Positions 1 through 64,000 of a stretch of 64,000 nt of DNA are shown here, one piece after another. Numbering within the stretch: position 1 is the first letter of the stretch; every line of letters begins with the position of its first letter. A program made the translations under genes and the position numbers. The DNA comes from a phage. The stretch lies in sequence record PZ386967.1. The stretch is one strand, 5' to 3'. The notes below the pieces were generated by a model. That model worked only from the letters and a program-made list of their open reading frames with translations, had not been told where the DNA came from and ran no database searches.

Positions 1-174
1 ATCACCGAAGTCCGTGCCCTGAACAAGACACTGTCTAAAGTGGTGTATGGTATCGTTGCTGGCCACGGCTGGTTCACCGACCTCGACCTGGAAGAGTCCA
101 CCATGGAAGTTGAAGTGGATGGCGTGAAGTACAAGGTCACTGCCGAACTGACAGAGAAAGAAATCAAAATCTAA
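1..174 (+). CDS. 3-prime fragment of a CDS running in from upstream (hypothetical protein)
   Basis: Open frame from position 1 to TAA at 172-174; followed by a GC hairpin plus T-run. Confidence 0.4.
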   Translation: MTEVRALNKTLSKVVYGIVAGHGWFTDLDLEESTMEVEVDGVKYKVTAELTEKEIKI

Positions 175-182
175 TCCAACGG

Positions 183-206
183 GCGGGGCAACCCGCCTTT
201 CTTTGG
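183..206 (+). terminator. Putative rho-independent terminator
   Basis: GGGCGGGG-caa-CCCGCC stem-loop followed by TTTCTTT immediately after the upstream stop; coordinates approximate. Confidence 0.4.
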
Positions 207-216
207 GAGAAGTAGC

Positions 217-540
217 ATGAGCAGTAAACCAACATATGTTGAAGTCATGCGTCATCTGGCTCAGTACGCCACTGACAATCTGAACTTGGATCTGTGGCGT
301 GACGATGACAAGCGCAAATTGCTGGACGACGTGGCATCTCAGAACGAGGACGCCCTAGACAAGCTGGCTGGCCTCCGCACCAAGAAAGACCTCGGCGGTG
401 ATGAACTGGACGCTATCGAAATTGTAATGGACCTCGAAGAAGAGTTTCAGGTCGAAATCGACGATGGTTGGCTGGGCAGTAAAGGTGATGACCCGACCAT
501 GGGTGAACTCGCTGAACTCGTGGTTGCCCTGCGCAAATAA
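217..540 (+). CDS. Acidic acyl-carrier-protein-like protein; carrier Ser position is Glu
   Basis: Segment DLGGDELDAIEIVMDLEEEFQVEI closely matches the ACP phosphopantetheine-site helix ([20 protein letters not shown]) but has DEL instead of DSL. Confidence 0.5.
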   Translation: MSSKPTYVEVMRHLAQYATDNLNLDLWRDDDKRKLLDDVASQNEDALDKLAGLRTKKDLGGDELDAIEIVMDLEEEFQVEIDDGWLGSKGDDPTMGELAELVVALRK

Positions 541-545
541 CAGAA

Positions 546-611
546 GTCCCCAACAAACGTTGGGGATTTTTACTTTTAGGGGTTTACTTCTATAATGTAA
601 ATGCGTATTAT
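546..611 (+). promoter_or_regulatory. Terminator hairpin fused to early-type promoter (TTTACT-N17-TATTAT), repeat copy 1
   Basis: CCCCAACAAACGTTGGGG hairpin plus T-run, then TTTACT, 17 nt spacer, TATTAT; about 45 bp near-identical to 903-948. Confidence 0.5.
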
Positions 612-660
612 TGAATTCATAGAGCGGGGCGTTCCTGTTCATTGAAAGAAGGTATACATT

Positions 661-885
661 ATGTCTGCTATATCATGTGTTGTTGATCTCACCCCATTTT
701 GCCTGAACAATATTGCTAACCCTAAATTGGTCTTGTTTAAGGATCCCTCTAATTTCTGCTGGCTGGCAAGTTGTGATACCAACAACGGGCGTCGTGCTGT
801 TTGGGAGTTTCCCGCAACTGATGAAGGCAGAATTTCTGCTATAAGAAAATTAGAACTAGAAAATTCAAGCCGAGAAATTAAATAG
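661..885 (+). CDS. Hypothetical small protein
   Basis: ORF downstream of promoter copy 1. Confidence 0.35.
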   Translation: MSAISCVVDLTPFCLNNIANPKLVLFKDPSNFCWLASCDTNNGRRAVWEFPATDEGRISAIRKLELENSSREIK

Positions 886-902
886 GCATAACTTTTATTA
901 AA

Positions 903-968
903 TCCCCAACAAACGTTGGGGATTTTTAACTTTTAGGGGTTTACTTCCTTTAAGGAATGTCCTATTAT
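903..968 (+). promoter_or_regulatory. Terminator hairpin fused to early-type promoter, repeat copy 2
   Basis: Same hairpin and TTTACT-N17-TATTAT as 546-611. Confidence 0.5.
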
Positions 969-1019
969 TCAATAACTGGCGAACGATGGGTTCACCGGGT
1001 TGAAAGGTAAGATTATATC

Positions 1020-1259
1020 ATGAAGAACAAAATGGTCGAAACTTCAGTAGAGATTGATCGCAATTGGGGATTGCTCCGCGCTAAAGGGTTCCGTCGTGTG
1101 TATGCGACCAAAGAAGTCTACGCACAGCGCCGTGACGTTATCATCAGCAAGAAAGGCAAAGAGTGGGTTGCTGAAGAAGTTGATGTCGAGACAGGCATCG
1201 TAGGAAAGGTAAAGGCCAAGGCCGTGATCCTCTTCGCTCTTCTGAAGCACATCAGTTAA
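1020..1259 (+). CDS. Hypothetical protein
   Basis: ORF with ATG preceded by purine-rich stretch; downstream of promoter copy 2. Confidence 0.4.
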   Translation: MKNKMVETSVEIDRNWGLLRAKGFRRVYATKEVYAQRRDVIISKKGKEWVAEEVDVETGIVGKVKAKAVILFALLKHIS

Positions 1260-1318
1260 TTCTATAACTTTGGGCGGGGTATGATTACCCCGTCTATTTG
1301 AAATGCAGGAACTATACC

Positions 1319-1825
1319 ATGACCGATCAACAAATTCAAGATTTATTTTACCTCGTCCATGATAAGTCCCACATCATGCGCCCCGGTACTGTTTCCCCTG
1401 CCGTCCGTGATCTGGTGCAAGAATTGCGCGAACCACAGACGACCACACTTTATCGCGGGTTGCCTAAAGAGGACGTTGCGCGTTTAGAGATGATGTTTGA
1501 ACGAGGCGACATGTTCCAGACATGGGATTCTTGCCTTAGCTTCAGTGAACTGAAGCATGTGGCCAAAAAATTTTCTAAATCGTACGGAACCCAAGCTGTT
1601 GCCCGCATTTGTTACAAACATCGAAACAGACTCCCGGAGGGGCTTAATGTCTATGGTTCTCTAGAAAAATTTGTGAACAAAGGCGATGAATCAGAAATGG
1701 ATATGCTGGACTTGGCGTCCATGGAGAAAGAATGGATATTCTGCCAGCCTCGCGTCATACCAGTTTCAAGAAAAATGGCAACAGACGGCACGATGGTTTT
1801 TACCGTATCACTTGTTACCCTATAA
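1319..1825 (+). CDS. Hypothetical protein; possible ADP-ribosyltransferase-like (R, S-x-S, E-x-E motif order)
   Basis: Start trimmed to Met after AGGAACTATACC leader; motifs LYRG, WDSCLSFS, EKEW in the order of R-S-E class ARTs such as T4 ModA/ModB; weak. Confidence 0.45.
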   Translation: MTDQQIQDLFYLVHDKSHIMRPGTVSPAVRDLVQELREPQTTTLYRGLPKEDVARLEMMFERGDMFQTWDSCLSFSELKHVAKKFSKSYGTQAVARICYKHRNRLPEGLNVYGSLEKFVNKGDESEMDMLDLASMEKEWIFCQPRVIPVSRKMATDGTMVFTVSLVTL

Positions 1826-1877
1826 ACCCACGGCGGGGTATGATTACCCCGTCTATTTGAAACCAAGAGACTATATC

Positions 1878-2255
1878 ATGAAAAAGTTAATCCTCGCTGT
1901 TGCCCTGCTGGGCGCTTCCTTTGCTGCTGTTTCCGCCCCTCCTGTCATCACCGGAGTGTCTACCAACGGTGTTTATGCTTTCAAGGCGTATGGCCAAGAC
2001 CTCGTTCTGTATAAGAACGGGAAGATGATTGAGCGCTGCGTATCAGACGACGTGAATCGTGGGATCGACAATCAGGGTAGCCCATACGTCCTGGACATCT
2101 ATTCCTGCTCCAACGGGACGAAGTCCTTTGGCGTCAAGACCTTTGGCAACGTCGCCGACGGTGGCTGGGGCTTCATGTTCGAAACCCGCAACCACCACCC
2201 GGTCAAGACCATGCAAGAAGAGTTCTTGATCTCTGTCGGGGGTGGAACATTATGA
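1878..2255 (+). CDS. Secreted protein with N-terminal signal peptide
   Basis: Start trimmed to MKKLILAVALLGASFAAVSA after AGAGACTATATC leader. Confidence 0.5.
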   Translation: MKKLILAVALLGASFAAVSAPPVITGVSTNGVYAFKAYGQDLVLYKNGKMIERCVSDDVNRGIDNQGSPYVLDIYSCSNGTKSFGVKTFGNVADGGWGFMFETRNHHPVKTMQEEFLISVGGGTL

Positions 2256-2539
2256 CGCCTGAACAACGCCGTTCCGTGAAAGTCATGGTGAAAGGTAAGA
2301 CTCAGCTGAGTTATGTCCAGTCTGCCAATGTTGTCCGCCTGATGGAAGTCAAGAACGACATCGACAACTCCCGATTCCAATCGGCACTCTACGGGCTTCT
2401 CGAGTTCGTTCTTCGCCAGGCTGATCTTGGTCCTGTCTATACTCTTGATGATCTGACCAAGCTGTTGAACACGGGCGGGGAAGGTTTCGACACTGCTCGT
2501 ATCCTGATTGACGGTGGACCTAAAGAAGACGAGGTATAA
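2252..2539 (+). CDS. Hypothetical protein
   Basis: ORF with stop/start overlap to upstream gene. Confidence 0.4.
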   Translation: MTPEQRRSVKVMVKGKTQLSYVQSANVVRLMEVKNDIDNSRFQSALYGLLEFVLRQADLGPVYTLDDLTKLLNTGGEGFDTARILIDGGPKEDEV

Positions 2540-2699
2540 TTTGGATAAAGAATTGGTTTGGGAAATTGTGAAGGGTGTCCTAGTAATAATCGCGGTGGTT
2601 TTCATCTTGGGTGGAAACTTCTTCTATTGGTTATTCCGATCCGACCAGAAACGTCGCGAACGCAAGGAGAAAGAGAGAAAGGATCGATGGATGCGCTAA
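2508..2699 (+). CDS. Small membrane protein, start uncertain
   Basis: Hydrophobic segment VKGVLVIIAVVFILGG followed by a basic tail. Confidence 0.3.
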   Translation: MTVDLKKTRYNLDKELVWEIVKGVLVIIAVVFILGGNFFYWLFRSDQKRRERKEKERKDRWMR

Positions 2700-2731
2700 C
2701 TAAGGGATAACCCTATATCCCGAGGTGTGTC

Positions 2732-3181
2732 ATGTTCCTTACATCCTTTATTGACTGGTTGAACATCATTAACGGCCTGAGGATCCCTGTTGGGAACCTC
2801 GGGCTTTCTCGTTCTTCTATGCCGCAAATCGATGCCGACAAACAAGAAGATTTTCACAAATATCTTGAAGACAACGGCGTGTCCATAGATGCTGTGCAAG
2901 TGCCCATCAAAATGCTTCGTCTCACCCAGAACGAAATCAACAAGATGAAGGTCTGGAAGATCATGAAGCAGATCAGAAATAAGAAACCTATGGGTCGAGT
3001 TTGGGTGTCTTCTGACAATTACGTTGTTGACGGTTCTCACCGATTTGTCGCTGCGTTGAACATGGACGGCAAACAGCGCATGAAGGTCTACAAAGTTGAT
3101 TTGCCAGCGATGGAATTTGTTAAACTCGCTAAACAGTTTCAGGGTGTGCGATACAGAACGGTCAGCGATACCCGTTTCTGA
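2732..3181 (+). CDS. ParB/Srx-like nuclease domain protein
   Basis: Motif VVDGSHRFVAA resembles the ParB N-terminal DGxHR signature. Confidence 0.4.
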   Translation: MFLTSFIDWLNIINGLRIPVGNLGLSRSSMPQIDADKQEDFHKYLEDNGVSIDAVQVPIKMLRLTQNEINKMKVWKIMKQIRNKKPMGRVWVSSDNYVVDGSHRFVAALNMDGKQRMKVYKVDLPAMEFVKLAKQFQGVRYRTVSDTRF

Positions 3182-3260
3182 ATACGATAGTTTATTGAAA
3201 CCCTTTACTCATCATGGTGAGCCGCCTATCATTTCATCCAATGAAATAAGGAGAATCACC

Positions 3261-3947
3261 ATGAAACGTTTAATCCTCGGGGTCGTGCTGTCTGGTCTGG
3301 CATTACCCGCCGCTGCTAAGCTGAACCCCACAGGTGATAAACTGTGGTCCGACCTTTCCTATTGTGCTGGGTTCTCCCAGGCGGTTGCCATCGACAAGTC
3401 TGGTTCCATAGAGAACTTCGCTGAACTCTGGAACACAGGCAACGTCTCCACTGCTGTCGTCAATGCCGGAATTGAGTTCAACCGTTACAAACAGGGAGCC
3501 TATAACCTCAAGGGCTACCTCAATGACGACGAATTTAACCGTGGAGGCATGGAGGCTGGCGATTTGATCATGACTGGGCGTATGGGCACCCAAGGCCGAA
3601 TGACCGTAAGACAGTGCCGTTCGCTCCCTTCTCCGGCATTACAGAAGGGTGTGCAGGTTGGTCGCCGCCACCTGAACCTCATCAACGATGGCAACCAGTG
3701 CGTCAAAGTATTCGAATACAGCGCTACGCAGACCTCTGATCGCGTCCTGAAGAAGGAATGGCGCACCCGCGCTCTTGGTCTCAGAGCCTGGCTGGTTGAG
3801 AACGATTATTACTTTGAAGACAGGGTTCAGAACGGTCTGAAAGACCTGGCCACGAATCTGAGCGTGAACCTTGATGATCCTCGCATGTCGCGCGAACTCC
3901 AGCAGACTCGTGTTGACTGCGACAATATGATGAAGGAGAACGAGTGA
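3261..3947 (+). CDS. Secreted protein with signal peptide
   Basis: Start trimmed to MKRLILGVVLSGLALPAAA after AGGAGAATCACC. Confidence 0.5.
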   Translation: MKRLILGVVLSGLALPAAAKLNPTGDKLWSDLSYCAGFSQAVAIDKSGSIENFAELWNTGNVSTAVVNAGIEFNRYKQGAYNLKGYLNDDEFNRGGMEAGDLIMTGRMGTQGRMTVRQCRSLPSPALQKGVQVGRRHLNLINDGNQCVKVFEYSATQTSDRVLKKEWRTRALGLRAWLVENDYYFEDRVQNGLKDLATNLSVNLDDPRMSRELQQTRVDCDNMMKENE

Positions 3948-4273
3948 TGAAATGTAAAATCTTGCTCTTGTTGGTACTGATAGCCGGATGTGTAAACGCC
4001 GCGCCACCGTCCAAACTGAACACATGTGTGGCATGGATGGAGACGTATCAGCAGTTCCACCCAGATGACAAAGACACATCTATCCTCCTGTCTGACTTTG
4101 AGGGAGAGCTGAAGCGCCTTGATCTGTTCAGTGTTGATCAGATAGAGAATGCGCTGGATCTTCCCATGATGCTGACTGCGGCTGATAACAGTCCACAAAC
4201 GAAGAAAGACCTGATGTATTGTCGGGGGATTGCCCAGGACTTTGTCGGATTTCAAAATAAAGTTTCGGGTTAA
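3944..4273 (+). CDS. Putative lipoprotein
   Basis: N-terminus MMKCKILLLLVLIAGC has a lipobox-like LIAGC. Confidence 0.5.
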   Translation: MMKCKILLLLVLIAGCVNAAPPSKLNTCVAWMETYQQFHPDDKDTSILLSDFEGELKRLDLFSVDQIENALDLPMMLTAADNSPQTKKDLMYCRGIAQDFVGFQNKVSG

Positions 4274-4309
4274 AATTTAGCCCTACATTGTGAACTGAAG
4301 GAATACACT

Positions 4310-5179
4310 GTGATGCTCCTGACCAAAACAATCGCTGCGGCGATTATCGAAAAGAATAAGGCTTTTGCCCCCAACGTAGCCAAAGTTATGTTGGTACACG
4401 AAGACGCTCGCGTGATCTTCGCCGAGAAGTTCGAGATGGGCGCGAAGTTCTGGTATGCCGACAACTTACGTGAGAGCAAACTTCAGGGTATCATCCACAA
4501 ACTGACTCTGGTCGCCAAGCGTAATGACCAGGGTGACTGGGTCGGCGTTTCTGACTTCAGTACGAAGATCACCCCAAAGGCTCCGCTTTCTCGTCAAGAG
4601 CGCATTCTGGAAGCCCAGGAAAAGCTGCGTGCGGCTCGGAGTACCACAAAGGCGAAGCCAGATGCAAGCCCTGTCATCAAGCCAGCGGTTGTTCCTAAGT
4701 CCAAATACCTCCCGCCCGTGAGTCAAAAGTCTGTGGAGCAATTGGTTGAGAAGCGCAAGGGTGACGTTGTGATGAAGTCTGACTCTTCAGTGGAGTCGTT
4801 CAAGCCGGATCCAGCAGAAGTACAGGCGCTGGCAGAAAAGGTAAAGAATTCACAATTCATTTCCCTGCGCGAACTTGAACCGCCTACTCGCCGTCGTATC
4901 GCCAACGAGCTGTTTGTGTCGTTCAGGTCGGATGGCAAGATCGTCCTGTGCAAAGCCCTGCGCGATGCAATCCCTTGGACAACTCTGAACATGATGGTCA
5001 CTCGCGACTTCAAGCGTTTTGGTATCATGCAAGGCAAGGACTACAACGTCAACCAGAGCGGGACTTATGTTAATCGCGCCATGTGTGACAAACTGACCTT
5101 CCCAGAAGACACCGGAACGATCCGTGTCGTTCTGAATTGGGATGACAAGCTGAACATGTATGTTGGCGATTTCCAATAA
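4310..5179 (+). CDS. Hypothetical protein
   Basis: 289 aa ORF. Confidence 0.5.
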   Translation: MMLLTKTIAAAIIEKNKAFAPNVAKVMLVHEDARVIFAEKFEMGAKFWYADNLRESKLQGIIHKLTLVAKRNDQGDWVGVSDFSTKITPKAPLSRQERILEAQEKLRAARSTTKAKPDASPVIKPAVVPKSKYLPPVSQKSVEQLVEKRKGDVVMKSDSSVESFKPDPAEVQALAEKVKNSQFISLRELEPPTRRRIANELFVSFRSDGKIVLCKALRDAIPWTTLNMMVTRDFKRFGIMQGKDYNVNQSGTYVNRAMCDKLTFPEDTGTIRVVLNWDDKLNMYVGDFQ

Positions 5180-5235
5180 TCAATAACCTCGGGCGGCTTA
5201 TCATAAAGCTGCCCTTTCATTTGAGAGACTATATC

Positions 5236-5898
5236 ATGGAAAAACTTTATTCTATTATCGTCGGTCCTGATCCTGACGGATTATTCTTCGCCTCGTTGTC
5301 TTATATTGCCCACGCCCGTATCGGTAGCTATTACGCATATTGCACACGTGGCCACGACGGTTCCAATATCCTCCATTATAGCCGCCTGAACGATTTCCTG
5401 GCACTTCAACCAGAAGATGTTGTGCTGGCGCGTCGCGTGTTCATCGACTTCAACGCGATGCACAACAACGAAATCGACGCTCGCTACCATGCCATGCGTT
5501 CTATGGACGGGGGAGATTGCATTTATCGTATCGACCATTTTAGTGAGTTTACCGAATGTATTGATTGGTTTATCTCTGATAAAGTGATGGGTGAAAGAAT
5601 CGTCACAACTCCGTGGGCACATGCGGAACAACTTCGTGTGTCTACCGATGCGTACAAAGAAGTCGACAATCTGTGCAACAAGTTCCGCATCTCGGTGACC
5701 TGTAATCAAGACCTGGGCGAAGAGATACAATGGACAGCTGAGTCTCCTCATTTCAGTGGCCTGGTGATGACGGCCGAAACCCGTTCCCGTGCTGTTGTCC
5801 AGTTAGTACTCTGGGCGTTCTACCAGCGCACCCCGTTCTCGTACATGGGGCAGAAAGAGATTGATGAACTCCTGAAGTCTCACGCGGTGGAGGTGTAA
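5236..5898 (+). CDS. Hypothetical protein
   Basis: Start trimmed to MEKLY after GAGAGACTATATC leader; hairpin terminator upstream. Confidence 0.5.
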   Translation: MEKLYSIIVGPDPDGLFFASLSYIAHARIGSYYAYCTRGHDGSNILHYSRLNDFLALQPEDVVLARRVFIDFNAMHNNEIDARYHAMRSMDGGDCIYRIDHFSEFTECIDWFISDKVMGERIVTTPWAHAEQLRVSTDAYKEVDNLCNKFRISVTCNQDLGEEIQWTAESPHFSGLVMTAETRSRAVVQLVLWAFYQRTPFSYMGQKEIDELLKSHAVEV

Positions 5899-5899
5899 T

Positions 5900-6178
5900 A
5901 TGGCTGGCGTATGGTGTGATGTCTTGCTGGTTCGTTACAGCGTAAATGGGTGTGTCCAAGTGCGTTCCGCCTTCTATCCAGTACCGTTCTCTTCCGGTGG
6001 CCTGACGGTTCAGCGAGTTCTCGATATTGAGGCAGAACTGAACAAAAAGTCTTTTGGTGTACAAGTCCTGGGGTACGATCTTCTGAATGAAATGATGGTT
6101 GAAGAAGACAAAGTTGAGACTGTCATTGGTCGTCAGGAGATGGAATCGTTAATCTCCAAATCGGAGGTCAAATCATGA
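5900..6178 (+). CDS. Hypothetical protein
   Basis: ORF tightly packed after upstream gene. Confidence 0.4.
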   Translation: MAGVWCDVLLVRYSVNGCVQVRSAFYPVPFSSGGLTVQRVLDIEAELNKKSFGVQVLGYDLLNEMMVEEDKVETVIGRQEMESLISKSEVKS

Positions 6179-6426
6179 GTCCCAACATGGCAATAATCTG
6201 GGTTGGTGAATCGTCAATGCGTTGTCCTCACAAGACGATCACCTTCTTGGACGATGAGCGCCTGGCCGAACAACGGGTTGAAGTCCGCGAAATGCAGGTT
6301 TCTTCAAAGGTGGTGAACGTTCCTGTGACTAATATTCAGACTTTTAAGCCTTGCGTCAGAGTGATTTGTGAACGCTGTGGATGTTATGGCACGATGACGA
6401 CTGAAGACGTGGCGAAAGGCTATTAA
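6175..6426 (+). CDS. Hypothetical Cys-containing small protein
   Basis: ORF with overlapping stop/start. Confidence 0.4.
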   Translation: MSPNMAIIWVGESSMRCPHKTITFLDDERLAEQRVEVREMQVSSKVVNVPVTNIQTFKPCVRVICERCGCYGTMTTEDVAKGY

Positions 6427-6516
6427 TTCCGCTTTATTCAATAAAATTTGTTAGTTAAACTGTAGTCCTCTTGTAGTGAACATGAAAGTAAACATTAACC
6501 CAACGGAGAAATCCAG

Positions 6517-6795
6517 ATGAATCGTACTGAATTTGTTGCCCACATTGCTTCGACCCAGAACATCACCAAAGGCGAAGCGGAGAAAGTAGTGGCATCCTTT
6601 ATCAACGGTGTTAAGACTGCAGTTGCTGCAGGCGCATCTGTACAGCTGGTCGGCTTCGGTGCGTTCGAAGTGAAACACCAAGAAGCGCGTGAAGGCCGCA
6701 ACCCTCTGGACGGCCAGACCATTCAGATCGCGGCGAAAAACGTTGTGAAATTCAAAGTGGGCGAAGGTCTGAAGAACGCTGCCAACGGCAAGTAA
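6517..6795 (+). CDS. HU/IHF-family histone-like DNA-binding protein
   Basis: 92 aa; MNRTEFVAHIA, GFGAFEV, REGRNP, KFKVGEGLK are typical HU signatures. Confidence 0.85.
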   Translation: MNRTEFVAHIASTQNITKGEAEKVVASFINGVKTAVAAGASVQLVGFGAFEVKHQEAREGRNPLDGQTIQIAAKNVVKFKVGEGLKNAANGK

Positions 6796-6842
6796 TTCTA
6801 TCTGACGCGCGGCCAGGCTCTGCAATACAGGGCATGGCAAAG

Positions 6843-6876
6843 AGAAAGCCGGAGCATTGTACTCCGGCTTTTTCGT
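6843..6876 (+). terminator. Rho-independent terminator after HU gene
   Basis: AAGCCGGAG-cattgtact-CCGGCTTTTT; coordinates approximate. Confidence 0.5.
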
Positions 6877-6923
6877 TCTTGGGGATCGGGTAAACTATAG
6901 GCGAATCCCATAGGAGGAAGAAA

Positions 6924-8642
6924 GTGACAGCATTCAACCAATATACCAAGGCGCTTGACGGCGTCGGACCAGTCAGCATAGACCGCATCAAGTCTCTTGC
7001 CACTGAGTTCTTCCCGTATGACACCGCCAACCCCGGCCAGATGGAATGCATCGTTGAAGCCATTGATGCCCTTGTGAATAAGAAATTCAAACACGTGATC
7101 ATCGAGGCTCCGACTGGTGTAGGTAAATCCCTCATCGGCACTACCATCCATAATGTGCTTCGCCATTTGGTTCTTGAGCACAACCCGTATGGTCAGTTCC
7201 GCACGTCTATCACGACGCCGACCAAAGGTTTACAGGATCAGTATGCAGCAGAGAAAGCCGTGGCGATAGACATCCTGAAGGGCAAGAAGAACTACCGTTG
7301 CCACATCAGTCCCGACCTATACTACAACGCCATTCAGTGCCGTATGGCATGCCGTGATGGCCACTGTAGTAAGAATCGTTGCCCATATGTTCAGGCGCGT
7401 CGACAGTGGACCGACGTCTCCTCCCTGCGCTGCACCAACGCCGCCATGATGGTGGAGATGTGTACGACGATTTGTATGAAGCCGGAAAACCGTGCCGATA
7501 TGCTGATCCTTGACGAGTGTCATAAGATGCCCTCTACGCTCCTAGAGCATACTATCATGGAATACAACATAAAGGCTGTGGAAGGGTTGCTTACGATCCC
7601 CGAGGGAGTGCCTATCGTGGAGACCATCAAGGATATCATCATCCGCACAGAGAACTATGAATTGGGCAAGCTGTATTCCCTGTCTGGTGAGATGCATGCG
7701 ATATTTGATGAACTACACGGCAAGGTTGAAGCCCTGTTGGAAACTCTTGAAGAACTGGTAGAGGATGAGCGCCTGACTGAAGCCCAGGTGATGAAGCTGT
7801 CTGATATTATTGATAATCTTCACAACCTCAGTGACTACTGCGGTATCATGGGGCAGACCAACGCCAGCACTTTCATCGTACAGGAGAAGGACAAGGGTAT
7901 GATTCAGTTCAAGCCTGTCATCGCCTCTGATGTATCCCAGTTCGGTCTGTTCCGCAAGGGTGACTACCACGTTCACATGTCGGCGACCATCTGCGGGATT
8001 GACTCGTACGCCCGGTCACTGGGTATCCGCGAGGGTGAGTACCACAAGATACAGATCGGCAACCCTATCCCGATTGAGAACCGGAAAGTCAACTACATGC
8101 CCATCATGAAGATGACAGCGAACATGGGTGACTACGAGATGAAGAAGCTGGCTGAATACGTGGATGAAATTATCGCGTTCCACCCTGGGCAGTCTGGCAT
8201 CATTCACACAGTCAGTTATGACCGCGCCCTGGCTCTACAAAAGTTCAGTAAGTACCGGAATATGATTCACGTTCCTCGTACTCGTAAGGCTCTGATGGAC
8301 ATCATGGAAAACGCGTTCAGGACGAAGACGCCTTGTGTCATCGCCAGTCCGGCCATGGAAGAGGGGTATGACTTCAAAGGCGATTATAGTCGATTTCAGA
8401 TCTTGATCAAGGTGCCATACGATTACCTTGGTGATCCTCTGGTGGCCCACGTCAACAGTGTGGACCCATCGGCGTACTTCAGGATGGCGGTACTGCGTAT
8501 CGTTCAGATGTGTGGGCGTTCGGTCAGGGGTGTGAATGACTGGGCTGCGACGTACATCCTTGATTCTTCTTTTGAATCACTGATGATGCGCAACCCAGAG
8601 TTCTTCCCCGCTTGGTTCACTGATGCCGTGTTTGAGGTTTAG
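6924..8642 (+). CDS. SF2 DNA helicase, XPD/DinG (Rad3)-like with Cys cluster between Walker A and DECH box
   Basis: GTG start after AGGAGG; APTGVGKS Walker A, Cys-rich CHISPD..CRMACRDGHC..CPY insert, LILDECH box. Confidence 0.65.
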   Translation: MTAFNQYTKALDGVGPVSIDRIKSLATEFFPYDTANPGQMECIVEAIDALVNKKFKHVIIEAPTGVGKSLIGTTIHNVLRHLVLEHNPYGQFRTSITTPTKGLQDQYAAEKAVAIDILKGKKNYRCHISPDLYYNAIQCRMACRDGHCSKNRCPYVQARRQWTDVSSLRCTNAAMMVEMCTTICMKPENRADMLILDECHKMPSTLLEHTIMEYNIKAVEGLLTIPEGVPIVETIKDIIIRTENYELGKLYSLSGEMHAIFDELHGKVEALLETLEELVEDERLTEAQVMKLSDIIDNLHNLSDYCGIMGQTNASTFIVQEKDKGMIQFKPVIASDVSQFGLFRKGDYHVHMSATICGIDSYARSLGIREGEYHKIQIGNPIPIENRKVNYMPIMKMTANMGDYEMKKLAEYVDEIIAFHPGQSGIIHTVSYDRALALQKFSKYRNMIHVPRTRKALMDIMENAFRTKTPCVIASPAMEEGYDFKGDYSRFQILIKVPYDYLGDPLVAHVNSVDPSAYFRMAVLRIVQMCGRSVRGVNDWAATYILDSSFESLMMRNPEFFPAWFTDAVFEV

Positions 8643-9406
8643 TAACCCGCAACGAAGGACAGATGGCACTTGACATTCGGTTCCAACGACGTCACAGAAA
8701 CCGTCATATTGTCCGTATCTTGGCTGAAGTCAATGGTGGCGAGAGGTTTGGTCTGAATATGGTTGTAAACACTGTAGATCAGATCCTCGCCACGATACCC
8801 TACCTTCCCGTCGGTGTCTTGCCAATGACCCAGTGTCTCATCGTAGACATGCACTCTGAACTCGATCATATGGAAGAGTGCCTTGGGGATGTCCTTGAGT
8901 ACGCTGGTGCCAACCACGGGAATCTCTATGCTGGAATCATTGGAGTTCCCTTCATATACCGAAGCCCATGCAAAGGTGGGATCTCCCCCAGCAACAGGGG
9001 TTCGCTTCCAGTATTGGAATTCTGGGTTGCCTGAAGCGTTCTTCTGAAGTAGAATGACCTCACCACCTTTGAAGTTCGAAGTATCGATGTCGCCTCGCTG
9101 AAGTTCATCTGCTGGAGATCCAATAAATTTCCAGCCTTCGCGATCCAGTAAAGACTTATAATAGTCGGTGAACACGTTGCTGTCTTCTGCATCGTTGATG
9201 GCATCTTTGAGACCTTGGCCTGTCACCATCTCGTTGAGCTTCAACCACATGTTCTTGACAGCAGACGCTGCTGCGACTTGTCCAGCAGTCCCACCTGCAG
9301 CATAATCATAGATGATATCTTCTGACTTGATAGCATCATAGATAGAGAGGAGCAATTGCTCAATCTGCGGGGCGGTGAGACTGAAACGATATGCGCGGGG
9401 TGTCAT
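8639..9406 (-). CDS. Hypothetical late protein, possibly virion-associated
   Basis: Start trimmed to MTPRAY with GGAG-type RBS; TATAAATA late-promoter octamer on the minus strand about 35 nt upstream. Confidence 0.5.
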   Translation of the reverse strand: MTPRAYRFSLTAPQIEQLLLSIYDAIKSEDIIYDYAAGGTAGQVAAASAVKNMWLKLNEMVTGQGLKDAINDAEDSNVFTDYYKSLLDREGWKFIGSPADELQRGDIDTSNFKGGEVILLQKNASGNPEFQYWKRTPVAGGDPTFAWASVYEGNSNDSSIEIPVVGTSVLKDIPKALFHMIEFRVHVYDETLGHWQDTDGKVGYRGEDLIYSVYNHIQTKPLATIDFSQDTDNMTVSVTSLEPNVKCHLSFVAGY

Positions 9407-9441
9407 AGTTTCATTCCTCTTTCTATAAAACCAGTTTGGGA

Positions 9442-9449
9442 TATTTATA
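9442..9449 (-). promoter_or_regulatory. T4-type late promoter TATAAATA
   Basis: Exact octamer on the minus strand in the 45 bp gap between divergent genes; coordinates approximate. Confidence 0.45.
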
Positions 9450-9451
9450 TC

Positions 9452-9979
9452 ATGATAGAAATTTATTCTGACGGGGGTTCTAACCCGAAGACCAACCAGG
9501 CCGCAGGCTGGGCATTTGTCATCAGGCCAATAACGGGTATGCAATGGAAGGTGTTCTTCGGCCATCTACCTCCCCCGTCCACTAACAATATCGCCGAGTT
9601 GTTGGGTGTGACCAACGCATTGAAGCTACTGTGGGCATTCTCAGGAAAGGGTGAGCGCAGAATACCAAAGGCAACAATTTGGTCTGACAGCCAATATGCC
9701 ATCAAGAGTGTCACCGAATGGCGAGCGAAGTGGGAGTATCAGGGTTTCCCAGAAAAGAACGTTGAACTCATCAAAGATCTGTTCAGAATCTATGATCTCG
9801 TTTGTTCAATTTGTGATGTTGAACTAAAATGGGTTAAGGGTCATGCGGGGCACGAAGGCAACGAACTTGCCGATGACTGGGCCACAGCAGCCAAAAACGA
9901 CAGCAACTTCCTGATTGAGAATGACAAGATCTCAGTGAAGAAGGTTGTTGGATCTTTTGATGAATTTATCGGTATCTGA
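9452..9979 (+). CDS. rnhA: Ribonuclease HI (bacterial type)
   Basis: IYSDGGS, TNNIAELLG, IWSDSQYAI, WVKGHAGHEGNELADDWA match RNase H1 catalytic motifs. Confidence 0.85.
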   Translation: MIEIYSDGGSNPKTNQAAGWAFVIRPITGMQWKVFFGHLPPPSTNNIAELLGVTNALKLLWAFSGKGERRIPKATIWSDSQYAIKSVTEWRAKWEYQGFPEKNVELIKDLFRIYDLVCSICDVELKWVKGHAGHEGNELADDWATAAKNDSNFLIENDKISVKKVVGSFDEFIGI

Positions 9980-9990
9980 GGGCTTTCATA

Positions 9991-10782
9991 ATGGGAATGA
10001 ACTTCGTGGACAGAGGGGAGAATGTCGTCAAATATTTCACGGACGAAGACAACGAGCGTGTCATTAGTATCCTTCGTGATTGGATCCCCGCCCGCAAGAA
10101 AGCACTTGCTGAGGGCACCAGGCTTCCAAAGATCCCCAACTATGTTGCTCTGCAGGTCCAGCGCATCATCACCAAGATGAGTACCCGCTACAACTATCGC
10201 GACTATCCCTTCCGTGAAGACATGGTCTCTGAAGCAATAGTCAACATCCTGCGCTACCTCCACACCTTTGACGTCGAACACATTGGAAAGAAAGGGAAGA
10301 TCAACTTCTTCTCTTGGGTGACCATGTGCGCTGATCGATCATTCGCTCGTAAACTGAATATCGAAGAAGAACACACGTACATCAAATTGCGCTCATTTGA
10401 AGAGGCGGGTGGGTTCGCAGGCCTGGCAGACGATCCCGACTTCCAACAAGAGATCTTTGTTGACGCGACAGGGATTGGTATGGACTTCCGTGAGCGTATC
10501 GGTAACTTTGAGAACAAAAAGGACGCTCAAAGGCAGAAGGAGCGAGAGAAGGTGGAGGCGGCTCGTCTCGCAGAATCGAATAAAAAGATTGCGAAAGGCA
10601 TACTTCAATACATGGCGCAGGCTAAGAATACGGTAACAGCGCAGGCCGAAGACAATTCAGATCAGGACTTTGGCAAAACCCAATTCAATCTGGAAGATGA
10701 TATCTGTGCGATGGAACCAGATTGGGAAGCCCTCAAACAAAGATTAGAAGAACGGGAGAAAAAGAATAATGGCGATTGCTAA
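9991..10782 (+). CDS. 55: Late-transcription sigma factor, gp55-like
   Basis: Central region resembles T4 gp55 from memory; lies immediately upstream of gp47/gp46. Confidence 0.5.
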   Translation: MGMNFVDRGENVVKYFTDEDNERVISILRDWIPARKKALAEGTRLPKIPNYVALQVQRIITKMSTRYNYRDYPFREDMVSEAIVNILRYLHTFDVEHIGKKGKINFFSWVTMCADRSFARKLNIEEEHTYIKLRSFEEAGGFAGLADDPDFQQEIFVDATGIGMDFRERIGNFENKKDAQRQKEREKVEAARLAESNKKIAKGILQYMAQAKNTVTAQAEDNSDQDFGKTQFNLEDDICAMEPDWEALKQRLEEREKKNNGDC

Positions 10783-11884
10783 AATCGGCGATCTGCATAT
10801 CGGGAGCCGTAATGGTTCCCGATACGTTCGCGACTTCATCAAGAACTACCTCATCAATTATTTCATCCCTGAACTTGTCGCCTCCGACATCCATGAGGTC
10901 TGGCAGTTTGGTGACACATTTGACGTCCGCAAATTCATGTACGGGCGTGACAAGGACTGGTTGAAAGATGAGCTGACTCCGGCGCTGAAAGCTGCTGGGA
11001 TCAAGTGGAATGGTATTGTTGGCAACCACGACATCACCCTGGAAGAGTCTAACCGCATCAACTGGCCATCCTACCTGAACGAACTCGACCCAGATGTATA
11101 CTGCTATTATAGCGAACCGACCGAAGTGATGATCGAGGGTGTCAAGACTCTGCTCCTACCGTGGATCAACAAGGAGAACTATGATGCGTCTATTAAGGCG
11201 TTACAAGATACAGACGCCGAGTACTGTTTTGCGCATCTGGAGTTGGCAGGGTTCAAAATGTACCAGTCCTCTACTTGTGATCACGGTCAGATCGACGTTG
11301 CGTTGCTTTCCAAGTTTACCAGGGTCGACACGGGGCATTTCCATACCCGTTCGATGGAAGGTAACATTCAGTATCTTGGGACTCCGTATCACCTGAACTG
11401 GGAAGACTACAAAGATGGCACCAACCGTGGCTTCTATGTGGACGACATGCGCGGCGGTGAGGTATTCATTCCCAACAGCGAGCACCAGACGTTGTTCCGC
11501 TATGTGGAATATGATTACACCAAGTTGTCCTCAGACGATGAGGGTAACTGGATCGACCCGGAATGGTTGAACACAGGCTTGGGTATTGAAGGGCAAATCG
11601 TTAAGGTTATTGTACAGAATCGCGACAATGCTAAGCATTATGAAAAGTTCTGTGATGCAATGAAGCGATGCAAGTGTATTGACTACAACTTCATCGACCG
11701 GACTATTACCGTAGCGGCTGAGAAGGTTGAGGTCACCGAAGAGATGGTGGCAACCGACGCAGTGGAAGTCCTAAAGAAGGATATCCGCGCCGGGAACAAC
11801 ATCCAGCGCCCTGAAAACGTCTGCAAGCTAGCAGAGCACTTCTACAACGCTGCCCAACAACGCCTGAATACACTGGATGCATAA
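10769..11884 (+). CDS. 47: Mre11/SbcD-like recombination nuclease subunit (gp47)
   Basis: N-terminal GDLHIG and GNHD metallophosphoesterase motifs; adjacent to Rad50-like gene. Confidence 0.85.
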   Translation: MAIAKIGDLHIGSRNGSRYVRDFIKNYLINYFIPELVASDIHEVWQFGDTFDVRKFMYGRDKDWLKDELTPALKAAGIKWNGIVGNHDITLEESNRINWPSYLNELDPDVYCYYSEPTEVMIEGVKTLLLPWINKENYDASIKALQDTDAEYCFAHLELAGFKMYQSSTCDHGQIDVALLSKFTRVDTGHFHTRSMEGNIQYLGTPYHLNWEDYKDGTNRGFYVDDMRGGEVFIPNSEHQTLFRYVEYDYTKLSSDDEGNWIDPEWLNTGLGIEGQIVKVIVQNRDNAKHYEKFCDAMKRCKCIDYNFIDRTITVAAEKVEVTEEMVATDAVEVLKKDIRAGNNIQRPENVCKLAEHFYNAAQQRLNTLDA

Positions 11885-14222
11885 CATGACTCAAAGTACA
11901 GATATCCTGGCCAAATTTGGCAATCTTTTGAAGGAAGCTGACACCCCGGTAGAGGTGGAAGTCCCATTTGAAGTGCGTGATAACGTTACGCACAAACTGA
12001 CTTTCCGCAAAGGTCGCGCCAAGAACTTCCGCTCCATCGGCAATCAGTTCATGGAGATTGATTATCAGCGCAACCCAGCCACCCTTGTCACGTCTGATGA
12101 CAACGGCGCGGGTAAATCCACGATGTTGGTATGGCTGCTGTTCTTCGTACTGTACAACACCACGTACAGTAAGAAGGAGAAGAAGGCAGGCCTGGTTAAC
12201 TCACAAAGCCGCAAGGAATGTGTGGGTGAGGTAGAGTTTGCCTGTCGTGGTAGTGAATGGAAAGTTCGCCGGGGTATCAAGCCCGACTTTGTTGAAGTCT
12301 ACCAGATGGTGGACGGTAAGTGGTTGCAGATCGATAACGAAGCAGCCAAGGCCGACATGAACAAGTACATCGTGAACCTCATCGGTGTAGACCAGAAGAT
12401 GTTTGAGAACTCTCTGGTGCTGGGTAAAGAGAAGTTCATTCCGTTTACGGAGATGTACACTGCCGACCGTCGCGCCATGGTGGAGACAATTTGGGACTTG
12501 GGCTTCTTCAGCCTGATGAACGAAGATGTCAAGGCCGCCATCAAAAAGGCAAATACAACTCTGGACTCCATATCTAACGAATGCGCACTGAAGGTTATTG
12601 ACCACACCAACAAGAAGACGCAGCTTCAGCAGATCGAGCAATCCAACGCTCTGATCCAACAGCAGTCGGCCGATATCCTTGTACAGCAACAGGAAGCCCT
12701 GAATTCCCTGGATGCTGACATCGCTTCCCAGAACGAAGAGCGCAGCCGCCTCACTGCGGTTGAGTTCGAAGCCACCCAGGAAATGAAGACGGTAGAAAAT
12801 CGCCTGAATGATGAATCCATGGTGGAGATCGAGGCTATCAAGAAAGACTTTGATGCCAAGATCCAGGCGGTGAAGGATGCCGCTCAGGAAAAGGCCGATG
12901 ATTATGAGCGCATCGAAGTGTCTACTGCGGAGCATGAACTTCAGGTCTTGCGTGACCGTGCCTTTACAGTGGCCGAAAGCAAGAACACCCTGCTCACCGA
13001 GCGCAACACAAACCTGGACGCCCTGAACGCTGCTATTCAGCGCCGCCAGCAGGGTGAGAACTTCCGCATCAAGTTCCAGACCGAAATGGACGGACATCAG
13101 TCGGCCATCAAGCGCTTCCACGACATGGGGACTTGCCCTACCTGTACCCAACTGGTGTCTGATGACACCAAGGCGCGGATTGAGAGTGAGTACAATCCTC
13201 AGATCCAGGAACTACAGTCGAAGTTAGATCAACTAGACAAAGTTACCGCCGATATCAATGTCCTGATCGATGATCACAAGGCTCAGGATGATAAGTTGGT
13301 TGCTGACATTGCTGTGTTGGACACTGAACTGGATGCAATGCGCAAGCAGGCTGACGAAATCGTTGACAACATCAAGCAGCTGCGCCGTGATATTCAAGGT
13401 TTTCATGATGCTGCCACGATTGAGTGTAATTCACTGAACCGTGAATGTCAACAGAAGATCCTTGACATCCGTAAGGCACTGAACGTTCGTTTTGAAGACA
13501 TCACTGCGTCACTACAACAAACTCGAGAGAATGCCGTCAGCGGGATTAAAGCCGTCGATGATAAGATCGCCGAGCTGAAAGCCCGTCGTGCTCCTCTCGT
13601 GGCGTCTATTGCCGATCTGGAGCGTAAACTGGCTGTACAGCCAACACCTACCACCGACCTGGAGAACTCTATCGCTGCGTTGGAAGGTGAACTGGAGTCT
13701 CTGTATGAACTCCGTGAAGATGCAGATGAGGAACTCCAGGACTTACAGCACCTGCTGTTCTTCTTGAAAGATGACCAGACCAAGGCGCGTATCATCGCCC
13801 TGTATCTGCCATTCCTCAATAGCAAGATCAACGAGTATCTTGAAGCCCTCAACATGTTCTTGGATATCGTTGTTGACGATACCTTTGAGATCACCATGAG
13901 CGCAGCAGGCCGCAAGGGGCAGAGTATCTTCTCCCTGTCTACTGGCCAACGCAGTCGTCTGAACCTGGCTGTGACATTAGCTCTGCGCGATGTGGCTAAC
14001 CTCAAGGCATCGGTGCAATGTAACCTGTTTGTCCTGGATGAAATCCTTGAGAACATGAGCGAGCGCGGGGTGCAGGAATCGGTTGAGATGTTGAAGCATA
14101 AGTTCGGCGGGAACAACCTGTTTGTTATTAGCCAGCGCGAACAGGAGTTCCAAGAATACTTCCAACACAACATTCGCTACGGCCTGCGAAACGGCCTGAC
14201 TGAAGTTATCAAGAAGGATTGA
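11877..14222 (+). CDS. 46: Rad50/SbcC-like recombination ATPase subunit (gp46)
   Basis: Walker A GAGKST, long coiled-coil, zinc hook CPTC, C-terminal ABC signature region. Confidence 0.85.
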   Translation: MHNMTQSTDILAKFGNLLKEADTPVEVEVPFEVRDNVTHKLTFRKGRAKNFRSIGNQFMEIDYQRNPATLVTSDDNGAGKSTMLVWLLFFVLYNTTYSKKEKKAGLVNSQSRKECVGEVEFACRGSEWKVRRGIKPDFVEVYQMVDGKWLQIDNEAAKADMNKYIVNLIGVDQKMFENSLVLGKEKFIPFTEMYTADRRAMVETIWDLGFFSLMNEDVKAAIKKANTTLDSISNECALKVIDHTNKKTQLQQIEQSNALIQQQSADILVQQQEALNSLDADIASQNEERSRLTAVEFEATQEMKTVENRLNDESMVEIEAIKKDFDAKIQAVKDAAQEKADDYERIEVSTAEHELQVLRDRAFTVAESKNTLLTERNTNLDALNAAIQRRQQGENFRIKFQTEMDGHQSAIKRFHDMGTCPTCTQLVSDDTKARIESEYNPQIQELQSKLDQLDKVTADINVLIDDHKAQDDKLVADIAVLDTELDAMRKQADEIVDNIKQLRRDIQGFHDAATIECNSLNRECQQKILDIRKALNVRFEDITASLQQTRENAVSGIKAVDDKIAELKARRAPLVASIADLERKLAVQPTPTTDLENSIAALEGELESLYELREDADEELQDLQHLLFFLKDDQTKARIIALYLPFLNSKINEYLEALNMFLDIVVDDTFEITMSAAGRKGQSIFSLSTGQRSRLNLAVTLALRDVANLKASVQCNLFVLDEILENMSERGVQESVEMLKHKFGGNNLFVISQREQEFQEYFQHNIRYGLRNGLTEVIKKD

Positions 14223-14225
14223 TCA

Positions 14226-14387
14226 TGAACTACGAACAAATTAAACTCGCAATACTGATCTTTGCATGCATCATTGACATCGTTGCGTTTTCTCGTGAAG
14301 TCGAAAGGAAAAACTACCTGAAATCACTGGGGTATCTCGGGTTCTCTGTCTGGTTCTGTTATCTACTTGCAGGTCAAATCCTGAAAT
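14226..14387 (+). CDS. Putative 53-aa membrane peptide
   Basis: Short ORF below the track cutoff with hydrophobic core; ATGA overlap with next gene; coordinates by hand. Confidence 0.25.
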
Positions 14388-14715
14388 GAAAGTCGTCCAC
14401 TTCAAGAAGGAGCCATATGACGTCTACATTGGTCGGCCTGGTAAATGGGGGAACCCGTTTGAGGTCAAAGACCATGGACGAGGCGTCTGTATCGAGCTGT
14501 TTGAGGACGACCTGTATGTGCGCCTGGTTGAAGGGGATATCACTGAGGATGAACTCCTTGAGCTTGACGGGAAGGTATTGGGGTGCTGGTGTAAGCCACG
14601 CCCCTGCCACGGGGATGTTTACGTCAAAGTCATTGGTCGTATTAAACTATTCCGCAAGCTGGGTAAATCCTTTACTGAACACCTGAGACAAACATATGTC
14701 AGAATCAAAAGATGA
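14386..14715 (+). CDS. DUF4326-like protein
   Basis: Motifs GNPF and CWCKPRPCHGDV. Confidence 0.45.
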   Translation: MKVVHFKKEPYDVYIGRPGKWGNPFEVKDHGRGVCIELFEDDLYVRLVEGDITEDELLELDGKVLGCWCKPRPCHGDVYVKVIGRIKLFRKLGKSFTEHLRQTYVRIKR

Positions 14716-14980
14716 AATCCAAGACTCCTGTGACATTGCAGTTGAAACCTGGAACCGTCGGAACCCGCATTACCAGGTGACTGTCACTCCGAATCGTTAT
14801 CTTGAGCAGGGCGGCCTGATTGTGGTTGATGCTGTACTCGCTTTCAACAAGTACCAAGATATGCAGATCCTGGACGGCAACTTTACCGTCGCGACCAAGA
14901 CGGCATGGGATGACCCTCTACAGTTCGTCTACGGCTGGCTGGAGTGTATCGAGGAATCCTACCACCTCATCTACGAATGA
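14696..14980 (+). CDS. Hypothetical protein
   Basis: ORF overlapping end of upstream gene. Confidence 0.4.
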   Translation: MSESKDEIQDSCDIAVETWNRRNPHYQVTVTPNRYLEQGGLIVVDAVLAFNKYQDMQILDGNFTVATKTAWDDPLQFVYGWLECIEESYHLIYE

Positions 14981-15077
14981 GGCTGAAGGGCACTAAATAT
15001 CACGTGCCCTTTATCTTTTAACCCCTGTCAGGAGGCTCAAGCGAGCTGCAAGTCGACAAAACATAAGGAACGCCATC

Positions 15078-15692
15078 ATGACGATGACAACGTTGAAGGC
15101 CATGGCCTTGTCCGTGACCTTTACCATTGCCAGCGGGAATGTGCACGCTTCCCAAAGTACCACCCAATGTGATTATAATTTCTCCGAGCAACAACTCAAT
15201 ACACTGGCAACTGCCTACCATGTAGGCAAGACACAAGACCTTGGTTACACCCTGGCTGCAATATCCTGGCGAGAGAGCCGCGCTGGTGAAGATGTAGTGT
15301 CAATGCGATACGGCCTCAAGGCGGCCAACATGGGAGCCTTTCAGAACAAGGTGAAGACAGTTGGTGATCGCGAAGGTTGTAAGAATCGCAAGTGCTATGC
15401 CAATGTCGCCATAAAGTTGCTGACCGACCAAGAATATGCCGCGCAAGCCGCCCTCGATGAGATGCAGTTCTGGCTGACCTATCACAATCAGAATATCCGC
15501 AAATCCCTCTCCTCTTACAATGCTGGCTTCGCCCGTAATCCTGCATCGAACGCTTATGCTGCCGACGTCGTGAAGAAAGCTAAATATCTTCAGAAATGTG
15601 TGTCTTTCGAAGGCCGGACCATCTCCGAGGTAGATCCTCGGGTGATCGCCATGAACAAGCACACAATAGAGAAACTGAAGAGGACAAGATAA
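15078..15692 (+). CDS. Secreted lytic-transglycosylase-like (SLT domain) protein
   Basis: Signal peptide; AISWRESRAG (E-S catalytic motif) and YNAG motif typical of family 1 lytic transglycosylases. Confidence 0.5.
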   Translation: MTMTTLKAMALSVTFTIASGNVHASQSTTQCDYNFSEQQLNTLATAYHVGKTQDLGYTLAAISWRESRAGEDVVSMRYGLKAANMGAFQNKVKTVGDREGCKNRKCYANVAIKLLTDQEYAAQAALDEMQFWLTYHNQNIRKSLSSYNAGFARNPASNAYAADVVKKAKYLQKCVSFEGRTISEVDPRVIAMNKHTIEKLKRTR

Positions 15693-16330
15693 TGAACATC
15701 ACTCCATCTCAGGCCGGATATGAACATATCTTGGTCTTCATTGCTCTACAGGGTGCGAAGGAAGGCATCATCGTATCCGAGTACTCAGGCACGGTTCGCC
15801 TTGCCGATTATGTCGCACCAGAGGCATTTATCAAGAAGTGTATTGACGCATGGTGTCTCTATGCCCTCAGCACATACCCTGCTCCTCCTGAGGGTGAGCT
15901 GTTGTTTACTGTACCGACTCCGGCTGTTGGGGATACGGATGCCATCTTTGCCGATATGCTGGCGAAGGGGTATCTGGTGTATGACATCACCCACGATGTC
16001 TACTCTTTTACTTCGCTGAACACCGTGTTTGGATTCACCATCACATCTGAAGCCAACATCCCTGACTGGGGTATCTTGGCATGGGGTGTTGACGGCCTGG
16101 GTGCAACCTACGCATCGTCTGACGTCGGTGCAGTTCTGATTGATGAGGGTGTCACCATGGAGCAGTACCTTGCCCAGTTCCCTCAGCACAATATCACAGG
16201 CAGCGACATCATTTTGGTCCAGCCTGGCGCTATCGCTCTCCCCCGTTTGGTGGATGGATGGAATCCTCGGCTGAAGGGCATCATCGCAGGTATTCGATCC
16301 CACATTCCGATTGTGAATCCGACGCCGTAA
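15692..16330 (+). CDS. Hypothetical protein
   Basis: Start trimmed to MNITPSQ; ATGA overlap with upstream gene. Confidence 0.5.
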   Translation: MNITPSQAGYEHILVFIALQGAKEGIIVSEYSGTVRLADYVAPEAFIKKCIDAWCLYALSTYPAPPEGELLFTVPTPAVGDTDAIFADMLAKGYLVYDITHDVYSFTSLNTVFGFTITSEANIPDWGILAWGVDGLGATYASSDVGAVLIDEGVTMEQYLAQFPQHNITGSDIILVQPGAIALPRLVDGWNPRLKGIIAGIRSHIPIVNPTP

Positions 16331-16343
16331 AATAATTCAATAA

Positions 16344-16388
16344 AAGGGGCTTTTGCCCCTTTACTTCTTCAATATCCTTCCCTATACT
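16344..16388 (+). promoter_or_regulatory. Terminator hairpin plus early-type promoter TTTACT-N17-TATACT
   Basis: AGGGGC-tttt-GCCCCT hairpin then TTTACT, 17 nt, TATACT; coordinates approximate. Confidence 0.45.
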
Positions 16389-16436
16389 TCATTCCATAAG
16401 CAACACAACACCAACTTGAAAAGCAGGAACTACACC

Positions 16437-16712
16437 ATGAAAATTATCCTCGACGCATATATCCGCCACGGTCAGAAATACCTGATGGCCAAGGTTTACG
16501 ACGGCGAAGAATTGATCCACGCCCAGACCGCCCCAGCTGCCCAGCTGCGAGAAATCATGTCACGCGACTTCCCTGGTGTTGAAATGGTAGAGCCTACCAA
16601 CCAGGCCGAAGTAGACAAAGAGTGGGAGCGCGAATGGAGTCCAGCGGCTATCGCTCGGGCTGAAAAGAATTGGTCTAACCGCGAAAACGCAAACCGCCCT
16701 TTCCGCCGTTAA
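16437..16712 (+). CDS. Hypothetical protein
   Basis: Start trimmed to MKIILD after CAGGAACTACACC leader. Confidence 0.5.
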   Translation: MKIILDAYIRHGQKYLMAKVYDGEELIHAQTAPAAQLREIMSRDFPGVEMVEPTNQAEVDKEWEREWSPAAIARAEKNWSNRENANRPFRR

Positions 16713-16734
16713 TTTGAACCGAAGGAACTATATC

Positions 16735-17070
16735 ATGACACAACTCAAGAACTTCACCGCCGATGACATGTTTGCCTTCCAGGGTGCTGAGCACTTTGCT
16801 GACGGCTCCGTACCTCGCATCTACTACTTCTCCGACGAAGAAATGGAAGATTTCTTCGCCCTGATGGAAAAGGACTACGAACCAGACGACTTCGTTTATA
16901 TCATCCATCACGCCGAAGGACTGACATTGGGCTGGACGGCCAACAATGAACCAGAAGAAGTAAACTTCCCTGAAGGTATCATGTCAGAGCGCGTCGAATA
17001 TCTACTGGAAGCCCTGGACCCCCACACCCTCCCGCTCTGGGCGATGTCTGTAGCCCAAGTTCAAAAATAA
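16735..17070 (+). CDS. Hypothetical acidic protein
   Basis: Start trimmed to MTQLK after AAGGAACTATATC leader. Confidence 0.5.
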   Translation: MTQLKNFTADDMFAFQGAEHFADGSVPRIYYFSDEEMEDFFALMEKDYEPDDFVYIIHHAEGLTLGWTANNEPEEVNFPEGIMSERVEYLLEALDPHTLPLWAMSVAQVQK

Positions 17071-17145
17071 GATAAGGGGGCTGACGCTCCCTTTTGGTTT
17101 CGCTAATTAGAAGAAACCGCCGTTAATTCAATCAGGAGATATAAA

Positions 17146-20130
17146 ATGTCAAAGCCAAGTTTCCTCCAGTTCATGCAGGAAAGAGATCAGTTGGACGAAG
17201 CGTTCAACTCCGCTCCGTATGAGCTGACCATGGGTAAGAAGAACGCAGGCGATGTGTTCTTCACCTTCGTCGACGAAGATGATAAGGAATACCGCATTCA
17301 GTTCTATACTCCTCAGGGACTGGGCAAGAGCGTTCGTCAGGTTTTCATCGGCCAGAAGCGCGGCTCCGTCTATCCTGACGCCATCGCTCGCTTCAAGAAC
17401 CCAATGCGCGTTATTGCTTCCATGATCGAAGCGACCAAACAATTCATGGCGACTCCTCTGGGCAAAACTATCGATGGCTATGCTGTCAACTTCTCGAAGA
17501 AAGCGCTGGATCGCGGTATGACCCTGATTCCTAAGATCATCCGCCAGTCCGGTCTGAAGCAGAAACTGAATGTCATGGACCTGACCTACGCGCCTGTCCC
17601 TGACCGTGGTTATGTGTGGCTAGTTCGTAAGGGCAAAGATCCGGCTCAGGTATTCGACGGTCCGAAGATGCAGGGTATCACCTGGGATGATCCAGACAAG
17701 GTCGGTGACGTTCCGGTTCAGAACAATACTCCGGATGTGGGTGTGTCATCTTCTGTTGATAATTCCAACGGATGGAAATTAACTTCAAACGGGGATCAGC
17801 CCATGTTGATATGGGCTGGTAAGGAGAGAGGCCGCACGAATACGGCAAATATCGCTCCCCACTACAATGAGCCGGGCGTGTATGTTGGCGCATACATGAA
17901 TGAGAAACCTGTGCGTGGGCAAAGTGCTGATTTCATTGCTCGTCAGTTGAAATTACCACAAGTCCCTATCAGTATCCTGAATGATTTCACCACGGCGTCC
18001 ACAAAATTTTGGAAAGGTTCTCAACAGAAATCTGCGCCTGTTGTGCCGGCAGGTTCGGACAGAAATAACCCAGCCAACATTATCGGTTCTGGAACTGCTG
18101 TTATTGATGCCAAACGGCTTGGTGCTCAGGAAGTAAACGTGGAACGATTCAAAAACGGCGTTCGCATGCGTTCTCGAAACGGTGACGTCGACATCAGTAT
18201 TTCTGACCCAGACTTTTCAAATGCAGCAAGTGCGGCTGATGCTGCCACAGCCTCTGTTGTGGTCAAGAACGGGCGTTACGAAGGTGCCATCAATTCAAAG
18301 CGCAAGATTGCCCGCACCTCGAACGAGCAGGGTACTGAATGGGATATCATCGGTGTCAACGGGGAAACCCTTGTCTCTATCAAGTTGAACAAAGTGTCTA
18401 AATCCACATCAGATTCGACCGAGGGTGCAACCAGTGTTGATCAATTACGTGACAGCGGTTTCATCGCTCGTGTTCTGGGTATCATTGATACCAACGTTGG
18501 GCTGGACACTTCTATTCTTCCTGGTGAAAACATCCGTCGCGTGGGCGCTGGTCGTTACACGACGGCAGGCGGGTTGGTTATCGTTGTCAACTTCACAAAC
18601 GTCCTCGCTGGTTTCGTTCAATACTCAGTTTTCAGCGAAATTGCTGAAGAGGAGAACGTGGCCAAAGGTAGCGCCCGTGACGTCGCCAAGGCGGTAATTG
18701 CGTCCATCTTTGAGGTTGCTAAGACCCAGTACACTGGCAAATGGGAAATTAGCGCAGTGCCAACAAGCGCTCCATATCCTATCAAAGCCATTCGCCGTTC
18801 TCGGGGCTGGGGTTATGTGGAAACCGCAAACTGGACTCTGACAGTGTCCGACGCTGTCCTGAATCGTGTGAAGCCAGGGAACACTGCTCTACTGGAACTC
18901 ATCAAAGAACCTCCGCGTGGCAAGCACCCGCTGGAAATCATCCCAGAGAAGGGCGACAAGACCCTGATGCTGAAAGATCGTATCACCGGGGCCATCTATG
19001 GTTCTATCGACCTGAATGCCCAAGGCGCTGATCTGGTCAACTCTGGAACCCTGAAGATACCAAGCAACGCCATGGTGTTTGGTGAGACTGTCAACGGTAT
19101 GTCCATTCGGTGGGATGTCAATTTCCCCGAAACGGGAAAATACGCCGGTACTTCTATGATAACCAACGTGACCTATTACTACGACAAAGGTAAAGTTGCA
19201 TTCACCCCAATTGTCTCTCAGAAAGGGCGTACCCTGAACAATCCGAAGACATATGAACTTCCTTTAAACAAAGATATGGTCCAGAGTGTGATTGATGAGA
19301 TTTCATCAAAAATGGTATATCTTTCCAGAAACCTCCAACAGTTGAAAAGTCAGTCATACAACCCAAACCAGGTGTTCTTGAACGATATAACCATCACGGA
19401 TAAAGGTGAAGTGATTTGGAATGATTACAACTTGTCTGACGGCAAAGTTACACAAATTATGCTGTCCATGATAAGCGCAGAAAATAAACGCCTGGAGAAA
19501 GTAGCAAACACGCCGGATATCAATATCACATTGCCCAAGAAACAAGCTGAAGTGGTAGAATTTATAAACCGGATGATCGATGTCGATCTCACCCCTTATG
19601 TGAGAACCCCCAAAAAACGTGATGTGGTATTATTTGACTCTTCTGAATTGTCGATAAACCAACTCAACAACATAGAACGCCTGGGAAGAGAAACAGGAAA
19701 ATGGTCTCTTCAGCCAAACGGTGGTATGGGTCATGCACTACTTCTGAAAAGCACGTCGCACAATCCGAAGGACGACCTTGCGGCATACGCCGACTCCATT
19801 CGCGACAACGCACCAAAAGGTCGCGACCTGGATTGGCAGATCTATGCAAGCCGTGATGGTCAGACTCTGAACGTGGACTGGGATATCACCTTCCGCCGCA
19901 ACACAACTGAAGGGGCATATCGCGAGTTCAAAGCTCAGATTGACCGCGCCAACCAGTACCTGCAGACACTGTACCGGGATGCGAAGTCCAAGGGTTACAA
20001 CCCGACTGAACCAAACCTGATGACTCTGGATAGCGCCCAGCAGTCTGACCAGTGGGCACGAGACTACGGGGAAGGCGCATACAGCGAGTACGAGCAGTCC
20101 CTGGGTGGCAACATGCAGATTAAGATCTGA
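17146..20130 (+). CDS. Large hypothetical protein (994 aa)
   Basis: Long uninterrupted ORF; no recognisable catalytic motif. Confidence 0.6.
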   Translation: MSKPSFLQFMQERDQLDEAFNSAPYELTMGKKNAGDVFFTFVDEDDKEYRIQFYTPQGLGKSVRQVFIGQKRGSVYPDAIARFKNPMRVIASMIEATKQFMATPLGKTIDGYAVNFSKKALDRGMTLIPKIIRQSGLKQKLNVMDLTYAPVPDRGYVWLVRKGKDPAQVFDGPKMQGITWDDPDKVGDVPVQNNTPDVGVSSSVDNSNGWKLTSNGDQPMLIWAGKERGRTNTANIAPHYNEPGVYVGAYMNEKPVRGQSADFIARQLKLPQVPISILNDFTTASTKFWKGSQQKSAPVVPAGSDRNNPANIIGSGTAVIDAKRLGAQEVNVERFKNGVRMRSRNGDVDISISDPDFSNAASAADAATASVVVKNGRYEGAINSKRKIARTSNEQGTEWDIIGVNGETLVSIKLNKVSKSTSDSTEGATSVDQLRDSGFIARVLGIIDTNVGLDTSILPGENIRRVGAGRYTTAGGLVIVVNFTNVLAGFVQYSVFSEIAEEENVAKGSARDVAKAVIASIFEVAKTQYTGKWEISAVPTSAPYPIKAIRRSRGWGYVETANWTLTVSDAVLNRVKPGNTALLELIKEPPRGKHPLEIIPEKGDKTLMLKDRITGAIYGSIDLNAQGADLVNSGTLKIPSNAMVFGETVNGMSIRWDVNFPETGKYAGTSMITNVTYYYDKGKVAFTPIVSQKGRTLNNPKTYELPLNKDMVQSVIDEISSKMVYLSRNLQQLKSQSYNPNQVFLNDITITDKGEVIWNDYNLSDGKVTQIMLSMISAENKRLEKVANTPDINITLPKKQAEVVEFINRMIDVDLTPYVRTPKKRDVVLFDSSELSINQLNNIERLGRETGKWSLQPNGGMGHALLLKSTSHNPKDDLAAYADSIRDNAPKGRDLDWQIYASRDGQTLNVDWDITFRRNTTEGAYREFKAQIDRANQYLQTLYRDAKSKGYNPTEPNLMTLDSAQQSDQWARDYGEGAYSEYEQSLGGNMQIKI

Positions 20131-20154
20131 TCATTGAAAGCCCCTTCGGGGGCT

Positions 20155-20162
20155 TATAAATA
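20155..20162 (+). promoter_or_regulatory. T4-type late promoter TATAAATA
   Basis: Exact octamer about 25 nt upstream of ATG at 20188, after a hairpin terminator; coordinates approximate. Confidence 0.45.
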
Positions 20163-20187
20163 ACTGAAATCCCCGAGGAGAGATCCA

Positions 20188-20493
20188 ATGAAACCTTTTA
20201 TCGAATATTTTAAAGAACAAGCCGCTCAACCCCAGACCCATGCTGGTGTCCAGGGTAAGACCGTATCCATCACCAAGCAAGCTGACGGCACCCAGTGGTG
20301 TTCCGGCGCTACCGTGACCCAGATTACCCCTGACAATCAGGCGGATGTATATAACCTGGAGTTAACCAACGGCAACACTATCAAGGTGAAGCTGACCCCA
20401 GACCAGACTCACGGTATCTCCCAAGGTCAGGAAGTCGTTGCTGTTCATGACGGCTTCGAATTCTTCTTTGGCAAGTCTATCGACAAAGACTAA
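20188..20493 (+). CDS. Hypothetical late protein
   Basis: ORF with GAGGAG RBS downstream of the TATAAATA element. Confidence 0.5.
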   Translation: MKPFIEYFKEQAAQPQTHAGVQGKTVSITKQADGTQWCSGATVTQITPDNQADVYNLELTNGNTIKVKLTPDQTHGISQGQEVVAVHDGFEFFFGKSIDKD

Positions 20494-20578
20494 GTGAAAC
20501 CATCAAGATGACTCTTGTCAAGCCATGATCATAATCCCCCTTAAATACAGGGGGATTTCTTTTTCTGAGGACAACATC

Positions 20579-20932
20579 ATGGTCAATGCGAGTATTTTCA
20601 TCAACCGTGGACTGCTTGCTATAGCCCACTCTCATGCCTTGCACTTCGTTACAACATCCTATGCCAAGCACAAGGCACTCGGGGAGTTCTACGGGGAATT
20701 GGAGGGCTTGCTGGACACGTTTACCGAAGCATACATCGGTGCGGGTGGTCAGTATGTTCCATCATTCGAGAATATCAAATTGTACAACCCAGACCCTATC
20801 TCCTATATTAACAGTGTGGTGATAGACGTCGATGGCATCTACAAGCAGTGTGACTCCCACCTTCAGAGCACTCTTGACGATATCAAGACACTGTGCTACC
20901 AGACGATCTACAAACTGAAGCAGCTGTCGTAA
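20579..20932 (+). CDS. Hypothetical protein
   Basis: Start trimmed to MVNASIF. Confidence 0.4.
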   Translation: MVNASIFINRGLLAIAHSHALHFVTTSYAKHKALGEFYGELEGLLDTFTEAYIGAGGQYVPSFENIKLYNPDPISYINSVVIDVDGIYKQCDSHLQSTLDDIKTLCYQTIYKLKQLS

Positions 20933-21175
20933 GTCAATACGAAATAAAGGCATATAATTTTGCTCATTATTCGCCAAAAGGAAAGGACAATGAGCAAAAT
21001 CTTTACCCCGACACATGCGCAGCTACATGAATCTCTTGGACGGCTTCGCCCACTTCGAGCGCAACACGGCTGATAAACAGAATATATTGTATGGGGCTTG
21101 ACGACAACTGTGTATAGCTCAAAGTCGTGATGTAGACTATACTGTGACCGAAGTGTTCCAGAGGCAGAAGATCTA

Positions 21176-22237
21176 ATGAAATTTCTTGATGAACAATTCA
21201 TAAATTACGTTGCTCCTAGACTCGATAAATTCAAGTGGGAACGTGTTGGGTCTGTCGCAAATTTTAGATGCCCAATTTGTGGAGATTCTCTCAAAAGTGC
21301 TAACAAGCGACGCGGTTATTTTTTCTTCGATCGAGATAATGATTGCTTTCGGTTTAAATGTCATAATTGCCATAACATGAGTGGCTGGGCGTTTGAGTTC
21401 TGGTTGAAGAAGTTTGATGAACGCTTGTCCACTGAGTACAACATGGAGAAGTTCCGTCTGCTGGGTGATTCATCTTCCAAGCCGCTCCCGGCGCTGAAGC
21501 CTTTGCCAAAGCTGACACAATCAGCCCGTATCGGTTCAATGGAGGCTAAACGCGACGAGAGCCTCCTCGGCAATATGCTCCGGCTTGATCTGCTACCGCC
21601 TGACCATAAGGCTCGGCAGTACGTACAGGGCAGGGGAATGCCGGAGAGCACGTTGCCCCTCCTGTATTACACCCAACACTTCCGCCAGGATCTACTCCAG
21701 TTCGAAACGAATCCCGAGAAGCAGCTGAAAATCCCCGATGACGAGCGGCTGGTGATTCCGTTCTGGACTCAGGATGGTCGCATGAAGATCGTCCAGGGAC
21801 GTGCATTTGAAGTGCGTGATGGGGTACTGCGTTACTCTACTGTCAAGCCGCGCGATGAAGACACTAAGGTCTATGGTGAAGACCGGGTGAACTTTCACAA
21901 GACCAAGCTGGTTGTGGAAGGTCCGATTGACAGCCTGTTCCTACCCAACTGTCTTGCATCAGCCGACGCCGATCTACTGAGTGTGAAGGGTGACATCTAT
22001 ATCCCCGACAACCAGTACCGAAACCCGCAGGTATGTGATGGCATTCAGAAGATGATAGATAAAGGTGTCAAGGTCGTCCTCTTCCCGCCGAACATTCCGT
22101 GGAAGGACATCAATGATATGGTCATGCCTTCGAAGGGTAACATGGCCATACGAGACCTCCTGAAGCTGATTGCACAGAACGTCTACCAGGGGATGGCCGC
22201 ATCACTGCAATTTGCTGAACTGAGGAAAGTGAGATGA
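21176..22237 (+). CDS. 61: DNA primase, gp61-like (zinc ribbon plus TOPRIM)
   Basis: CPICGD..CHNCHN zinc-binding motif near N-terminus; VVEGPIDSLFL TOPRIM-like motif. Confidence 0.75.
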   Translation: MKFLDEQFINYVAPRLDKFKWERVGSVANFRCPICGDSLKSANKRRGYFFFDRDNDCFRFKCHNCHNMSGWAFEFWLKKFDERLSTEYNMEKFRLLGDSSSKPLPALKPLPKLTQSARIGSMEAKRDESLLGNMLRLDLLPPDHKARQYVQGRGMPESTLPLLYYTQHFRQDLLQFETNPEKQLKIPDDERLVIPFWTQDGRMKIVQGRAFEVRDGVLRYSTVKPRDEDTKVYGEDRVNFHKTKLVVEGPIDSLFLPNCLASADADLLSVKGDIYIPDNQYRNPQVCDGIQKMIDKGVKVVLFPPNIPWKDINDMVMPSKGNMAIRDLLKLIAQNVYQGMAASLQFAELRKVR

Positions 22238-22440
22238 CATTAGAAGAACTGAACAAACTGGACGACGGAGAGATCTTGCGGGGGTACTTGAAATCTCGTG
22301 AGGGATATGTCCTATCTGGGGAAGAGTCTCCGAGTTTCATCCACGGCTGGAAGAATGGTCAGGTGGACTTCCATGGGGTTCCCATCAGTGCTGAGCAAGC
22401 CGAATTGGCTCGCGAGTTTGTAAGATTTCGCCCGAACTAA
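22234..22440 (+). CDS. Hypothetical small protein
   Basis: ATGA overlap with primase gene. Confidence 0.4.
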   Translation: MTLEELNKLDDGEILRGYLKSREGYVLSGEESPSFIHGWKNGQVDFHGVPISAEQAELAREFVRFRPN

Positions 22441-22467
22441 AACTTTTTACTTCACATTACTTCCATC

Positions 22468-22563
22468 CAGGCCTCATTCGACGAGGCCTTTTAAAATACT
22501 TCAAAAATAATTTTAAAAAATTATTGAAAAAGACTTTACTCTTCAATAATGATGCACTATTAT
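22468..22563 (+). promoter_or_regulatory. Terminator hairpin plus early-type promoter TTTACT-N17-TATTAT
   Basis: AGGCCTC-attcgac-GAGGCCT hairpin with T-run, AT-rich tract, then promoter; coordinates approximate. Confidence 0.45.
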
Positions 22564-22636
22564 AGTTCACATAGGGCGGTAACACACCGCCGAATGAAAA
22601 GTGAAATGAACCAACTACATTATGAGGAATTACATC

Positions 22637-23125
22637 ATGGCTACCACCAAAACTCTGATCACCAACGGCACCATCTCTTTCGAACTGAACACCGAAGTTG
22701 CTAAAGTTGAAATGTTCCGCATCGCTCAGGCAGCTGGCTTCACTGGTGGCAAAACTTCCTTCATGAACCTGCTGAACGGTAAAGTGAAAGCGACTAACGG
22801 CTTCACCCTGGTAGAGCAGGTTGTGGTTGATAAAGCTGTGGTTGCTAAGACTGCCGACAAAGTTGGTATGCTGAAAAACCTGGGTCACGACATCCACATT
22901 GTCGAAGCAAGCACCGAAACTTACGGCACCATCGTAGTCGGTAAAGGTCGCATCCAGCTGAACCCGCTGAACAACGGTTCCTTCTCTGTGATGGTCTTCC
23001 CTAAGAAGGGGTACGACAACACCGACATCGTGAAAGCTGTTGGCGGCGAAGCAAAAGCTCAGTACGTCAAAATGGGTAAACTGAGCGCCGACGCAGTTGA
23101 AGCTCTGGTGAACAAACTGGCTTAA
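22637..23125 (+). CDS. Hypothetical protein, likely highly expressed
   Basis: Start trimmed to MATTKT after GAGGAATTACATC leader; codon usage biased to CTG/AAA/GGT/GAA. Confidence 0.55.
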   Translation: MATTKTLITNGTISFELNTEVAKVEMFRIAQAAGFTGGKTSFMNLLNGKVKATNGFTLVEQVVVDKAVVAKTADKVGMLKNLGHDIHIVEASTETYGTIVVGKGRIQLNPLNNGSFSVMVFPKKGYDNTDIVKAVGGEAKAQYVKMGKLSADAVEALVNKLA

Positions 23126-23307
23126 TCCAGACGTGTAACATAGGGGAGGCAACTCCCCCTATCAGGTCTTTGGAGGAGATCGCAGTCATTCAATCCTCTT
23201 TGGTGCTCTCTGGGTTGCTGACACATCCAGAACAAAGTCTCCCCCAGCTCCTCGAGTAGTTCACTTTCACTTTAAATACCTCTGCATTCATTGTGGAGGT
23301 ATTTCTT

Positions 23308-24102
23308 ATGGCCATTCTAAAACTTGGCAACCGTGGCACTGAAGTGAAGGCACTTCAGAATAGCCTCAACAAAATCGGCTTCACCCTCGTCGCTGATGGT
23401 ATCTTTGGCAAGGCAACAGAGAACGCCGTCAAGACTGTTCAGGCGGGTGCGGGGCTTGTCATTGATGGTATCGTGGGTCCAAAGACCTCCTATGCTATTC
23501 GCAACGCCGGAGACGCCCATCAGGATCATCTAACTGAGTCAGACCTGATTGATGCTGCTAACGATCTGGGTGTTGACCTCGCCTCTGTCAAGGCGGTGAA
23601 TCAGGTTGAGTCGCGCGGCACGGGCTTCACCAAGTCAGGTAAGATCAAGACATTATTTGAGCGCCACATCATGTATAAGAAGCTGATGGCGAAGTTCGGA
23701 CAGGCTCGAGCGAATGCCATGGGACATATGTACCCGACGTTGGTCAGTCCTTCCGCAGGCGGGTACACGGGAGGCGACGCGGAGTTGGATCGACTTCATG
23801 CGGCCATCAACATCGATGAGGATTGTGCGTACGAGAGCGCCTCTTACGGTCTCTTCCAGATCATGGGATTCAACTGCCAGATCTGTGGATATGCCAACGC
23901 CAAGGAGATGTTCAACGACTTCCTGACAGGAGAACGTGCTCATTTGATGGCATTCGTGAAGTTCATCAAGGCTGACGCCAAGCTCTGGCAGGCTCTGAAG
24001 GACAAGAACTGGTCTGAATTTGCACGGCGCTATAATGGTCCGGCGTATGCCAAGAACCAGTACGACAAGAAGCTCGCAGCAGCATACAAGAGTTTCAGTT
24101 AA
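23308..24102 (+). CDS. Endolysin: peptidoglycan-binding domain plus muramidase-like domain
   Basis: N-terminal PG_binding_1-like LKLGNRGTEVKALQNSL..GIFGKATENAV; C-terminal NWSEFARRYNGPAYAKNQYDKKL typical of phage muramidase (DUF3380-type) endolysins. Confidence 0.75.
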   Translation: MAILKLGNRGTEVKALQNSLNKIGFTLVADGIFGKATENAVKTVQAGAGLVIDGIVGPKTSYAIRNAGDAHQDHLTESDLIDAANDLGVDLASVKAVNQVESRGTGFTKSGKIKTLFERHIMYKKLMAKFGQARANAMGHMYPTLVSPSAGGYTGGDAELDRLHAAINIDEDCAYESASYGLFQIMGFNCQICGYANAKEMFNDFLTGERAHLMAFVKFIKADAKLWQALKDKNWSEFARRYNGPAYAKNQYDKKLAAAYKSFS

Positions 24103-24204
24103 CTCAAAGGCCGGAAACGGCCTTTTCTTTATCCAATCCTCAGGTATGCTGGGGTTGTCACCTTAATTAGAGGTGATGACACCCTGAGATATAGGAAGGT
24201 TCCC

Positions 24205-25047
24205 ATGCAATCTGCCACCAAAGTTGTAAGTAAGAAGCCAGCGGGTAAGACCAAGTCAGCACGTAAGAAAGAGACAATTCAGAAAGAAGATGACTGGATG
24301 AAGTTCTCTAAAGGTGACTTCAGAATCGCTCCATTCAATGGCCTCTCAGAAAATCAGAACCTCGCGTATCAATCTGCTCTTGAAGAAAACCTCACCATCG
24401 CAATCGGTCCGGCAGGCACAGGTAAATCGTATTGTGGTGCCTCAGCCGCCGCCAAGCTCCTGATCGATAAAGTGGTCAGCAAGATCGTCATCACGCGCTC
24501 TCCGCTGCCAACAGGCCAGACTGCAGGCTTCCGCCCTGGCGACACATACGAAAAACTGATGCCATATCTGATGCCCCTGATTCAGACGCTGAAGAAGGTG
24601 CTGAAGACTGACACAGGTAGCGACGGTTTCTTCAACTATCTGTGGGAGAAGCGGATCATTGAGATCCAGGATCTGGAGACCATCAAGGGGATGACCTTCG
24701 ACGACACCTTCCTGATCATTGAAGAAGCGCAGGAATGTGATATGGAGCAGCTGAAGAACCTACTGACCCGCGCATCCGACTCGACTTATATCTTTGTCAA
24801 CGGTGACATCAAACAGTCCAACAAGCGCCTGCGCGACAGCGCCCTTGAAAAGTACGTCAGTTCCTTCCGCGACTTCAACGCCAAGCTGGAGGCCGGAACC
24901 CTGAAGATCGATGGTATTGACGTCGGTGATGAGTACCCTGAATGGGTTCAGCCGTTCAGTATCATCGAGTTCGACAAGTCTGACCGCAACGGGCGCGGCG
25001 ACTTCACCCGCCTGATGCTGGAAGTCAACGATCTGTACGACATTTAA
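24205..25047 (+). CDS. phoH: PhoH-like ATPase
   Basis: Walker A GPAGTGKS and overall PhoH-family layout. Confidence 0.8.
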   Translation: MQSATKVVSKKPAGKTKSARKKETIQKEDDWMKFSKGDFRIAPFNGLSENQNLAYQSALEENLTIAIGPAGTGKSYCGASAAAKLLIDKVVSKIVITRSPLPTGQTAGFRPGDTYEKLMPYLMPLIQTLKKVLKTDTGSDGFFNYLWEKRIIEIQDLETIKGMTFDDTFLIIEEAQECDMEQLKNLLTRASDSTYIFVNGDIKQSNKRLRDSALEKYVSSFRDFNAKLEAGTLKIDGIDVGDEYPEWVQPFSIIEFDKSDRNGRGDFTRLMLEVNDLYDI

Positions 25048-25130
25048 GTAACTCGCCAACCCTCCCCGCCGCCTTCAATCTACGAGGGCGGCGTATAATA
25101 AAACCTGCGTAAACAAACCCGAGGAACACC

Positions 25131-27413
25131 ATGATTAACGTTATAAAACGTGACGGATCTTCTGTCCCATTTGATATTGAGAAACTACACGCAGTCGTAG
25201 ACCGCGCATGTGATGGCCTGTCTGGTGTGTCAATGTCAGAGGTGATCGCTGCATCGAAGATTCAGTTCACCGACAACATGAGAACAGATCGCATTCAGGA
25301 TATCCTCATCCAGGCTGCGGCTTCACTGATCTCTGTAGAGAAACCCAACTACCAGTATGTGGCCGCTCGCCTGAAGTCATATGATCTGCGCAAGGCTGTC
25401 TATGGCCAGTACAAGCCGCCTCACCTGCTGGACATCTTCGTCAAGAACATCAAACAGCGCGTGTATGATCGTGAGTTCCTTGATCTCTACACGACCGAAG
25501 AGTTCAACGAGCTGAACGATGTTATTAACCACAAACGTGACAAGAACTTCACGTGGGCGGCCATGGGCCAGCTGACAGAGAAGTATCTGCTGCGCGACCG
25601 TTCCAAGAAAGACAGCAAGATCTTCTATGAAACTCCACAGGTCATGTACATGGGCATCGCCATGGCGTTGTTCTCCAACTGGGACAAAGCCAGCCGCCTG
25701 GAGATGGTGAAAAAGTTCTATGAATATGCCAGCACAGGCAAGTTCAGTCTTCCCACCCCGATTATGGCAGGTGTTCGTACTCCTACCCGTCAGTTCAGTT
25801 CCTGTGTGTTAATCAAGACGGATGACACCCTGAACTCTATCAACGCAACAGCCAAGACCATCGTTGACTATGTGTCCAAACGTGCGGGTATCGGCTTCGA
25901 TGTCGGGGCAATCCGTGGGATTGGTAGTCCTATTCGCGGCGGAGAGATGGTTCACACAGGCCTGATCCCGTTCATCAAGTATCTCACTGGGGCACTCAAA
26001 TCGTGCTCTCAGGGCGGCATTCGTGGTGGTGCAGCAACAGCGTACATCCCTCTGTGGCATTACCAGTTCGATGACGTCGTTGTTCTGAAGAACAACCGTG
26101 GTACTGAAGAAAACCGCGAACGCCGTATCGACTATGGCATTCAGATCAACCGCGTGATGTTTGAGCGCCTGGTTGCCAAGCAGCCTCTGTATCTGTTCGA
26201 CCCGAAAGACAACCGCGAAATGTATGAAGCATACTTCGCTGACGTTGACAAGTTCCGTACTCTGTATGAGAACATGATCAAGGCCGCTGATGCTGGTTTG
26301 GTTCGTGCTAAAAAGTTGCAGGCAGAAGAGGTGTTCCAGATGCTGTTAGACCAGCGTTCAGACACAGGCCGCATCTACATCGCATTTGTCGATCACATGA
26401 ATGAATACAGTCCATTCAACCTAGACACGATTTATTCTTCAAATCTTTGTTTAGAAATCGCCCTGCCGACCCGTGAGTTTGAGCAGTACAACGATGAAAA
26501 CGGGCGCGTGGCTCTGTGCACCCTGGCTTCCTTCAACCTGACAGCGTTCGAAGATCCTACGGAAATGGAAGACGTGGCGTTCGTGTTGGTGTCTGCGCTG
26601 GACATGCTGTTGGAATATCAGGACTATCCAGCGATTCAGGCTCGCAAGGCTGTTGAAGACTATCGTCCTCTGGGTGTTGGTATCGTGAACGTGGCTCACT
26701 TCCTGGCCAAGAACTTCACGGGCTATGGCTCACCAGCTGGTCTTGAAATGCTGGATGCGTGGATGGCACACCTGCACTTCTATCTGGTCAAGGCGTCCAA
26801 CCGTCTGGCCATGAAGTTCGGGGCGTGTAAACGCAGAACCATCCACAATAATGGGCAGGTCACCGCCGACCTTCAGCCGCTTCCACTTGATATCCTACCA
26901 AATGGCAAGAAGCCAGAAGGGATGGCATACGGGCTGGATTGGGATGAGTTGAAGGATAATCTGAAGACCTATGGTATCCGCAACGCCACTCTGCTGGCAG
27001 TAGCCCCTACCGAAAGCTCCTCACAGGTCCTCAACGCAACGAACGGCATTGAGCCACCGAAGGGCTTGGTGAGCATCAAGGGTAGCAAGGACGGCACTTA
27101 TAAGCAGGTCGTCCCGGACGTTGAGACCCTTGGACCGATGTATGACCTCAAGTGGGACCTGGACTGTATTGAGTACCTGAAGACCGCTGCTGTCATCCAG
27201 CGCTGGGTTGACCAGTCCATCAGTACCAACACGTGGTATGACCCAGAGAAGTACCCTGACAGCAAGATCCCTCGCGCCAAGATGATGCAGGATATCCTGT
27301 CGTTCTATATGTGGGGTGGCAAGACTCTGTATTACAACACAAACAAGGACGCCAAGGAAGACGAAGAGCTGAAGCAGGCTGAGGAAACTCAGTGCGATAG
27401 CTGTGTTGTATAA
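25131..27413 (+). CDS. nrdA: Ribonucleoside-diphosphate reductase alpha subunit (class Ia) with ATP-cone
   Basis: N-terminal VIKRDGS ATP-cone; 760 aa; C-terminal Cys pair CDSCVV. Confidence 0.9.
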   Translation: MINVIKRDGSSVPFDIEKLHAVVDRACDGLSGVSMSEVIAASKIQFTDNMRTDRIQDILIQAAASLISVEKPNYQYVAARLKSYDLRKAVYGQYKPPHLLDIFVKNIKQRVYDREFLDLYTTEEFNELNDVINHKRDKNFTWAAMGQLTEKYLLRDRSKKDSKIFYETPQVMYMGIAMALFSNWDKASRLEMVKKFYEYASTGKFSLPTPIMAGVRTPTRQFSSCVLIKTDDTLNSINATAKTIVDYVSKRAGIGFDVGAIRGIGSPIRGGEMVHTGLIPFIKYLTGALKSCSQGGIRGGAATAYIPLWHYQFDDVVVLKNNRGTEENRERRIDYGIQINRVMFERLVAKQPLYLFDPKDNREMYEAYFADVDKFRTLYENMIKAADAGLVRAKKLQAEEVFQMLLDQRSDTGRIYIAFVDHMNEYSPFNLDTIYSSNLCLEIALPTREFEQYNDENGRVALCTLASFNLTAFEDPTEMEDVAFVLVSALDMLLEYQDYPAIQARKAVEDYRPLGVGIVNVAHFLAKNFTGYGSPAGLEMLDAWMAHLHFYLVKASNRLAMKFGACKRRTIHNNGQVTADLQPLPLDILPNGKKPEGMAYGLDWDELKDNLKTYGIRNATLLAVAPTESSSQVLNATNGIEPPKGLVSIKGSKDGTYKQVVPDVETLGPMYDLKWDLDCIEYLKTAAVIQRWVDQSISTNTWYDPEKYPDSKIPRAKMMQDILSFYMWGGKTLYYNTNKDAKEDEELKQAEETQCDSCVV

Positions 27414-27482
27414 ATTGGTCTAAACCTACTACCGTTATATCATCAGGGGTGAGAGATCACCCCTATTCATCAGGAGTTCTAT

Positions 27483-27776
27483 ATGTTCCAAACGTTATTG
27501 TTAGTCCCTGGCCAACCAGGTATCTTGCTCGAACACAACAGCAAAATGGAAGCGGAGAATGTTCTGCGCAACGTGAAGGTGGCCACTGCTTGGCACAACG
27601 GCGGCGAAGTCACGGCTATCCCGTTGAACTACACGGATCCAATGGATACTGTGAACCGTACTCACATCCTTCTAGACCTCAGCAAATTACCTGCAGACAA
27701 ACGCCGGGATTTTGTTGTTAACATCAAGAATTACATTACCACCGAACAGATCAAACTCCACGAAGGCAAGGCATAA
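27483..27776 (+). CDS. Hypothetical small protein between nrdA and nrdB
   Basis: 97 aa ORF, partly overlapped by the nrdB N-terminal extension frame. Confidence 0.35.
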   Translation: MFQTLLLVPGQPGILLEHNSKMEAENVLRNVKVATAWHNGGEVTAIPLNYTDPMDTVNRTHILLDLSKLPADKRRDFVVNIKNYITTEQIKLHEGKA

Positions 27777-27777
27777 C

Positions 27778-28881
27778 ATGAGCGAACAGAAACAATTCTC
27801 CGTATTCGACCCAAGCTCCGATAACACTGGTCTGCCGTTCTTCGGTGACCCAGTGAGCATTCAGCGTTACGATGTCGTGGCCTGGCCATTCGTACAGAAG
27901 TGGTATGAGAAAGGTCTCAGTCAATTCTGGCGTCCTGAAGAGGTGGACATCACCAAGGACAAGGCAGACTTCGCTACTCTGAACGAAGCAGAGAAACATG
28001 TCTACTTCAGCAACCTGAAGCGCCAGACCATGCTGGACTCTATCCAGGGTGCGGCTCCGTTCGAGGCGTTTGGTCCATGGGCGTCTACCCCTGAAATGCA
28101 GTTTGCTGTCCTTGAATGGACGCGCCAGGAAGCCATTCACTCTTTATCTTACACCCACATTTTGCGCAATACTGTGAACGATCCAGGTATTGTGTTTGAC
28201 CACGTACTGGATGTTGTGGAGATCGTGGACTGTGCTCACCAGATCAGTGTGTACTACGATGACATGGTACAGTACAGTGGCATGCGTATGGCCGGACGCA
28301 TCTTCACCCGAGAAGATCTGATGAATGCCAAACGCGCATTCTGGCGTGCTCTGTTTGCTGCCAACACACTGGAAGGCATCCGCTTCTACGTGTCCTTTGC
28401 ATGCTCTTGGGCATTCACACAGTTCCAGAAGAAGATGGAAGGCAATGCCAAAATCATTCGACAGATCGCCCGTGATGAGCAGGATCACCTGATCCTGACC
28501 CAGACGCTGCTAAACCGCCTGCCTGGTATGGACCCTGACTTTGCAATCATCCGTGAGGAACTGCGTGGTGAGATGACCCAGATGTTCCTGGACGTGGTTC
28601 ATCAAGAGAAGGAGTGGGCGAACTACCTATTCAAAGACGGTTCCATCCTGGGGCTGAACGCCAAGATCCTTCATCAGATGGTAGACTGGCTGGCAACCCA
28701 CCGAATGGGCGCTATCGGGCATCCATATCCCGGTGAACCTCGCAAGGAGAACCCAGTCCCATGGATTAATGACTGGCTAGATAATAAGGCAATGCAGTAC
28801 GCGTTGCAGGAAGCGGAAGCTCCTGATTATCTGATGGGTGTACTGACTGGTTCGGTATCCGATGGCCTCAAATTCGCTTAA
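27778..28881 (+). CDS. nrdB: Ribonucleoside-diphosphate reductase beta subunit
   Basis: Start trimmed to MSEQKQFSVF; ferritin-like di-iron motifs (EAIHS, EGIRFY). Confidence 0.9.
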   Translation: MSEQKQFSVFDPSSDNTGLPFFGDPVSIQRYDVVAWPFVQKWYEKGLSQFWRPEEVDITKDKADFATLNEAEKHVYFSNLKRQTMLDSIQGAAPFEAFGPWASTPEMQFAVLEWTRQEAIHSLSYTHILRNTVNDPGIVFDHVLDVVEIVDCAHQISVYYDDMVQYSGMRMAGRIFTREDLMNAKRAFWRALFAANTLEGIRFYVSFACSWAFTQFQKKMEGNAKIIRQIARDEQDHLILTQTLLNRLPGMDPDFAIIREELRGEMTQMFLDVVHQEKEWANYLFKDGSILGLNAKILHQMVDWLATHRMGAIGHPYPGEPRKENPVPWINDWLDNKAMQYALQEAEAPDYLMGVLTGSVSDGLKFA

Positions 28882-28890
28882 AGGTGAGAA

Positions 28891-29115
28891 ATGATTACTA
28901 TCTATTCCAAACAAGGTTGCGCTCAGTGTGTAACAGCCGAAAATCTGTGCAAAATGAAAGGGCTGGAACACAAGATCCTCAAGCTGGACAAAGATTACCG
29001 GCTGGAAGAACTTCAGCAGTTGACGGGTAAGCCGCGCGTGTCGATGCCTGTAATCGTCCTCGCTGACCAGACCGTGACCGACGTTAATGGACTCGCCGCC
29101 AGCCTTAAACGCTGA
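28891..29115 (+). CDS. Glutaredoxin-like redoxin (NrdH/NrdC-type)
   Basis: 74 aa with CAQC active-site motif immediately after nrdB. Confidence 0.7.
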   Translation: MITIYSKQGCAQCVTAENLCKMKGLEHKILKLDKDYRLEELQQLTGKPRVSMPVIVLADQTVTDVNGLAASLKR

Positions 29116-29122
29116 CAAGCCA

Positions 29123-29170
29123 AAGCCCCTCAATGAGGGGCTTTACTTCTATAATCCCTGCGCTTATACT
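29123..29170 (+). promoter_or_regulatory. Terminator hairpin plus early-type promoter TTTACT-N17-TATACT
   Basis: AGCCCCTC-aat-GAGGGGCT hairpin then promoter; coordinates approximate. Confidence 0.45.
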
Positions 29171-29221
29171 TCCCAGTAATTCATTGGCATTCGCCACAAA
29201 TTGAACAGCAGGAACTATATC

Positions 29222-29461
29222 ATGACCGACTCTGAAGTCTACGACACCTCAATGAAATACCACGCCATGACAGCCAAACGCGGCTGTGCTGCTAACAAGG
29301 CATATTGGATAGGTGAACTCAGAACCCTCCGCGCCGTGGTCAACCACGAAATCATTATGAATCACGACAACAACGGTCAAGGTAAAGACCGAGAAGAATT
29401 GAAGGTTGCTCGTGAACGTCTTCGCTTTGGTCTGACCAAAGCCCTTGAATATGTGAAATAA
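29222..29461 (+). CDS. Hypothetical protein
   Basis: Start trimmed to MTDSEV after CAGGAACTATATC leader. Confidence 0.5.
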   Translation: MTDSEVYDTSMKYHAMTAKRGCAANKAYWIGELRTLRAVVNHEIIMNHDNNGQGKDREELKVARERLRFGLTKALEYVK

Positions 29462-29472
29462 GGAACTATATC

Positions 29473-29934
29473 ATGACAAACAAAGTACTCACCAACCCAC
29501 TGCACAACTTCGGTTACATTCAACTCCCTCTGGTGATCGACACCCTGTACGCCGACGACAAAGAAGAGATCTGCTGGTCACCCACCGCACTGATTGAACG
29601 CGAAATCTTCAAGTCTGTTGTTGATGTCATGTTCCGTATCGGTCGCAATGGACCTCTGGTCTACCTCGGCAAGGTGACTGAGTTGAAGACAAGCCACAAC
29701 GAACGCTTCCTTCGTATCGATACAACGGGGTGCTCTCATCAGGACTTCAACACATTGCGCAATTATGTTCTGGTCAACCGCCCGGTCAGTCAACACCGCC
29801 CGTATCTGACGTCAATGCACATCGACAATTTCATCACCGACGTACACCTCCGCGCCGAAACCCTCCATGAAGAGGAAACAGGCCGAGCTATCGACACAGT
29901 CTTAAATATGGTTGTGATCACCCTGGCGGAGTAG
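29473..29934 (+). CDS. Hypothetical protein
   Basis: ATG preceded by AAGGAACTATATC leader. Confidence 0.5.
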   Translation: MTNKVLTNPLHNFGYIQLPLVIDTLYADDKEEICWSPTALIEREIFKSVVDVMFRIGRNGPLVYLGKVTELKTSHNERFLRIDTTGCSHQDFNTLRNYVLVNRPVSQHRPYLTSMHIDNFITDVHLRAETLHEEETGRAIDTVLNMVVITLAE

Positions 29935-29939
29935 TCCTC

Positions 29940-30290
29940 ATGCAAGATTACAAAGAGTTGAGAATGCAGCTGGCAGTCCCCATACCAGACAAAGGTTTAT
30001 ACCAGAACCTGCATCATCTGATGTCTGAAGGGCATATGCTGCCCTTGCGGTCTGAGGATGGATCTCAGATCGGTTATGCCACCAGTTGCGTGGTCTACGA
30101 CAAACCAGGAGACGAAGAGCGCGGAAAGGTCAGTGTGGGTTCCAGATTTGTGTTGAACAAGAAGCTGGAGGGATCAGTGGTTGACGTCAGGCCGATGATT
30201 ATCCTCTACCAATTCAACGGCAAAGAAATGTTCAGGTTATTGAGCCACTTCATGTTAGTCGTGGCTCCGGCATTCAGGACGAAATTCTAA
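29940..30290 (+). CDS. Hypothetical protein
   Basis: ORF close-packed after upstream gene. Confidence 0.4.
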   Translation: MQDYKELRMQLAVPIPDKGLYQNLHHLMSEGHMLPLRSEDGSQIGYATSCVVYDKPGDEERGKVSVGSRFVLNKKLEGSVVDVRPMIILYQFNGKEMFRLLSHFMLVVAPAFRTKF

Positions 30291-30667
30291 TTCGTCCTTT
30301 TCAACCACACGGTGTCTGTTATTGGATCTGGATTGTTGACCACATAGAATGTGATGGTCACGCCCAGAGAGTGGTAATCCTCTGACAGACTCACCGTGAC
30401 TTCTTCTACCTCTGCTCTGGGTTCATACAGGGCGATGGCGTCCTCTACTTTGTTCTTCACATCTACCTGGATAGTCGGTGTCGTGTTTTCACCCAGCAGC
30501 CCATAAAGTCCCGCGCCGATCCCAGGATAAGTGGGCCAGTCCCCGACTGAAGACATGACGATATTCCGCACGGATTGTAAGACAGCATACACACCTGATT
30601 TCATGGTGACATCTTTGGTCACCGGATGCATGCCGAACTTCAGATCGACATCTTTATACTCTTTCAT
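30287..30667 (-). CDS. 25: Baseplate wedge protein gp25-like
   Basis: YEPRAEVEEV and VNNPDPI match T4 gp25 YEPRI and IDNPDDI regions from memory. Confidence 0.7.
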   Translation of the reverse strand: MKEYKDVDLKFGMHPVTKDVTMKSGVYAVLQSVRNIVMSSVGDWPTYPGIGAGLYGLLGENTTPTIQVDVKNKVEDAIALYEPRAEVEEVTVSLSEDYHSLGVTITFYVVNNPDPITDTVWLKRTN

Positions 30668-30740
30668 TTCGCGATCCTCTCAGGATGCCTATAAGGAGCA
30701 GAGAGACGTGCTGTCCCTCTGCCACTAAACTTATACCAAC

Positions 30741-32351
30741 TTACTCTTTGGTGCCGAAATTACCACCATTGTCTTTTAATTCTGCCTTGATGTCAATCTC
30801 ACCCGGACCCGTAGGGGATGCAGGGGTTGCACCTGACAGAGAAGAAGCGCGACCAGCACCTTCGGCATATATGATGTTACCATTGATCGTCTGAGCGACA
30901 GTCAGTTTGTCAGCGATTATCTCAGTCGTTAGAATCTTAGGAACCTTCAATGTCCCACCGACCTCCAGAGTCTCGCAGATAATGCGCAGAATATTCTGCG
31001 CTTGCATTTCCGCTAGGTCACTGAATTTCATCAGCGCTGTGCCCGCAACCACGTTGGAGTAATTGTTGGAATGCAAATGATAGACCTCACCTGTCTTGCG
31101 CTGAACTTCAGTTCCTTTGACCGTCAGGTTGTGGTCCCCGCCGACATAATAACGCTTGTTGAACATCGTCAGGTCATAGTGGTCTTTGACGGACTTGTTG
31201 ACCACATCACCATCCGGCAACATTTGCTTGTAAGACCCAGACTTATGCATCCAGTGAAGACGTTCACCACCAGGGGTGTCGTCCACTTCCATAATATGCC
31301 CAGCTCGGGACACCATGACGTTATTGTACGGGTATTTAGATCCACCCGCAGCCGGAACCATGGTTTCTCCAGTGTTGTCAATATCCTGTACTCGCCCAGT
31401 AGGAGCCGGAGTCGGTTGTTCCTTTGGGGTACGATCTGGGATAGGTTCTGACCATTTACCATTCTGCTGCGCAGGCGCGGCTGTGGCTGTGTTAGCAGGA
31501 CCAGGCCAACGATATCCCAAGACCGAAGAACGTCTGAAACGACTGACCTTCACTGAATCGGATTGGTTGCCACCAATACACCAGACATAGTTTGCATCGA
31601 ACTTCTGCACAAACGCTACGTGTCCAAATGTGGGGTTGTTACCACGCCGGAAGACTACGATAGCGCCATATTGTGGTGCTGACAGTGCAGTACCCCATGT
31701 AAGGTAAGATCGGGCAAGAGCGGAGCGTGTAGACGTGTATCCAGCCTGTATCATAACCCAACCCACGAACGCCGCACACCACGACACTTCATCTTCAGAA
31801 GCACCAAGGGAGGTTGTCTTGTGATATTCTATAATGCGCGGGTTGTTGTTGAACTTTCCGGCATACTCCTTGATACCTAATTCGCCACGAGCGATTGTCA
31901 TCCACTTCTCTGGATCATACCCACCAACAGGTGGTTGTGGATCTGGTTGTGGTTCGTCTTCTTGTTTCACAGGAACGTCAGTGACAGCGTTGTACGCCTG
32001 ACGTTCTACAGATTGAACGACCTGCCCGAGAGCCAGTGGGTTTGTGTCGGCGCCATCAGTAGGACTTGAACCAGTCCAAGTCCAGGTGATGCGTAAATTC
32101 TGGTATGCTTCGTCAAGGGCGAACCCCATAACCTCAGTACCAGGAATGATACCCGTTGGAGACCAACCTAAACCAGCAGAGGAGGCGTTAGAAGCAGGCA
32201 TCAGTACCTTCGCCCACGGGAGTTTGTCTGTAGGCAGGAGGACGGGATCGTCGGTGTGTACGCCATAGATGCGGACGGCGACGCGCCCGTTTTGGTCTGG
32301 ATCGTTGACATCTTCAACGGTGCCGTAAAACCATCTCATATTGTCTAACAT
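30741..32351 (-). CDS. 5: Baseplate central spike gp5-like with CHAP peptidase domain
   Basis: N-terminal OB-fold spike motif (VEDVNDPDQNGRVAVRIYG); central CHAP-like Cys/His pair (SWCAAFVGWV and GHVAFV). Confidence 0.7.
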   Translation of the reverse strand: MLDNMRWFYGTVEDVNDPDQNGRVAVRIYGVHTDDPVLLPTDKLPWAKVLMPASNASSAGLGWSPTGIIPGTEVMGFALDEAYQNLRITWTWTGSSPTDGADTNPLALGQVVQSVERQAYNAVTDVPVKQEDEPQPDPQPPVGGYDPEKWMTIARGELGIKEYAGKFNNNPRIIEYHKTTSLGASEDEVSWCAAFVGWVMIQAGYTSTRSALARSYLTWGTALSAPQYGAIVVFRRGNNPTFGHVAFVQKFDANYVWCIGGNQSDSVKVSRFRRSSVLGYRWPGPANTATAAPAQQNGKWSEPIPDRTPKEQPTPAPTGRVQDIDNTGETMVPAAGGSKYPYNNVMVSRAGHIMEVDDTPGGERLHWMHKSGSYKQMLPDGDVVNKSVKDHYDLTMFNKRYYVGGDHNLTVKGTEVQRKTGEVYHLHSNNYSNVVAGTALMKFSDLAEMQAQNILRIICETLEVGGTLKVPKILTTEIIADKLTVAQTINGNIIYAEGAGRASSLSGATPASPTGPGEIDIKAELKDNGGNFGTKE

Positions 32352-32685
32352 ATTGAGTTCCGGTTGTCAAACAAGGATTTGAAGGTATTTATGCGCAGCT
32401 GATTTTGCCTTATATACTATAGGAAGCTCTGCTTCCGTTCATTTTATTTGTTTTATTCGATCCTATTCGCTTCGCTCATCAAACCGCCCTATGCGGGCAG
32501 CACCATTCCAATGCCATGGAGGCATAAGGGCGAGGCAATAACTGTACACCCCAGAACACTCCTTGAAAAATGGTATTTTACTGACAATCTGATTCAAAAC
32601 AGACAAACACCAACAAATGACTCGGGAACAAGCCCATTATAGCAATTTCAGGTAAAAAGAGCGCGTGTTAACCGATTTTACAGTT

Positions 32686-32716
32686 AAGCCAATAAAAATC
32701 CCGCCGAAGCGGGATT
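32686..32716 (-). terminator. Rho-independent terminator for the minus-strand gene ending at 32864
   Basis: AATCCCGC-ttcg-GCGGGATT followed by TTTTTATT on the minus strand; coordinates approximate. Confidence 0.5.
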
Positions 32717-32863
32717 ACTGTTTCTTAGACAACCTGACCTTGAGGGCTTCGGTTAACAAGTCAAGATGCCATGGCATCGACTCGTTGATTTCAAATATGC
32801 TATAGCCGTGTAACTTCAATTCATCACACATCACGAAGTAGGATAATAAATCAGTTTCAAACA

Positions 32864-33670
32864 TTAAATGAAAATTTCATTAATACTATTGAATTCGATT
32901 TTGTGCTCCTTACCACATTTCGGACACTTGATCGAACTCTTGTAGTGGATGCGCGGTATTTTATGGAAGAAGTTCTTCGTAATGCTGTCAATAACATCTG
33001 ATTCGATGTTATCCTTCACCCACTCAACAAACGCTTCTTTCACACGGCGGCGCTCAGTAGCCTCTTCCGGAGTGATTCCGATTTCTTCAGGATTCTCAAC
33101 CTTCCACACCTGACCGTCATCATCGTACAGACAGTCGATAAAGGTGGCCAGCATCATCTCAACGCTTGCAGCATCAGACAGTGCCGTAGCGTCCGAGAAG
33201 GAAGGTTGGCGCATCTTGAGGTGATATCCACCTGGCAGGTCAAACGTCTCCCGGAAGCCGTCCTGAGCAATGCATTTGACGTTGTTCAACGGGATAGGTA
33301 GAGTCAGTTCCTGCTCACAGGGAACCATCTGGTGCTTTTCTTGACCATCTCCCAGATCGATCGTTTCTTCAATCTGATTATTGCACTTATAACGAATCTT
33401 CATCAATTCACCGATGGAGATCATGCGCATGCGGATGAACACTTCCTCAACAACGCCGATTGGCAGTTTACTGAAAGGTGCGCCTGCATTTACACACTCG
33501 CTAAAGAGACTCTCCATCATGGCCGCGCGTTCTTCAATCGGCGTTTGCGGATCTGACACCTGAAGTAATAAAGTTTGTTGCCCCGCAGTAAAGGCGCGAT
33601 ATTTGATCACAGTAGGCCAAAAGTCGCTTTTATATGTCTTTTCTGTTCTGGGCAATGATGGTAAATTCAT
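32864..33670 (-). CDS. Hypothetical protein with C-terminal CxxC motif; possible baseplate-associated by position
   Basis: Start trimmed to MNLPSLPRT with GGAG RBS; C-terminal KCPKCGKEHK. Confidence 0.5.
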   Translation of the reverse strand: MNLPSLPRTEKTYKSDFWPTVIKYRAFTAGQQTLLLQVSDPQTPIEERAAMMESLFSECVNAGAPFSKLPIGVVEEVFIRMRMISIGELMKIRYKCNNQIEETIDLGDGQEKHQMVPCEQELTLPIPLNNVKCIAQDGFRETFDLPGGYHLKMRQPSFSDATALSDAASVEMMLATFIDCLYDDDGQVWKVENPEEIGITPEEATERRRVKEAFVEWVKDNIESDVIDSITKNFFHKIPRIHYKSSIKCPKCGKEHKIEFNSINEIFI

Positions 33671-33713
33671 AATGTATCTCCACGGTATATTGTAAGAGTA
33701 ATTATAACGAGGA

Positions 33714-34244
33714 ATGAAAATGCGCGGATTTTGTTTTAGTGAAATAGGCAAAGAACTGTCTATACAATATCCCGATCCCAACACAGACTTCTTTATCTTC
33801 CTGACTGATTATGCCAAGAAAGAGAATATCCTCCATGTGGCAATGAAACACGAAGATTATAAGTTCTGTCGGCTGGGTGTCAAAGACCTGCTGCGTTATG
33901 GTCTACAAGTGGTCATTGTAGACCCATACTACAGCCCTATCGACGATGAAGAAGTTCTACCCGTATATGTTCACCGCAACATCAATACATTGGAAAAGCA
34001 TTATCCAGATTGTATTGTCATCGGCGAACTCATCTCGTATTATCATCGTGTGCGAAAGCTGGAACAGATTAAAAGTTATTTTCAAGAGGGTGTTGGTCAA
34101 TATAAGATGAATGCCCTTAGTAGTGGATGGATGGTGCTGTCTTCAGCAGGCAGTGCTGACTATATTAAGATGCGTGTCTACCAATACGTTGTGGAGCGCG
34201 ATTATGAACTGGAGAAAAGTAATGCAAAACGAAAAACCCGTTGA
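33714..34244 (+). CDS. Hypothetical protein
   Basis: Divergent from the minus-strand gene across a 43 bp gap. Confidence 0.45.
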   Translation: MKMRGFCFSEIGKELSIQYPDPNTDFFIFLTDYAKKENILHVAMKHEDYKFCRLGVKDLLRYGLQVVIVDPYYSPIDDEEVLPVYVHRNINTLEKHYPDCIVIGELISYYHRVRKLEQIKSYFQEGVGQYKMNALSSGWMVLSSAGSADYIKMRVYQYVVERDYELEKSNAKRKTR

Positions 34245-34713
34245 ACGTGCTCCGATTGAGGAAGTACAACAACACGTCCTGGACCTTATGAAACACACAG
34301 TTTCTGATGCCGAAGGTAAAGTGCCGGATGAGTTCATCGGTGCGTTCGATCAGGTGGCTTTCGATACAGAGGGAGTTCCTTTGATCCAGACGATCGCTGG
34401 TATGGTTTTGTTTGAACCAAAAGCAGTAGAAAATGGCGTAATCGTCTACTCAGCCAACATCGGTGTGGACGGTGAGTCCCTGTCTCTCGAAGTTAGCAAC
34501 ATTGCTAAGTACCTGATCAAGTGTGGTTATGATCTGCAGGTTGTGACAGCCCACTACATCGATCCTCAGGGACAGATCTCCTACGGTGATGAAGCGCGCA
34601 AAGTGAAACGCCACATCGACACTACCGTGATCCTGCAGAGTATCCAACAGATGCAGAAGAACCTGGACCACCCTGGTCTGATCCTACCTGATAGCAAAAT
34701 CATCACCCGTTAA
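34222..34713 (+). CDS. Hypothetical protein
   Basis: Start trimmed to MQNEKP with GGAGAAAAG RBS. Confidence 0.45.
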   Translation: MQNEKPVERAPIEEVQQHVLDLMKHTVSDAEGKVPDEFIGAFDQVAFDTEGVPLIQTIAGMVLFEPKAVENGVIVYSANIGVDGESLSLEVSNIAKYLIKCGYDLQVVTAHYIDPQGQISYGDEARKVKRHIDTTVILQSIQQMQKNLDHPGLILPDSKIITR

Positions 34714-34764
34714 CCCGGCGTAAATAGCCCATACACCAATGAAACTTCGTTATGGGCTATTTAC

Positions 34765-35355
34765 ATGAAATATTGCGGAATCGACTACTCCTATGGCTGT
34801 CCATCCCTGTGCTTCTGGGATGACAAAGACCCTCTTGATTTTGATCATCTGCGCTTCTACGCATATTATACTGTGGAGAAGTACTGCACTCAGATTCGTC
34901 AGAATATCCTTATCATGAAGCAACCGAAGTGGGAGACCCCAGAAGAACGCTTCTATAACATCTGTAAATGGGCTGAGGCTGTCCTGTTGACTGAGAAGCC
35001 GGATGTGATCACTCTTGAAGGGTATGCTATGGGCAACTCTAAGAACTCCAACAACATATGCCAGACCGCAGAGAATACCTCACTGTTGAAGCAAGCCCTG
35101 CGCCGTAACAATTTCGACTTCCAGATCGTGACGCCATCCCATGTGAAGAAGATGTTCACCGACAAGGGCAACGCGGATAAACACGCCATGATCGCTCACT
35201 TCGAGTCGCTGTTCAATGTTAATATGCGCGGTATAATGGATATGTTGGAAGTTAAGGATCCTAAGCCAATCGATGACCTCGTGGATTCGTTTGCGATAAT
35301 GGCTTGTGGCTCTTACTTCATTGAGAATAATCCAGACTTCAACAGAGGTATATGA
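34765..35355 (+). CDS. Putative RuvC-like Holliday junction resolvase
   Basis: N-terminal GIDYS, mid TLEGYAMG and C-terminal DSFAIMA follow the RuvC D/E/D acidic-residue layout. Confidence 0.4.
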   Translation: MKYCGIDYSYGCPSLCFWDDKDPLDFDHLRFYAYYTVEKYCTQIRQNILIMKQPKWETPEERFYNICKWAEAVLLTEKPDVITLEGYAMGNSKNSNNICQTAENTSLLKQALRRNNFDFQIVTPSHVKKMFTDKGNADKHAMIAHFESLFNVNMRGIMDMLEVKDPKPIDDLVDSFAIMACGSYFIENNPDFNRGI

Positions 35356-35666
35356 TGGTCGATTATTGGTTGTTGGCGAACTTCCTGACGTTCGCTTTGT
35401 TGTTAGTGGTTGTCTTGGTCTGGGTGAAGTCGTTCTTCACTCTGGTTCATGCGTATGTGTACCAGATCAACTTCTACACGCTGTCCCCACATCGTGACAC
35501 GAACGTTCGTGCCGATCAACAGGCCGAGGCTATCCTCTCATATCAGTTCATCCACATGCGCGATAAAATGATCAAGCGTGTAGTGTTTTCTACAGTGATG
35601 TTGCTGGTTATCATTATGGTGCGTTTCGTACTGACAACCGTGGGGGTGTTCCATGCCGCTGTATGA
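35352..35666 (+). CDS. Membrane protein (two predicted TM segments)
   Basis: Hydrophobic stretches LLANFLTFALLLVVVLVWV and VVFSTVMLLVIIMV. Confidence 0.45.
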   Translation: MMVDYWLLANFLTFALLLVVVLVWVKSFFTLVHAYVYQINFYTLSPHRDTNVRADQQAEAILSYQFIHMRDKMIKRVVFSTVMLLVIIMVRFVLTTVGVFHAAV

Positions 35667-35898
35667 TTATCAATGCAAGGGCTGTGGTAACGCGATGACA
35701 CTGCGTAAATCTATTGCAGATCGCCATGAGCCTGAATCCAACCCTTGCACTGAGTGCGGAGGGGAGATTAAAATGATCGTGGGTGCTCCCAAGATTGTCT
35801 CTGGGGTGAAGGGACCACAATCAGCTCCAGACGGCTTCAAGGACGTCTTGCGTACGATAAAGAAGGGTTCGGGTAAGGGGAACACAATCGATGTCTGA
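35653..35898 (+). CDS. FmdB-family zinc-ribbon protein
   Basis: MPLYDYQCKGCG ... CTECGG matches the FmdB regulatory zinc-ribbon signature. Confidence 0.5.
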   Translation: MPLYDYQCKGCGNAMTLRKSIADRHEPESNPCTECGGEIKMIVGAPKIVSGVKGPQSAPDGFKDVLRTIKKGSGKGNTIDV

Positions 35899-36136
35899 CG
35901 AAAAACAGCCAGCGCTTGTGATGACACCAGAATTATTTTCTGAAATCGTCCTACTACGCGCCGCCCAAACCAAGGATAGTATCCTTGAGACTCTGGCAGC
36001 TGTCTGTGAAGAGAACGACATAGACGAGACCAAAGTCAAAAAGATGATTACAGCACCATTGTTGTCACGACTGACAGCTGAGTGCTCCGATGCGCGCCTG
36101 ATCAAAGACGCGCTAAAGTCTAAGAAATTAGTGTAG
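35891..36136 (+). CDS. Hypothetical protein
   Basis: ORF overlapping upstream stop. Confidence 0.4.
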   Translation: MSDEKQPALVMTPELFSEIVLLRAAQTKDSILETLAAVCEENDIDETKVKKMITAPLLSRLTAECSDARLIKDALKSKKLV

Positions 36137-36143
36137 GTCTATT

Positions 36144-36383
36144 ATGAGCAAAGAATCAATTTACAGCGCAATGAAAGCCTCCGAATTCCTTCCTGGCTCT
36201 ATGCGCTGGCGTGTGGGTAGCCTGAACGAGCATGCCGACCAGACGGATCGTATTCGTTACGTTACCCCTGATGGTCGCTCATATGTCGTTGAGTATCACA
36301 CGCACGACGAAGGCAAGAAGACGTTTTCGGACGTGTTCGACATTATTGAAATTGACCCAGCAAATCAAGTGCTTAAAGGTTAA
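36144..36383 (+). CDS. Hypothetical protein
   Basis: 79 aa ORF. Confidence 0.4.
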   Translation: MSKESIYSAMKASEFLPGSMRWRVGSLNEHADQTDRIRYVTPDGRSYVVEYHTHDEGKKTFSDVFDIIEIDPANQVLKG

Positions 36384-36481
36384 TTCAATGTAAGATCGGG
36401 GTATAATTACCCCGCTTTGTAGCAAACTGAAATACATGTAACAGAATAGCCCTGAGGGGCGGAAACAGAGGAAATTAAGAA

Positions 36482-37492
36482 ATGGGTAATTTATTCGATC
36501 GTCTGAAAGCATCTCGTGGCCAGCAAACTGAAGCAATGCAGGCGCGTCTTGCACAGCAAGGCCAGAAGTCCGGTTTCCAGAAGGATCCTCGCATCTGGAA
36601 ATGGACTTGGAACAAAGATGGTATCTCCGAGAATATCATCCGCTTCCTGCCAGTCCCGCTGGTAGACCTCAAGGCACAGGAAGAAGGGACGATCGATAAA
36701 GATCAGATCCTCACCCCTTGTGCCATGATCATGAAGCATCAGTTCCAAGGACCTGGTGGTTGGTACATTGAGAACTCACCTCAGACGTTCGGCAACGACG
36801 ATCCGGTGCGCGACCATGACCGTCCGCTGTGGGCGCAGCAGAAAGAAACGAACGACGAAAAGCTGAAGGACATCCTGAAGAAACGTCTACCCAACACCGA
36901 TTACTACGCTAACATTCTGGTGATCAAAGATGTCAACGTACCGGAAAACAACGGCAAGGTCTTCCTGTTGAAATTTGGTAACGCCATCAAGAAAATCCTG
37001 GATCAGGCGCAGAATCCTAAGTTCCCAACCGACCCTAAATTCGATCCGTTCGATCTGTGGGAAGGTGCCAACCTGAACCTGAAGCTCTTTGGCGAGCAGA
37101 AGAAGTTTGGGAACTGGGAAGGTCTGGTGGCAAACTTCAGTAAGGTGGTGTGGGAGAACCCTGCCCCGCTGAGTGATGACGAAGCGTATATGGAAGACGT
37201 CTGGTCTCGTGAGCATAGCCTGTTTGAATTCTTCAATCCGGCTAACTTCAAAGACTACGACACCCTGGAAAAGCGCCTGCGCAAAGTTCTGGCAATTCCT
37301 GATGACCAGCCTCTGGTTGAAGGTGGTGCAGCCACGATGGCTCATGCTCCTAGCACCCAGACTACACATCAGCCAACTGCTCAAGACAGCCTGAAACAGC
37401 AACAGGCCGCGCCGTCGCAGGCTCAGACTCAACCGGATGCCAGAAACACGGCTACCATTGATGAATTCGAGCAGTATCTCAAGTCTAACTGA
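36482..37492 (+). CDS. 32: Single-stranded DNA-binding protein gp32
   Basis: IRFLP, YYANILVIKDVNVPENNGKVF and WEGANLNLK match T4 gp32 (IRFLP, [30 protein letters not shown]); acidic Q/A/P-rich C-terminal tail. Confidence 0.85.
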   Translation: MGNLFDRLKASRGQQTEAMQARLAQQGQKSGFQKDPRIWKWTWNKDGISENIIRFLPVPLVDLKAQEEGTIDKDQILTPCAMIMKHQFQGPGGWYIENSPQTFGNDDPVRDHDRPLWAQQKETNDEKLKDILKKRLPNTDYYANILVIKDVNVPENNGKVFLLKFGNAIKKILDQAQNPKFPTDPKFDPFDLWEGANLNLKLFGEQKKFGNWEGLVANFSKVVWENPAPLSDDEAYMEDVWSREHSLFEFFNPANFKDYDTLEKRLRKVLAIPDDQPLVEGGAATMAHAPSTQTTHQPTAQDSLKQQQAAPSQAQTQPDARNTATIDEFEQYLKSN

Positions 37493-37519
37493 TCAAACAA
37501 GCCATCTTCGGATGGCTTT

Positions 37520-38464
37520 TTATTTTCCCATCACGTCTTTCAATATCCCCAACAGGCTTGTCTTCTCCGCCGCCGTCAGGTTATCGTTGCCCATGATGTC
37601 ACGAGAGATACCTACCGAGATGCGCTCGAAGTCCTGTATGCTTATCCCAGCCAGGTTGTTTACAAGTTGGTCAAGCTGTTTGTAAGCCAGGAGAGCCTCT
37701 CCTGTGAAGTTCCCTTCTTTCACCTTGCGATAAAGCTGTCCGGCTTTTGAGGCCGCAGTTTCCCAGTCACCACTGGTAAGAGCGTCAGCAATACCGAGAG
37801 GAAGAAAATCGCTGGAAAGGCTGCGTGTTTCATATTCTGTCTCCGAAAGCACTTTGTTGTAAGAGAAAGAAATGTTGTACTGGTTGAACTGGTCTGTGGC
37901 ACCTTTATCCAGCTCAATAGAACTGAAATTTATTGGGTGAGCCTCGACGATGTAGACGCGGTGGACCACTTGATCTTCGGTGTCAAGCTGTTCAATGCAT
38001 ATGTCAGTCACGAAGTCTTCGTAATATCCCATTTTGGTGGTGTGTGGATCAAAGATCAGACTCTTCCACTTGTCCATCACAGACTTCTCATAATAGTCAT
38101 TGGCTAATAAGAATGACAAGTCGAGGTCGACGTTGGACTTGTTGTTCGGCATCTTGATGTGATTACCGTTGCTTGTCATTGGAGTGGTGTCGATACCAAC
38201 CCCTGGCAATGAGGCAACCATACACATCATCTGAAGGGAACGGGACGTCTGGTTTGTCCCTCCAAAGAAAGCGTTTACAATACGGGCTGACTGCTTAAAC
38301 AAGTCACCGAAAGATGAATTGGTTCTGTACGCCTTTCCGTCATTAGCCAGAGTGGCATTGGAGTCAAAGATCCCTGGTGGTAGAGGGATGGTCACTCTGA
38401 AGCGGTTCTTGCGCGACAAGCCCCGCTGTAATATCTGTGTGATAAAATTGCGATAGTCTTCCAC
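37520..38464 (-). CDS. Late structural protein, possibly baseplate/tail-tube associated (gp48/gp54-like); assignment uncertain
   Basis: TATAAATA octamer on the minus strand about 35 nt upstream. Confidence 0.45.
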   Translation of the reverse strand: MEDYRNFITQILQRGLSRKNRFRVTIPLPPGIFDSNATLANDGKAYRTNSSFGDLFKQSARIVNAFFGGTNQTSRSLQMMCMVASLPGVGIDTTPMTSNGNHIKMPNNKSNVDLDLSFLLANDYYEKSVMDKWKSLIFDPHTTKMGYYEDFVTDICIEQLDTEDQVVHRVYIVEAHPINFSSIELDKGATDQFNQYNISFSYNKVLSETEYETRSLSSDFLPLGIADALTSGDWETAASKAGQLYRKVKEGNFTGEALLAYKQLDQLVNNLAGISIQDFERISVGISRDIMGNDNLTAAEKTSLLGILKDVMGK

Positions 38465-38498
38465 GGTGAGGACTCCACTTAAATAAAATAACTGTTAT

Positions 38499-38506
38499 TA
38501 TTTATA
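38499..38506 (-). promoter_or_regulatory. T4-type late promoter TATAAATA
   Basis: Plus strand reads TATTTATA upstream of minus gene start at 38464; coordinates approximate. Confidence 0.45.
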
Positions 38507-38517
38507 GGAGTTGACAA

Positions 38518-39222
38518 ATGGCAAAGAATGCAGCTGGCGAAGAAGATCCGTTGCTGTTTCCGGCCGAGATGGACGCCCCCGAGCTGGTCAAGCGTTACAT
38601 CCGCAAGTACCGTCAACACTTCGGTCCAGAGGCGAAGCGTAACATCCGCCGTTCGCATGTGTGGTTCATGGAGCGTGTGTCTAAGGACGCCAACCTGAAT
38701 CCCAACCATATGAAACAGGCGTTTGCTGATCACAAACGTCCGGTACAAGGTGTGCGGTATATAGTCGGGCGTATGTTCTATTTCAAATATGATGCTCTGA
38801 CGAAGAATGAACTACCCTACTGGGATATGTACCCTCTGGTGTTCTTCTTCAACTTTGTCAAGGGTGATGGTATCACCTTTGGAGAGAAGGGTGTGACATA
38901 CCTCTGGGGACTCAACATGCACTACCTGCCACCGAAGCTCAGGCTGTTGGTGTTTGAGGATCTGATTAAGTTGCGTAACGAACGGGCATACCGCTCAAAG
39001 ACGCGTCTGAAGCTCACCTGGGAAGCCCTGAAGCGCTTCGCCAACCATCCGCTGTACAATCACTGTGTGAAGCTGTACCGCGCCGATCAGTTCCGTTCAC
39101 AGCTTTACGAGATTGAACCACAGTACTGGGAGATCGTTCTCTTCATGCGCACGGCTCGCTTCCAGAAACAGAGCCAGATGTCTGTGTGGAAAGATGCACG
39201 TCGTATGCATAAGAAGAAATAG
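38518..39222 (+). CDS. Hypothetical protein
   Basis: 234 aa ORF with GGAG RBS. Confidence 0.5.
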   Translation: MAKNAAGEEDPLLFPAEMDAPELVKRYIRKYRQHFGPEAKRNIRRSHVWFMERVSKDANLNPNHMKQAFADHKRPVQGVRYIVGRMFYFKYDALTKNELPYWDMYPLVFFFNFVKGDGITFGEKGVTYLWGLNMHYLPPKLRLLVFEDLIKLRNERAYRSKTRLKLTWEALKRFANHPLYNHCVKLYRADQFRSQLYEIEPQYWEIVLFMRTARFQKQSQMSVWKDARRMHKKK

Positions 39223-39285
39223 TTCTATAACCTGTTCCGAGGGATAATTCGTGAACGGGTAATCCTTCAACAATGAGGCTATAAC

Positions 39286-40035
39286 ATGTCACAAATGTAT
39301 CGTTTGTTCGGTCTGGAGTTTACGCCAGCCCGTCTTGAAATGAAACTCCCAAACTTTGAAAAGAGCGGGTTCGAAGTCGGTTGCGTCCTGGGGTTCGATC
39401 GCAATGGCAGATCTGTCCGTGAACACAATATCTTCGACGCGCTGGGTCTGAAAGAAGACAGCGAAACCGCAATTCAGTTCAGCGAAGACATTCGTTTTGG
39501 TCATGCCGACCTGTACGATTATGTCCGTGATGTGATCGCTGGATATGAACATGCCAAAGCGCATATGAAGATGGCGACAGAGGCTTGCCTGAAGCTGGCG
39601 CATTGTCTATACTTCTTTGGTCGCAAGCGTCAGAATCTCGATATGGTATTCCCATCGGAACTGCTTGAACGCTTCTCTGAAACCGAATTCCTGCTGAAGC
39701 AAGCTGACGGAGTTGCTGTCAAATCTAGTGAAGTATTCAAACACCCGATAAATCTGGTGTCTGGGCATCTGCTGGTAGGGCGTGATCAGGTCGACCTGGC
39801 GATTCATCCGGATATGGAGTATGATCAGAACTCCTGTCGTGCCATCCACAACTACGTAGGTGCCATTCTAGAAAACTTGTACTCAGCCATGGAAGAAGTG
39901 ATGGCAGCAGAACAACAGGAAGAAGTGATTCGTCGTATCCGCGAAGATATCGAAGGGAAGGTGAAACAGGATGTTCTGGTGGGATATCTACCAGAGCATT
40001 TCCCTGAAGTTCCAAACTTCTACCTGTCCAAATAA
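39286..40035 (+). CDS. Hypothetical protein
   Basis: 249 aa ORF. Confidence 0.5.
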   Translation: MSQMYRLFGLEFTPARLEMKLPNFEKSGFEVGCVLGFDRNGRSVREHNIFDALGLKEDSETAIQFSEDIRFGHADLYDYVRDVIAGYEHAKAHMKMATEACLKLAHCLYFFGRKRQNLDMVFPSELLERFSETEFLLKQADGVAVKSSEVFKHPINLVSGHLLVGRDQVDLAIHPDMEYDQNSCRAIHNYVGAILENLYSAMEEVMAAEQQEEVIRRIREDIEGKVKQDVLVGYLPEHFPEVPNFYLSK

Positions 40036-40049
40036 CTCCACTGTGAGAG

Positions 40050-40331
40050 GTGTGTATGAAACGTTATCTGAAGCTGACGACTGTCCTTGAGTCGATCATA
40101 GAGTATTTCATCATGCAACACCTCCGCGCCGACAACATGCATTTAGACGGTTGCCTGACGTATGACCACAAGATCATTGTCCATTCTGTTGAAGTGGTGG
40201 ATGATGATCTGATGATTGCAAATGTAGAACACTGTCTGTTTGATGAGTCGGTTGATGCGTACTGCCAACCACGGTTCGCAAAAGTCGAGCTAACAAATTG
40301 TTGGCCGCCGGAAATGGTTTTTCTATATTGA
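40050..40331 (+). CDS. Hypothetical protein
   Basis: 93 aa ORF. Confidence 0.4.
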   Translation: MCMKRYLKLTTVLESIIEYFIMQHLRADNMHLDGCLTYDHKIIVHSVEVVDDDLMIANVEHCLFDESVDAYCQPRFAKVELTNCWPPEMVFLY

Positions 40332-40423
40332 CGTAGAAAGTTAATATTCACGCAAGTTCGCGCTCCACTTGGTCGCGCACCTTATAACACTAAGGTGTTA
40401 ACTTTCTTTTCAATAAAAAGTAG

Positions 40424-40452
40424 TTTACATCTATGAAAATGCAGTATATTAT
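40424..40452 (+). promoter_or_regulatory. Early-type promoter TTTACA-N17-TATTAT
   Basis: Near-consensus sigma70-like hexamers with 17 nt spacing upstream of 40521; coordinates approximate. Confidence 0.5.
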
Positions 40453-40520
40453 GTTCTCACTACACAGTCAGAACAACAATATGCCGCGGATACGGTCTTA
40501 ATAACGAAAGGGTTTTTATT

Positions 40521-41360
40521 ATGTCATATATTCTTCATGTGGATTCTGGAACCAAAATTGAAATTGAAGGCAAAGACGTTGCTGCTATTCAGGCTGAAAT
40601 CAAAGAAGCAGGTCTGATCATCGGAAACGTTACCCTGCGCCGTATGGTTGAAGGTGTTCTTCAGGCTGCCAACGGCTTCGAACTGATTGAAGGTCTGAGC
40701 GCCGAAGAGAAGGAAGAAACTCAGCAGGCTCTGGCGCAAGCCCAAGAGCAAGCCCAAGCTGAAGTATCCCTGAAAGTCGCTGAAACCGTTGATGCTGAAG
40801 CACCGATCTCTGCCGATGCATGTGAAGCCCCAGTGTCCGACGCCCCGGTAGACGCGGTTGAAGATGCAGTCAACGCGGCGCTGGAAGAAGGCAATCAGCC
40901 GTCCGACGCGAAAATCGGTTCCTTAGCGTCTTCTATGCTGAAAGAAGCATCGAAGGGTAAGACCCTGACCCCGCAGGCAGCGCTGGTAGAGCGTAAACGC
41001 CGTCACACCAAACGTGAGGAAATGGTTGACTTGGCTCGCGCTTCTAATCACGGTCCGGTCTTGGCGGCGATTGAAGCTGGTGTTGTCCCCGGCGTGTTCC
41101 TGAGCTACGTGAACCCAGACATGCGTTGGTTCCAGTTCCCGGTCACCGAACTGGCTAACCCTGAAAACCTTCACGCCCGCACCAATACGTATGTCGACGT
41201 TGCGCCTATCGTTTCCGGTGGCTGGGGCTTCAGTCTGTACGTGAACGGCAAGTCCTTCACCAAACGTCAGAAGATCAAAGAGTCTGATGCTGAGTCTCTG
41301 GTTAAGGCGATCAATGAATGGCTTCCACAGGCTCTGGCTGAAGCGAAAGCTGCTGCGTAA
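40521..41360 (+). CDS. Hypothetical protein with acidic Q/A/E-rich linker
   Basis: 279 aa ORF after strong promoter. Confidence 0.5.
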   Translation: MSYILHVDSGTKIEIEGKDVAAIQAEIKEAGLIIGNVTLRRMVEGVLQAANGFELIEGLSAEEKEETQQALAQAQEQAQAEVSLKVAETVDAEAPISADACEAPVSDAPVDAVEDAVNAALEEGNQPSDAKIGSLASSMLKEASKGKTLTPQAALVERKRRHTKREEMVDLARASNHGPVLAAIEAGVVPGVFLSYVNPDMRWFQFPVTELANPENLHARTNTYVDVAPIVSGGWGFSLYVNGKSFTKRQKIKESDAESLVKAINEWLPQALAEAKAAA

Positions 41361-41434
41361 TTTAAGTTCAGAAACTGTTCAAAAGATGAAGGGGCTGCTA
41401 TAATAGCAGCTCCTTTTGTTTATTGGAGCAGTTT

Positions 41435-42094
41435 ATGTCCTACTCCCTGAAGGGGTTGATGAAGCGCCCCGTCCACACATTCTTTAAACCACCCGTCGTA
41501 AAGGGGATCTACCCAGCACGAGGGCAAATCTACTACGTCAAAGGCTCCAATGGTAGCGGTAAATCCACTGTGCCGTCTCAGCTGGCGGAGAGGGATCCTC
41601 AGGCGTATGTCGTGACCCATAATGGCAAGGTCATGCTGACTGTCTGTCCTTCGTTCAACGTGGTCTGTATCGGTAAATATGACAAGTCGAAGTCCAAGGG
41701 GGTTGATTCCCTGAAGGACACTGAGCAGATGTTGTTCGCGTTGTCTATTGCTGACCAACCAGAATACTTGAAATATGATGTGATTTTCGAAGGTATCATT
41801 CCATCCACATTATTGAGTTCTTGGATCCCCCGTCTGACACGCCCACCACGTGAATTGGTTGTGCTCTTTATGGACACTCCTCTTGAAACGTGTATCACCC
41901 GCGTTAAATCACGTAACGGCGGTGTGGACTTCAATGAAAGTCTGGTGGTCGAGAAGTGGGAGAGAGTTCATGACCATCGTCAACGACATAAAGACTTGTT
42001 CCCTACGGTAGCTGCGGGTATGATGAAGTCTCACGGCCTAACGGTAGACCAGGCTGTGATGGCATTCCTCTGTCGTGATTTTGGGAGTATCTGA
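41435..42094 (+). CDS. P-loop kinase of unknown substrate (candidate nucleotide or DNA-base kinase)
   Basis: Start trimmed to MSYSL; Walker A GSNGSGKST; first gene of a translationally coupled nucleotide-metabolism operon. Confidence 0.5.
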   Translation: MSYSLKGLMKRPVHTFFKPPVVKGIYPARGQIYYVKGSNGSGKSTVPSQLAERDPQAYVVTHNGKVMLTVCPSFNVVCIGKYDKSKSKGVDSLKDTEQMLFALSIADQPEYLKYDVIFEGIIPSTLLSSWIPRLTRPPRELVVLFMDTPLETCITRVKSRNGGVDFNESLVVEKWERVHDHRQRHKDLFPTVAAGMMKSHGLTVDQAVMAFLCRDFGSI

Positions 42095-43140
42095 TGGAAA
42101 TCAAAGCAATTAACAACAATGACATGCTGAAGCAGGCTGTCTTGGCTATCCGTGAATTCGGGATCGAATCTGATCCTGGTAATGCTGAAATCAATACTGA
42201 TAGCACCCGCTTCCTTGATGGTGTGACTATCACTGTTTCCGATATTCGTGACCGCTGGCTCTCCGTTGAAGGTCGCAACTCATCGGCTATCGCTGCCATC
42301 GGCGAGACCTTCTGGGTGTTGTCAGGTCGCAACGACATAAAGTTCCTGTCACGCGTATTGCCTCGCGCTGCTAACTTTTCGGATGATGGGGTAACATGGC
42401 GAGCTGCTTATGGTCCGCGTCTGTACGCCCATGGCCAGCTGGATAGCGTTATCAACCGCCTGCGCAAGAACCCAAACACTCGTCAGGCGTACCTCACCAT
42501 CTATGACCCGGCTCTAGATTCGGATGCTGGTCTGGCGAAGTTCAGCGAGAGCGGCGAAGCAAAGACTAAAGACATGGTGTGTAACCTGGCTCTGTTGTTC
42601 GCCATCGTTGAAGGTCGTCTGAACCTGACGGTCATCAATCGCTCACAGGATGTTCTGTGGGGGATGAGTTCAATCAACTTCATTGAGTTCTCTATTCTTC
42701 AGGAAGTGATTGCTCGGGTGTTAGATGTTGATGTCGGTCAGTACAAGCTCTTCTCCAACAATCTTCATTACTACAACAATGAAGTCAGCCAGAAGCAGCT
42801 GGGAAAGATCACGAAGGACACCAAAGTAGAAGCTGGGTTCATCAACACCATGATTCACTTCACGAACGTGACCAACCAGAACCATATCCGCAATCTGTTC
42901 ACTGGTGTGCTTCATCACTGTGATATCGGTAGCCCGTGGGAAACTGTGGTTGCTCACCTGAAGGAATACGATGCGGATCGCGGCCTGATTGTACAGATGG
43001 CGTACTGTCTGCACTGCAAACTGAACGAAAAGCTCATTAACCTGGACCTGATTCAGGATCATGGCTTGAACACCGCGCTCACCCATTCTCCGGTTGACCG
43101 CAAGATCGTTGATCCTAAGTTCCTGGAAGGTGTAGTATGA
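42094..43140 (+). CDS. Thymidylate-synthase-family pyrimidine hydroxymethylase-like enzyme (dUMP or dCMP hydroxymethylase candidate)
   Basis: Catalytic-Cys region DMVCNLALLF and NRSQDVLWG align to T4 gp42 (FMCTNT, MRSNDVVFG) and TS (PCH, QRSCDVFLG); lacks canonical TS WNP and PCH motifs; about 100 aa C-terminal extension. Confidence 0.6.
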   Translation: MEIKAINNNDMLKQAVLAIREFGIESDPGNAEINTDSTRFLDGVTITVSDIRDRWLSVEGRNSSAIAAIGETFWVLSGRNDIKFLSRVLPRAANFSDDGVTWRAAYGPRLYAHGQLDSVINRLRKNPNTRQAYLTIYDPALDSDAGLAKFSESGEAKTKDMVCNLALLFAIVEGRLNLTVINRSQDVLWGMSSINFIEFSILQEVIARVLDVDVGQYKLFSNNLHYYNNEVSQKQLGKITKDTKVEAGFINTMIHFTNVTNQNHIRNLFTGVLHHCDIGSPWETVVAHLKEYDADRGLIVQMAYCLHCKLNEKLINLDLIQDHGLNTALTHSPVDRKIVDPKFLEGVV

Positions 43141-43706
43141 TGTACCCAAATCTTGAATTCTTTACGGGGCGCAAACGCTCCGGTAAGGACTTCTGTTTGG
43201 AGTCCCTCATCAGCTATCACCAACTACAGGGTGATATGGACATCCAGCGCCTTTCGTTCTCAGATGAACTGCGCCGTGTGGCCAACTACATCTACCCATG
43301 GCTGCCAGCGGAGGTAGAGGATGCCGTGAAGGACGTTCCTTACGTGCACCCTGATAACCCCAAGGGCTTAACTCCACGGCAGATCTGGCTTCATCTGGGC
43401 AGCGATACGGGCTTGCGTTACGTACAGCCTGATCTGTTCCTGGCATTCTTCAAGCGCTTCCAGCTTCCTCTGGTAGAGCAGAACCCCCACGTCCATTATA
43501 TCGTGAGTGATCTGCGTACCCCTCAGGAATATGAATGGGCGCTGAGTACGAAATGTCCTATCACCCGTATTTCAAAGGCCGACCGTGCTGGTATCATAGA
43601 GGACGATATAGAGGCTTTCATTGACCAAATGAAAGTGGACTACGAATTCCTCAATCCATTTGATGGTTGGGAACCGTTCGTTAAATTCTACGGAGAACGT
43701 AAATGA
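43137..43706 (+). CDS. 1: Deoxynucleoside monophosphate kinase, gp1-like
   Basis: FTGRKRSGKDF matches T4 gp1 LSGVKRSGKDT; VSDLRTPQEYE resembles gp1 VPDTRQDHEMD. Confidence 0.65.
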   Translation: MMYPNLEFFTGRKRSGKDFCLESLISYHQLQGDMDIQRLSFSDELRRVANYIYPWLPAEVEDAVKDVPYVHPDNPKGLTPRQIWLHLGSDTGLRYVQPDLFLAFFKRFQLPLVEQNPHVHYIVSDLRTPQEYEWALSTKCPITRISKADRAGIIEDDIEAFIDQMKVDYEFLNPFDGWEPFVKFYGERK

Positions 43707-44257
43707 TCACAGCAGGACATATCAAAAGCCTGCTCGAACTCCAAAAGGCCACCAACGTGGCCTATTTTGGGGAAGAGTGGAAGAATGTATGGAGTCAGAA
43801 CGCAGTCATCAACTCTATCTATCGTGAGTGGGCAGAGTTCCTTGATGAAACCACCCGTGACTGGAAGGTCTATGGCAACGACATCAGGTTTGACCATACG
43901 AACGCAGTTTATGAACTGGTGGACGTGGTACACTTCATGTTGTGCTTCATCCTTGTGGACCGCACCAAAGGTGAGATCGAAGAAGAATTTGAAGTCCTTA
44001 GCAATCGCGAATTCACCCCATCTGCTTTGGGTGTTGTAGGGCATCGCAATGTTACGTACCGCCTTGGGCAATTCATGAACGATCCTTGCGTTGAGACTCT
44101 CATGTTCTTCCTGTCGTCTGCGTGTTCTTATATGGAGATCGACATTGAGACTTACATGCTGGCACACAAACGCAAGAACGATCGCAATCGTCTGCGTGCT
44201 TCTGGTGGTGTGGATTACGACAAGTCCGCAGAAACCCCTCTGACCCTGGAGTTCTAA
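43703..44257 (+). CDS. 56: All-alpha NTP pyrophosphatase, gp56 dCTPase/dUTPase-like
   Basis: YELVDVVHFMLCF matches T4 gp56 FELVDIFHFVLNMF. Confidence 0.6.
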   Translation: MITAGHIKSLLELQKATNVAYFGEEWKNVWSQNAVINSIYREWAEFLDETTRDWKVYGNDIRFDHTNAVYELVDVVHFMLCFILVDRTKGEIEEEFEVLSNREFTPSALGVVGHRNVTYRLGQFMNDPCVETLMFFLSSACSYMEIDIETYMLAHKRKNDRNRLRASGGVDYDKSAETPLTLEF

Positions 44258-44799
44258 TGTTTACAGTCGTCGTTTCATACCATGCGGAGAACGCTGCTCA
44301 GGCATCCTCCAAATTCGCCGAGCACATCATCGGCGGCGGCCATAATGTATTCCTTACCGAATACAACAGGCCTGTTAAACCGGGCGACGGTCTTTCGGCG
44401 ACTGTTACGCATAAGATCGCCAGCGAGCAACCAGAGTCTCTGTTCAGAATGATCGAAGAGTATGCCAGTGGTGGCATCAAGATACCAGATGAACTGGTAG
44501 ACGTCTATTTCGAAGGCTCGATCTATTACATCCACGCTATGCCAAAGGATATAACCATTGAACAGATGATGTATATCCTGAATATAGCACTGAACACTGC
44601 GTGCATCAACCGCACGAACTACAACAATCTGCGCAATATGTACCTAACCGACCGGCATAATGACGCATCGTCACTTGTTGAGACAATGTCCCTGAAGAGC
44701 ATCCAAGAGGCGGTTAACATTTTGTCCCAGAAGGTTATGGGTGTAGACTTACTAACGACGATTAACAACAAAGAGGAAGTGAAATGGCCAGTTCATTAA
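44257..44799 (+). CDS. Hypothetical protein within the nucleotide-metabolism operon
   Basis: 180 aa ORF, start overlaps upstream stop. Confidence 0.5.
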   Translation: MFTVVVSYHAENAAQASSKFAEHIIGGGHNVFLTEYNRPVKPGDGLSATVTHKIASEQPESLFRMIEEYASGGIKIPDELVDVYFEGSIYYIHAMPKDITIEQMMYILNIALNTACINRTNYNNLRNMYLTDRHNDASSLVETMSLKSIQEAVNILSQKVMGVDLLTTINNKEEVKWPVH

Positions 44800-45869
44800 T
44801 GGACCGCATGCTGAAGGTTGCTAAGAAACACGATGACCAGGCTTCAGTGCTGTCCCAATCAGACGCTCTGGAACCGTCTATCATCTGTTCTACTGGTATT
44901 CCCCTGATCGACATCGCATGGTCTGGGCGTATTGACGGCGGTCTGATCTCCGGTATCAAGATGATGGTGGGTGATTCCCGTACCTTCAAAACGATGTTCG
45001 GCCTGGTCGATGTCAAGGCGTACATGGACAAGTTCCCTGATGCTATCTGCGTCTTTGCGGACTCAGAAAAGGGTGCCAACGCAGATTACTGGACCTCTAT
45101 GGATATTGACATGGACCGCGTCCTGTACGTACCGATCGACAACGTTGAACAGACCAAGATCCGCTTGCTACAGATCCTACAGGAAGTCAAGAAAGGCGAC
45201 CATGTTATTGTCTTCATCGACTCTATCAGCCAACTTCCCTCCACCAAGGAAGTTGAAGATGCGATCAAAGGGAACGACACTCAAGACATGACCCGCGCCC
45301 GTGCCCTCAACAGCTTCTGGCGTGTCATGACTCCTGAAATCAACAGCAAAAATCTCGTGTGTGTTTGGATCAACTCCTATTACGATGAGATCGGCAACCA
45401 GTATGCCGAGCCCAACATCAAAGGCGGCAAGCAGGGCTTCTTATCCTCCAACTTGATCTGGTTTATCACCCGTTCTCAGGTGAAGGAAGACAAAGATCTG
45501 CTGGGCTGGAACTTCAACATAAGCATCATGAAAGGTCGCCATGTCAAAGAGAAAGCCAAGCTCCCTGTGACGGTACTGTACAACGGTGGTATTGATCGCT
45601 GGAGCGGCCTGCTTGAGATCGCTCGTGCTCTGGGTTATGTTGATATGCCGTCTTCCGGCTGGTATGTGCGTACAGCCAAGGGTGGTTTCGATCCTGAGAA
45701 GGAAAAGAAATATCAGAAGCGTCAGATGGGTGATGATTTCTGGTATCCGCTGCTGGAGAATGTCAACTTCGCCGATGACGTGAAGAAAATGTTCGGTGTT
45801 TCTAACGGTACTGTTATGCCTGCTAACATGCTGGAGCAAATGGACCATGTTATTAACACAAGCGAATAA
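44784..45869 (+). CDS. uvsX: UvsX RecA-like recombinase
   Basis: Extensive similarity to T4 UvsX from memory (DAVCLFYDSE versus DAICVFADSE; VVFIDSL; DMTRAK; GGIDPYSGLL). Confidence 0.85.
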   Translation: MASSLMDRMLKVAKKHDDQASVLSQSDALEPSIICSTGIPLIDIAWSGRIDGGLISGIKMMVGDSRTFKTMFGLVDVKAYMDKFPDAICVFADSEKGANADYWTSMDIDMDRVLYVPIDNVEQTKIRLLQILQEVKKGDHVIVFIDSISQLPSTKEVEDAIKGNDTQDMTRARALNSFWRVMTPEINSKNLVCVWINSYYDEIGNQYAEPNIKGGKQGFLSSNLIWFITRSQVKEDKDLLGWNFNISIMKGRHVKEKAKLPVTVLYNGGIDRWSGLLEIARALGYVDMPSSGWYVRTAKGGFDPEKEKKYQKRQMGDDFWYPLLENVNFADDVKKMFGVSNGTVMPANMLEQMDHVINTSE

Positions 45870-46176
45870 TAGTGGAGGGGGAGGAGACTCCCCCAATAAC
45901 TACACAATCATCGACCCTGGTGCTGATCAGCTGGCGATCATCAAGATCACTTCTGGCAAATTCCGTGGTGTTCAATTCCGGTTCGGCAAGGTGGCTATTA
46001 ACGAAGTGGACGGCGAACCCCGCCTGTCTTTCGTGACTGATATATTGAAGAAACCATTGCGTCTGATGTTTGTGAATTTGAAAGAAAATGACTTGTTCAC
46101 TGAGGTATCAGGGGATATCCTTGTAGACCTCATGCAGCGTAATGCTCAGGAATATAATAAATTTTTGGTGGGGTAG
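45847..46176 (+). CDS. Hypothetical protein between uvsX and gene 41
   Basis: Start trimmed to MLLTQ; overlaps end of uvsX. Confidence 0.4.
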   Translation: MLLTQANNSGGGGDSPNNYTIIDPGADQLAIIKITSGKFRGVQFRFGKVAINEVDGEPRLSFVTDILKKPLRLMFVNLKENDLFTEVSGDILVDLMQRNAQEYNKFLVG

Positions 46177-46182
46177 TGGCCA

Positions 46183-47607
46183 ATGTTACTCGAATCTGTC
46201 GTGCTTTCACAGTTGATTTACAATGAAGATTACCAAAGAAAGATCCTGCCGTACCTGAAAGCCGATTATTTTGACAACGAAGGCGAAAAGGTCATCTTTG
46301 GCCTGATTGACAGTTATACCTCAGAGTACAATGCCCGCCCGTCTGTCGAAGCACTATCTATCATTCTTGAACGGACAAAGTTGAACGAATATGTGTTTGA
46401 CCAGGCAGTGACTGCCCTGGAGAACATCAACGACAACACCTTCAATGAAGAGTGGCTGGCGAAGGAAACCGAGGCTTGGGCGCGGCAAAAAGCCGTACAC
46501 AACGCAATCAAGACCGCCGTCAACATCTACGGTGACGAGAAGCGCAAGGACGAGATGAACAACATCCCGACCATGTTGCAGGAAGCCCTGGCTATCCGGT
46601 TTGATTCATACCTCGGTCACATCTATTGGGAGATGGCGGCAGAGCAGTATGACCACATGAACTCCAACGAGGCCAAGATCCCGTTCGCAGTTGAGATCTT
46701 CAATAAGGCGACACGTGGTGGCGTTGGTAAGAAGACACTGAACATCGTAACAGGTGCGATCAACGCAGGTAAGACCACAACGCTGATTGACCTGACCGCA
46801 GGGTACTCGGAGCAGGGGCTGAACGTCTTTGTCTTCACCCTTGAAGTGGCCGAGAACGTCTGGCGACACCGTCTTGATGCCCGTATCATGCGTCGCGACT
46901 TTGAGTCTTTAGAGAAACTCACAAGGCACGAGTATATTGCAACGATAGAGAAGCTCCGCAGTCGCCAAGATGGTGCGCCCAAGGGTGATATCGTCATCAA
47001 GGAATATCCTTCTGGTACTGGACACACGGGTTTATTCCGCCGCGATATCCTTGAGTACATCCAGGCAACAGGTCGTGCTCCTGATGTTATCGTTATTGAC
47101 TATCTTGGCGAAGCTGCTTCCTCGCGCCTGCCTTCCCACCTGATGCAGAACACGAACGTCTATTACACGTCTGTGGCTCGTGAGTTTCGTGCGCTGGGAT
47201 TTGAGTTTGATGTCCCTGTATGGACTGGTATGCAGTTCAATCGTGAGAATCAGAATAGCACTGATGGTGGAATCAGTGATCTGGCAGATGCTATCGGTAT
47301 TCCGAAGGTGGCCGACTTCATCATGGCATTCTATGCTCCTGACGAACTGGCGGCGGTCAAGAAAGCCCGAGCCTCAATACTCAAGAACCGTTATGCCAAC
47401 AAGCAGAAGCTGAAGTCATTCCTGTTTGGTATGGACCAAGACAAACAGATCCTGTTTGACCTGGACTGGAACGAAGTTAAGAAGGATCTGACTGAGGCTG
47501 AGGCCAAATATGTCGAAAACGTACACATCAAACATGACCTCAACAAGTCCGGGGCTGCTGCCAGCGATGAGCAGAAAGCCCAAACAGTCAATAATTGGAA
47601 ATTCTAG
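46183..47607 (+). CDS. 41: Replicative DnaB-like helicase gp41
   Basis: Walker A GAINAGKTT; strong collinearity with T4 gp41 including C-terminal NWKF/ELKF ending. Confidence 0.85.
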   Translation: MLLESVVLSQLIYNEDYQRKILPYLKADYFDNEGEKVIFGLIDSYTSEYNARPSVEALSIILERTKLNEYVFDQAVTALENINDNTFNEEWLAKETEAWARQKAVHNAIKTAVNIYGDEKRKDEMNNIPTMLQEALAIRFDSYLGHIYWEMAAEQYDHMNSNEAKIPFAVEIFNKATRGGVGKKTLNIVTGAINAGKTTTLIDLTAGYSEQGLNVFVFTLEVAENVWRHRLDARIMRRDFESLEKLTRHEYIATIEKLRSRQDGAPKGDIVIKEYPSGTGHTGLFRRDILEYIQATGRAPDVIVIDYLGEAASSRLPSHLMQNTNVYYTSVAREFRALGFEFDVPVWTGMQFNRENQNSTDGGISDLADAIGIPKVADFIMAFYAPDELAAVKKARASILKNRYANKQKLKSFLFGMDQDKQILFDLDWNEVKKDLTEAEAKYVENVHIKHDLNKSGAAASDEQKAQTVNNWKF

Positions 47608-47671
47608 GCAATTCAATAAAGCGGGTCATAGGGTATAATTCTATGATCTGAATGTAAACCAGGAGCACATC

Positions 47672-48007
47672 ATGTCACACAATGATTTTATGGCTGGCCT
47701 GGTGCAGGCCGCCAAACAGGTGTGCCACACCAAACAAGCGATTGAGCTGAGTCCGGAGCAGACTCTGGAGTTCTTCAACAATCGTAAAATCTGGGAGGAA
47801 TATGGAATTGGTATGATATGCCAAGAGGGTGAACTCGTACAGCTGGATCTGCCGTCATTCCCCCTTCCAGTGCGCACTAACACAGTGGAATGGTATACGA
47901 CGGAAGATGGTGTAGAGATCATCCCGAAGTTCCAGTATCACTCCATCGTAAACTTCTTTTTACGCCGTTGCGGGACTAATCTGATCCCACAAGGTATGAG
48001 ATCCTAA
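47672..48007 (+). CDS. Hypothetical protein
   Basis: 111 aa ORF. Confidence 0.4.
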   Translation: MSHNDFMAGLVQAAKQVCHTKQAIELSPEQTLEFFNNRKIWEEYGIGMICQEGELVQLDLPSFPLPVRTNTVEWYTTEDGVEIIPKFQYHSIVNFFLRRCGTNLIPQGMRS

Positions 48008-48022
48008 CAAGAGGAACACCAA

Positions 48023-48337
48023 ATGTCTGTAGAACAAATCGGTTTTTATGTACTACCTTCTGATCCTGAATCCCGTCGCAAGCTGATAGGTGCGATTGAA
48101 AACTGTCGTGCCGCCCAGGTCCGCATCAAGTCGGAACAGACTTTCATTACTGAGACTCTGGCCGAGCTGGCGAAAGAGACGGGCATCAAGGCCAGCGACC
48201 TGCGCAAGGTTGTATCCGACCGCGCCAATGGAACTTACCATAAGACGATCGAAACGAGCGAGAAATATCAAGACTTGTACGAGTCTCTATTCCCGAACGC
48301 CAAGCCCGATCGAGATCCGAATGCCAGTGGCGAATAA
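48023..48337 (+). CDS. Hypothetical protein
   Basis: 104 aa ORF. Confidence 0.4.
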   Translation: MSVEQIGFYVLPSDPESRRKLIGAIENCRAAQVRIKSEQTFITETLAELAKETGIKASDLRKVVSDRANGTYHKTIETSEKYQDLYESLFPNAKPDRDPNASGE

Positions 48338-48344
48338 GTCAATA

Positions 48345-48420
48345 GAACACCAAGAAGCCCAGTCAAGTACTGGGCTTTTTAACTTCAATAACTTTACTTT
48401 CAAGAAATAATCGCCTAATA
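48345..48420 (+). promoter_or_regulatory. Terminator hairpin plus early-type promoter TTTACT-N17-TAATAT
   Basis: GCCCAGT-caagt-ACTGGGC hairpin with T-run then promoter; coordinates approximate. Confidence 0.45.
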
Positions 48421-48452
48421 TTTAATCTGTATTGAAGAGTTACAACTACATC

Positions 48453-49658
48453 ATGAGGCTGGAAATGAACGTCAAAACATTCAATATTCCGATCGACAAT
48501 GAAGGGTTGGTAGTTGAGCGACTGAAGAAGCTCGAGCGCACTGCCGAAAGGTTGGGTGTTCCGTTTCCGACTGTGACTTATGGTGAACCCTTCAAAACCC
48601 ACACCCGCGACTTCACTGGTGAGATCCTTACTCACTGGTGGAAACCTGTTACTCTCGAAGGCGAAGGCATTGACCGCCCCGTCTCTTATGGTGGCTGGAA
48701 GATCATCGGTCAGTTCAATCACGAATATCCAAAGGTTATTCTTAACCGCCTGTCCGACAACATCAATCCTGACTTCATCCGTCACTTCGAGACAGAGAAC
48801 GTCTCTTGGTGTCAGCATTGCAATCTAGTCATCCGTCGCAAGAACACGTATGTGATTGAAAATGAGGAAACGCATACCCAGATGCTGATTGGTAGCACCT
48901 GTATGCATCATTATGTGCCTCATCAGAAGTCCCTTGACGCGATTATGTCTTACTATCTGGAAATCCAAGAGTTCTTCATGCCAGACGAGGACGACCCAGA
49001 GGGTATATATCGCGTCCAAAATGAGCGCTTCGTCGACACCCACAGTTTCCTGCGCGCATGCTTCCAGGTGATGCTAGCAGGCGTGGATATCAAGTCTGAA
49101 CTGTTTGACAAAGTACTGGGCTATGTCCGGTCTCATCAGAAACCAAAAGCAGGTTCCGATGAAGAGTATTTCGTAAACAAGGCACACGAATACCGTGAAG
49201 ATGCCGAGTCGGAAATGTACCATATGAAGCTTTTCATCAGTGCGCTGTCCGAATCTAATGAGTTCAATGTTCGCCTGAAACGCATGTGTGAACCCGGCTA
49301 TCACCTCATCAAGGATAACAACACAGTCCGCTGGGGTGCCAAGAAGTATTACGATTACATCCATCGTCCTCGTACTGACCGCAAGGCGGAGAACAAATGG
49401 GTGGGTGAAGTCGGTGAAATGCTGGAAGTGCAAGTCAGGTTCGACAAGCGCACCTTCCTCTTCTCCAATGAATATGGTGATAGCTACCTGTTTACTTTCA
49501 AAACAGCAGAAGGCAATACAATTACCTGGAAGACCTCTTATATGGATACAGAGTTCTTGCAGGGTGATATGATCATCCGTGGTCGTGTTAAAGAACTGAC
49601 TGAGTACAACGGCGTTAAACAAACTCAGGTCACCAGAGCTAAATTGAGGAAGTTATGA
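48453..49658 (+). CDS. Hypothetical protein (402 aa) with Cys/His cluster
   Basis: Start trimmed to MRLEMNVK; CQHCN ... CMHH region suggests metal binding. Confidence 0.5.
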   Translation: MRLEMNVKTFNIPIDNEGLVVERLKKLERTAERLGVPFPTVTYGEPFKTHTRDFTGEILTHWWKPVTLEGEGIDRPVSYGGWKIIGQFNHEYPKVILNRLSDNINPDFIRHFETENVSWCQHCNLVIRRKNTYVIENEETHTQMLIGSTCMHHYVPHQKSLDAIMSYYLEIQEFFMPDEDDPEGIYRVQNERFVDTHSFLRACFQVMLAGVDIKSELFDKVLGYVRSHQKPKAGSDEEYFVNKAHEYREDAESEMYHMKLFISALSESNEFNVRLKRMCEPGYHLIKDNNTVRWGAKKYYDYIHRPRTDRKAENKWVGEVGEMLEVQVRFDKRTFLFSNEYGDSYLFTFKTAEGNTITWKTSYMDTEFLQGDMIIRGRVKELTEYNGVKQTQVTRAKLRKL

Positions 49659-49770
49659 ATTTGATTGAGTTTGTTCTGAAGTCGTTCGCCTTCGGTCTGA
49701 TAGCATGTGGGATGATTACAGCTATGCTTCTCATCATAGCCCTGGTCATCCCCTTTAAGAGGAAACGTTG

Positions 49771-49983
49771 ATGGAATGTTCATGCGGAGGGCAGGGCACA
49801 AGTGCTTACCTGCCATTCACCACTGTGAAGGAAGCCGAAGCCGCTGGATTTGCCGTGGACAAGGCTCCCTGTGTAATCGCCACGAAGGATTGCCCGTGCT
49901 GTAAGAGGCACTCTCAGGACGTCTTCTACGCTCCTGATGCGCGTCCGGCTACGGTCAACCTACTCTCATTGATGAGGAAGTGA
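49771..49983 (+). CDS. Cys-rich small protein
   Basis: MECSCGG ... CPCC, 8 Cys in 70 aa. Confidence 0.4.
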   Translation: MECSCGGQGTSAYLPFTTVKEAEAAGFAVDKAPCVIATKDCPCCKRHSQDVFYAPDARPATVNLLSLMRK

Positions 49984-50213
49984 CATGCGCAAGTATTTCA
50001 ACTGGCTGTTGGCAAGCCCCTGAGCACCGAAATCCGTTGTCTGATAGATGCGATCGATGTTGAAATGGAATGGCGAGCGCCGGATTAATCGCACAAAGGC
50101 TCAGGCCGAAATTAAAATCGTGAAGAAGTCCACAAGGCTCTGGGTTTCATAACAAATAATTCAATAAACTATTCACCCATATAATACATGGGAACTTACA
50201 GAAGGAACAGACC

Positions 50214-50555
50214 ATGACTACACTCGTAGAAACATTATTCCCAGGCTGCGTGCTTGGGCGCGGTGGATCCGAAGCCAACGGGCTACCGATTGACGTCGAA
50301 CCTCAGAACTGTGTTATTGTTGACAAGTTTCACGACAACCACTATGCCCTGAACAATCGTCGTGACCACTATCTTGTTTCCGTAGGAGATTCTTTGGTCA
50401 GTCTGCGCATCTGCAAGGCTATGCCAGGATCCGGCTATGGAGCATTCGCCTATATTCACAGCGTGTCAAATGACAAGCTGGGTAAAGAAGCCCTGGTTGA
50501 AAAATTCAAGAGTTGGAAGGATTCTTTCACCTCAATTGAACCCCCGAAGAAATAA
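50214..50555 (+). CDS. Hypothetical protein
   Basis: 113 aa ORF. Confidence 0.45.
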   Translation: MTTLVETLFPGCVLGRGGSEANGLPIDVEPQNCVIVDKFHDNHYALNNRRDHYLVSVGDSLVSLRICKAMPGSGYGAFAYIHSVSNDKLGKEALVEKFKSWKDSFTSIEPPKK

Positions 50556-50572
50556 CTGAGGACTACACACTG

Positions 50573-51181
50573 ATGTCACTGAAAAACTTACTGAAACGCA
50601 TCTTCACCACTGTTGAAGCTAACGTCACCGCAGGTCTGGATAAACTGACCGACACCGAAAAGCGCCTGAACCTGGCTGCTCGCAAGCTGTCTGACGAAAT
50701 CCGTCGCCTGGAGGAAGCCCGTGTCACCAACGTCCGCAACGGCGTCAAGCTGAAGAAGACCGCAGAACAGAACCTAAGTGAAGCCGCCAAGCGCGAAGAA
50801 GTTCTGAAGGACGCCATCGCTCGTGGTGTCACACCAACCCGCGCCGACGCCCTGATTATTCTGCATCGCCGCCGTATCGGTGAAGCCCTGTTGGCTCAGG
50901 TGAAGGACATCGAAGCAAGCAGCGACAAACTGAACGGTGCGATCATCCAGCTGGGTGACAAACTGGACGAAGTCAAGTCCAATCTCGAGCTGGTTCGTGT
51001 TCAGAAAGAGACGAACGACCTGGGTCTGGTGCTCCCTGAAGATATCGATTATGCCGCTGGTATGACCACCATCGATATCGATGCCATCCTGCGCGAAACC
51101 GAAATCGCTGATTCGAGCTACTCCGCCAACAGCCCGTCGTCTATCGAAGCCGACAACTACCTCGCCAGCCTGAGCAAATAA
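50573..51181 (+). CDS. PspA/IM30 (phage shock protein A)-like coiled-coil protein
   Basis: N-terminus LKRIFTTVEANVTAGLDKLTDTEK parallels PspA [24 protein letters not shown]; all-helical coiled-coil composition. Confidence 0.5.
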   Translation: MSLKNLLKRIFTTVEANVTAGLDKLTDTEKRLNLAARKLSDEIRRLEEARVTNVRNGVKLKKTAEQNLSEAAKREEVLKDAIARGVTPTRADALIILHRRRIGEALLAQVKDIEASSDKLNGAIIQLGDKLDEVKSNLELVRVQKETNDLGLVLPEDIDYAAGMTTIDIDAILRETEIADSSYSANSPSSIEADNYLASLSK

Positions 51182-51195
51182 CATCAGAGGGGCTT

Positions 51196-51756
51196 ATGCC
51201 CCTCTATCACTTCGGGGATCTTATGAACATTATTGATTCTTTCAACATACTCACTGGTGCTACTGCTTTCGTTCTTTTGTGTATTGGCAGTGCCTGGCTG
51301 AGAGGTCGACTGAAGAAACGGGAAGTCTTGAAGCGAGACCGTATTGACATCCACAAAATAATGCTGGATAGAACTTGCAAACATGGCCCCAGCGGTGACT
51401 TCCGTTTGTATTATTTGTCGGATGAAGTCACCCCTTCGGAATTCTTCAATTATGCGATGGCTGGGTTGCGATGGCCGGAGATAAACGGCGTTGTTCAGAA
51501 AACTGATTACGTGTACGTGAATATGGCTTCCCTGAACAAGCACGGGGAACGCGACGATCTGCGGATGTGGTTCTTTGGAGGAGAGGAACAAGAAGAGTTT
51601 GTAAAAGAACTTGCTCTCTTGCTTAACACGTACGAAAAGGCTGGTTGCCCACCACTCGAGGTGGAAGAATCAGTAGAATCTATCGTGGCTCGCGCTCGTG
51701 GTGAAACCGTGGATCTACTGAACAAATACGGCTTTGTCTGGGCGGAGGGTTCATGA
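51196..51756 (+). CDS. Membrane-anchored protein (N-terminal TM), holin-like topology
   Basis: Single N-terminal hydrophobic segment then soluble domain; hairpin terminator between it and the PspA-like gene. Confidence 0.45.
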   Translation: MPLYHFGDLMNIIDSFNILTGATAFVLLCIGSAWLRGRLKKREVLKRDRIDIHKIMLDRTCKHGPSGDFRLYYLSDEVTPSEFFNYAMAGLRWPEINGVVQKTDYVYVNMASLNKHGERDDLRMWFFGGEEQEEFVKELALLLNTYEKAGCPPLEVEESVESIVARARGETVDLLNKYGFVWAEGS

Positions 51757-51811
51757 TGGATACAGAAGTCATTATCAGCCAAGCAAGATCCCACACCCGC
51801 CAATAATCTAT

Positions 51812-51844
51812 TGAAGTCCCCAGGGTTATAATAGCAGCACATAT
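51812..51844 (+). promoter_or_regulatory. Perfect 11-bp inverted repeat containing TATAAT upstream of ligase gene
   Basis: CCAGGGTTATA-atagcagcaca-TATAACCCTGG; coordinates approximate. Confidence 0.4.
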
Positions 51845-51861
51845 AACCCTGGAGACACCGC

Positions 51862-53292
51862 ATGATCCCTATCCTTGAAACAGTCCGCCGACTTCGCGAA
51901 ACCAAAGGCAGCAATGCGAAGAAAGCCGTGCTGACCGAAGCATTCAAGAACAACCCAGACTTGGCAGACTTCCTGCAGTATGTCTATGACCCAATGACGT
52001 CGTTCTATCGGACTGAGTTGAAGCTCAGCGCGTACCCTCGCATGCTCGTCCGTGAGAAGACTGATGACATTAGCGAAGTCTATGGCGTCCTCGACCAGAT
52101 GGCGCAGCGCCTTGTCGGTGGCCAAAAGGCTGATGCCCTGTTGGCCTCTGTCGCCCTGAAGATGGATCCCCAATACCACGAACTCATTCAGATGATCCTA
52201 GACCGTGATATCAAGGCGGGTATCGCTGAGAAGGGCATCAATGCAGCGTTCAAAGCAGCGGGTGGCACAGGCCGACTGATCAACATCCTTCCGTATCATC
52301 GTTATGACAACATGACGATTGACCTGCTGAAGAAGATGGACTTCAAGCGTGGTGTCTACAGCCAGCTGAAGTCAGACGGTATGTTCGCCAACATCATATG
52401 TCGGTACAATAAAGAGCCTGAGATTCGCTCTCGATCCGGTTCCCTTATCGCAGGCGGTTCGGTTGACAACCTGTCACTGGTGTTCAAGGACATCATCTAC
52501 GATGCGGGGATTGGTGAGAGTGTGTTCCATGGTGAACTTCTCGTTGTTGACCTCAAGTCGAATACCATCCTGCCTCGTGCTGTCGGTAACGGTAAACTCA
52601 ACAGCGTGATTCAGACAGGAGAACCCCTAGAAGATCGTTATCGGGTGATCTACCGGGTGTGGGATGTTATCCCGTACGACAACTGGTTCAACGCCCAGCG
52701 CGTGGACACCCCGTATGAAACCCGCTTCGACATGATCATGCAAATGTTTTGTGAAGACGACGGTCTGGTTCAGGTTCAAGAAACCCGTGTTGTTCACTCA
52801 TTTGCCGAAGCCGTCGACCACTTCAAAGACGCGCTGGCTCGCAAAGAAGAAGGCACGATATGTAAGGCCGCAGACATGCCGTGGGAAGATGGTACTTCTT
52901 CTGAAGGTCTGAAGCTGAAGATGGAGGTTGAGTGTGACCTTGAAATCGTGGGCTTCAACGAGGCTGACAAGAAGGGTAAACACGCCAAGACTTTTGGCTC
53001 ACTGATTTGTAAAACTTCCGATGGCCTGCTTGTTGTTGGCGTATCAGGGATCTCAGATGAGCTGAGACGCCATATGTGGGAGAACCAGGGCGATTACATT
53101 GGCAAGATCGCCGCAGTGCTCTCCAATGGCGTACAGGACAAGACAGACGATGCGATGAAGTCTTTGTTCCTACCTCGCCTTGTAGAAGTCCGCATTGACA
53201 AGAAAGTGGCCAACACACTGGATGAAGTCTATGCGATACAGAAAGCGTACATCGAAAACATCGCATTCCTGTTGGAGAAGGGTAATGGGTGA
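51862..53292 (+). CDS. 30: ATP-dependent DNA ligase
   Basis: Adenylation motif KSDGM (KxDG); size and layout of phage ATP-dependent ligase. Confidence 0.75.
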   Translation: MIPILETVRRLRETKGSNAKKAVLTEAFKNNPDLADFLQYVYDPMTSFYRTELKLSAYPRMLVREKTDDISEVYGVLDQMAQRLVGGQKADALLASVALKMDPQYHELIQMILDRDIKAGIAEKGINAAFKAAGGTGRLINILPYHRYDNMTIDLLKKMDFKRGVYSQLKSDGMFANIICRYNKEPEIRSRSGSLIAGGSVDNLSLVFKDIIYDAGIGESVFHGELLVVDLKSNTILPRAVGNGKLNSVIQTGEPLEDRYRVIYRVWDVIPYDNWFNAQRVDTPYETRFDMIMQMFCEDDGLVQVQETRVVHSFAEAVDHFKDALARKEEGTICKAADMPWEDGTSSEGLKLKMEVECDLEIVGFNEADKKGKHAKTFGSLICKTSDGLLVVGVSGISDELRRHMWENQGDYIGKIAAVLSNGVQDKTDDAMKSLFLPRLVEVRIDKKVANTLDEVYAIQKAYIENIAFLLEKGNG

Positions 53293-53518
53293 GTATATGA
53301 GTTTCTGGTGGGCGAAGTTCTTGGTTGAACTTCAGATATCCGGCATCGTCTTCTTGATCGCCTTGATCCCAGTTGCCCGTTCGGCGTTCAAGCAATGGCG
53401 CTGCAAACACAGCACCTATCGTGAGAACCATGCTTGCCATGCTATCTGCACCCATTGTGGGAAGGATCTTGGGTTTGTGGGCACTGTCCGCAAGATGAAG
53501 AATCACAAAGAGGTGTGA
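53285..53518 (+). CDS. Small membrane protein with Cys/His cluster
   Basis: Start trimmed; TM segment then CKH..C..C..HC. Confidence 0.35.
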   Translation: MGEYMSFWWAKFLVELQISGIVFLIALIPVARSAFKQWRCKHSTYRENHACHAICTHCGKDLGFVGTVRKMKNHKEV

Positions 53519-53522
53519 TCTG

Positions 53523-53780
53523 ATGGACGAGCTATTCGCATTGGTGATTGCATTAACGTTCTTACTGTCCTTGATTATCAGCTCGCTTGTGTTGTTGCTG
53601 GTGTGGATAGCTATTCCCGAGATCAATAACCACAAGGCGCTCGTTGTCGTGATTATCCTAGGTCTGAGTGCTTCCCTTACTCTTCACTATTCCAAACAGG
53701 AGTATAATCCTAACAAATATTACAAGACATTAGCGGACAAGTATCATGAGTTTAAGAATGAAAGAGCTTCCGGTAAATGA
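53523..53780 (+). CDS. Small membrane protein (two TM segments)
   Basis: Two hydrophobic helices. Confidence 0.4.
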   Translation: MDELFALVIALTFLLSLIISSLVLLLVWIAIPEINNHKALVVVIILGLSASLTLHYSKQEYNPNKYYKTLADKYHEFKNERASGK

Positions 53781-54000
53781 CAAGAAGTACATGTACAAGG
53801 TTCTGCTGAGCCTCGGGGTGTCACAATCTGGGCTGGCTCGTTTATTGGATTGTTCTAATGTTGTGAACTACTGGGCGAAGGGATATCGTGTTGTCCCCCG
53901 CTCCTTCCGTCGCTTCATCCTGGTGTTACAGTTCATCAAGAAGAAAGGGCTGATGGAAGAGTTATTGCAATTTATTAAAGAAGAGGAACGCAAATGCTAA
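53746..54000 (+). CDS. Helix-turn-helix DNA-binding protein
   Basis: VLLSLGVSQSGLARLLDCSNVVNYW resembles an XRE-type HTH. Confidence 0.45.
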   Translation: MSLRMKELPVNDKKYMYKVLLSLGVSQSGLARLLDCSNVVNYWAKGYRVVPRSFRRFILVLQFIKKKGLMEELLQFIKEEERKC

Positions 54001-54653
54001 CAGAGTGGCAGAAGATGGAGTTCGAGCGGGCGTTCAACGTTTACTGTGTCTTCATGGCGATCAAGCTGCACTTCACCACTAAGGACTTCGATTACAGCTT
54101 GTATGGGCCGATGAATTACAAGTTCGAGACGTTCTTGGCGAAGGAGGCCGTGTGCAAACAGTTTGCTCGCCTTGCCCGTCGGTTCGAGTCATCACAGGGT
54201 GAAGTGGTAGAGAACTACATCATTGCCAACTTCATCAAATCACCCAAGACCTGGGTGACGACATTGCTTACACGCCAGGCTCAGGCCAATTATGATGAAT
54301 ACCGTAAGCTGTACGAGAACTTCACATATAACTTCCTTGAGGAGTTCGAGCGGGAGATGATCCCTGCCATAAGGGAGCGCAACTGCACCTTCATTGAGTA
54401 CATCAAGGGGACGGGTACAGGCCATCCACCGTTGCTGACAGACATCATCATCAAGAAGTTCCCGATTTGGTTCCTTGTCGGTCTGAACAAGATCGTTGGT
54501 TTCATTCATCTATACGATACGATTCTGCGTGATGACATCTATTGGAACTCGGAGGCGTTCTTGCTCAGGAAGACGAATGCTGTGGTTCCGGATGAGGATA
54601 CCACATATTCAAAACAGAGACTCCGTGAGCTAATACAAGCCCACGGAATTTGA
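53994..54653 (+). CDS. Hypothetical protein; weak resemblance to gp59 helicase loader
   Basis: 219 aa, size and basic/aromatic composition comparable to T4 gp59; similarity not firm. Confidence 0.35.
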   Translation: MLTEWQKMEFERAFNVYCVFMAIKLHFTTKDFDYSLYGPMNYKFETFLAKEAVCKQFARLARRFESSQGEVVENYIIANFIKSPKTWVTTLLTRQAQANYDEYRKLYENFTYNFLEEFEREMIPAIRERNCTFIEYIKGTGTGHPPLLTDIIIKKFPIWFLVGLNKIVGFIHLYDTILRDDIYWNSEAFLLRKTNAVVPDEDTTYSKQRLRELIQAHGI

Positions 54654-56600
54654 TTACCATTCCCACAGGATGCGGGAATTATCTGTTTTGTTCTCAGGCT
54701 CAAGATATGAGCTGTTGAAGTTATTGGTCGTGTTGATCCTCTTAGAAGCATCCACATTCTGCTGTACTGGCATCACGACGCTGGCTGGAGGCGGTGAATA
54801 GCCGCCTTGTACTTGCTCAATATTAGACAGCGCCCTCCCTTGTGTTGGCATGGCCCCGCCCAGAGTACCACCCCCGATAGAACCATACGCAGCTTTCAGC
54901 TGAGAGGTGCGGTCATTAGTCATATTCTTGTCATCCGAAGACGCACCAGAAGGTATTGGAGTCAGCGTTTGTGGATCGATGTTCGGTTGTGCTGGCTTCT
55001 GTGGCTGCTGGGTCTCTGTCACATTAGGAGACGGATTCTCATCAGTGTCAATCAGCATAGACTGGCGAGCCTCATCCATCTTCTGCTTCGCAGCCTGTCC
55101 ACCCAGAGCGTCAGGGATGATGCTGACGAACTTGTCAACGATATCGAACATCGCATTGGTGATTGTGTTCAGCATGTTGAAGAAAGGTTTCTTCACATTT
55201 TCGGCAAATCCCTTCTTGATATCGTCAATGACCTTGTTGGCCACACCCATGCCCTCGTCGATCACACTACTGATACCCCCTGTGATCCAGTCTACCAGCT
55301 TTATCAACTCGGACTGTAGGTTGTCTGCTAACTTGCCAGGGATATCCGTAAGAGACGTGTCTCTCCCGATCCCTGCAAACAAGTCGTTGCTAATCCAGTC
55401 GATAATACCATTCAGCCAACGAGCGGGAGCCTCAGTGATCATGAGGGTGTATTTGCGCAGGGTTTCACCCGCCTCGGTATCAAAGCCAAAGATCTTGGAC
55501 ACCCAGTCAAATAGATCACCAAATCCACCAACCAGTTCTGATATCCCCGCCCGTACTCGGTCAACTATCGTGACAGCACCTTTACCCAGGATCTCCTTCG
55601 CATCAATGAAGCCTTTACCGAAGTCCCAGATCATAGACAGGAGAGCCAGTGGGCCGACTTTCAGGAACTTAAACACCTTCCCAAATGGACCCAGAAGTTT
55701 GGTGATACCTTCTCCCAGCTTGGAGAACATGCCGAGGAAAGTCCCGACAACACCACCGATGATCTTGAACGGCTTGAGCAAGAAGCCCTTCAGTGCATTC
55801 AGGCCAAGCATGGCCGCCACCGCCGCCCCGATACCGGAGGAATCGTCTTTCTGGTCATCGTCTTTGGGTATAACAGAACCCGCCTGAGGATGACCACCCG
55901 TTTCTTTGTCGGTTTCCCCACGGCGCATCTCGTCCTTCTCACGCCACTTCTGGTCTTCATCAAAGATGCGTGTCAACACTCCAACGATATGACCACCCGT
56001 GCGCCCAATCTTGTTTTCAATGCTAGACAAGCGAGTAAGGGTGTCATCGGAGTTCTTTTTCAGTTCAGCAACATCGTCACGAACCTCGATCATCACTCCG
56101 TCGATCATGTTCAAGAATGATCCCACGCGGACCAGAGACACACTCTGCTCGTCCATGCGCTTGAGGGTGTCATCATTGGCAGACTTCAGCTGGTCTGAGA
56201 TCAGGTTAAGATACTCCAGGGACGTGTCATCTGTTGGCATGCGGGTGATCTCACCGAGGCGGTCAATCTTGCCTGCGATATTCTCCAGTTCCCGATTGCC
56301 TTCGTTACCCACATCGACAGTATCCTTCATCCATACGCTGAAGTCGCGGGTGAAGATCGGAGACATGCGAGCGAATCCCATGACGATCTCATTGACTGTC
56401 GGGATACGGATTTCAAATGGCTTGGACTCGGCCTTGGTGCCCTGTTTAGTGGCAGATTCCAGCTTGGCCAGATTCTTGTTCATCCGGTCAAGCTGTCTGT
56501 TGGTTTCATTCTGAGCGCGGAGTTGTTTGCGCTGCATCATCTCCGCCTTGATCTTGTCTAGAACTTTGACAACATCATTGTTCGTTGCTTCCTGTGCCAT
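54654..56600 (-). CDS. 29: Tail tape-measure / baseplate hub protein gp29-like
   Basis: 648 aa with central Gly-rich hydrophobic repeats and N-terminal coiled coil; downstream of hub gene on same strand. Confidence 0.6.
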   Translation of the reverse strand: MAQEATNNDVVKVLDKIKAEMMQRKQLRAQNETNRQLDRMNKNLAKLESATKQGTKAESKPFEIRIPTVNEIVMGFARMSPIFTRDFSVWMKDTVDVGNEGNRELENIAGKIDRLGEITRMPTDDTSLEYLNLISDQLKSANDDTLKRMDEQSVSLVRVGSFLNMIDGVMIEVRDDVAELKKNSDDTLTRLSSIENKIGRTGGHIVGVLTRIFDEDQKWREKDEMRRGETDKETGGHPQAGSVIPKDDDQKDDSSGIGAAVAAMLGLNALKGFLLKPFKIIGGVVGTFLGMFSKLGEGITKLLGPFGKVFKFLKVGPLALLSMIWDFGKGFIDAKEILGKGAVTIVDRVRAGISELVGGFGDLFDWVSKIFGFDTEAGETLRKYTLMITEAPARWLNGIIDWISNDLFAGIGRDTSLTDIPGKLADNLQSELIKLVDWITGGISSVIDEGMGVANKVIDDIKKGFAENVKKPFFNMLNTITNAMFDIVDKFVSIIPDALGGQAAKQKMDEARQSMLIDTDENPSPNVTETQQPQKPAQPNIDPQTLTPIPSGASSDDKNMTNDRTSQLKAAYGSIGGGTLGGAMPTQGRALSNIEQVQGGYSPPPASVVMPVQQNVDASKRINTTNNFNSSYLEPENKTDNSRILWEW

Positions 56601-56611
56601 GGGTCACCTCG

Positions 56612-58000
56612 TTAAACCTTCTGTGCTTGGCCTTTCTCAATCGCCTGAGGAGTAGTGGTGGAAGCAGTTGTCTGATTGGTCTGAGGTGGAAGCACCTGCT
56701 CCAGCAAACTGTCCTTGGCAATCTCAGCGATGCACTGATAATCTTTGGTCAGGCGGGAAATTTTGTGACGCACTTTGGTCACGATATAGTGGCCTGTCGA
56801 TAGCTTACTTAACTCTGCCAGGTTTTCGTTCTTCTTAGGACGGTTGGACTGGTCTTCGACGTAGAACACCTGACCGACGTTCAGGCGGTTATCACCAACG
56901 AGCAACACGCGCATCACAGTGCTGGCAAGACTGAAGTTGATAACACGACGAGCATAATCAATCTGCTCCGCTCCATCCGGCTGGGCTTCAATGTAACGGA
57001 CGTTCTGACGATTGAATTCATCTGAGAACATCGGGAACGGATCAAGGTGAGCCGTCTCTGCAAACCACTCAGTATAGATGCGCTGTGTTGGGGTGACTGT
57101 CTTGGTCTCAAAGTCGTAGACGCGCTCGTTCACCGCCAGGACATCGCGGTAGTTTGCCATAAATTGGTCACGCGTCAGCTTCTTCTCTGCCTTGATGATC
57201 GTGCGCATAAAGCGCTCAGAGTTGAAGTTGTTATCCTGCATGAGCGGTGCGTCCTGAGGATCACGGAATAACTTGTTCTGCTGAGCCAGTTCCTGCTTCT
57301 CTTCTGCCGTCAATGACTGGCTGCCCTGGTTGAACAACGTCGTCAGGCTCTTGAAGTGATAGCCATTGAAGTCTTCATAGAAAACGAATGGCATGAACAA
57401 TTCGTCATAAGAACGGCTCGCCATATAATCAATAGATCGCAGCACAGGCCAGAGCGGGGTGGCGAACCGCTCTTGAATTCCATACGACGGGTCGATGTCT
57501 TCGAACTTGGTGCGCGACTCCAACTGATTGAAGATTGCCTTCGCCATGTCAGAATACGAACCGTCGAGACCGAGGGAGCATCGGATCATGCTGTCCTTAT
57601 AGGCATCGGTGGTCACCATGTGCAACCAGAATGCTTTCTTGGACGAGCTGTTGGACTCATCAGCTACGCGCCCAACACGCGCTACGCGCAGGGAGAGAGT
57701 GGTGTATTCCGAGGCCGCCGGACTCTTGAATGACACCACAACTTCTTCACCACCCAAGATAGGCATTGTGTCAAGAATGTCCCACCCTTCTTTTATCAAG
57801 ACATTGGCTGTAAGTGATGGAGATGACTTCCCTTCAAGACCCAGATCCTGGAATACGTTGAACTCCTCAAACAACGCCGTCAGGTCATATGGCGTTGGTG
57901 ATCCGCCCTGGGGTGTATGAGGGAGTATCGCCATATACTTCAGGTCAAATGTTGTTGACGGTGTTACAATACCGTCTTGGGTCTCTCTGTTTTCGATCAT
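56612..58000 (-). CDS. 27: Baseplate hub subunit gp27-like
   Basis: Position immediately upstream of the tape-measure gene; assignment by context. Confidence 0.45.
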   Translation of the reverse strand: MIENRETQDGIVTPSTTFDLKYMAILPHTPQGGSPTPYDLTALFEEFNVFQDLGLEGKSSPSLTANVLIKEGWDILDTMPILGGEEVVVSFKSPAASEYTTLSLRVARVGRVADESNSSSKKAFWLHMVTTDAYKDSMIRCSLGLDGSYSDMAKAIFNQLESRTKFEDIDPSYGIQERFATPLWPVLRSIDYMASRSYDELFMPFVFYEDFNGYHFKSLTTLFNQGSQSLTAEEKQELAQQNKLFRDPQDAPLMQDNNFNSERFMRTIIKAEKKLTRDQFMANYRDVLAVNERVYDFETKTVTPTQRIYTEWFAETAHLDPFPMFSDEFNRQNVRYIEAQPDGAEQIDYARRVINFSLASTVMRVLLVGDNRLNVGQVFYVEDQSNRPKKNENLAELSKLSTGHYIVTKVRHKISRLTKDYQCIAEIAKDSLLEQVLPPQTNQTTASTTTPQAIEKGQAQKV

Positions 58001-58551
58001 TTCGCCAACTCCTGCTCCAGCTGATTGACAAACGAAGACACATAATCTGGGTCGAGTACTTGGATGTTCCGTTTGGCTTCATTCTTACTGATTGCATCAT
58101 CATGGTATGAAACTGCCGTCAGACCATAGTTAGCAATTATGGACGGCTCATCTAGGTCTAGGTTATATGCAAATTTGATAGCACGGGCGTCGGTCACATT
58201 GTTGAACTGGTCGACATAATAGGCTGTATCCCACATACCATCGATGCCGTAATCTGCAGTCAGTTCTTCAACAATACGGCGTTCCGGTTTCGGCCAGTCC
58301 TTATTGATGTCCATGATGCCGTTTATCAGACAAGGTATCCAAAACAACTCGAAGGATCCGTAAACGCGTTCTGCGAAAGACCTTGGGGTTTCCCCATCTT
58401 GGATCGTATACGGCAGGAGAAGTCCTTCGATGTCCTTAATTTTCTGTAAGATCATCACCCGGCGCGTTAAGTTCTGTAACAGCACCTGATCATTCTCTTG
58501 GACATCTTGCAATTGATGCCAAACAAGTGGAAACTTCTCAAAATATTTCAT
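57997..58551 (-). CDS. Baseplate hub-associated protein (gp51/gp28-like by position)
   Basis: Overlapping start/stop with flanking hub genes. Confidence 0.4.
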   Translation of the reverse strand: MKYFEKFPLVWHQLQDVQENDQVLLQNLTRRVMILQKIKDIEGLLLPYTIQDGETPRSFAERVYGSFELFWIPCLINGIMDINKDWPKPERRIVEELTADYGIDGMWDTAYYVDQFNNVTDARAIKFAYNLDLDEPSIIANYGLTAVSYHDDAISKNEAKRNIQVLDPDYVSSFVNQLEQELAK

Positions 58552-58562
58552 GGCATCCTCTC

Positions 58563-59531
58563 TTAGAAGCTATCGCCTTCGGTTTCAAAGCGCCCTTTGT
58601 GTAGAGGCTCCAGTTCGATGAAGGTCATGTCAACCTGCGTGGACACGATACCATCATCTTTGTGAACCGCGTATGAACTGTCCGGCGTCTCGTTGACGAA
58701 CATGTTGGAAAGTACACAAGTGGAGATGCGGTGCAGCCACTGGTTACGCTCCCCATTGACCATGAACGTAATGTCGAATGTTGAAGGATGCAAGTAAAAC
58801 GCGCTGGAATTCTTGTTGTACTTGTACTCTGGGTACATATGCATCTTGAACATGCGGATGATCTCACGGACCATCTTGGCTTCCTTCTGAGATCGCGGCG
58901 TGAATTTGAATGTAAATGGAATCTCACGGTTGCGAACACCCTGGAAGATCATCTCCACATATGGGTTGGTCATGGTGCCTGTGAACAACTCAAGGGTGTC
59001 ATGAGCGTTAATGCTCGGCAGGAATGGAATAGCCTCCGACGCAGATTGGATAGCCTTGGTGGCAGCGAATCGCCCCATCTCCTTCCCGACGTTGAGCGCA
59101 TCACCCAGTTTAAACTGAGTCATGTCTTGGGCGGCGCGGGAAAGGAACTGTGCCCCCATACCAGCCAGCCCCAGCTCGCTACCGTTCCAGCCAACACCAT
59201 AGTTGGTTGTAATGGACTCCGGCATACACAGAACAATAGATTCGTTCGAACGAACGTGACGCGCCCATGCATATTTGGTGATGGAACCAGACTTGGACCC
59301 ATAGACCACAGGAGTATTCCCCAGAGGGTTCTGTATTGGGTTCTCGATAGTCTGAGTAGCCGTGTTGCCATAAGATGAACCGGAGATGCGGTTGATGTTG
59401 AATAGGACATAGTGTCCCAAGGTCTTACCCCCAGTAACGTCTAGGGGATAAGACAATTGCTTCTGAGCCTGGGACAATCCCTTCGTGTTCAGAACCTTGA
59501 TCTTATCGATTGTCTTCTTGAAGTCGGCCAT
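58563..59531 (-). CDS. Late structural protein, baseplate/tail-tube junction candidate (gp48/gp54-like)
   Basis: First gene of the minus-strand late operon after divergent promoter region. Confidence 0.45.
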   Translation of the reverse strand: MADFKKTIDKIKVLNTKGLSQAQKQLSYPLDVTGGKTLGHYVLFNINRISGSSYGNTATQTIENPIQNPLGNTPVVYGSKSGSITKYAWARHVRSNESIVLCMPESITTNYGVGWNGSELGLAGMGAQFLSRAAQDMTQFKLGDALNVGKEMGRFAATKAIQSASEAIPFLPSINAHDTLELFTGTMTNPYVEMIFQGVRNREIPFTFKFTPRSQKEAKMVREIIRMFKMHMYPEYKYNKNSSAFYLHPSTFDITFMVNGERNQWLHRISTCVLSNMFVNETPDSSYAVHKDDGIVSTQVDMTFIELEPLHKGRFETEGDSF

Positions 59532-59581
59532 GGTCTCAGCCCTTAAATAGATAGAGTGTTATGGCTATTTAGGACTAGATT
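59532..59581. promoter_or_regulatory. Divergent late promoter region with TAAATAG inverted repeat
   Basis: 50 bp gap containing TAAATAG ... CTATTTA, close to the TATAAATA late-promoter octamer on each strand. Confidence 0.4.
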
Positions 59582-60196
59582 ATGAGCAACTATCTTCAGG
59601 GGAAGTACACCCCGGTTAATCCCAAGAAGTATCAGGGGAATGTGAATAACATCATCTTCCGCTCTTCGCTGGAGTTGGTGGCTTTCAAGTTCTGTGATAT
59701 GAACTCCGCGATAGTGAAGTGGTCTAGTGAGGAGACCGTAATCCCTTACATTTCCCCAGTCGACGGGCGCACCCATCGTTACTTCATGGACCTCAAGGTC
59801 TGGACGCGCCGTGAAGGGCAAGAGGAACTACAGGTCACCCTCATTGAGATCAAGCCCAAAGACCAGATCAAGCAGCCGAAGAAGACTCCGAACATGAAGG
59901 AGTCGACATTCAACAATGCGATGCGAACCTGGTTGGTCAATTCTGCCAAGTGGGAGGCCACCCGCGAACTGTGTGCCAAGAAGAACTGGAAGTTCATTAT
60001 CTGGACCGAAGAGCATCTTGTTCCAGGTGAAGATCCGGATGTTCGTAAACAGTTTGAGCTGAAGTCGAAAAAGAAACGGGATATGGAGATGCAAGATCGC
60101 CGACATGCCGAACGTGTCAGGGTGCTGAAGGAACAGATGCGGAAGGAGATTAAACCCGCCCCAACGGAGCGGGATGATGGACTTCTATTACCTTAA
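59582..60196 (+). CDS. Hypothetical late protein with PD-(D/E)XK-like motif; possible head-completion nuclease-like
   Basis: FMDLKVW ... LIEIKPK resembles D ... ExK nuclease core; basic C-terminal tail. Confidence 0.4.
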   Translation: MSNYLQGKYTPVNPKKYQGNVNNIIFRSSLELVAFKFCDMNSAIVKWSSEETVIPYISPVDGRTHRYFMDLKVWTRREGQEELQVTLIEIKPKDQIKQPKKTPNMKESTFNNAMRTWLVNSAKWEATRELCAKKNWKFIIWTEEHLVPGEDPDVRKQFELKSKKKRDMEMQDRRHAERVRVLKEQMRKEIKPAPTERDDGLLLP

Positions 60197-60201
60197 CTAC
60201 C

Positions 60202-60414
60202 TTAACTTCTTTTGTGGCCAGGGGCGTAGCAGGTATGCCTGTCGCGCCCGATTTGCCAGCCGTCTGCTCGCGCCTGTTTGACACAATCACCCCAAGTCTC
60301 ACCAGTGTATTGTTTGAACCCGCACTTGGGGTGATGCTCTTCCCAAGCCCAACTGCATGCCTTGCAATCTGAGCATTCACAATAAAGATCGATGGTGTAA
60401 CCTGAAATGATCAT
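60202..60414 (-). CDS. Cys-rich small protein
   Basis: 8 Cys in 70 aa. Confidence 0.4.
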   Translation of the reverse strand: MIISGYTIDLYCECSDCKACSWAWEEHHPKCGFKQYTGETWGDCVKQARADGWQIGRDRHTCYAPGHKRS

Positions 60415-60416
60415 AA

Positions 60417-60824
60417 TCAGTCTTCTAGGTGATCGTAGATCTTCTGACGGAACGCATTACCACCAGCACAACCCTTGGCCAGCAGGTGGGTGCCGCCCGT
60501 ACCGATCACGCTGATTGTTGAGAAGCCCAAGATACGGCCTGTGATGGACTGATCAACCTTCACTGTCTCCACCTTACCGATGCGCAACTCATCAGCATCA
60601 CGACGGATGAAACCACGTTTGACGATGACACGCTTATTAGTCACAGCGAATTCAGTTGTCAATACATTTAAAATTGTTGGTATCAGAAATAACAAGCTGA
60701 ATCCAAATGTTGGGATAAACGTTAAAATAACCAGAACGTAAATCCAAAAACCGCTCCACCAGGTCGGGCGGGTGAAGGCAATAACGTGCTCGTCTTTGCC
60801 GAGCATACGATCTACATAACGCAT
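60417..60824 (-). CDS. Bacterial PH-domain (YdbT/DUF304-like) membrane protein
   Basis: N-terminal TM hairpin followed by FAVTNKRVIVKRGFIRRD, characteristic of bPH_2 proteins. Confidence 0.5.
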   Translation of the reverse strand: MRYVDRMLGKDEHVIAFTRPTWWSGFWIYVLVILTFIPTFGFSLLFLIPTILNVLTTEFAVTNKRVIVKRGFIRRDADELRIGKVETVKVDQSITGRILGFSTISVIGTGGTHLLAKGCAGGNAFRQKIYDHLED

Positions 60825-60834
60825 GATAAATTCC

Positions 60835-61344
60835 TTATTTGTCAGGGTTCACTAAAACAGGGGTGGATACCAGTTCGCCGTTCTTCACAGAATGCTGGAC
60901 TACAACAAACTGATCGACCATGCGATATACTTCAATTCCAGCAGCCAGCATGTCAATAATGCCGTCTATGATACGATATGGTCGGTCATAGAACACTTTA
61001 GCGATCTTGCCACTGTCGATAATACGACGGGTGCACTCTGGGCATGGACTATGAGTGACAAACATCACTAGGCCACAACAGTCTTCAGTGTGCTGGGGGA
61101 GTTTGCTCAGAGCATTCTCCTCGGCGTGGATAACACCCACCGATACCAGTTGACCGTCTACTTCCTTCTCACAGACATTAGGAGCGCCAGGAGCAGTCCC
61201 GTTCCAACCGATAGACAGGGGCTGGTCAACACGCGGGTCAACGATAACACAGCCGACCTTCAGGCGCTGGGCATAGCTGGACAGGGCGTATGCATGAGCC
61301 GAGCGCATATGCGCAAATAACATACGGGGTTTGATAGCCATCAC
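60835..61344 (-). CDS. cd: dCMP deaminase
   Basis: Zinc-binding HAEENAL and SPCPEC motifs. Confidence 0.8.
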   Translation of the reverse strand: MMAIKPRMLFAHMRSAHAYALSSYAQRLKVGCVIVDPRVDQPLSIGWNGTAPGAPNVCEKEVDGQLVSVGVIHAEENALSKLPQHTEDCCGLVMFVTHSPCPECTRRIIDSGKIAKVFYDRPYRIIDGIIDMLAAGIEVYRMVDQFVVVQHSVKNGELVSTPVLVNPDK

Positions 61345-61655
61345 ATCACCAGTTTCTTTTCAAGGAGGAAGATCATGTCGTCTTGGTCTGCACGACCAAA
61401 GATCTGACCCATGGCGACCATCTGGTGGACTTCCCTGACAATGATTTCTTTACCAGGAGTAACTTCATCCAGGTCCATGATAGTGCTGACGCGGTCTACC
61501 ATGCGCGGCGGGTGATTAATGTAGCGCTGCAGGTACTTCTCGCGAGTGGCAATCAGGTTGTTCAGCTCGGAGATTTCAGACTCTTCTTCTGAGAAGCGCT
61601 TTTCCTTCGCCTGCAGTTCAGCCAGGCGCTCATACATTTCTTTTAATGGGGTCAT
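61341..61655 (-). CDS. Hypothetical protein
   Basis: Stop/start overlap with dCMP deaminase gene. Confidence 0.45.
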   Translation of the reverse strand: MTPLKEMYERLAELQAKEKRFSEEESEISELNNLIATREKYLQRYINHPPRMVDRVSTIMDLDEVTPGKEIIVREVHQMVAMGQIFGRADQDDMIFLLEKKLVM

Positions 61656-61724
61656 TTCCGGTTCCTCTTAATAAACGAAGGGAAGTATATACTCCCCCTT
61701 CTTCAATAACCGCTGAATCTTTAT

Positions 61725-62054
61725 TCAGAGATAAGATTTACCGAGTTCGGTCAGGCGATAGAACGTCACCTCAGTGTTCGGCCAGTTCACGTAAGAACCG
61801 TCATGAACCATTGAGCCAGCTGGTTCGATCAACCCCTTGGCGAGCAGGGAAGCCCCAGTGCGGGGGTTGCCTTTGACGGAGGTGAAACCACCAGCGTTCG
61901 GGCATACCTGGAACGTCCAGACGGTGTTGCCCTTGTCATTGGTCCAGGATTTGGGATGAAAGTACCATTCACCATAACGGTAATGACCTTTCTCAAAGTT
62001 CAACATTCCTAAAAGGACGCAGAGTTGATGTCCTGTGATGCGCGGCTTTTTCAT
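61725..62054 (-). CDS. Hypothetical protein
   Basis: Start trimmed to MKKPRITGH. Confidence 0.45.
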   Translation of the reverse strand: MKKPRITGHQLCVLLGMLNFEKGHYRYGEWYFHPKSWTNDKGNTVWTFQVCPNAGGFTSVKGNPRTGASLLAKGLIEPAGSMVHDGSYVNWPNTEVTFYRLTELGKSYL

Positions 62055-62368
62055 GACAATACTCCTTTCAGAGCTAAAACGGAAAGCACACCAATAATCA
62101 ACCATGTCGGGATAATTGGCTTGCAGTTCATGTGGGTTTCTCCACCTTCGATGTTCGGGCTTCCTTGTATAAGAACGTGTTCACAGGAAGCTCTGAACGT
62201 CATTACACAGCCCATCAACACAATTGGCCTGATATAATAACCCGTTTTAGTTTGCTTCACGATACATGGAGAGGAGAAGCGCAGATATGGATCCCCTTTC
62301 CGGTAGCCTGTGATTGTGACCTTCTGCACTTCAGAAGGCACTTTTTGGCCAGGAAAATAAATTTTCAT
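62051..62368 (-). CDS. Hypothetical protein with C-terminal TM anchor
   Basis: C-terminal hydrophobic tail [15 protein letters not shown]. Confidence 0.45.
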
Positions 62369-62925
62369 ATTTCAATCCCCAGATTGGTGTATAACAACTC
62401 AGACAGGGTTACAGGACGCTTGAATTGTTCCCAGCTGCAGTTCAGGTATTCGCGCTCTTCACGCATTTCACCGTGAAGATGGCCATGGATATTATACGCC
62501 CAGCGGTCTAATTGATAAGGAACGTGAGTGGTCAGCACACGACCAACCGGAGTATCACGCTCATACATCGCACCAAAGGAGCTAATCCATCCCTCTTGAT
62601 ACAGCTGCATCAACATCTTGAATTTGTCATGGTTGCCTTGCGCCACCCTGATGATAAAGTTCGGTCGCCAGTCATCAGGGACGGGGCGGCGCTTGAACTC
62701 ATCAATATTCCGCTTGGCACCCTCGCGCATCAGGCGAATGAACCCCTCAGCCCCGATGAAGCAGATGTCCCCAGCCAGTTCAAGGACGTCTCGGGACTTC
62801 AGCCCCTGAAAGATACTGTCGATAACTGCAGCATCATGTGCCTCTTGGGTATCGAACCCACGGGGCTTGAAGATCTTCTTGTGTCCGAGGTGAGTGTCGC
62901 CCAGATACTTTACAATTCCTGCCAT
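62365..62925 (-). CDS. Calcineurin-like metallophosphoesterase
   Basis: GDTHLGH, GNHD and HGHLH motifs; start trimmed to [10 protein letters not shown]. Confidence 0.7.
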
Positions 62926-63353
62926 TATGGTCTCCTCAACCATTCTAAAATCGGTACGTTCACAAACCCTTTATGCCAGCGATGGGGTTTATGGCCTCTG
63001 TTGTGTTCGAGCAAACACGTATCCGGTGGGACACTGAAGTGGATGCCTTCGATGTCGTAGTAATGCCCATCAATCAGAGTATACACATGACCTTCGGTCT
63101 GACTGTAATGGATCTCTGCTTGGGGATACACGTGCTTCAGAAGTAGAGCAACCTGGTAACACTTCCCGTTCTTCCCCACGTACTCGACATCCACCTGTTG
63201 TGGAAACACATCTTTGATAAGGTTTATCAATCTCGTGATGTCATTTACGACAACCGAACGTTTCATATCACCTCTCCCGAGGATTCGTTGGTGAACCAAT
63301 GATACTCTATCCCGGATATAGAAAAGCCCCTCACGGGGCTTGATCGTCTTCAT
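62925..63353 (-). CDS. Hypothetical protein
   Basis: 142 aa ORF; start uncertain. Confidence 0.4.
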
Positions 63354-63633
63354 CAGGGAATATACGCCATCGACCTATTCCATACCACTCACCGATAGAG
63401 TTCCATGTCCTTTCCCCAGGCCAGCCGCCGACCGAGTAGTAATGCGTCACCAGCCGCCAGTAAGGAAGAGAGGCCGTGTTCACGCCGCCGTCGGCCTTTA
63501 GGCAGGCCAAGTACCAATTCGTGAGACTGAACGCCTGAAATAACGGATGAAGGAACATGAAGTACAGGTAGCCCAATATGGCTGTGAATACCCCAGCTGT
63601 TACGATCACACCGATGACAGTGAATACAATCAT
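63331..63633 (-). CDS. Membrane protein
   Basis: N-terminal hydrophobic segments. Confidence 0.4.
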   Translation of the reverse strand: MIVFTVIGVIVTAGVFTAILGYLYFMFLHPLFQAFSLTNWYLACLKADGGVNTASLPYWRLVTHYYSVGGWPGERTWNSIGEWYGIGRWRIFPDEDDQAP

Positions 63634-63962
63634 CCCACAACCTCCAGACCCATCAGATCTTCCATGGTCTTCTGAATACGCAGCCAGTCAAGCGCAGCGT
63701 CATAACGAGGGTCATGATAGACCATACCTTCCAGTTCCCACGCCTTGATACCAGCATACCGATCCTGCTGTCCAACACCCTTCAGCCAACTCACGATGTC
63801 GAAGGTGTGGTGGTAGTCCCAAGGCTCGTTGGAGTCCTGCTTACATGTCACCTCAATGATGTGCTGAGCCTTGCGCAGATCAAACAGGTTGCGATCACAC
63901 CAGTCGACCGAGCGCGGGTCTACCCCAAGACGATGACAACCCTTGCGGATTTCATCGGCCAA
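63630..63962 (-). CDS. Hypothetical protein
   Basis: 110 aa ORF with overlapping stop/start to downstream gene. Confidence 0.4.
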   Translation of the reverse strand: MADEIRKGCHRLGVDPRSVDWCDRNLFDLRKAQHIIEVTCKQDSNEPWDYHHTFDIVSWLKGVGQQDRYAGIKAWELEGMVYHDPRYDAALDWLRIQKTMEDLMGLEVVG

Positions 63963-64000
63963 TTGGAAGATAGAGATGTCATCTTCCTTGGGGTACAGAC

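What the first reader, a model, noticed from the sequence alone, without database searches (positions are those of the whole stretch)
8639..9451. Isolated late gene embedded among early genes, with exact TATAAATA promoter
The minus-strand gene 8639-9406 sits between + strand helicase and RNase H genes. Its 45-bp upstream gap carries an exact T4-type late promoter octamer on the minus strand about 35 nt from the ATG. A lone late gene here suggests a virion-packaged or late-acting accessory protein.
Basis: seen in the sequence. Interest (0 to 1): 0.4.

Follow-up and report, generated by a model that had tools for sequence, protein, structure and literature searches.

The report
Late-promoter gene for gp9-like baseplate protein
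This is a real gene of a Vi1-like (Ackermannviridae) phage with its own T4-type late promoter; its product is already known to be in the virus particle, and it appears to be a diverged copy of T4's tail-fibre socket protein gp9, which a 2024 review of this phage family lists as missing.

Summary
A 255-aa minus-strand gene (8639-9406) lies between the + strand helicase and RNase H genes. An exact TATAAATA (9442-9449, minus) sits in the 45-bp gap, 35 nt before the ATG. The window is an Agtrevirus phage, 98% identical to Salmonella phage vB_CECAV_050.

The octamer belongs to a clear promoter class. Only 18 TAAATA hexamers occur in 64 kb, and 8 lie 30-36 nt upstream of a ribosome site plus start codon (P about 1e-12), including the gp5, gp2, gp4 and gp48/54-like genes. 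The motif and gene order are conserved across Ackermannviridae genera.

The GenBank record of Dickeya phage LIMEstone1 (2012) marks a "putative late promoter" there. It calls the 92%-identical ortholog ORF093 a "confirmed structural protein" (8 peptides, 41% coverage in virions).

It is therefore most likely a gp9-like peripheral baseplate adaptor, although a 2024 review says the family lacks gp9-gp11. Interest is modest.

The parts
8639..9406 (-). Coding sequence of the 255-aa virion protein (PHROG 3833; ortholog of LIMEstone1 ORF093)
   Evidence: ORF and start codon. Full-length match to phrog_3833, E 5e-160. Orthologs in 357 phage records. The LIMEstone1 ortholog was detected in virions by mass spectrometry.
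9442..9449 (-). T4-type late promoter octamer TATAAATA
   Evidence: Exact match. Conserved in five further genera. Member of the TAAATA class placed 30-36 nt before start codons, P 1e-12. Annotated as 'putative late promoter' in LIMEstone1.
9414..9420 (-). Ribosome binding site AGAGGAA, with GAGG 9 nt before the ATG
   Evidence: Read directly from the sequence. The same GAGGAA element is kept in the relatives.
9131..9406 (-). Codons 1-92: N-terminal helical region. It includes a unit (residues 62-90, GLKDAINDAEDSNVFTDYYKSLL) shared with repeats of long tail-fibre proteins.
   Evidence: Helices 12-24, 47-61, 63-72 and 81-90 in the model. Profile positions 62-90 match 4-9 repeated stretches in long proteins such as P0085.
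8648..8944 (-). Codons 155-253: C-terminal eight-stranded beta domain, homologous to the C-terminal domain of T4 gp9 (Pfam T4_gp9_10_C)
   Evidence: Family profile against PDB sequences: T4 gp9 residues 174-280, E 8.5e-6, the only significant hit. hhalign probability 76%, E 2.2e-5. Eight strands between residues 158 and 254, pLDDT 91-97 over residues 161-250 and 88 for the last six. PF23618 is weakly hit by 5 of 58 family members.
9452..9979 (+). RNase H gene. Its ATG lies 3 nt from the late promoter octamer on the other strand.
   Evidence: Pfam RNase_H, E 4.6e-25. Coordinates.
6924..8642 (+). Helicase gene, convergent with the late gene. The two reading frames overlap by 4 nt at their stop codons.
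   Evidence: Pfam Helicase_C_2, ResIII and DEAD. Overlap read. No intrinsic terminator predicted in 6500-10200.
9991..10782 (+). gp55-like late sigma factor, which in T4 recognises TATAAATA promoters
   Evidence: phrog_234 'late sigma transcription factor', E 3.4e-52.
35891..36136 (+). gp33-like late transcription co-activator
   Evidence: phrog_254 'late promoter transcriptional regulator', E 2.8e-20.

Best explanation
The gene is a late-transcribed structural gene of an Agtrevirus (Ackermannviridae) phage. Late in infection, host RNA polymerase carrying the phage gp55-like sigma factor and gp33-like co-activator recognises the TATAAATA element at 9442-9449. It starts a short-leader mRNA about 6 nt downstream (start point inferred from T4) and makes a monocistronic message for the 255-aa protein.

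The protein is built into the virion (shown for the 92%-identical LIMEstone1 ortholog). It is a diverged homolog of T4 gp9, the trimeric 'socket' protein at the rim of the baseplate. It has an N-terminal helical, anchor-like part and a C-terminal eight-stranded jelly-roll domain of the gp9/gp10 C-terminal type.

[quoted passage not shown] In this family the most likely partner is the trimeric anchor domain of tailspike TSP4, which carries the branched tailspike complex.

Shown here or in the literature: the gene, the promoter motif and its class, conservation, virion presence of the ortholog, and fold and profile similarity to gp9. Inferred: late timing, trimer state, baseplate position and binding partner.
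For: Promoter. The octamer is exact, lies 35 nt from the ATG, and is conserved across genera. It belongs to a position-specific class, with 8 of 18 TAAATA sites at 30-36 nt before starts, P 1e-12. That class includes known late genes: gp5-like, gp2 DNA end protector, gp4 head closure, and the gp48/54-like tail tube cap genes. gp55-like and gp33-like genes are in the window. T4 gene 9 itself has its own annotated late promoter 24 nt before its ATG.

Virion presence. LIMEstone1 ORF093 gave 8 peptides and 40.78% coverage. [quoted passage not shown]

gp9 relationship.
- The AlphaFold2 model built on 58 sequences has pLDDT 87.5.
- The Foldseek top PDB hit is 1qex_A, T4 gp9, E 5.7e-7, aligned over the full length.
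- In BFVD, after the family's own uncharacterized Vibrio-phage relatives (the top ranks), the named matches include gp9-type proteins of Aeromonas phages 65 and phiAS4 and Vibrio phage nt-1.
- The family profile matches T4 gp9 residues 174-280, E 8.5e-6, as the only significant PDB sequence hit.
- hhalign gives probability 76%.
- Pfam T4_gp9_10_C is the only family hit by more than two members.

Context. In Vibrio phage Kuja the homolog is co-oriented with, and directly upstream of, a gp6-like wedge gene (phrog_219), a second gene with weak baseplate-wedge matches (its best match is to 'head closure Hc2'), and a tail fibre gene. A few GenBank records already name the ortholog 'baseplate wedge protein' or 'baseplate wedge tail fiber protein connector'.
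Against: Sequence similarity to gp9 covers only the C-terminal domain, about 100 residues, and is modest (28 bits; hhalign 76%). The query alone hits no Pfam family, no gp9 PHROG and no PDB sequence.

Global superposition on gp9 is poor (TM 0.35, rmsd about 21 A). This is expected for a flexible multi-domain monomer model, but it is not proof of a shared architecture. The region between the helices and the C-terminal domain has fewer strands in the model than the seven-stranded middle domain described for gp9 (from memory).

Ackermannviridae have no long tail fibres, so the defining gp9 function cannot be the same. A 2024 review states that the family lacks gp9-gp11. TSP4 itself already carries a gp9/gp10-like XD1 domain.

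There is no transcript data for late timing. There is no direct localisation within the virion.
Confidence: 0.68

Rival explanations
1. The protein is a virion component located elsewhere (head, neck or sheath surface). It would be a small free-standing fibre or decoration protein whose C-terminal beta-sandwich binds a host surface ligand, and the gp9 resemblance would reflect only a shared jelly-roll module.
Against: The best hits by three independent methods are gp9 itself and not generic sandwiches. In Kuja the gene lies next to baseplate wedge genes. The 'head and packaging' label is only the generic PHROG category for 'virion structural protein'.
Confidence: 0.17
2. The TATAAATA is a chance or non-functional match. 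The gene would be expressed from another signal, for example an early or middle promoter further upstream, and would not be specifically late.
For: No transcript data exist for this family. In Det7 the octamer has one mismatch, TATAAGTA. The AG3 paper found that only 3 of 17 one-mismatch TATAAATA sites preceded genes postulated to be late.
Against: Expected exact matches are 0.5 per window. The position-specific enrichment has P 1e-12. The motif is conserved across genera. Upstream on the minus strand is the antisense of the RNase H, gp55 and gp47 genes, and the 45-bp gap holds no sigma-70-like site; the scan of 6500-10200 found no more sites than chance. The product is a virion protein.
Confidence: 0.05
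3. The true product is the longer 308-aa ORF starting at 9565, as annotated for Shigella phage ChubbyThor. The TATAAATA would then lie inside the coding sequence.
For: An in-frame ATG exists at 9565. ChubbyThor (308 aa) and K5lambda5 (279 aa) carry longer annotations.
Against: The extension overlaps the RNase H gene on the other strand. Homologs down to 33% identity all begin at the 9406-equivalent methionine. A strong ribosome site precedes 9406. The LIMEstone1 protein mass is listed as 28.32 kDa, which fits 255 aa.
Confidence: 0.03
4. The protein is not truly structural. It would be an abundant late non-structural protein, for example an assembly factor, that co-purifies with virions.
For: The same LIMEstone1 dataset also detected rIIB, DNA ligase, PhoH and gp44.
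Against: Those contaminants had 1 peptide and under 5% coverage. ORF093 had 8 peptides and 41% coverage, comparable to the neck, portal and tailspike proteins in that table. A ViI counterpart is also reported as structural. The fold is that of a baseplate component.
Confidence: 0.04

Closest known systems
LIMEstone1 ORF093 (CCD57654), 'unknown structural protein', with its annotated 'putative late promoter' (Adriaenssens et al. 2012, PMC3296691; GenBank HE600015)
   Same: It is the ortholog, 91.8% identical, with the same length. It has the same position between the helicase and RNase H genes, an identical 75-nt upstream region including TATAAATA, and was detected in virions.
   Different: Nothing of substance differs. 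That record gives no function, and the gp9 relationship was not noted there.
Bacteriophage T4 gp9 (baseplate wedge tail fibre connector; PDB 1QEX/1S2E; Pfam T4_gp9_10_C)
   Same: Similar size (255 against 288 aa). Both have a helical N-terminus followed by beta domains, and the C-terminal eight-stranded jelly roll shows detectable sequence homology. gp9 is the top structural hit. Both are virion proteins, and each gene has its own TATAAATA late promoter directly upstream.
   Different: Only the C-terminal domain matches at sequence level, at about 15% identity. The N-terminal part carries tail-fibre-repeat-like helices and the middle region is reduced. The gene lies among replication genes and not in a 6-7-8-9-10 cluster. 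The phage has no long tail fibres, so the partner must differ. Trimer state and baseplate position are untested.
T4 gp10 and the gp10-like XD domains of Ackermannviridae tailspikes TSP2 and TSP4 (Plattner 2019; Chao 2022, PMC8825819)
   Different: gp10 and TSP4 are much larger branching proteins, and no XD2 or XD3 domain was identified in this protein. TSP4-N resembles the N-terminal and middle parts of gp9, whereas this protein matches the gp9 C-terminal domain.
T4 late promoters (TATAAATA, gp55/gp33/gp45-dependent)
   Same: The octamer is exact, there is no -35 element, and the leader is short. gp55-like and gp33-like genes are present. The same motif class precedes other late genes of this phage.
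   Different: In this phage only the TAAATA core is constant, with CATAAATA, CTTAAATA and CCTAAATA variants. The spacing to the start codon is unusually uniform at 31-35 nt. Function has not been tested.

Membership tests
T4-type late promoter | TATAAATA element (extended -10) on the coding strand just upstream of the gene | tested here: met
   Exact octamer at 9442-9449 on the minus strand, 35 nt before the ATG.
T4-type late promoter | The phage encodes the late sigma factor gp55 and the co-activator gp33 (and the sliding clamp gp45) | tested here: met
   gp55-like gene at 9991-10782 (phrog_234). gp33-like gene at 35891-36136 (phrog_254). I did not look for gp45 in the window; AG3 is reported to encode it (PMC3121705).
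T4-type late promoter | The motif recurs non-randomly in front of known late (structural) genes | tested here: met
   8 of 18 TAAATA sites lie 30-36 nt before starts, including the gp5, gp2, gp4 and gp48/54-like genes; P 1e-12.
T4-type late promoter | Transcription starts a few nt downstream, late in infection, and depends on gp55 and DNA replication | not testable with these tools
   No transcriptome of any Ackermannviridae phage was found.
T4 gp9 (baseplate wedge tail fibre connector; Pfam T4_gp9_10_C) | Sequence homology to gp9 | tested here: inconclusive
   The family profile hits the T4 gp9 C-terminal domain at E 8.5e-6, and hhalign gives 76%. PF23618 is hit weakly by 5 of 58 members. The query alone hits neither a gp9 PHROG, nor Pfam, nor any PDB sequence. 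The N-terminal two thirds are not matched at sequence level.
T4 gp9 (baseplate wedge tail fibre connector; Pfam T4_gp9_10_C) | Fold: N-terminal helical domain, middle beta domain, C-terminal eight-stranded jelly roll | tested here: met
T4 gp9 (baseplate wedge tail fibre connector; Pfam T4_gp9_10_C) | Homotrimer | not tested
   Only a monomer could be predicted with the tools available.
T4 gp9 (baseplate wedge tail fibre connector; Pfam T4_gp9_10_C) | Component of the virion, located at the baseplate periphery bound to gp7 | tested here: inconclusive
   Virion presence is shown for the LIMEstone1 ortholog. Position in the particle is unknown. In Kuja the gene adjoins a gp6-like wedge gene and a second gene with weak baseplate-wedge matches.
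T4 gp9 (baseplate wedge tail fibre connector; Pfam T4_gp9_10_C) | Binds the proximal long tail fibre (gp34) and transmits the contraction signal | not testable with these tools
   Ackermannviridae carry tailspike complexes and not long tail fibres (PMC11721090). An equivalent partner, the TSP4 anchor domain, is only inferred.

The most novel reading that the evidence does not exclude
Contrary to the current view that Ackermannviridae lack the gp9-gp11 baseplate periphery, this conserved 255-aa protein is the family's gp9 equivalent. Its trimeric C-terminal socket would be the so far unidentified baseplate docking site for the triple-beta-helix anchor domain of TSP4. The whole branched tailspike complex would then hang on, and signal sheath contraction through, a gp9-like swivel, as T4's long tail fibres do.
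Probability: 0.3. Interest if true: 0.55.

Novelty: new member of a known kind. Interest (0 to 1): 0.3.

Why it matters

The added value is the family assignment. Ackermannviridae are widely used for biocontrol and host-range engineering because of their branched tailspike complex, yet what that complex docks onto in the baseplate is not known. A 2024 review states that gp9-gp11 are absent.

A conserved, virion-borne gp9-like protein encoded away from the tail gene cluster is a concrete candidate for that docking site. It would also be a candidate for the link between receptor binding and sheath contraction. This can be tested directly with multimer modelling, pull-downs or cryo-EM.

The tight TAAATA-to-start spacing also gives a simple rule for annotating late genes in this family.

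Tried and rejected
- Direct sequence searches with the single protein gave nothing useful. There was no Pfam family, only 'unknown function' PHROGs, and no credible PDB sequence hit; the beta-lactamase match at E 0.5 is noise.
- The single-sequence AlphaFold2 model was unusable (pLDDT 44) and was not used for fold searches.
- Three word-indexed homolog searches returned only 42 proteins, and the third added none. Diversity for the alignment came from the exhaustive profile search.
- Pfam scans of the long repeat proteins that share the N-terminal motif gave only sub-threshold, inconsistent hits. I therefore do not name a family for that motif.
- I found no cryo-EM study of an Ackermannviridae virion and no paper combining Ackermannviridae with RNA-seq and late genes (one search returned only unrelated papers), so I cannot cite direct localisation or timing.
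- The phiD3 proteome paper did not help. The Sajous1 proteome paper could not be mapped to this gene from its main text.
- Relaxing the octamer to one mismatch does not show enrichment: 15 sites found against 24 expected. The informative unit is the TAAATA core plus its position, not octamer similarity.
- A sigma-70 promoter or intrinsic terminator for this gene was considered and rejected. There are no terminators in 6500-10200, and promoter-like sites are no more frequent than chance.
Full report
**What the window is.** The stretch 6900-11900 is 98.4% identical to Salmonella phage vB_CECAV_050 (Ackermannviridae, Agtrevirus). It is 94-97% identical to other Agtrevirus phages such as Shigella phage Ag3. 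Most genes in this part of the genome are replication, recombination and nucleotide-metabolism genes on the + strand. Small groups of structural genes are interspersed, many on the minus strand.

**Checking the observation.** The sequence shows a minus-strand ORF from ATG 9406 to stop 8639 (255 aa). AGAGGAA lies at 9414-9420, and TATAAATA lies at 9442-9449 on the minus strand, with 35 nt between the octamer and the ATG.
- The helicase gene (6924-8642, +) ends 4 nt inside the 3' end of the ORF.
- The RNase H gene starts at 9452 on the + strand, so the gap is 45 bp.
- A longer 308-aa reading from ATG 9565 exists, but it overlaps RNase H. It is not supported by the N-termini of homologs or by the ribosome site.

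**Is the octamer more than chance?**
- There are three exact octamers in 64 kb, against 0.5 expected.
- The other minus-strand copy (38499-38506) is 34 nt before the start of a gp48/54-like 'tail tube' gene (phrog_3629).
- The + strand copy (20155-20162) is 25 nt before a small ORF.
- One-mismatch variants are not enriched: 15 found against 24 expected.
- The core TAAATA is rare, at 18 copies on both strands. Eight of these lie 30-36 nt upstream of a ribosome site plus start codon of an ORF of at least 100 aa. The background expectation is 0.84% of positions, giving a binomial P of 1e-12. For the other 14 permutations of the hexamer, 14 of 314 sites qualify, several because they overlap the same promoters.
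- The eight include the genes for gp5-like hub/lysozyme (CATAAATA), gp2-like DNA end protector (CTTAAATA), gp4-like head closure (CTTAAATA), baseplate tail tube cap (CCTAAATA) and the gp48/54-like protein.
- The window also encodes the gp55-like late sigma factor, two genes downstream of the finding, and a gp33-like co-activator.
- The upstream region is identical in LIMEstone1. The octamer is kept in Klebsiella phage FKP10, Erwinia phage Bue1 and Serratia phage 2050H1. Det7 has TATAAGTA and Vibrio phage SD25 has TCTAAATA at the equivalent place.
- The order helicase / this gene on the opposite strand / RNase H / gp55 / gp47 is kept in all of these genera, and in a metagenomic contig carrying a 38%-identical homolog.

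**Already known.** The LIMEstone1 GenBank record marks a 'putative late promoter' directly upstream of ORF093. It labels ORF093 'unknown structural protein; confirmed structural protein'. ORF093 is 91.8% identical to the window protein.
- In the paper it is listed at 28.32 kDa, with 40.78% coverage and 8 unique peptides from purified virions (PMC3296691 Table 2).
- The AG3 paper likewise searched for TATAAATA and found late promoters before the gp2, gp5 and gp6 genes (PMC3121705).

'Isolated' overstates the case, because scattered late genes with their own promoters are normal for this genome.

**What the protein is.** The single sequence gave no family beyond PHROG 3833, 'unknown function'. 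An exhaustive profile search found 95 relatives. About 50 are full-length proteins of 245-260 aa. The rest are long proteins in which profile positions 62-90 (GLKDAINxAxDSNVFTDxxKxxL) match 4-9 repeated stretches. One of them, P0085, looks to me like a tail-fibre-type repeat protein.

With a 58-sequence alignment, AlphaFold2 gave a confident model (pLDDT 87.5). It has helices up to residue 90, a small mixed region, and an eight-stranded beta domain between residues 158 and 254. The evidence linking it to gp9 is as follows.
- Among solved structures the best Foldseek hit is T4 gp9 (1qex_A, E 5.7e-7, aligned over the full length).
- In the viral model library, the family's own uncharacterized Vibrio-phage relatives rank first. 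Below them the named matches include 'Gp9plus10' of Aeromonas phage 65, a baseplate wedge subunit of phiAS4 and the gp9 of Vibrio phage nt-1.
- The family profile has T4 gp9 (residues 174-280) as its only significant match among all PDB sequences, at E 8.5e-6.
- hhalign against T4 gp9 gives 76% probability for the same region.
- Pfam T4_gp9_10_C is the only family weakly hit by more than two members.
- In Vibrio phage Kuja the homolog has a different location. It is co-oriented with and directly upstream of a gp6-like wedge gene, a second gene with weak baseplate-wedge matches (its best PHROG match is 'head closure Hc2'), and a tail fibre gene.
- T4 gene 9 also has its own annotated late promoter, 24 nt before its ATG.

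**Limits of that assignment.**
- Sequence homology covers only the C-terminal domain and is modest.
- Global superposition is poor (TM 0.35).
- The region between the helices and the C-terminal domain has fewer strands than the seven-stranded middle domain described for gp9 (from memory).
- The N-terminal part carries a fibre-repeat-like motif not reported for gp9.
- Trimer state and location in the virion were not tested.

[quoted passage not shown] Ackermannviridae have no long tail fibres. They carry a branched tailspike complex anchored through the N-terminal triple-beta-helix 'anchor domain' of TSP4, whose baseplate partner is not identified (PMC8825819 and PMC11414711). A 2024 review states that the family lacks gp9-gp11 (PMC11721090). 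The literature I could search links gp9 in this family only to the XD1 domain of TSP4, although a few GenBank records already name the ortholog 'baseplate wedge protein' or 'baseplate wedge tail fiber protein connector'.

I therefore propose that the protein is a gp9-like peripheral baseplate adaptor, anchored by its N-terminal part, with the C-terminal jelly roll offering a trimeric socket. The TSP4 anchor is the most likely ligand. The partner and the geometry are inference.

**Transcription layout.** The late transcript has no room for an intergenic terminator, and none is predicted in 6500-10200. It probably reads antisense into the helicase gene. Conversely, + strand transcription towards RNase H, gp55 and gp47 must either start inside, or read through, the antisense of this gene. 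This resembles T4-type genome organisation (from general knowledge) and was not tested.

**Verdict.**
- The added result is a probable gp9-type identity for a conserved virion protein in a family described as lacking gp9.
- I rate this a new member of a known kind, of modest interest (0.3).
- It would matter more if the protein proves to be the docking site of the tailspike complex.

Noticed in passing
window 38465-38517: This 53-bp divergent gap holds two back-to-back late-promoter-like elements. TATAAATA (38499-38506, minus) lies 34 nt before the gp48/54-like tail gene. CTTAAATA (core 38480-38485, plus) lies 32 nt before the gp2-like DNA end protector gene. The two elements lie 13 nt apart on opposite strands.
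   Followed up: partly
window 59532-59581: A second divergent late-promoter pair sits in a 50-bp gap. CCTAAATA (core 59566-59571, minus) lies 34 nt before the baseplate tail tube cap gene. CTTAAATA (core 59544-59549, plus) lies 32 nt before the gp4-like head closure gene.
   Followed up: partly
whole window: TAAATA is rare, with 18 copies on both strands, and most of the other permutations of the hexamer are commoner. One-mismatch variants of TATAAATA are fewer than in shuffles, 15 against 24. This suggests selection against stray late promoters.
   Followed up: partly
window 20155-20493: An exact TATAAATA (20155-20162, plus) lies 25 nt before a 101-aa ORF. That ORF matches only the first 100 of 189 positions of phrog_4048, and the ortholog in vB_CECAV_050 is 189 aa. 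The gene therefore looks truncated by a deletion in this phage. The next gene (20579-20932, annotated as a starvation-inducible regulator) also has a CTTAAATA 31 nt upstream.
   Followed up: partly
window 8639-8642: The helicase gene and the late gene converge, and their reading frames overlap by 4 nt at the stop codons. No intrinsic terminator is predicted on either strand in 6500-10200. Each transcript would therefore run antisense into the other gene.
   Followed up: partly
L011 (Vibrio phage Kuja) 3836-8579: In Kuja the homolog is not between the helicase and RNase H genes. It heads a co-oriented block with a gp6-like wedge gene, a second gene with weak baseplate-wedge matches, and a tail fibre gene. 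It lies next to clamp loader genes on the other strand, and no TAAATA is visible in the 136 nt read upstream of its start.
   Followed up: partly
window 9137-9223 (protein residues 62-90); P0085, P0088, P0095, P0119: The motif GLKDAINxAxDSNVFTDxxKxxL of the N-terminal region recurs as a tandem unit of about 30 residues, 4-9 times, in long tail-fibre-type proteins from metagenomes. No Pfam family describes this repeat.
   Followed up: partly
window 14222-20130: According to the LIMEstone1 proteome (ORF78-85), the + strand genes just downstream of the gp46-like gene include several virion proteins of unknown function. The 994-aa product of 17146-20130 has a short stretch that matches an internal head protein family (phrog_7673). 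The finding's neighbourhood is therefore not purely 'early'.
   Followed up: no
Dickeya phage phiDP10.3 (KM209270), ortholog region: The ortholog matches in two pieces and is annotated as two hypothetical proteins. A 165-aa fragment is also present in the viral structure library. This may be a frameshift or a sequencing error in that record.
   Followed up: no

What the first reader, a model, noticed from the sequence alone, without database searches (positions are those of the whole stretch)
9991..14222. gp55-gp47-gp46 in one co-directional block with no glucosyltransferase gene
In T4 (as I recall the map) alpha-gt lies between gene 47 and gene 55 and beta-gt next to uvsX. Here 55, 47 and 46 are contiguous in that order and no GT-like ORF lies by uvsX. 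This fits DNA that is not glucosylated in the T4 manner and strengthens the case that any modification follows a different route.
Basis: partly seen in the sequence, partly recalled or inferred. Interest (0 to 1): 0.4.

Follow-up and report, generated by a model that had tools for sequence, protein, structure and literature searches.

The report
ViI-like phage lacks T4 glucosyltransferases
The three genes are a conserved core block of an Agtrevirus (ViI-like) phage, and it has no glucosyltransferase because this phage family modifies thymine instead of glucosylating cytosine, which is already known.

Summary
ORFs 9991-10782, 10769-11884 and 11877-14222 encode homologues of T4 gp55 (late sigma factor), gp47 (Mre11/SbcD-like nuclease) and gp46 (Rad50/SbcC-like ATPase). 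They are co-directional and overlap by 14 and 8 nt, so no other gene fits between them. No glycosyltransferase was found in the 64-kb window or in the nearest complete relative.

The window is an Agtrevirus (Ackermannviridae): 96.8% identical to Salmonella phage vB_CECAV_050 and 93% to Shigella phage Ag3.

Beside uvsX sits the front end of the ViI-type thymidine hypermodification pathway:
- a 5-hmdU DNA kinase, 88% identical to the biochemically characterised ViI gp67;
- a thymidylate-synthase-family dUMP hydroxymethyltransferase;
- a dNMP kinase;
- an NTP pyrophosphohydrolase.

A dCMP deaminase lies elsewhere in the window. The nearest relative also carries the serine:DNA transferase and the PLP decarboxylase that complete 5-NeOmdU synthesis.

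The gene order is weak evidence on its own. 55-47-46 is the common order in T4-like phages, and alpha-gt occurs only in T-even phages.

Verdict: real, ordinary, already known.

The parts
9452..9979 (+). RNase H gene directly upstream of the block. The ORF is open from 9356; relatives annotate the start equivalent to 9452.
   Evidence: Pfam RNase_H E 4.9e-24. phrog_531 E 2.5e-59. Same position in ViI, Ag3 and Vibrio phage Kuja.
9991..10782 (+). gp55-like late-transcription sigma factor, 263 aa. It carries a C-terminal extension of about 55-80 aa relative to T4 gp55.
   Evidence: phrog_234 E 3.4e-52. T4 gp55 hits the same profile at E 2.9e-69. 74.5% identical to the ViI protein annotated as late sigma factor. 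No pairwise similarity to T4 gp55.
10769..11884 (+). gp47-like Mre11/SbcD-family nuclease subunit, 371 aa.
   Evidence: 33% identical to T4 gp47, E 9e-32. phrog_100 E 3.3e-106. Phosphoesterase motifs DLH, GDTFD, GNHD and GHFH are present.
11877..14222 (+). gp46-like Rad50/SbcC-family ATPase subunit, 781 aa. It has a long coiled coil and a CPTC zinc-hook motif.
   Evidence: BLASTP to T4 gp46 at both ends, E 2e-21 and 1e-19. Pfam SMC_N and AAA_23. phrog_77 E 9.6e-163. CPTC at residue 420, signature STGQ, Walker B FVLDE.
35891..36133 (+). gp33-like late-transcription co-activator, the partner of gp55.
   Evidence: tblastn with the ViI protein annotated Gp33: 72% identity, E 1.6e-33.
41423..42094 (+). 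5-hydroxymethyl-dU DNA kinase (5-HMUDK), orthologue of ViI gp67.
   Evidence: Pfam PF18748 HMUDK_HMUD1 E 3.6e-107. 88% identical to ViI YP_004327432.1, which PMC8989533 lists as ViI gp67 5-hmdU DNA kinase and shows to phosphorylate 5-hmdU DNA.
42094..43140 (+). Thymidylate-synthase-family pyrimidine hydroxymethylase (dUMP hydroxymethyltransferase).
   Evidence: Pfam Thymidylat_synt E 1.1e-15. 77% identical to the ViI 'thyA' next to gp67. Best PDB sequence matches are CMP 5-hydroxymethylase, E 1.5e-17, ahead of thymidylate synthases at E 3.6e-9 or weaker. PMC5889632 reports 5-HMUDK co-associated with dU hmt in this phage group.
43137..43706 (+). Deoxynucleoside monophosphate kinase.
   Evidence: phrog_139 E 1.2e-47. 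Same position as ViI 'dnk'.
43703..44257 (+). Nucleoside triphosphate pyrophosphohydrolase of the dimeric dUTPase type.
   Evidence: Pfam dUTPase_2 E 2.3e-7. phrog_173 E 4.7e-39.
44257..44799 (+). ACT_phage-domain protein of unknown role, located between the nucleotide enzymes and uvsX.
   Evidence: Pfam PF24021 E 7.4e-78.
44784..45869 (+). UvsX recombinase.
   Evidence: tblastn with T4 UvsX: 35% identity, E 4.4e-73. Pfam RecA and T4_UVSX_C.
46183..47607 (+). gp41-like replicative helicase.
   Evidence: Pfam DnaB_C E 1e-13. Same position as ViI Gp41.
60835..61344 (-). dCMP deaminase, which supplies dUMP.
   Evidence: Pfam dCMP_cyt_deam_1 E 8.9e-15. phrog_174 E 1.6e-52.

Best explanation
The window comes from an Agtrevirus (Ackermannviridae, the ViI-like phages). 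Region 9991-14222 is a conserved, tightly packed stretch of core genes, probably co-transcribed.

gp55 is the late sigma factor. It redirects host RNA polymerase to late promoters together with gp33, which is encoded at 35891-36133, and the sliding clamp. gp47/gp46 is the Mre11/Rad50-type nuclease that resects DNA ends for UvsX-dependent recombination and replication.

No glucosyltransferase lies here or beside uvsX because this lineage does not make hydroxymethylcytosine. It modifies thymine instead. The inferred pathway is:
1. dCMP deaminase supplies dUMP.
2. A thymidylate-synthase-family enzyme converts dUMP to 5-hmdUMP.
3. A dNMP kinase, with host kinases, takes it to the triphosphate, while a pyrophosphohydrolase trims competing dNTPs.
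4. The polymerase incorporates 5-hmdU into DNA.
5. 5-hmdU DNA kinase phosphorylates it in the DNA.
6. A serine:DNA transferase and a PLP-dependent decarboxylase, encoded outside the window in relatives, convert part of it to 5-(2-aminoethoxy)methyl-dU (5-NeOmdU).

Shown here: gene identities, order, absence of GT homologues, and orthology to the characterised ViI enzymes. Inferred: that this particular phage's virion DNA contains 5-NeOmdU, the roles of the kinase and pyrophosphohydrolase, and the single transcription unit.
For: Taxonomy: megablast gives 96.8% identity over the full 4232 nt to Agtrevirus vB_CECAV_050 and 93% to Ag3 and SKML-39.

Gene identities.

The same order, RNase H-55-47-46, occurs in ViI and Vibrio phage Kuja. 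The order 55-47-46 also occurs in a T4-like cyanophage and, with only two small a-gt.x ORFs inserted, in Aeromonas phage 44RR2.8t.

Absence of a GT:
- No glycosyltransferase family appeared in Pfam scans of all 97 window ORFs of 50 aa or more, or of the antisense ORFs in the block.
- None of the 199 annotated features of the nearest relative is a GT.
- Pfam scans of 30 of its hypothetical or ambiguously named proteins found none.
- tblastn with T4 alpha-gt, beta-gt and gp42 found nothing.

Alternative pathway in the window:
- PF18748 5-hmdU DNA kinase, E 3.6e-107, 88% identical to ViI gp67.
- TS-like hydroxymethylase, 77% identical to the ViI homologue.
- dNMP kinase, dUTPase_2 and dCMP deaminase.

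In the nearest relative, outside the window: HMUDK_hel, HMUD2, ADDT (89% identical to ViI gp247 serine:DNA transferase) and a PLP enzyme (92% identical to ViI gp226 decarboxylase).

Literature:
- ViI gp67, gp243, gp247 and gp226 were reconstituted in vitro (PMC8989533).
- 5-NeOmdU replaces about 40% of T in ViI, CBA120 and CBA6. Ag3 and SKML-39 are listed as 5-HMUDK-encoding ViI-like phages 'likely' to contain it (PMC5889632).
- The modification genes are reported as conserved across Ackermannviridae (PMC11721090).
- 5-NeOmdU was confirmed by HPLC-MS in a Taipeivirus (bioRxiv 10.64898/2026.05.19.726188).
Against: - Only 64 kb of roughly 150-160 kb is in hand. The transferase, the decarboxylase and the second kinase are seen only in relatives, not in this genome.
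- I found no direct chemical measurement of DNA from any Agtrevirus.
- gp55 homology rests on a shared profile family, not on pairwise similarity. Pfam gave no hit for gp55 or gp47 at E 0.01 or better.
- The substrate of the TS-like enzyme (dUMP rather than dCMP) is inferred from orthology to ViI. The usual specificity residue is ambiguous: Asn lies one position off the T4 gp42 Asp / E. coli ThyA Asn column in my alignment.
- A highly divergent GT-B fold enzyme among the unknown-function proteins cannot be excluded by sequence profiles alone.
Confidence: 0.9

Rival explanations
1. The phage does glucosylate hydroxymethylcytosine as T4 does, and the glucosyltransferase and dCMP hydroxymethylase genes simply lie outside the 64-kb window.
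For: About 90 kb of the genome is not in the window. Ackermannviridae gene organisation is described as scattered (PMC11721090).
Against: The complete nearest relative (96.8% identical over the block) has no GT annotation. It has no Pfam GT among its hypothetical proteins. It has no tblastn hit to T4 alpha-gt, beta-gt or gp42. The only TS-family hydroxymethylase is the orthologue of the ViI dU hmt. ViI-group DNA contains canonical dC plus a modified T (PMC5889632).
Confidence: 0.02
2. The DNA carries 5-hmdU itself, or a 5-hmdU-derived end product other than 5-NeOmdU, possibly in addition to it, because the downstream enzymes of this genome differ from ViI's.
For: - I found no direct measurement for any Agtrevirus.
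- The second kinase (HMUD2) of the nearest relative is only 48% identical to ViI gp243 and carries an extra N-terminal region of about 235 aa.
- Early literature assumed plain hydroxymethyluracil (PMC11721090).
- Related pathways give different products with similar enzyme sets (PMC8989533).
Against: The product-determining enzymes of the nearest relative are 89% (serine:DNA transferase) and 92% (PLP decarboxylase) identical to the characterised ViI enzymes. The same product was measured in Kuttervirus, a Vibrio ViI-like phage and a Taipeivirus.
Confidence: 0.07
3. The DNA is unmodified, as in many T4 relatives that lack the T4 modification network, and the hydroxymethylase and kinase genes serve only nucleotide metabolism.
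For: Many T4-related phages lack genes 42 and 56 and the GT genes, and probably have unmodified DNA (PMC2993671).
Against: The window encodes an intact orthologue of an enzyme that acts on 5-hmdU in DNA (PF18748, 88% identical to ViI gp67). That enzyme has no role without 5-hmdU-containing DNA. The full pathway is conserved in the nearest relative.
Confidence: 0.01

Closest known systems
Salmonella phage ViI (Vi01; Kuttervirus, Ackermannviridae) and its 5-NeOmdU thymidine hypermodification pathway
   Same: The local gene order is identical: helicase / RNase H / gp55 / gp47 / gp46, and gp67 kinase / thyA-like / dnk / dUTPase / unknown / uvsX / unknown / gp41. Protein identities are 72-90% for gp55, gp47 and gp46, 88% for 5-HMUDK and 77% for the hydroxymethylase.
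   Different: The genus and subfamily differ (Agtrevirus, Aglimvirinae). Nucleotide identity is only in the 60-80% band. The chemistry was demonstrated for ViI, not for this phage or any Agtrevirus that I could find.
Agtrevirus phages vB_CECAV_050, Ag3 (phiSboM-AG3) and SKML-39
   Same: 93-97% nucleotide identity over the whole block, with the same genes in the same order. Ag3 and SKML-39 are already listed among 5-HMUDK-encoding ViI-like phages (PMC5889632).
   Different: Differences are small. Annotated start codons for gp47 and gp46 differ. The 994-aa ORF downstream (17146-20130) varies in length or is split among relatives.
Phage T4 (Tequatrovirus): genes 55 / a-gt / 47 / 46 and 42 / b-gt / uvsX, with glucosyl-hydroxymethylcytosine DNA
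   Same: Homologous gp47, gp46 and UvsX, and gp55 at profile level. The order and orientation 55 > 47 > 46 are the same. In both phages a TS-family pyrimidine hydroxymethylase gene lies a few genes upstream of uvsX-41.
   Different: T4 has a-gt, mobB and small ORFs inserted between 55 and 47, and b-gt and segA between 42 and uvsX. None of these exist here. T4 modifies cytosine (dCMP hydroxymethylase plus glucosyltransferases). This lineage modifies thymine (dUMP hydroxymethylase, then DNA kinase, amino-acid transferase and decarboxylase).

Membership tests
T4 gp55 late sigma factor family | Sequence homology to gp55 across the whole sigma-like domain | tested here: met
   The window protein matches phrog_234 at E 3.4e-52 over profile positions 5-178 of 181. 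T4 gp55 matches the same profile at E 2.9e-69 over 3-180 of 181. Pairwise BLASTP (E 96) and phmmer against PDB chains find nothing, so the homology is visible only at profile level.
T4 gp55 late sigma factor family | Co-occurrence with the gp33 co-activator and the gp45 sliding clamp | tested here: met
   A gp33 homologue lies at 35891-36133, 72% identical to the ViI protein annotated Gp33. A clamp ('DNA polymerase processivity factor') is annotated in the nearest relative, outside the window.
T4 gp55 late sigma factor family | C-terminal clamp-binding motif | tested here: inconclusive
   T4 gp55 ends in ...SLDFLYEAND. The window protein has a longer tail containing DQDFGKTQFNLEDD, which is conserved in ViI as DNDFGSTQFSLED. 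That this is the clamp-binding element is my guess; it was not tested.
Mre11/SbcD nuclease (T4 gp47) | Homology to gp47 and the calcineurin-like phosphoesterase motifs I-V | tested here: met
   33% identical to T4 gp47, E 9e-32. Motifs DLH, GDTFD, GNHD and GHFH align with T4's DWH, GDIFD, GNHD and GHFH. phrog_100 E 3.3e-106. Pfam gave no hit for this protein at E 0.01 or better.
Rad50/SbcC ATPase (T4 gp46) | Split ABC-type ATPase head (Walker A, signature, Walker B) separated by a coiled coil with a CxxC zinc hook | tested here: met
   Pfam SMC_N E 1.1e-10 spans residues 48-761; AAA_23 also matches. BLASTP to both ends of T4 gp46. Motifs are NGAGKST, STGQ, FVLDE and CPTC at residue 420; T4 has CPTC at 288. 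Two deviations: the first Walker A Gly is Asp, and the position aligned with the H-loop His of T4 ('IISHKD') is Gln ('VISQRE'). Both also occur in ViI.
T4-type DNA glucosyltransferases (alpha-gt, beta-gt) and GT-family enzymes generally | An ORF with sequence similarity to T4 alpha-gt or beta-gt, or to any glycosyltransferase profile | tested here: not met
   tblastn with T4 alpha-gt and beta-gt against the window and the whole nearest relative gave best E 0.35 and 1.8, while the UvsX control gave 4e-73. No glycosyltransferase family appeared in the Pfam scans or the PHROG scans. A fold-level search was not done.
T4-type hydroxymethylcytosine pathway | A dCMP hydroxymethylase (gp42) homologue | tested here: not met
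   tblastn with T4 gp42 gave best E 0.13, at an unrelated place. The only TS-family enzyme is the orthologue of the ViI dUMP hydroxymethyltransferase.
ViI-type thymidine hypermodification (5-NeOmdU) system | 5-hmdU DNA kinase adjacent to a TS-family dUMP hydroxymethyltransferase | tested here: met
   ORFs 41423-42094 (PF18748, E 3.6e-107, 88% identical to ViI gp67) and 42094-43140 (77% identical to ViI thyA-like) abut each other.
ViI-type thymidine hypermodification (5-NeOmdU) system | Serine:DNA transferase (aGPT-Pplase2/ADDT), PLP-dependent decarboxylase and a second kinase | tested here: inconclusive
   These are not in the window. In the nearest relative: ADDT PF18724 E 9.6e-59, 89% identical to ViI gp247; PLP enzyme 92% identical to gp226; HMUD2 PF18747 E 1.8e-156; HMUDK_hel PF18723 E 3.7e-81. 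Their presence in this genome is inferred from 97% relatedness.
ViI-type thymidine hypermodification (5-NeOmdU) system | 5-NeOmdU (a 301-Da nucleoside) replacing part of dT in virion DNA | not testable with these tools
   This needs LC-MS of virion DNA. It has been measured for ViI, CBA120, CBA6 and 1.255.O (PMC5889632) and for a Taipeivirus (bioRxiv 10.64898/2026.05.19.726188). I found no measurement for an Agtrevirus.

The most novel reading that the evidence does not exclude
This Agtrevirus may carry a thymine modification that differs from, or adds to, the 5-NeOmdU measured in other Ackermannviridae genera. I found no direct chemical measurement for the genus. Its second 5-hmdU kinase has diverged from ViI's (48% identity, with an extra N-terminal region in the nearest relative).

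A weaker, related idea concerns the slot just upstream of uvsX-41. It holds a pyrimidine hydroxymethylase plus the DNA-level modifying enzyme in both T4 (42 and b-gt) and Ackermannviridae (dU hmt and 5-HMUDK). It may therefore be a shared, exchangeable 'modification slot'.
Probability: 0.07. Interest if true: 0.4.

Novelty: already known. Interest (0 to 1): 0.1.

Why it matters
It adds little. It shows that a reader working from raw sequence correctly inferred that a T4-like-looking phage does not use T4's glucosyl-hydroxymethylcytosine chemistry. The real reason is the published thymidine hypermodification pathway of ViI-like phages, whose first DNA-level enzyme sits beside uvsX in this window.

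There are two practical points:
- This DNA is expected to resist many restriction enzymes.
- Automatic annotation still mislabels the 5-hmdU DNA kinase as 'terminase small subunit'.

Tried and rejected
- Pairwise BLASTP of the gp55-like protein against T4 gp55 and phmmer against all PDB chains found nothing. The assignment had to rest on the shared PHROG profile.
- Pfam gave no family for gp55 or gp47 at E 0.01 or better.
- The sigma-70 promoter and intrinsic terminator scan of 8600-15200 gave counts near the shuffled expectation (8 vs 6.7 and 9 vs 5.8). It says nothing about operon structure.
- The T4 late-promoter motif TATAAATA occurs only 3 times in 64 kb, none in front of the block. This is uninformative.
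- I tried to decide dUMP versus dCMP specificity of the TS-like enzyme from the Asn/Asp specificity residue. The alignment places the window's Asn one position away from T4 gp42's Asp, so this is ambiguous. Substrate assignment rests on orthology to ViI.
- I considered that long antisense ORFs inside gp46 (316 and 241 aa) might hide a gene. They have no family match and are treated as shadow ORFs.
- I considered that the large unknown ORFs (994 aa, 648 aa, 408 aa and others) might be a GT. PHROGs place them in unknown-function or structural families. They were not tested at fold level.

Full report
**What the window is.** Megablast of 9991-14222 against the phage collection gives full-length hits at 96.8% identity to Salmonella phage vB_CECAV_050. 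It gives 93-95% to Enterobacter phage fGh-Ecl02, Escherichia phage AV101, Shigella phage Ag3 and Salmonella phage SKML-39, with 243 matching records in all. The annotated records place these in Ackermannviridae, Aglimvirinae, Agtrevirus. G+C is about 49% throughout, with no compositional break at the block.

**Checking the observation.** The finding's coordinates coincide with ORF boundaries: gp55-like 9991-10782, gp47-like 10769-11884 and gp46-like 11877-14222, all on the + strand.
- The gp47-like protein is 33% identical to T4 gp47 (E 9e-32). It has the phosphoesterase motifs DLH, GDTFD, GNHD and GHFH.
- The gp46-like protein matches both ATPase halves of T4 gp46 (E 2e-21 and 1e-19) and Pfam SMC_N and AAA_23. 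It carries a CPTC zinc-hook motif in its coiled coil, as T4 gp46 does.
- The gp55-like protein shows no pairwise similarity to T4 gp55 or to any PDB chain, and has no Pfam hit. It matches PHROG family 234, 'late sigma transcription factor', end to end at E 3.4e-52. T4 gp55 matches that same profile at E 2.9e-69. A gp33 homologue lies at 35891-36133.

The genes overlap by 14 and 8 nt. RNase H ends 11 nt upstream, and the next ORF overlaps the gp46 stop. There is therefore no room for another gene. The antisense ORFs inside the block match nothing.

It reads 55 / a-gt.5-.2 / mobB / a-gt / 47.1 / 47 / 46.2 / 46.1 / 46, and 42 / b-gt / segA / uvsX / 40 / 41.

**Is there a glucosyltransferase anywhere?**
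- I translated all 97 ORFs of 50 aa or more that survive a simple overlap filter. I scanned them against Pfam-A as concatenated sets, with the key proteins scanned singly. No glycosyltransferase family appeared.
- PHROG scans of the block, the uvsX neighbourhood and the large unknown ORFs gave none either.
- tblastn with T4 alpha-gt, beta-gt and gp42 against the window and the entire genome of the nearest relative gave only noise (best E 0.13-0.35). The T4 UvsX positive control scored E 4e-73.
- None of the 199 annotated features of that relative is a glycosyltransferase. A Pfam scan of 30 of its hypothetical or ambiguously named proteins outside the window found none.

**What lies beside uvsX instead.** UvsX is at 44784-45869. 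Upstream, in order, are:
- 41423-42094: Pfam PF18748 '5-hmdU DNA kinase', E 3.6e-107.
- 42094-43140: thymidylate-synthase family.
- 43137-43706: dNMP kinase.
- 43703-44257: dUTPase_2-type NTP pyrophosphohydrolase.
- 44257-44799: ACT_phage.

Downstream is the gp41 helicase. A dCMP deaminase is at 60835-61344 on the minus strand.

Phage ViI has exactly this order. The kinase is 88% identical to ViI YP_004327432.1. Lee et al. list that protein as ViI gp67, a 5-hmdU DNA kinase, and show that it phosphorylates 5-hmdU DNA (PMC8989533). The TS-like protein is 77% identical to its ViI neighbour. Its best matches among solved structures are pyrimidine hydroxymethylases (CMP 5-hydroxymethylase, E 1.5e-17) rather than thymidylate synthases (E 3.6e-9 or weaker). 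Lee et al. 2018 note that 5-HMUDK co-associates with a dUMP hydroxymethyltransferase of the TS superfamily in these phages (PMC5889632).

**The rest of the pathway.** It is not in the window. The nearest relative encodes four further components:
- HMUDK_hel (PF18723, E 3.7e-81).
- HMUD2 (PF18747, E 1.8e-156).
- An amino-acid:DNA transferase (PF18724, E 9.6e-59), 89% identical to ViI gp247, the serine:DNA transferase.
- A PLP enzyme 92% identical to ViI gp226, the decarboxylase.

The ViI pathway has been reconstituted as 5-hmdU, then 5-phosphomethyl-dU, then O-serinyl-T, then 5-NeOmdU (PMC8989533).

5-NeOmdU replaces about 40% of T in ViI, CBA120 and CBA6. [quoted passage not shown] A 2024 review states that the modification genes are conserved across Ackermannviridae (PMC11721090). 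The base has since been measured in a Taipeivirus (bioRxiv 10.64898/2026.05.19.726188). I found no direct measurement for an Agtrevirus.

**How diagnostic is the gene order?** Not very.
- RNase H-55-47-46 occurs in ViI and in the distant Ackermannviridae member Vibrio phage Kuja.
- 55-47-(small ORF)-46 occurs in the T4-like cyanophage metaG-MbCM1.
- Aeromonas phage 44RR2.8t has 55 / a-gt.5 / a-gt.4 / 47 / 46 with no alpha-gt.
- Petrov et al. report alpha-gt in T-even-type phages only, and beta-gt in T4 and CC31 only (PMC2993671).

The T4 arrangement is thus the exception: lineage-specific insertions between conserved core genes. Contiguity of 55-47-46 is the common state.

**Mechanism and confidence.** The most likely account has three parts.
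- gp55, with gp33 and the clamp, drives late transcription.
- gp47/gp46 resects DNA ends for UvsX-mediated, recombination-dependent replication.
- The DNA is protected by partial replacement of T with a 5-hmdU-derived base, made by pre-replicative synthesis of 5-hmdUTP and post-replicative kinase, transferase and decarboxylase steps.

Gene identities, order, absence of GT and gp42 homologues, and orthology to the ViI enzymes are shown here. The end product in this phage, the roles of the dNMP kinase and pyrophosphohydrolase, and the single transcription unit are inferred. The promoter/terminator scan was uninformative. I put 0.9 on the overall explanation and about 0.07 on a different or additional end product.

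**Verdict.** Interest is low.

Noticed in passing
window 41423-42094 (also ViI YP_004327432.1, L007:13203-13865): The 5-hmdU DNA kinase falls in phrog_800, which is labelled 'terminase small subunit'. The ViI RefSeq record carries the same product name. Pfam PF18748 and published biochemistry identify it as a DNA kinase. The nearest relative's record leaves it as a hypothetical protein. This looks like a propagating misannotation.
   Followed up: partly
window 11877-14222 (gp46-like): The protein is about 220 aa longer than T4 gp46, with a longer coiled coil. The position aligned with T4's H-loop His ('FIISHKD') is Gln ('FVISQRE'), and the first Walker A Gly is Asp ('DDNGAGKST'). The ViI protein has the same C-terminal sequence and likewise lacks the canonical Walker A pattern.
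   Followed up: no
window 9991-10782, residues about 209-263 of the gp55-like protein: There is a charged C-terminal extension that T4 gp55 lacks. It contains the motif DNSDxDFGxTQFxLED and the ending KNNGDC, both conserved with ViI. It may be the clamp-binding element.
   Followed up: no
window 17146-20130: This 994-aa ORF has no Pfam match. It belongs to phrog_3867 (unknown function), with a weak match to an 'internal head protein' family at residues 796-851. Its length varies among relatives: 3075 nt in vB_CECAV_050, 2400 nt in ViI, and split into three ORFs in Ag3.
   Followed up: partly
window 217-540 and 2732-3181: An acyl-carrier-protein-like ORF matches PP-binding at E 7.5e-4 and PP-binding_2 at E 1.2e-5. 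A 149-aa ORF is labelled 'cytidyltransferase' in the nearest relative, but it has no Pfam match and only an unknown-function PHROG. The role of an ACP in this phage is unclear.
   Followed up: partly
L006:28644-30242 (vB_CECAV_050, outside the window): The second 5-hmdU DNA kinase (HMUD2) is annotated 'endonuclease'. It is 532 aa, against 304 aa in ViI. The kinase part (residues 238-532) is only 48% identical to ViI gp243. The extra N-terminal region begins with a sequence that resembles a GIY-YIG motif (YHYTYRITHVPTGRFYVGI). It may be a homing-endonuclease fusion or a misjoined ORF.
   Followed up: no
window 42094-43140: The closest solved-structure sequences to the TS-like enzyme are the CMP 5-hydroxymethylase entries 5b6d and 5jnh (E about 1.5e-17), well ahead of any thymidylate synthase. 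T4 dCMP hydroxymethylase is not among the 60 matches listed, of 69 found. The protein also has a C-terminal region of about 100 aa that T4 gp42 lacks.
   Followed up: partly
window 12201-13151 and 13448-14173, minus strand: Two long antisense ORFs (316 and 241 aa) lie wholly inside the gp46 gene. Neither matches any Pfam family. They are probably shadow ORFs of the repetitive coiled-coil coding sequence.
   Followed up: yes
window 39286-40035 and 40521-41360: Two conserved ORFs of unknown function (phrog_4253, phrog_3905) sit immediately upstream of the 5-hmdU DNA kinase. ViI has ORFs in the same position (Vi01_062c and Vi01_064c). I do not know whether they belong to the modification module.
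   Followed up: no

What the first reader, a model, noticed from the sequence alone, without database searches (positions are those of the whole stretch)
15078..16330. Secreted SLT-domain protein separate from the endolysin: several distinct peptidoglycan hydrolases
Besides the modular endolysin (23308-24102) and the CHAP-containing spike (30741-32351), there is a signal-peptide protein with E-S and YNAG lytic-transglycosylase motifs. A Sec-exported transglycosylase expressed independently of lysis is unusual and could remodel the wall during infection or aid lysis from without.
Basis: partly seen in the sequence, partly recalled or inferred. Interest (0 to 1): 0.4.

Follow-up and report, generated by a model that had tools for sequence, protein, structure and literature searches.

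The report
Phage T4 Vs.1-type exported wall-cutting enzyme
The flagged stretch holds two separate genes of an Ackermannviridae phage; the first is the counterpart of phage T4 gene vs.1, a small exported enzyme of the lytic-transglycosylase type that thousands of large phages carry, so it is a familiar gene whose biological role is still untested.

Summary

Gene 1 is the Ackermannviridae orthologue of T4 Vs.1 (phrog_600; 29% identity, pairwise E 4e-18). The catalytic Glu is invariant in 95 of 95 diverse relatives. 87 of 95 carry an N-terminal hydrophobic leader, and two cysteine pairs co-occur, which fits export to the periplasm. tblastn finds relatives in 2128 of 50,697 phage records, including T4-like and Felix O1-like phages.

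The window's endolysin and CHAP-bearing hub are confirmed. T4 has a matching set of three wall enzymes, so the arrangement is normal, not unusual. Many public records wrongly name this protein "RegB". The SLT similarity of vs.1 was published in 2006. Its role is unknown, although T4 vs.1 knock-down was scored "Semi-Fit".

Verdict: already known, low to moderate interest.

The parts
15078..15692 (+). vs.1-like gene: 204-aa precursor (22.7 kDa, pI 9.5) of an exported single-domain SLT/GH23-type lytic transglycosylase; the coordinates include the TAA stop
15065..15069 (+). Shine-Dalgarno-like AAGGA, 8 nt before the ATG
   Evidence: Read from the sequence.
15078..15149 (+). Predicted Sec signal peptide, residues 1-24 (K7; uncharged core A8-G20; V-H-A before the predicted cut A24|S25); there is no lipobox
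   Evidence: Sequence. Relatives keep small residues at -3 and -1 (VHA, VNA, ANA, ATA). 87 of 95 family members have an N-terminal hydrophobic run. The AF2 model is disordered over residues 2-27. This is a heuristic reading; no SignalP-type predictor was available.
15273..15278 (+). Codons for E66-S67, the predicted catalytic Glu of the E-S motif
   Evidence: E66 is invariant in 95 of 95 and S/T67 in 95 of 95. The profile alignment places AIAWkES on EtgA AIAWNES and on g-type lysozyme AAIISRES.
15333..15344 (+). G86-A-F-Q89, the counterpart of the G-L-M-Q motif of family 1 lytic transglycosylases
   Evidence: G86 in 92 of 95; F/Y88 in 79 of 95; Q/H89 in 87 of 95. It aligns to EtgA G-I-M-Q.
15513..15527 (+). 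S146-Y-N-A-G150, the A-Y-N-x-G-type motif
   Evidence: Y147 and G150 are invariant in 95 of 95 and N148 is present in 84 of 95. It aligns to EtgA AYNAGY and MltD AAYNAG.
15168..15599 (+). Span holding the four cysteines C31, C101, C106 and C174, inferred to form two disulfides (C31-C174 and C101-C106)
   Evidence: Co-occurrence among 95 relatives: C31/C174 both 52, neither 37, one only 6 (Fisher p 2e-19, not corrected for phylogeny); C101/C106 both 12, neither 82, one only 1. The disulfides themselves are inferred.
15600..15689 (+). Basic C-terminal extension of 30 residues (175-204, pI 10.3, two short helices). Among the relatives examined it was seen aligned only in the closer ones (A1 members at 50% identity or more); T4 Vs.1 and most family members are shorter
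   Evidence: Alignment A1; AF2 helices 187-192 and 194-201; member lengths; pI.
14984..15019 (+). Terminator-like hairpin with a U-rich tail between the upstream gene (14696-14980) and the vs.1-like gene
   Evidence: RNA fold -17.3 kcal/mol, z -3.3. The sequence is identical in LIMEstone1.
15692..16330 (+).
16343..16362 (+). Hairpin after the DUF7270 gene that closes the two-gene unit
   Evidence: RNA fold -14.2 kcal/mol, z -4.0. The equivalent site is annotated as a terminator in LIMEstone1.
23308..24102 (+). Context: the phage endolysin (PG_binding_1 plus N-acetylmuramidase PF11860)
   Evidence: LIMEstone1 ORF070, 'putative endolysin', has the same length.
30741..32351 (-). Context: gp5-like baseplate hub carrying a CHAP peptidase domain
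   Evidence: Gp5_OB E 1.9e-12, CHAP E 6e-11, phrog_430 E 1.8e-154.

Best explanation
Gene 15078-15692 is the Ackermannviridae orthologue of phage T4 vs.1. It encodes a small precursor whose N-terminal Sec signal peptide is cut after A24. This releases a soluble, basic, roughly 20-kDa periplasmic protein stabilised by two disulfides. The protein has the GH23/SLT lysozyme-like fold with a single catalytic glutamate (E66). It most likely acts as a lytic transglycosylase: it would cleave the MurNAc-GlcNAc bonds of the host's own peptidoglycan from the periplasmic side and produce 1,6-anhydro-MurNAc ends. It would do this during infection without needing the holin. It would be an accessory, non-essential but fitness-enhancing wall-remodelling step, separate from the cytoplasmic endolysin that needs a holin and from the virion-borne CHAP hub used at entry. 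Shown here: the gene, the fold, the motifs and their conservation, homology to T4 Vs.1, and the separateness of the neighbouring DUF7270 gene. Inferred: export and cleavage site, disulfides, catalytic activity and product, timing, and physiological role.
Against: I found no biochemical test for any family member. The window protein falls just below Pfam's SLT cut-off (20.3 against 21.3 bits), and Foldseek E-values against the PDB are weak (0.012). The signal peptide was judged by rule of thumb only, and its hydrophobic core is weak (rich in A/S/T/G; Kyte-Doolittle 1.85 over 11 residues). I could not read the model's coordinates, so the cysteine distances and active-site geometry are unchecked. 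Timing in this phage is unknown. No sigma-70 or TATAAATA promoter lies in the 64 nt upstream. The gene is coupled to a virion-protein gene, so it may be expressed late rather than early. From general knowledge, T4 e mutants do not lyse although they carry vs.1, so any activity must be limited.
Confidence: 0.62

Rival explanations
1. It is a signal-anchor-release (SAR) type secondary endolysin. The weakly hydrophobic N-terminus would hold the enzyme inactive in the inner membrane until the holin depolarises the membrane, so it would act only at lysis as a back-up or booster to the main endolysin.
For: The leader core AMALSVTFTIASG is rich in Ala, Ser, Thr and Gly and only moderately hydrophobic (maximum Kyte-Doolittle 1.85), as SAR domains are. 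The uncharged stretch A8-A24 is 17 residues long. In this phage the gene is co-transcribed with a virion-protein gene, which would fit late expression.
Against: V-H-A|S is a good signal-peptidase site and is kept in relatives. Most family members have strongly hydrophobic classical leaders such as MKKLLLVLLFVFLPAVSYSA. The gene is not in a lysis cassette: its neighbours are recombination and virion genes, and the endolysin lies 7.6 kb away. T4 vs.1 is classed early/middle. From general knowledge, T4 e mutants do not lyse.
Confidence: 0.1
2. It is an exported lysozyme-fold protein with a non-lytic role. It might bind peptidoglycan, or block the wall-degrading hub enzyme of superinfecting phages as T4 Spackle does, rather than cutting the wall itself.
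For: Periplasmic location. T4 expresses its copy early/middle, when superinfection exclusion acts. The knock-down phenotype is mild.
Against: The catalytic Glu and the substrate-groove motifs are invariant in 95 of 95 relatives, which is what an enzyme would show. Chromosomal copies exist in Helicobacter in housekeeping contexts, where an anti-phage decoy role makes little sense.
Confidence: 0.1
3. It is a virion-associated wall enzyme that helps entry or causes lysis from without.
For: It lies next to a cluster of virion-protein genes, and the gene immediately downstream encodes a virion protein in LIMEstone1.
Against: LIMEstone1 ORF086 (95% identical) is not among the 39 virion proteins found by mass spectrometry. 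The 22.75-kDa entry in that table matches ORF085, not ORF086 at 22.78 kDa. A Sec leader sends the protein out of the cytoplasm, where heads and tails assemble. The hub already carries a CHAP domain.
Confidence: 0.03
4. It is a RegB-type endoribonuclease, as many public records name it.
For: Source names 'RegB site-specific RNA endonuclease' and 'endoribonuclease RegB family protein' are attached to close homologues.
Against: There is no similarity to T4 RegB (BLASTP E 0.25). There is no Pfam REGB_T4 match, whereas T4 RegB scores 8.1e-69. No PDB sequence match of any kind was found at E up to 10. The name probably spread because vs.1 and regB are adjacent in T4.
Confidence: 0.01

Closest known systems
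Phage T4 Vs.1 (gene vs.1, T4p112, UniProt P13311; PHROG 600)
   Same: Orthologous family: 29% identity over 171 aa, pairwise E 4e-18. Both have a hydrophobic N-terminal leader followed by a single SLT-like domain with E-S, G-x-F-Q and S-Y-N-x-G motifs, and both are of similar size (181 against 204 aa). Neither is in a lysis cassette.
   Different: The window protein has four cysteines in two co-occurring pairs and a 30-residue basic C-terminal tail, both absent from T4 Vs.1. The neighbours differ: regB and vs in T4, against gp46/47 and DUF7270 here. The function of T4 Vs.1 is itself unknown.
EtgA / IpgF / IagB / VirB1-type specialised lytic transglycosylases of secretion systems (PDB 8URN, 4XP8)
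   Different: Those enzymes are encoded in secretion-system clusters and are recruited by rod proteins. Here the context is a phage genome, and no partner is evident. EtgA has a second acidic residue (D60), while this protein has N84 at that position.
Family 1 lytic transglycosylases Slt70, MltF, MltC, MltD and MltE (Pfam SLT PF01464, CAZy GH23)
   Different: The bacterial enzymes are larger and multi-domain, or are lipoproteins. This one is the bare domain with a cleavable leader and no lipobox. The window sequence scores just under Pfam's cut-off.
Goose-type lysozyme (GH23 hydrolase)
   Different: From general knowledge, g-type lysozymes use additional Asp residues and hydrolyse the bond. 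No conserved second carboxylate is seen here.
Phage SAR endolysins and virion transglycosylases (P1 Lyz and R21 recalled from general knowledge; phiKZ gp144 and T7 gp16 appear)
   Different: This gene is not in a lysis cassette. It has a predicted cleavable leader rather than a releasable anchor, and it was not found in virions.

Membership tests
SLT / GH23 family 1 lytic transglycosylases | Lysozyme-like, mostly alpha-helical catalytic fold | tested here: met
   [not shown]
SLT / GH23 family 1 lytic transglycosylases | Catalytic Glu in an E-S motif | tested here: met
   E66-S67 is present. E is invariant in 95 of 95 and S/T in 95 of 95. It aligns to the E-S of EtgA and g-type lysozyme.
SLT / GH23 family 1 lytic transglycosylases | G-L-M-Q and A-Y-N-x-G substrate-groove motifs | tested here: met
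   G86-A-F-Q89 and S146-Y-N-A-G150 are present. G86 occurs in 92 of 95, and Y147 and G150 in 95 of 95.
SLT / GH23 family 1 lytic transglycosylases | Score above Pfam PF01464 gathering threshold | tested here: inconclusive
   The window protein scores 20.3 bits against a cut-off of 21.3 (E 4e-4). T4 Vs.1 scores 25.1 bits. 54 of 95 relatives match at E <= 0.01.
SLT / GH23 family 1 lytic transglycosylases | Non-hydrolytic cleavage giving 1,6-anhydro-MurNAc products | not testable with these tools
   This needs purified protein, sacculi and LC-MS of the muropeptides.
T4 Vs.1 family (PHROG 600) | Full-length match to the family profile and to T4 Vs.1 itself | tested here: met
   phrog_600 E 1.8e-59 over residues 7-179. 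BLASTP to T4 Vs.1 E 4e-18. tblastn hits annotated vs.1 genes in T4T, VR7 and Acj61.
T4 Vs.1 family (PHROG 600) | N-terminal export leader followed by a single domain | tested here: met
   87 of 95 relatives have an N-terminal hydrophobic run, and members are typically 160-205 aa. This is a heuristic, not a trained predictor.
Sec-exported soluble periplasmic protein | n-h-c signal peptide with small residues at -3 and -1, and no lipobox | tested here: inconclusive
   K7, core A8-G20, V22-H-A24|S25, and no L-x-x-C lipobox. The -3/-1 pattern is conserved in relatives. No SignalP-type tool and no experiment were available.
RegB endoribonuclease (name carried by many public homologues) | Match to Pfam REGB_T4 (PF10715) or to T4 RegB | tested here: not met
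   No PF10715 hit at E <= 0.1. T4 RegB itself scores 8.1e-69. BLASTP against T4 RegB gives E 0.25.
Phage endolysin (canonical or SAR) | Placement in a lysis cassette; dependence on a holin, or a SAR anchor without a cleavage site | tested here: not met
   The neighbours are gp46/47, a DUF4326 protein and virion-protein genes. The true endolysin is at 23308-24102. The leader has a conserved A-x-A-type site. Holin dependence was not testable.
Secretion-system specialised transglycosylases (EtgA type) | Encoded within, and recruited by, a secretion, pilus or flagellar apparatus | tested here: not met
   The context is a phage genome. The H. pullorum chromosomal homologue lies between a two-component system and an Asp/Glu racemase gene and rho, not in a secretion cluster.

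The most novel reading that the evidence does not exclude
The Vs.1 family could be a conserved, holin-independent 'fourth wall enzyme' of large virulent myoviruses. Such an enzyme would be exported before lysis. It would recondition the host sacculus, for example by thinning or opening it so that holin-triggered lysis is fast, by allowing the infected cell to enlarge, or by releasing anhydro-muropeptide signals. In Ackermannviridae it would be co-expressed with a virion protein (DUF7270). That would explain why T4 vs.1 knock-down costs fitness although the gene has no known function.
Probability: 0.15. Interest if true: 0.5.

Novelty: already known. Interest (0 to 1): 0.22.

Why it matters
As annotation, the result corrects the record. 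The interval holds two genes. The first is a Vs.1-type exported SLT-fold protein, not RegB as many GenBank entries say. The second is a virion protein (by its LIMEstone1 homologue). As biology, it points to a small but real gap. A predicted periplasmic wall-cleaving enzyme occurs in over two thousand sequenced phages, including T4. In T4 it is classed early/middle, and its knock-down was scored 'Semi-Fit'. It still has no demonstrated activity or role. The question could be addressed directly in T4, but nothing in this window adds to what the family already poses.

Tried and rejected
1. phmmer of the single protein against PDB sequences found nothing at E <= 10. A 95-sequence profile was needed to reach EtgA.

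2. NCBIfam gave no hit for either gene.

4. The search for related loci on bacterial genomes failed twice because the alignments lacked a sufficiently conserved stretch. With the single protein it found no relative. A narrower alignment of distant members then found 39 loci, mostly enterohepatic Helicobacter and Wolinella.

5. Promoter search. The consensus scan found no plus-strand sigma-70-like site upstream of 15078. There is no exact TATAAATA near the gene; the three in the window are at 9442, 20155 and 38499. With two mismatches allowed, the only match is ACTAAATA, inside the hairpin loop. The 'putative late promoter' annotated in LIMEstone1 corresponds to TATGAATG there and TACGAATG here, which is not convincing. 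Timing therefore remains open.

6. I found no Ackermannviridae transcriptome in the library, and the T4 genome review (PMC150520) is not held.

7. Is DUF7270 a functional partner, such as an inhibitor or immunity protein, of the transglycosylase? I rejected this as unsupported. It has no leader, it is a virion protein in LIMEstone1, and it shows only weak winged-helix-like fold matches. In a divergent relative a 120-aa gene separates the two genes, and in another the next gene has no DUF7270 hit on record.

8. Capsid-targeting sequence instead of a signal peptide? I rejected this. From general knowledge, T4 internal proteins carry a short N-terminal targeting peptide ending in L/I-x-E. No such motif is present here, and the protein is absent from virions.

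Full report
**What is at the coordinates**

The window is from an Ackermannviridae phage. The region 14000-17200 is 96-97% identical in DNA to Salmonella phage vB_CECAV_050 and Escherichia phage A221, and 94% identical to Shigella phage Ag3 (Agtrevirus).

The interval 15078-16330 is not one gene. It holds two genes on the plus strand:
- **Gene 1, 15078-15692.** It starts at an ATG preceded by AAGGA 8 nt upstream, ends at TAA, and encodes 204 aa.
- **Gene 2, 15692-16330.** It encodes 212 aa, and its ATG shares one base with the stop codon of gene 1 (TAATG). Pfam calls it DUF7270 (E 7.5e-110) and PHROGs calls it phrog_3923.

**Gene 1 is a lysozyme-fold, SLT-type protein**

- Pfam SLT matches residues 57-162 at E 4e-4. 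The score of 20.3 bits is just under the curated cut-off of 21.3.
- phrog_600 ('unknown function') matches over the full length at E 1.8e-59.
- An AlphaFold2 model built on 17 homologues is confident: mean pLDDT 86, pTM 0.81. Only residues 2-27 are disordered.
- The top Foldseek hits are the same kinds of protein, but the E-values are weak (0.012).
- A profile of 95 diverse relatives finds the type III secretion transglycosylase EtgA among PDB sequences (E 2.8e-7). The family's AIAWkES aligns to EtgA AIAWNES, and SYNAGY to AYNAGY.

Conservation across those 95 sequences (mean column identity 23%) is as follows:

| Residue | Conservation |
|---|---|
| E66, Y147, G150, Y160, Q39 | invariant, 95 of 95 |
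| S/T67 | 95 of 95 |
| G86 | 92 of 95 |
| W132 | 91 of 95 |

The position matching EtgA's second acidic residue (D60) is N84 here. Across the family it is variable: S 53, D 19, A 13, N 6. A single conserved carboxylate fits the lytic-transglycosylase mechanism better than a two-carboxylate lysozyme mechanism. This is an inference, not a measurement.

**Evidence for export**

- The N-terminus, MTMTTLKAMALSVTFTIASGNVHA|SQ, has a basic residue, a 13-residue uncharged core, and V and A at positions -3 and -1.
- Close and distant relatives keep this pattern (VHA, VNA, ANA, ATA, VQA).
- 87 of 95 family members begin with a hydrophobic run, and most are classical MKK-LLL-AxA leaders.
- There is no lipobox.
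- The four cysteines form two co-occurring pairs across the family. For C31/C174, both are present in 52, neither in 37, and one only in 6 (Fisher p 2e-19, not corrected for phylogeny). For C101/C106 the counts are 12, 82 and 1. That pattern is expected for disulfides in an oxidising compartment.

No signal-peptide predictor was available, and I could not read the model's coordinates to measure cysteine distances. Export, the cleavage site and the disulfides therefore remain inferences. The predicted mature protein is about 20.3 kDa with pI 9.4.

**Family identity**

The protein is the orthologue of phage T4 Vs.1. Ag3's record already says so. tblastn hits annotated vs.1 genes of T4T, VR7 and Acj61. 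Direct BLASTP against T4 Vs.1 gives 29% identity over 171 residues at E 4e-18. T4 Vs.1 itself passes Pfam's SLT cut-off (25.1 bits).

Relatives occur in 2128 of 50,697 phage records. These include T4-like phages and other Ackermannviridae. They also include roughly 86-kb Salmonella and Escherichia phages, which I take to be Felix O1-like. The Ag3 record cites a Felix 01 protein as similar. Large Vibrio phages are also among the hits.

An exhaustive profile search finds 821 clusters at 50% identity with E <= 1e-3, mostly proteins of 160-200 aa.

The family is not confined to phages. 39 bacterial loci were found, mostly enterohepatic Helicobacter and Wolinella. In H. pullorum the gene sits among housekeeping genes, between a two-component system on one side and an Asp/Glu racemase gene and rho on the other. 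A Pseudoalteromonas copy lies in a T4-like phage region.

**A widespread misannotation**

Many public homologues are named 'RegB' endoribonuclease, including the 95%-identical LIMEstone1 ORF086. This name is wrong. There is no Pfam REGB_T4 match, BLASTP against T4 RegB gives E 0.25, and genuine RegB scores 8.1e-69 on that model. In T4, vs.1 and regB are adjacent, which probably seeded the error. Other records truncate the gene and lose the leader (A221, Ag3). One record names it MltF-like.

**Genomic context and expression**

Upstream lie gp47, gp46, a small membrane protein, a DUF4326/NrdA.1-like gene and phrog_4165, all on the plus strand. A terminator-like hairpin with a U-rich tail follows at 14984-15019 (-17.3 kcal/mol, z -3.3). 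A second hairpin follows gene 2 at 16343-16362 (-14.2 kcal/mol, z -4.0). The equivalent of the second hairpin is annotated as a terminator in LIMEstone1. Genes 1 and 2 therefore look like a two-gene unit.

I could not find a convincing promoter for it. The late promoter that the LIMEstone1 authors predicted reads TATGAATG there and TACGAATG here.

**Gene 2 (DUF7270)**

- It has no leader and is acidic (pI 4.4).
- Its LIMEstone1 homologue, ORF085, was detected in purified virions with 4 peptides and 17% coverage. The tabulated mass of 22.75 kDa matches ORF085 and not ORF086, which is 22.78 kDa.
- ORF086, the Vs.1 homologue, is not among the 39 virion proteins.
- The pairing with gene 1 is syntenic, not fixed. 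A divergent relative has a 120-aa gene between the two, and another has a different downstream gene.

I see no evidence that the two proteins work together.

**The other wall enzymes in the window**

- 23293/23308-24102 is a modular endolysin, with PG_binding_1 and Muramidase PF11860 (E 6.7e-59).
- 30741-32351 (minus strand) is a gp5-like hub with a CHAP domain (E 6e-11).

So the phage does encode three distinct peptidoglycan-degrading modules. From general knowledge, T4 has a comparable three: e, the gp5 lysozyme domain, and Vs.1. The arrangement is typical of this kind of phage rather than unusual.

**What the literature says**

- Nolan et al. 2006 reported that vs.1 is conserved in T4-like phages. 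[quoted passage not shown] They noted an earlier PSI-BLAST link to lysozyme (PMC1524935).
- A time-resolved omics study classes T4 vs.1 as early at the RNA level and middle at the protein level (PMC9697503 supplement).
- The CRISPRi-ART screen lists vs.1 (phrog_600, 'unknown function') among five 'Semi-Fit' T4 genes of purely unknown function. The score is 0.81 with KS p 0.10, and neighbouring regB and vs are 'Not Fit' (PMC11879866 supplement).
- I found no biochemical or genetic study of the protein's activity.

**Most likely mechanism**

The precursor is exported by the Sec system and cleaved after A24. The soluble periplasmic domain uses E66 to cleave glycan strands of the host sacculus without needing the holin. 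I commit to a limited, accessory wall-remodelling role that improves phage fitness.

My confidence by step:

| Step | Confidence |
|---|---|
| Exported SLT-fold Vs.1 orthologue | about 0.9 |
| Active lytic transglycosylase | about 0.65 |
| The specific physiological role | low |

The activity must be modest, because (from general knowledge) T4 e mutants fail to lyse despite carrying vs.1.

Rival explanations, with confidence:
- SAR-type secondary endolysin acting only at lysis: 0.10.
- Non-catalytic periplasmic binder or superinfection factor: 0.10.
- Virion enzyme: 0.03.
- RegB endoribonuclease: 0.01.

**Verdict**

The gene is an already-known family member, 99% identical to a deposited phage protein. 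The only open question is the untested role of the Vs.1 family as a whole. Interest is low to moderate.

Noticed in passing
[not shown]
   Followed up: partly
window 17146-20130 (+): A single 994-aa ORF (phrog_3867, with a short 'internal head protein' hit at residues 796-851). It corresponds to several separate genes in relatives: LIMEstone1 ORF082 and ORF081, and possibly ORF080 (all confirmed virion proteins; ORF081 had 55% coverage), and Ag3 orf110, orf110.1, orf109 and orf107. A221 has a 906-aa version. This could be a fused polyprotein in this lineage, or frameshifted or mis-split annotation in the others.
   Followed up: partly
public records homologous to window 15078-15692: Annotation of this gene is inconsistent and often wrong. 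It is named 'RegB' in LIMEstone1, Maynard, Coodle, barely and others. It is truncated and lacks the leader in A221 (489 nt) and Ag3 (390 nt plus a separate 135-nt ORF). It is 'MltF-like' in pSal-SNUABM-02 and 'Vs.1' in Ag3.
   Followed up: yes
L025 5983-6708 (Helicobacter pullorum) and loci L007-L041: Chromosomal members of the Vs.1 family occur in many enterohepatic Helicobacter and Wolinella genomes. In H. pullorum the gene lies between a two-component system and an Asp/Glu racemase gene and rho, so it looks like a housekeeping periplasmic enzyme rather than prophage cargo. The direction of transfer between phage and host is unknown.
   Followed up: partly
window 15600-15689 (+): The vs.1-like protein has a basic 30-residue C-terminal tail (pI 10.3, two short predicted helices, ending KLKRTR). 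It is absent from T4 Vs.1, and most family members are shorter. It might bind the membrane, LPS or the wall.
   Followed up: no
window 14386-14715 (+): A DUF4326 / T4 NrdA.1-like gene (E 1.4e-23) lies two genes upstream. It keeps its position next to gp46/47 in all the Ackermannviridae loci examined.
   Followed up: no
window 20155-20162 (+): One of only three exact T4-type late-promoter motifs (TATAAATA) in the window lies 26 nt upstream of the ORF at 20188-20493. In LIMEstone1 a late promoter is annotated upstream of the confirmed virion protein ORF078 in the same gene neighbourhood; I did not compare ORF078 with the 20188-20493 ORF.
   Followed up: no
window 14984-15019, 16343-16362, 17074-17093 (+): Strong hairpins follow several short genes in this region. 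The Ag3 paper reports 40 intergenic rho-independent terminators in its genome. They may act as attenuators or RNA-stability elements rather than full stops, since no promoters are evident between them.
   Followed up: partly
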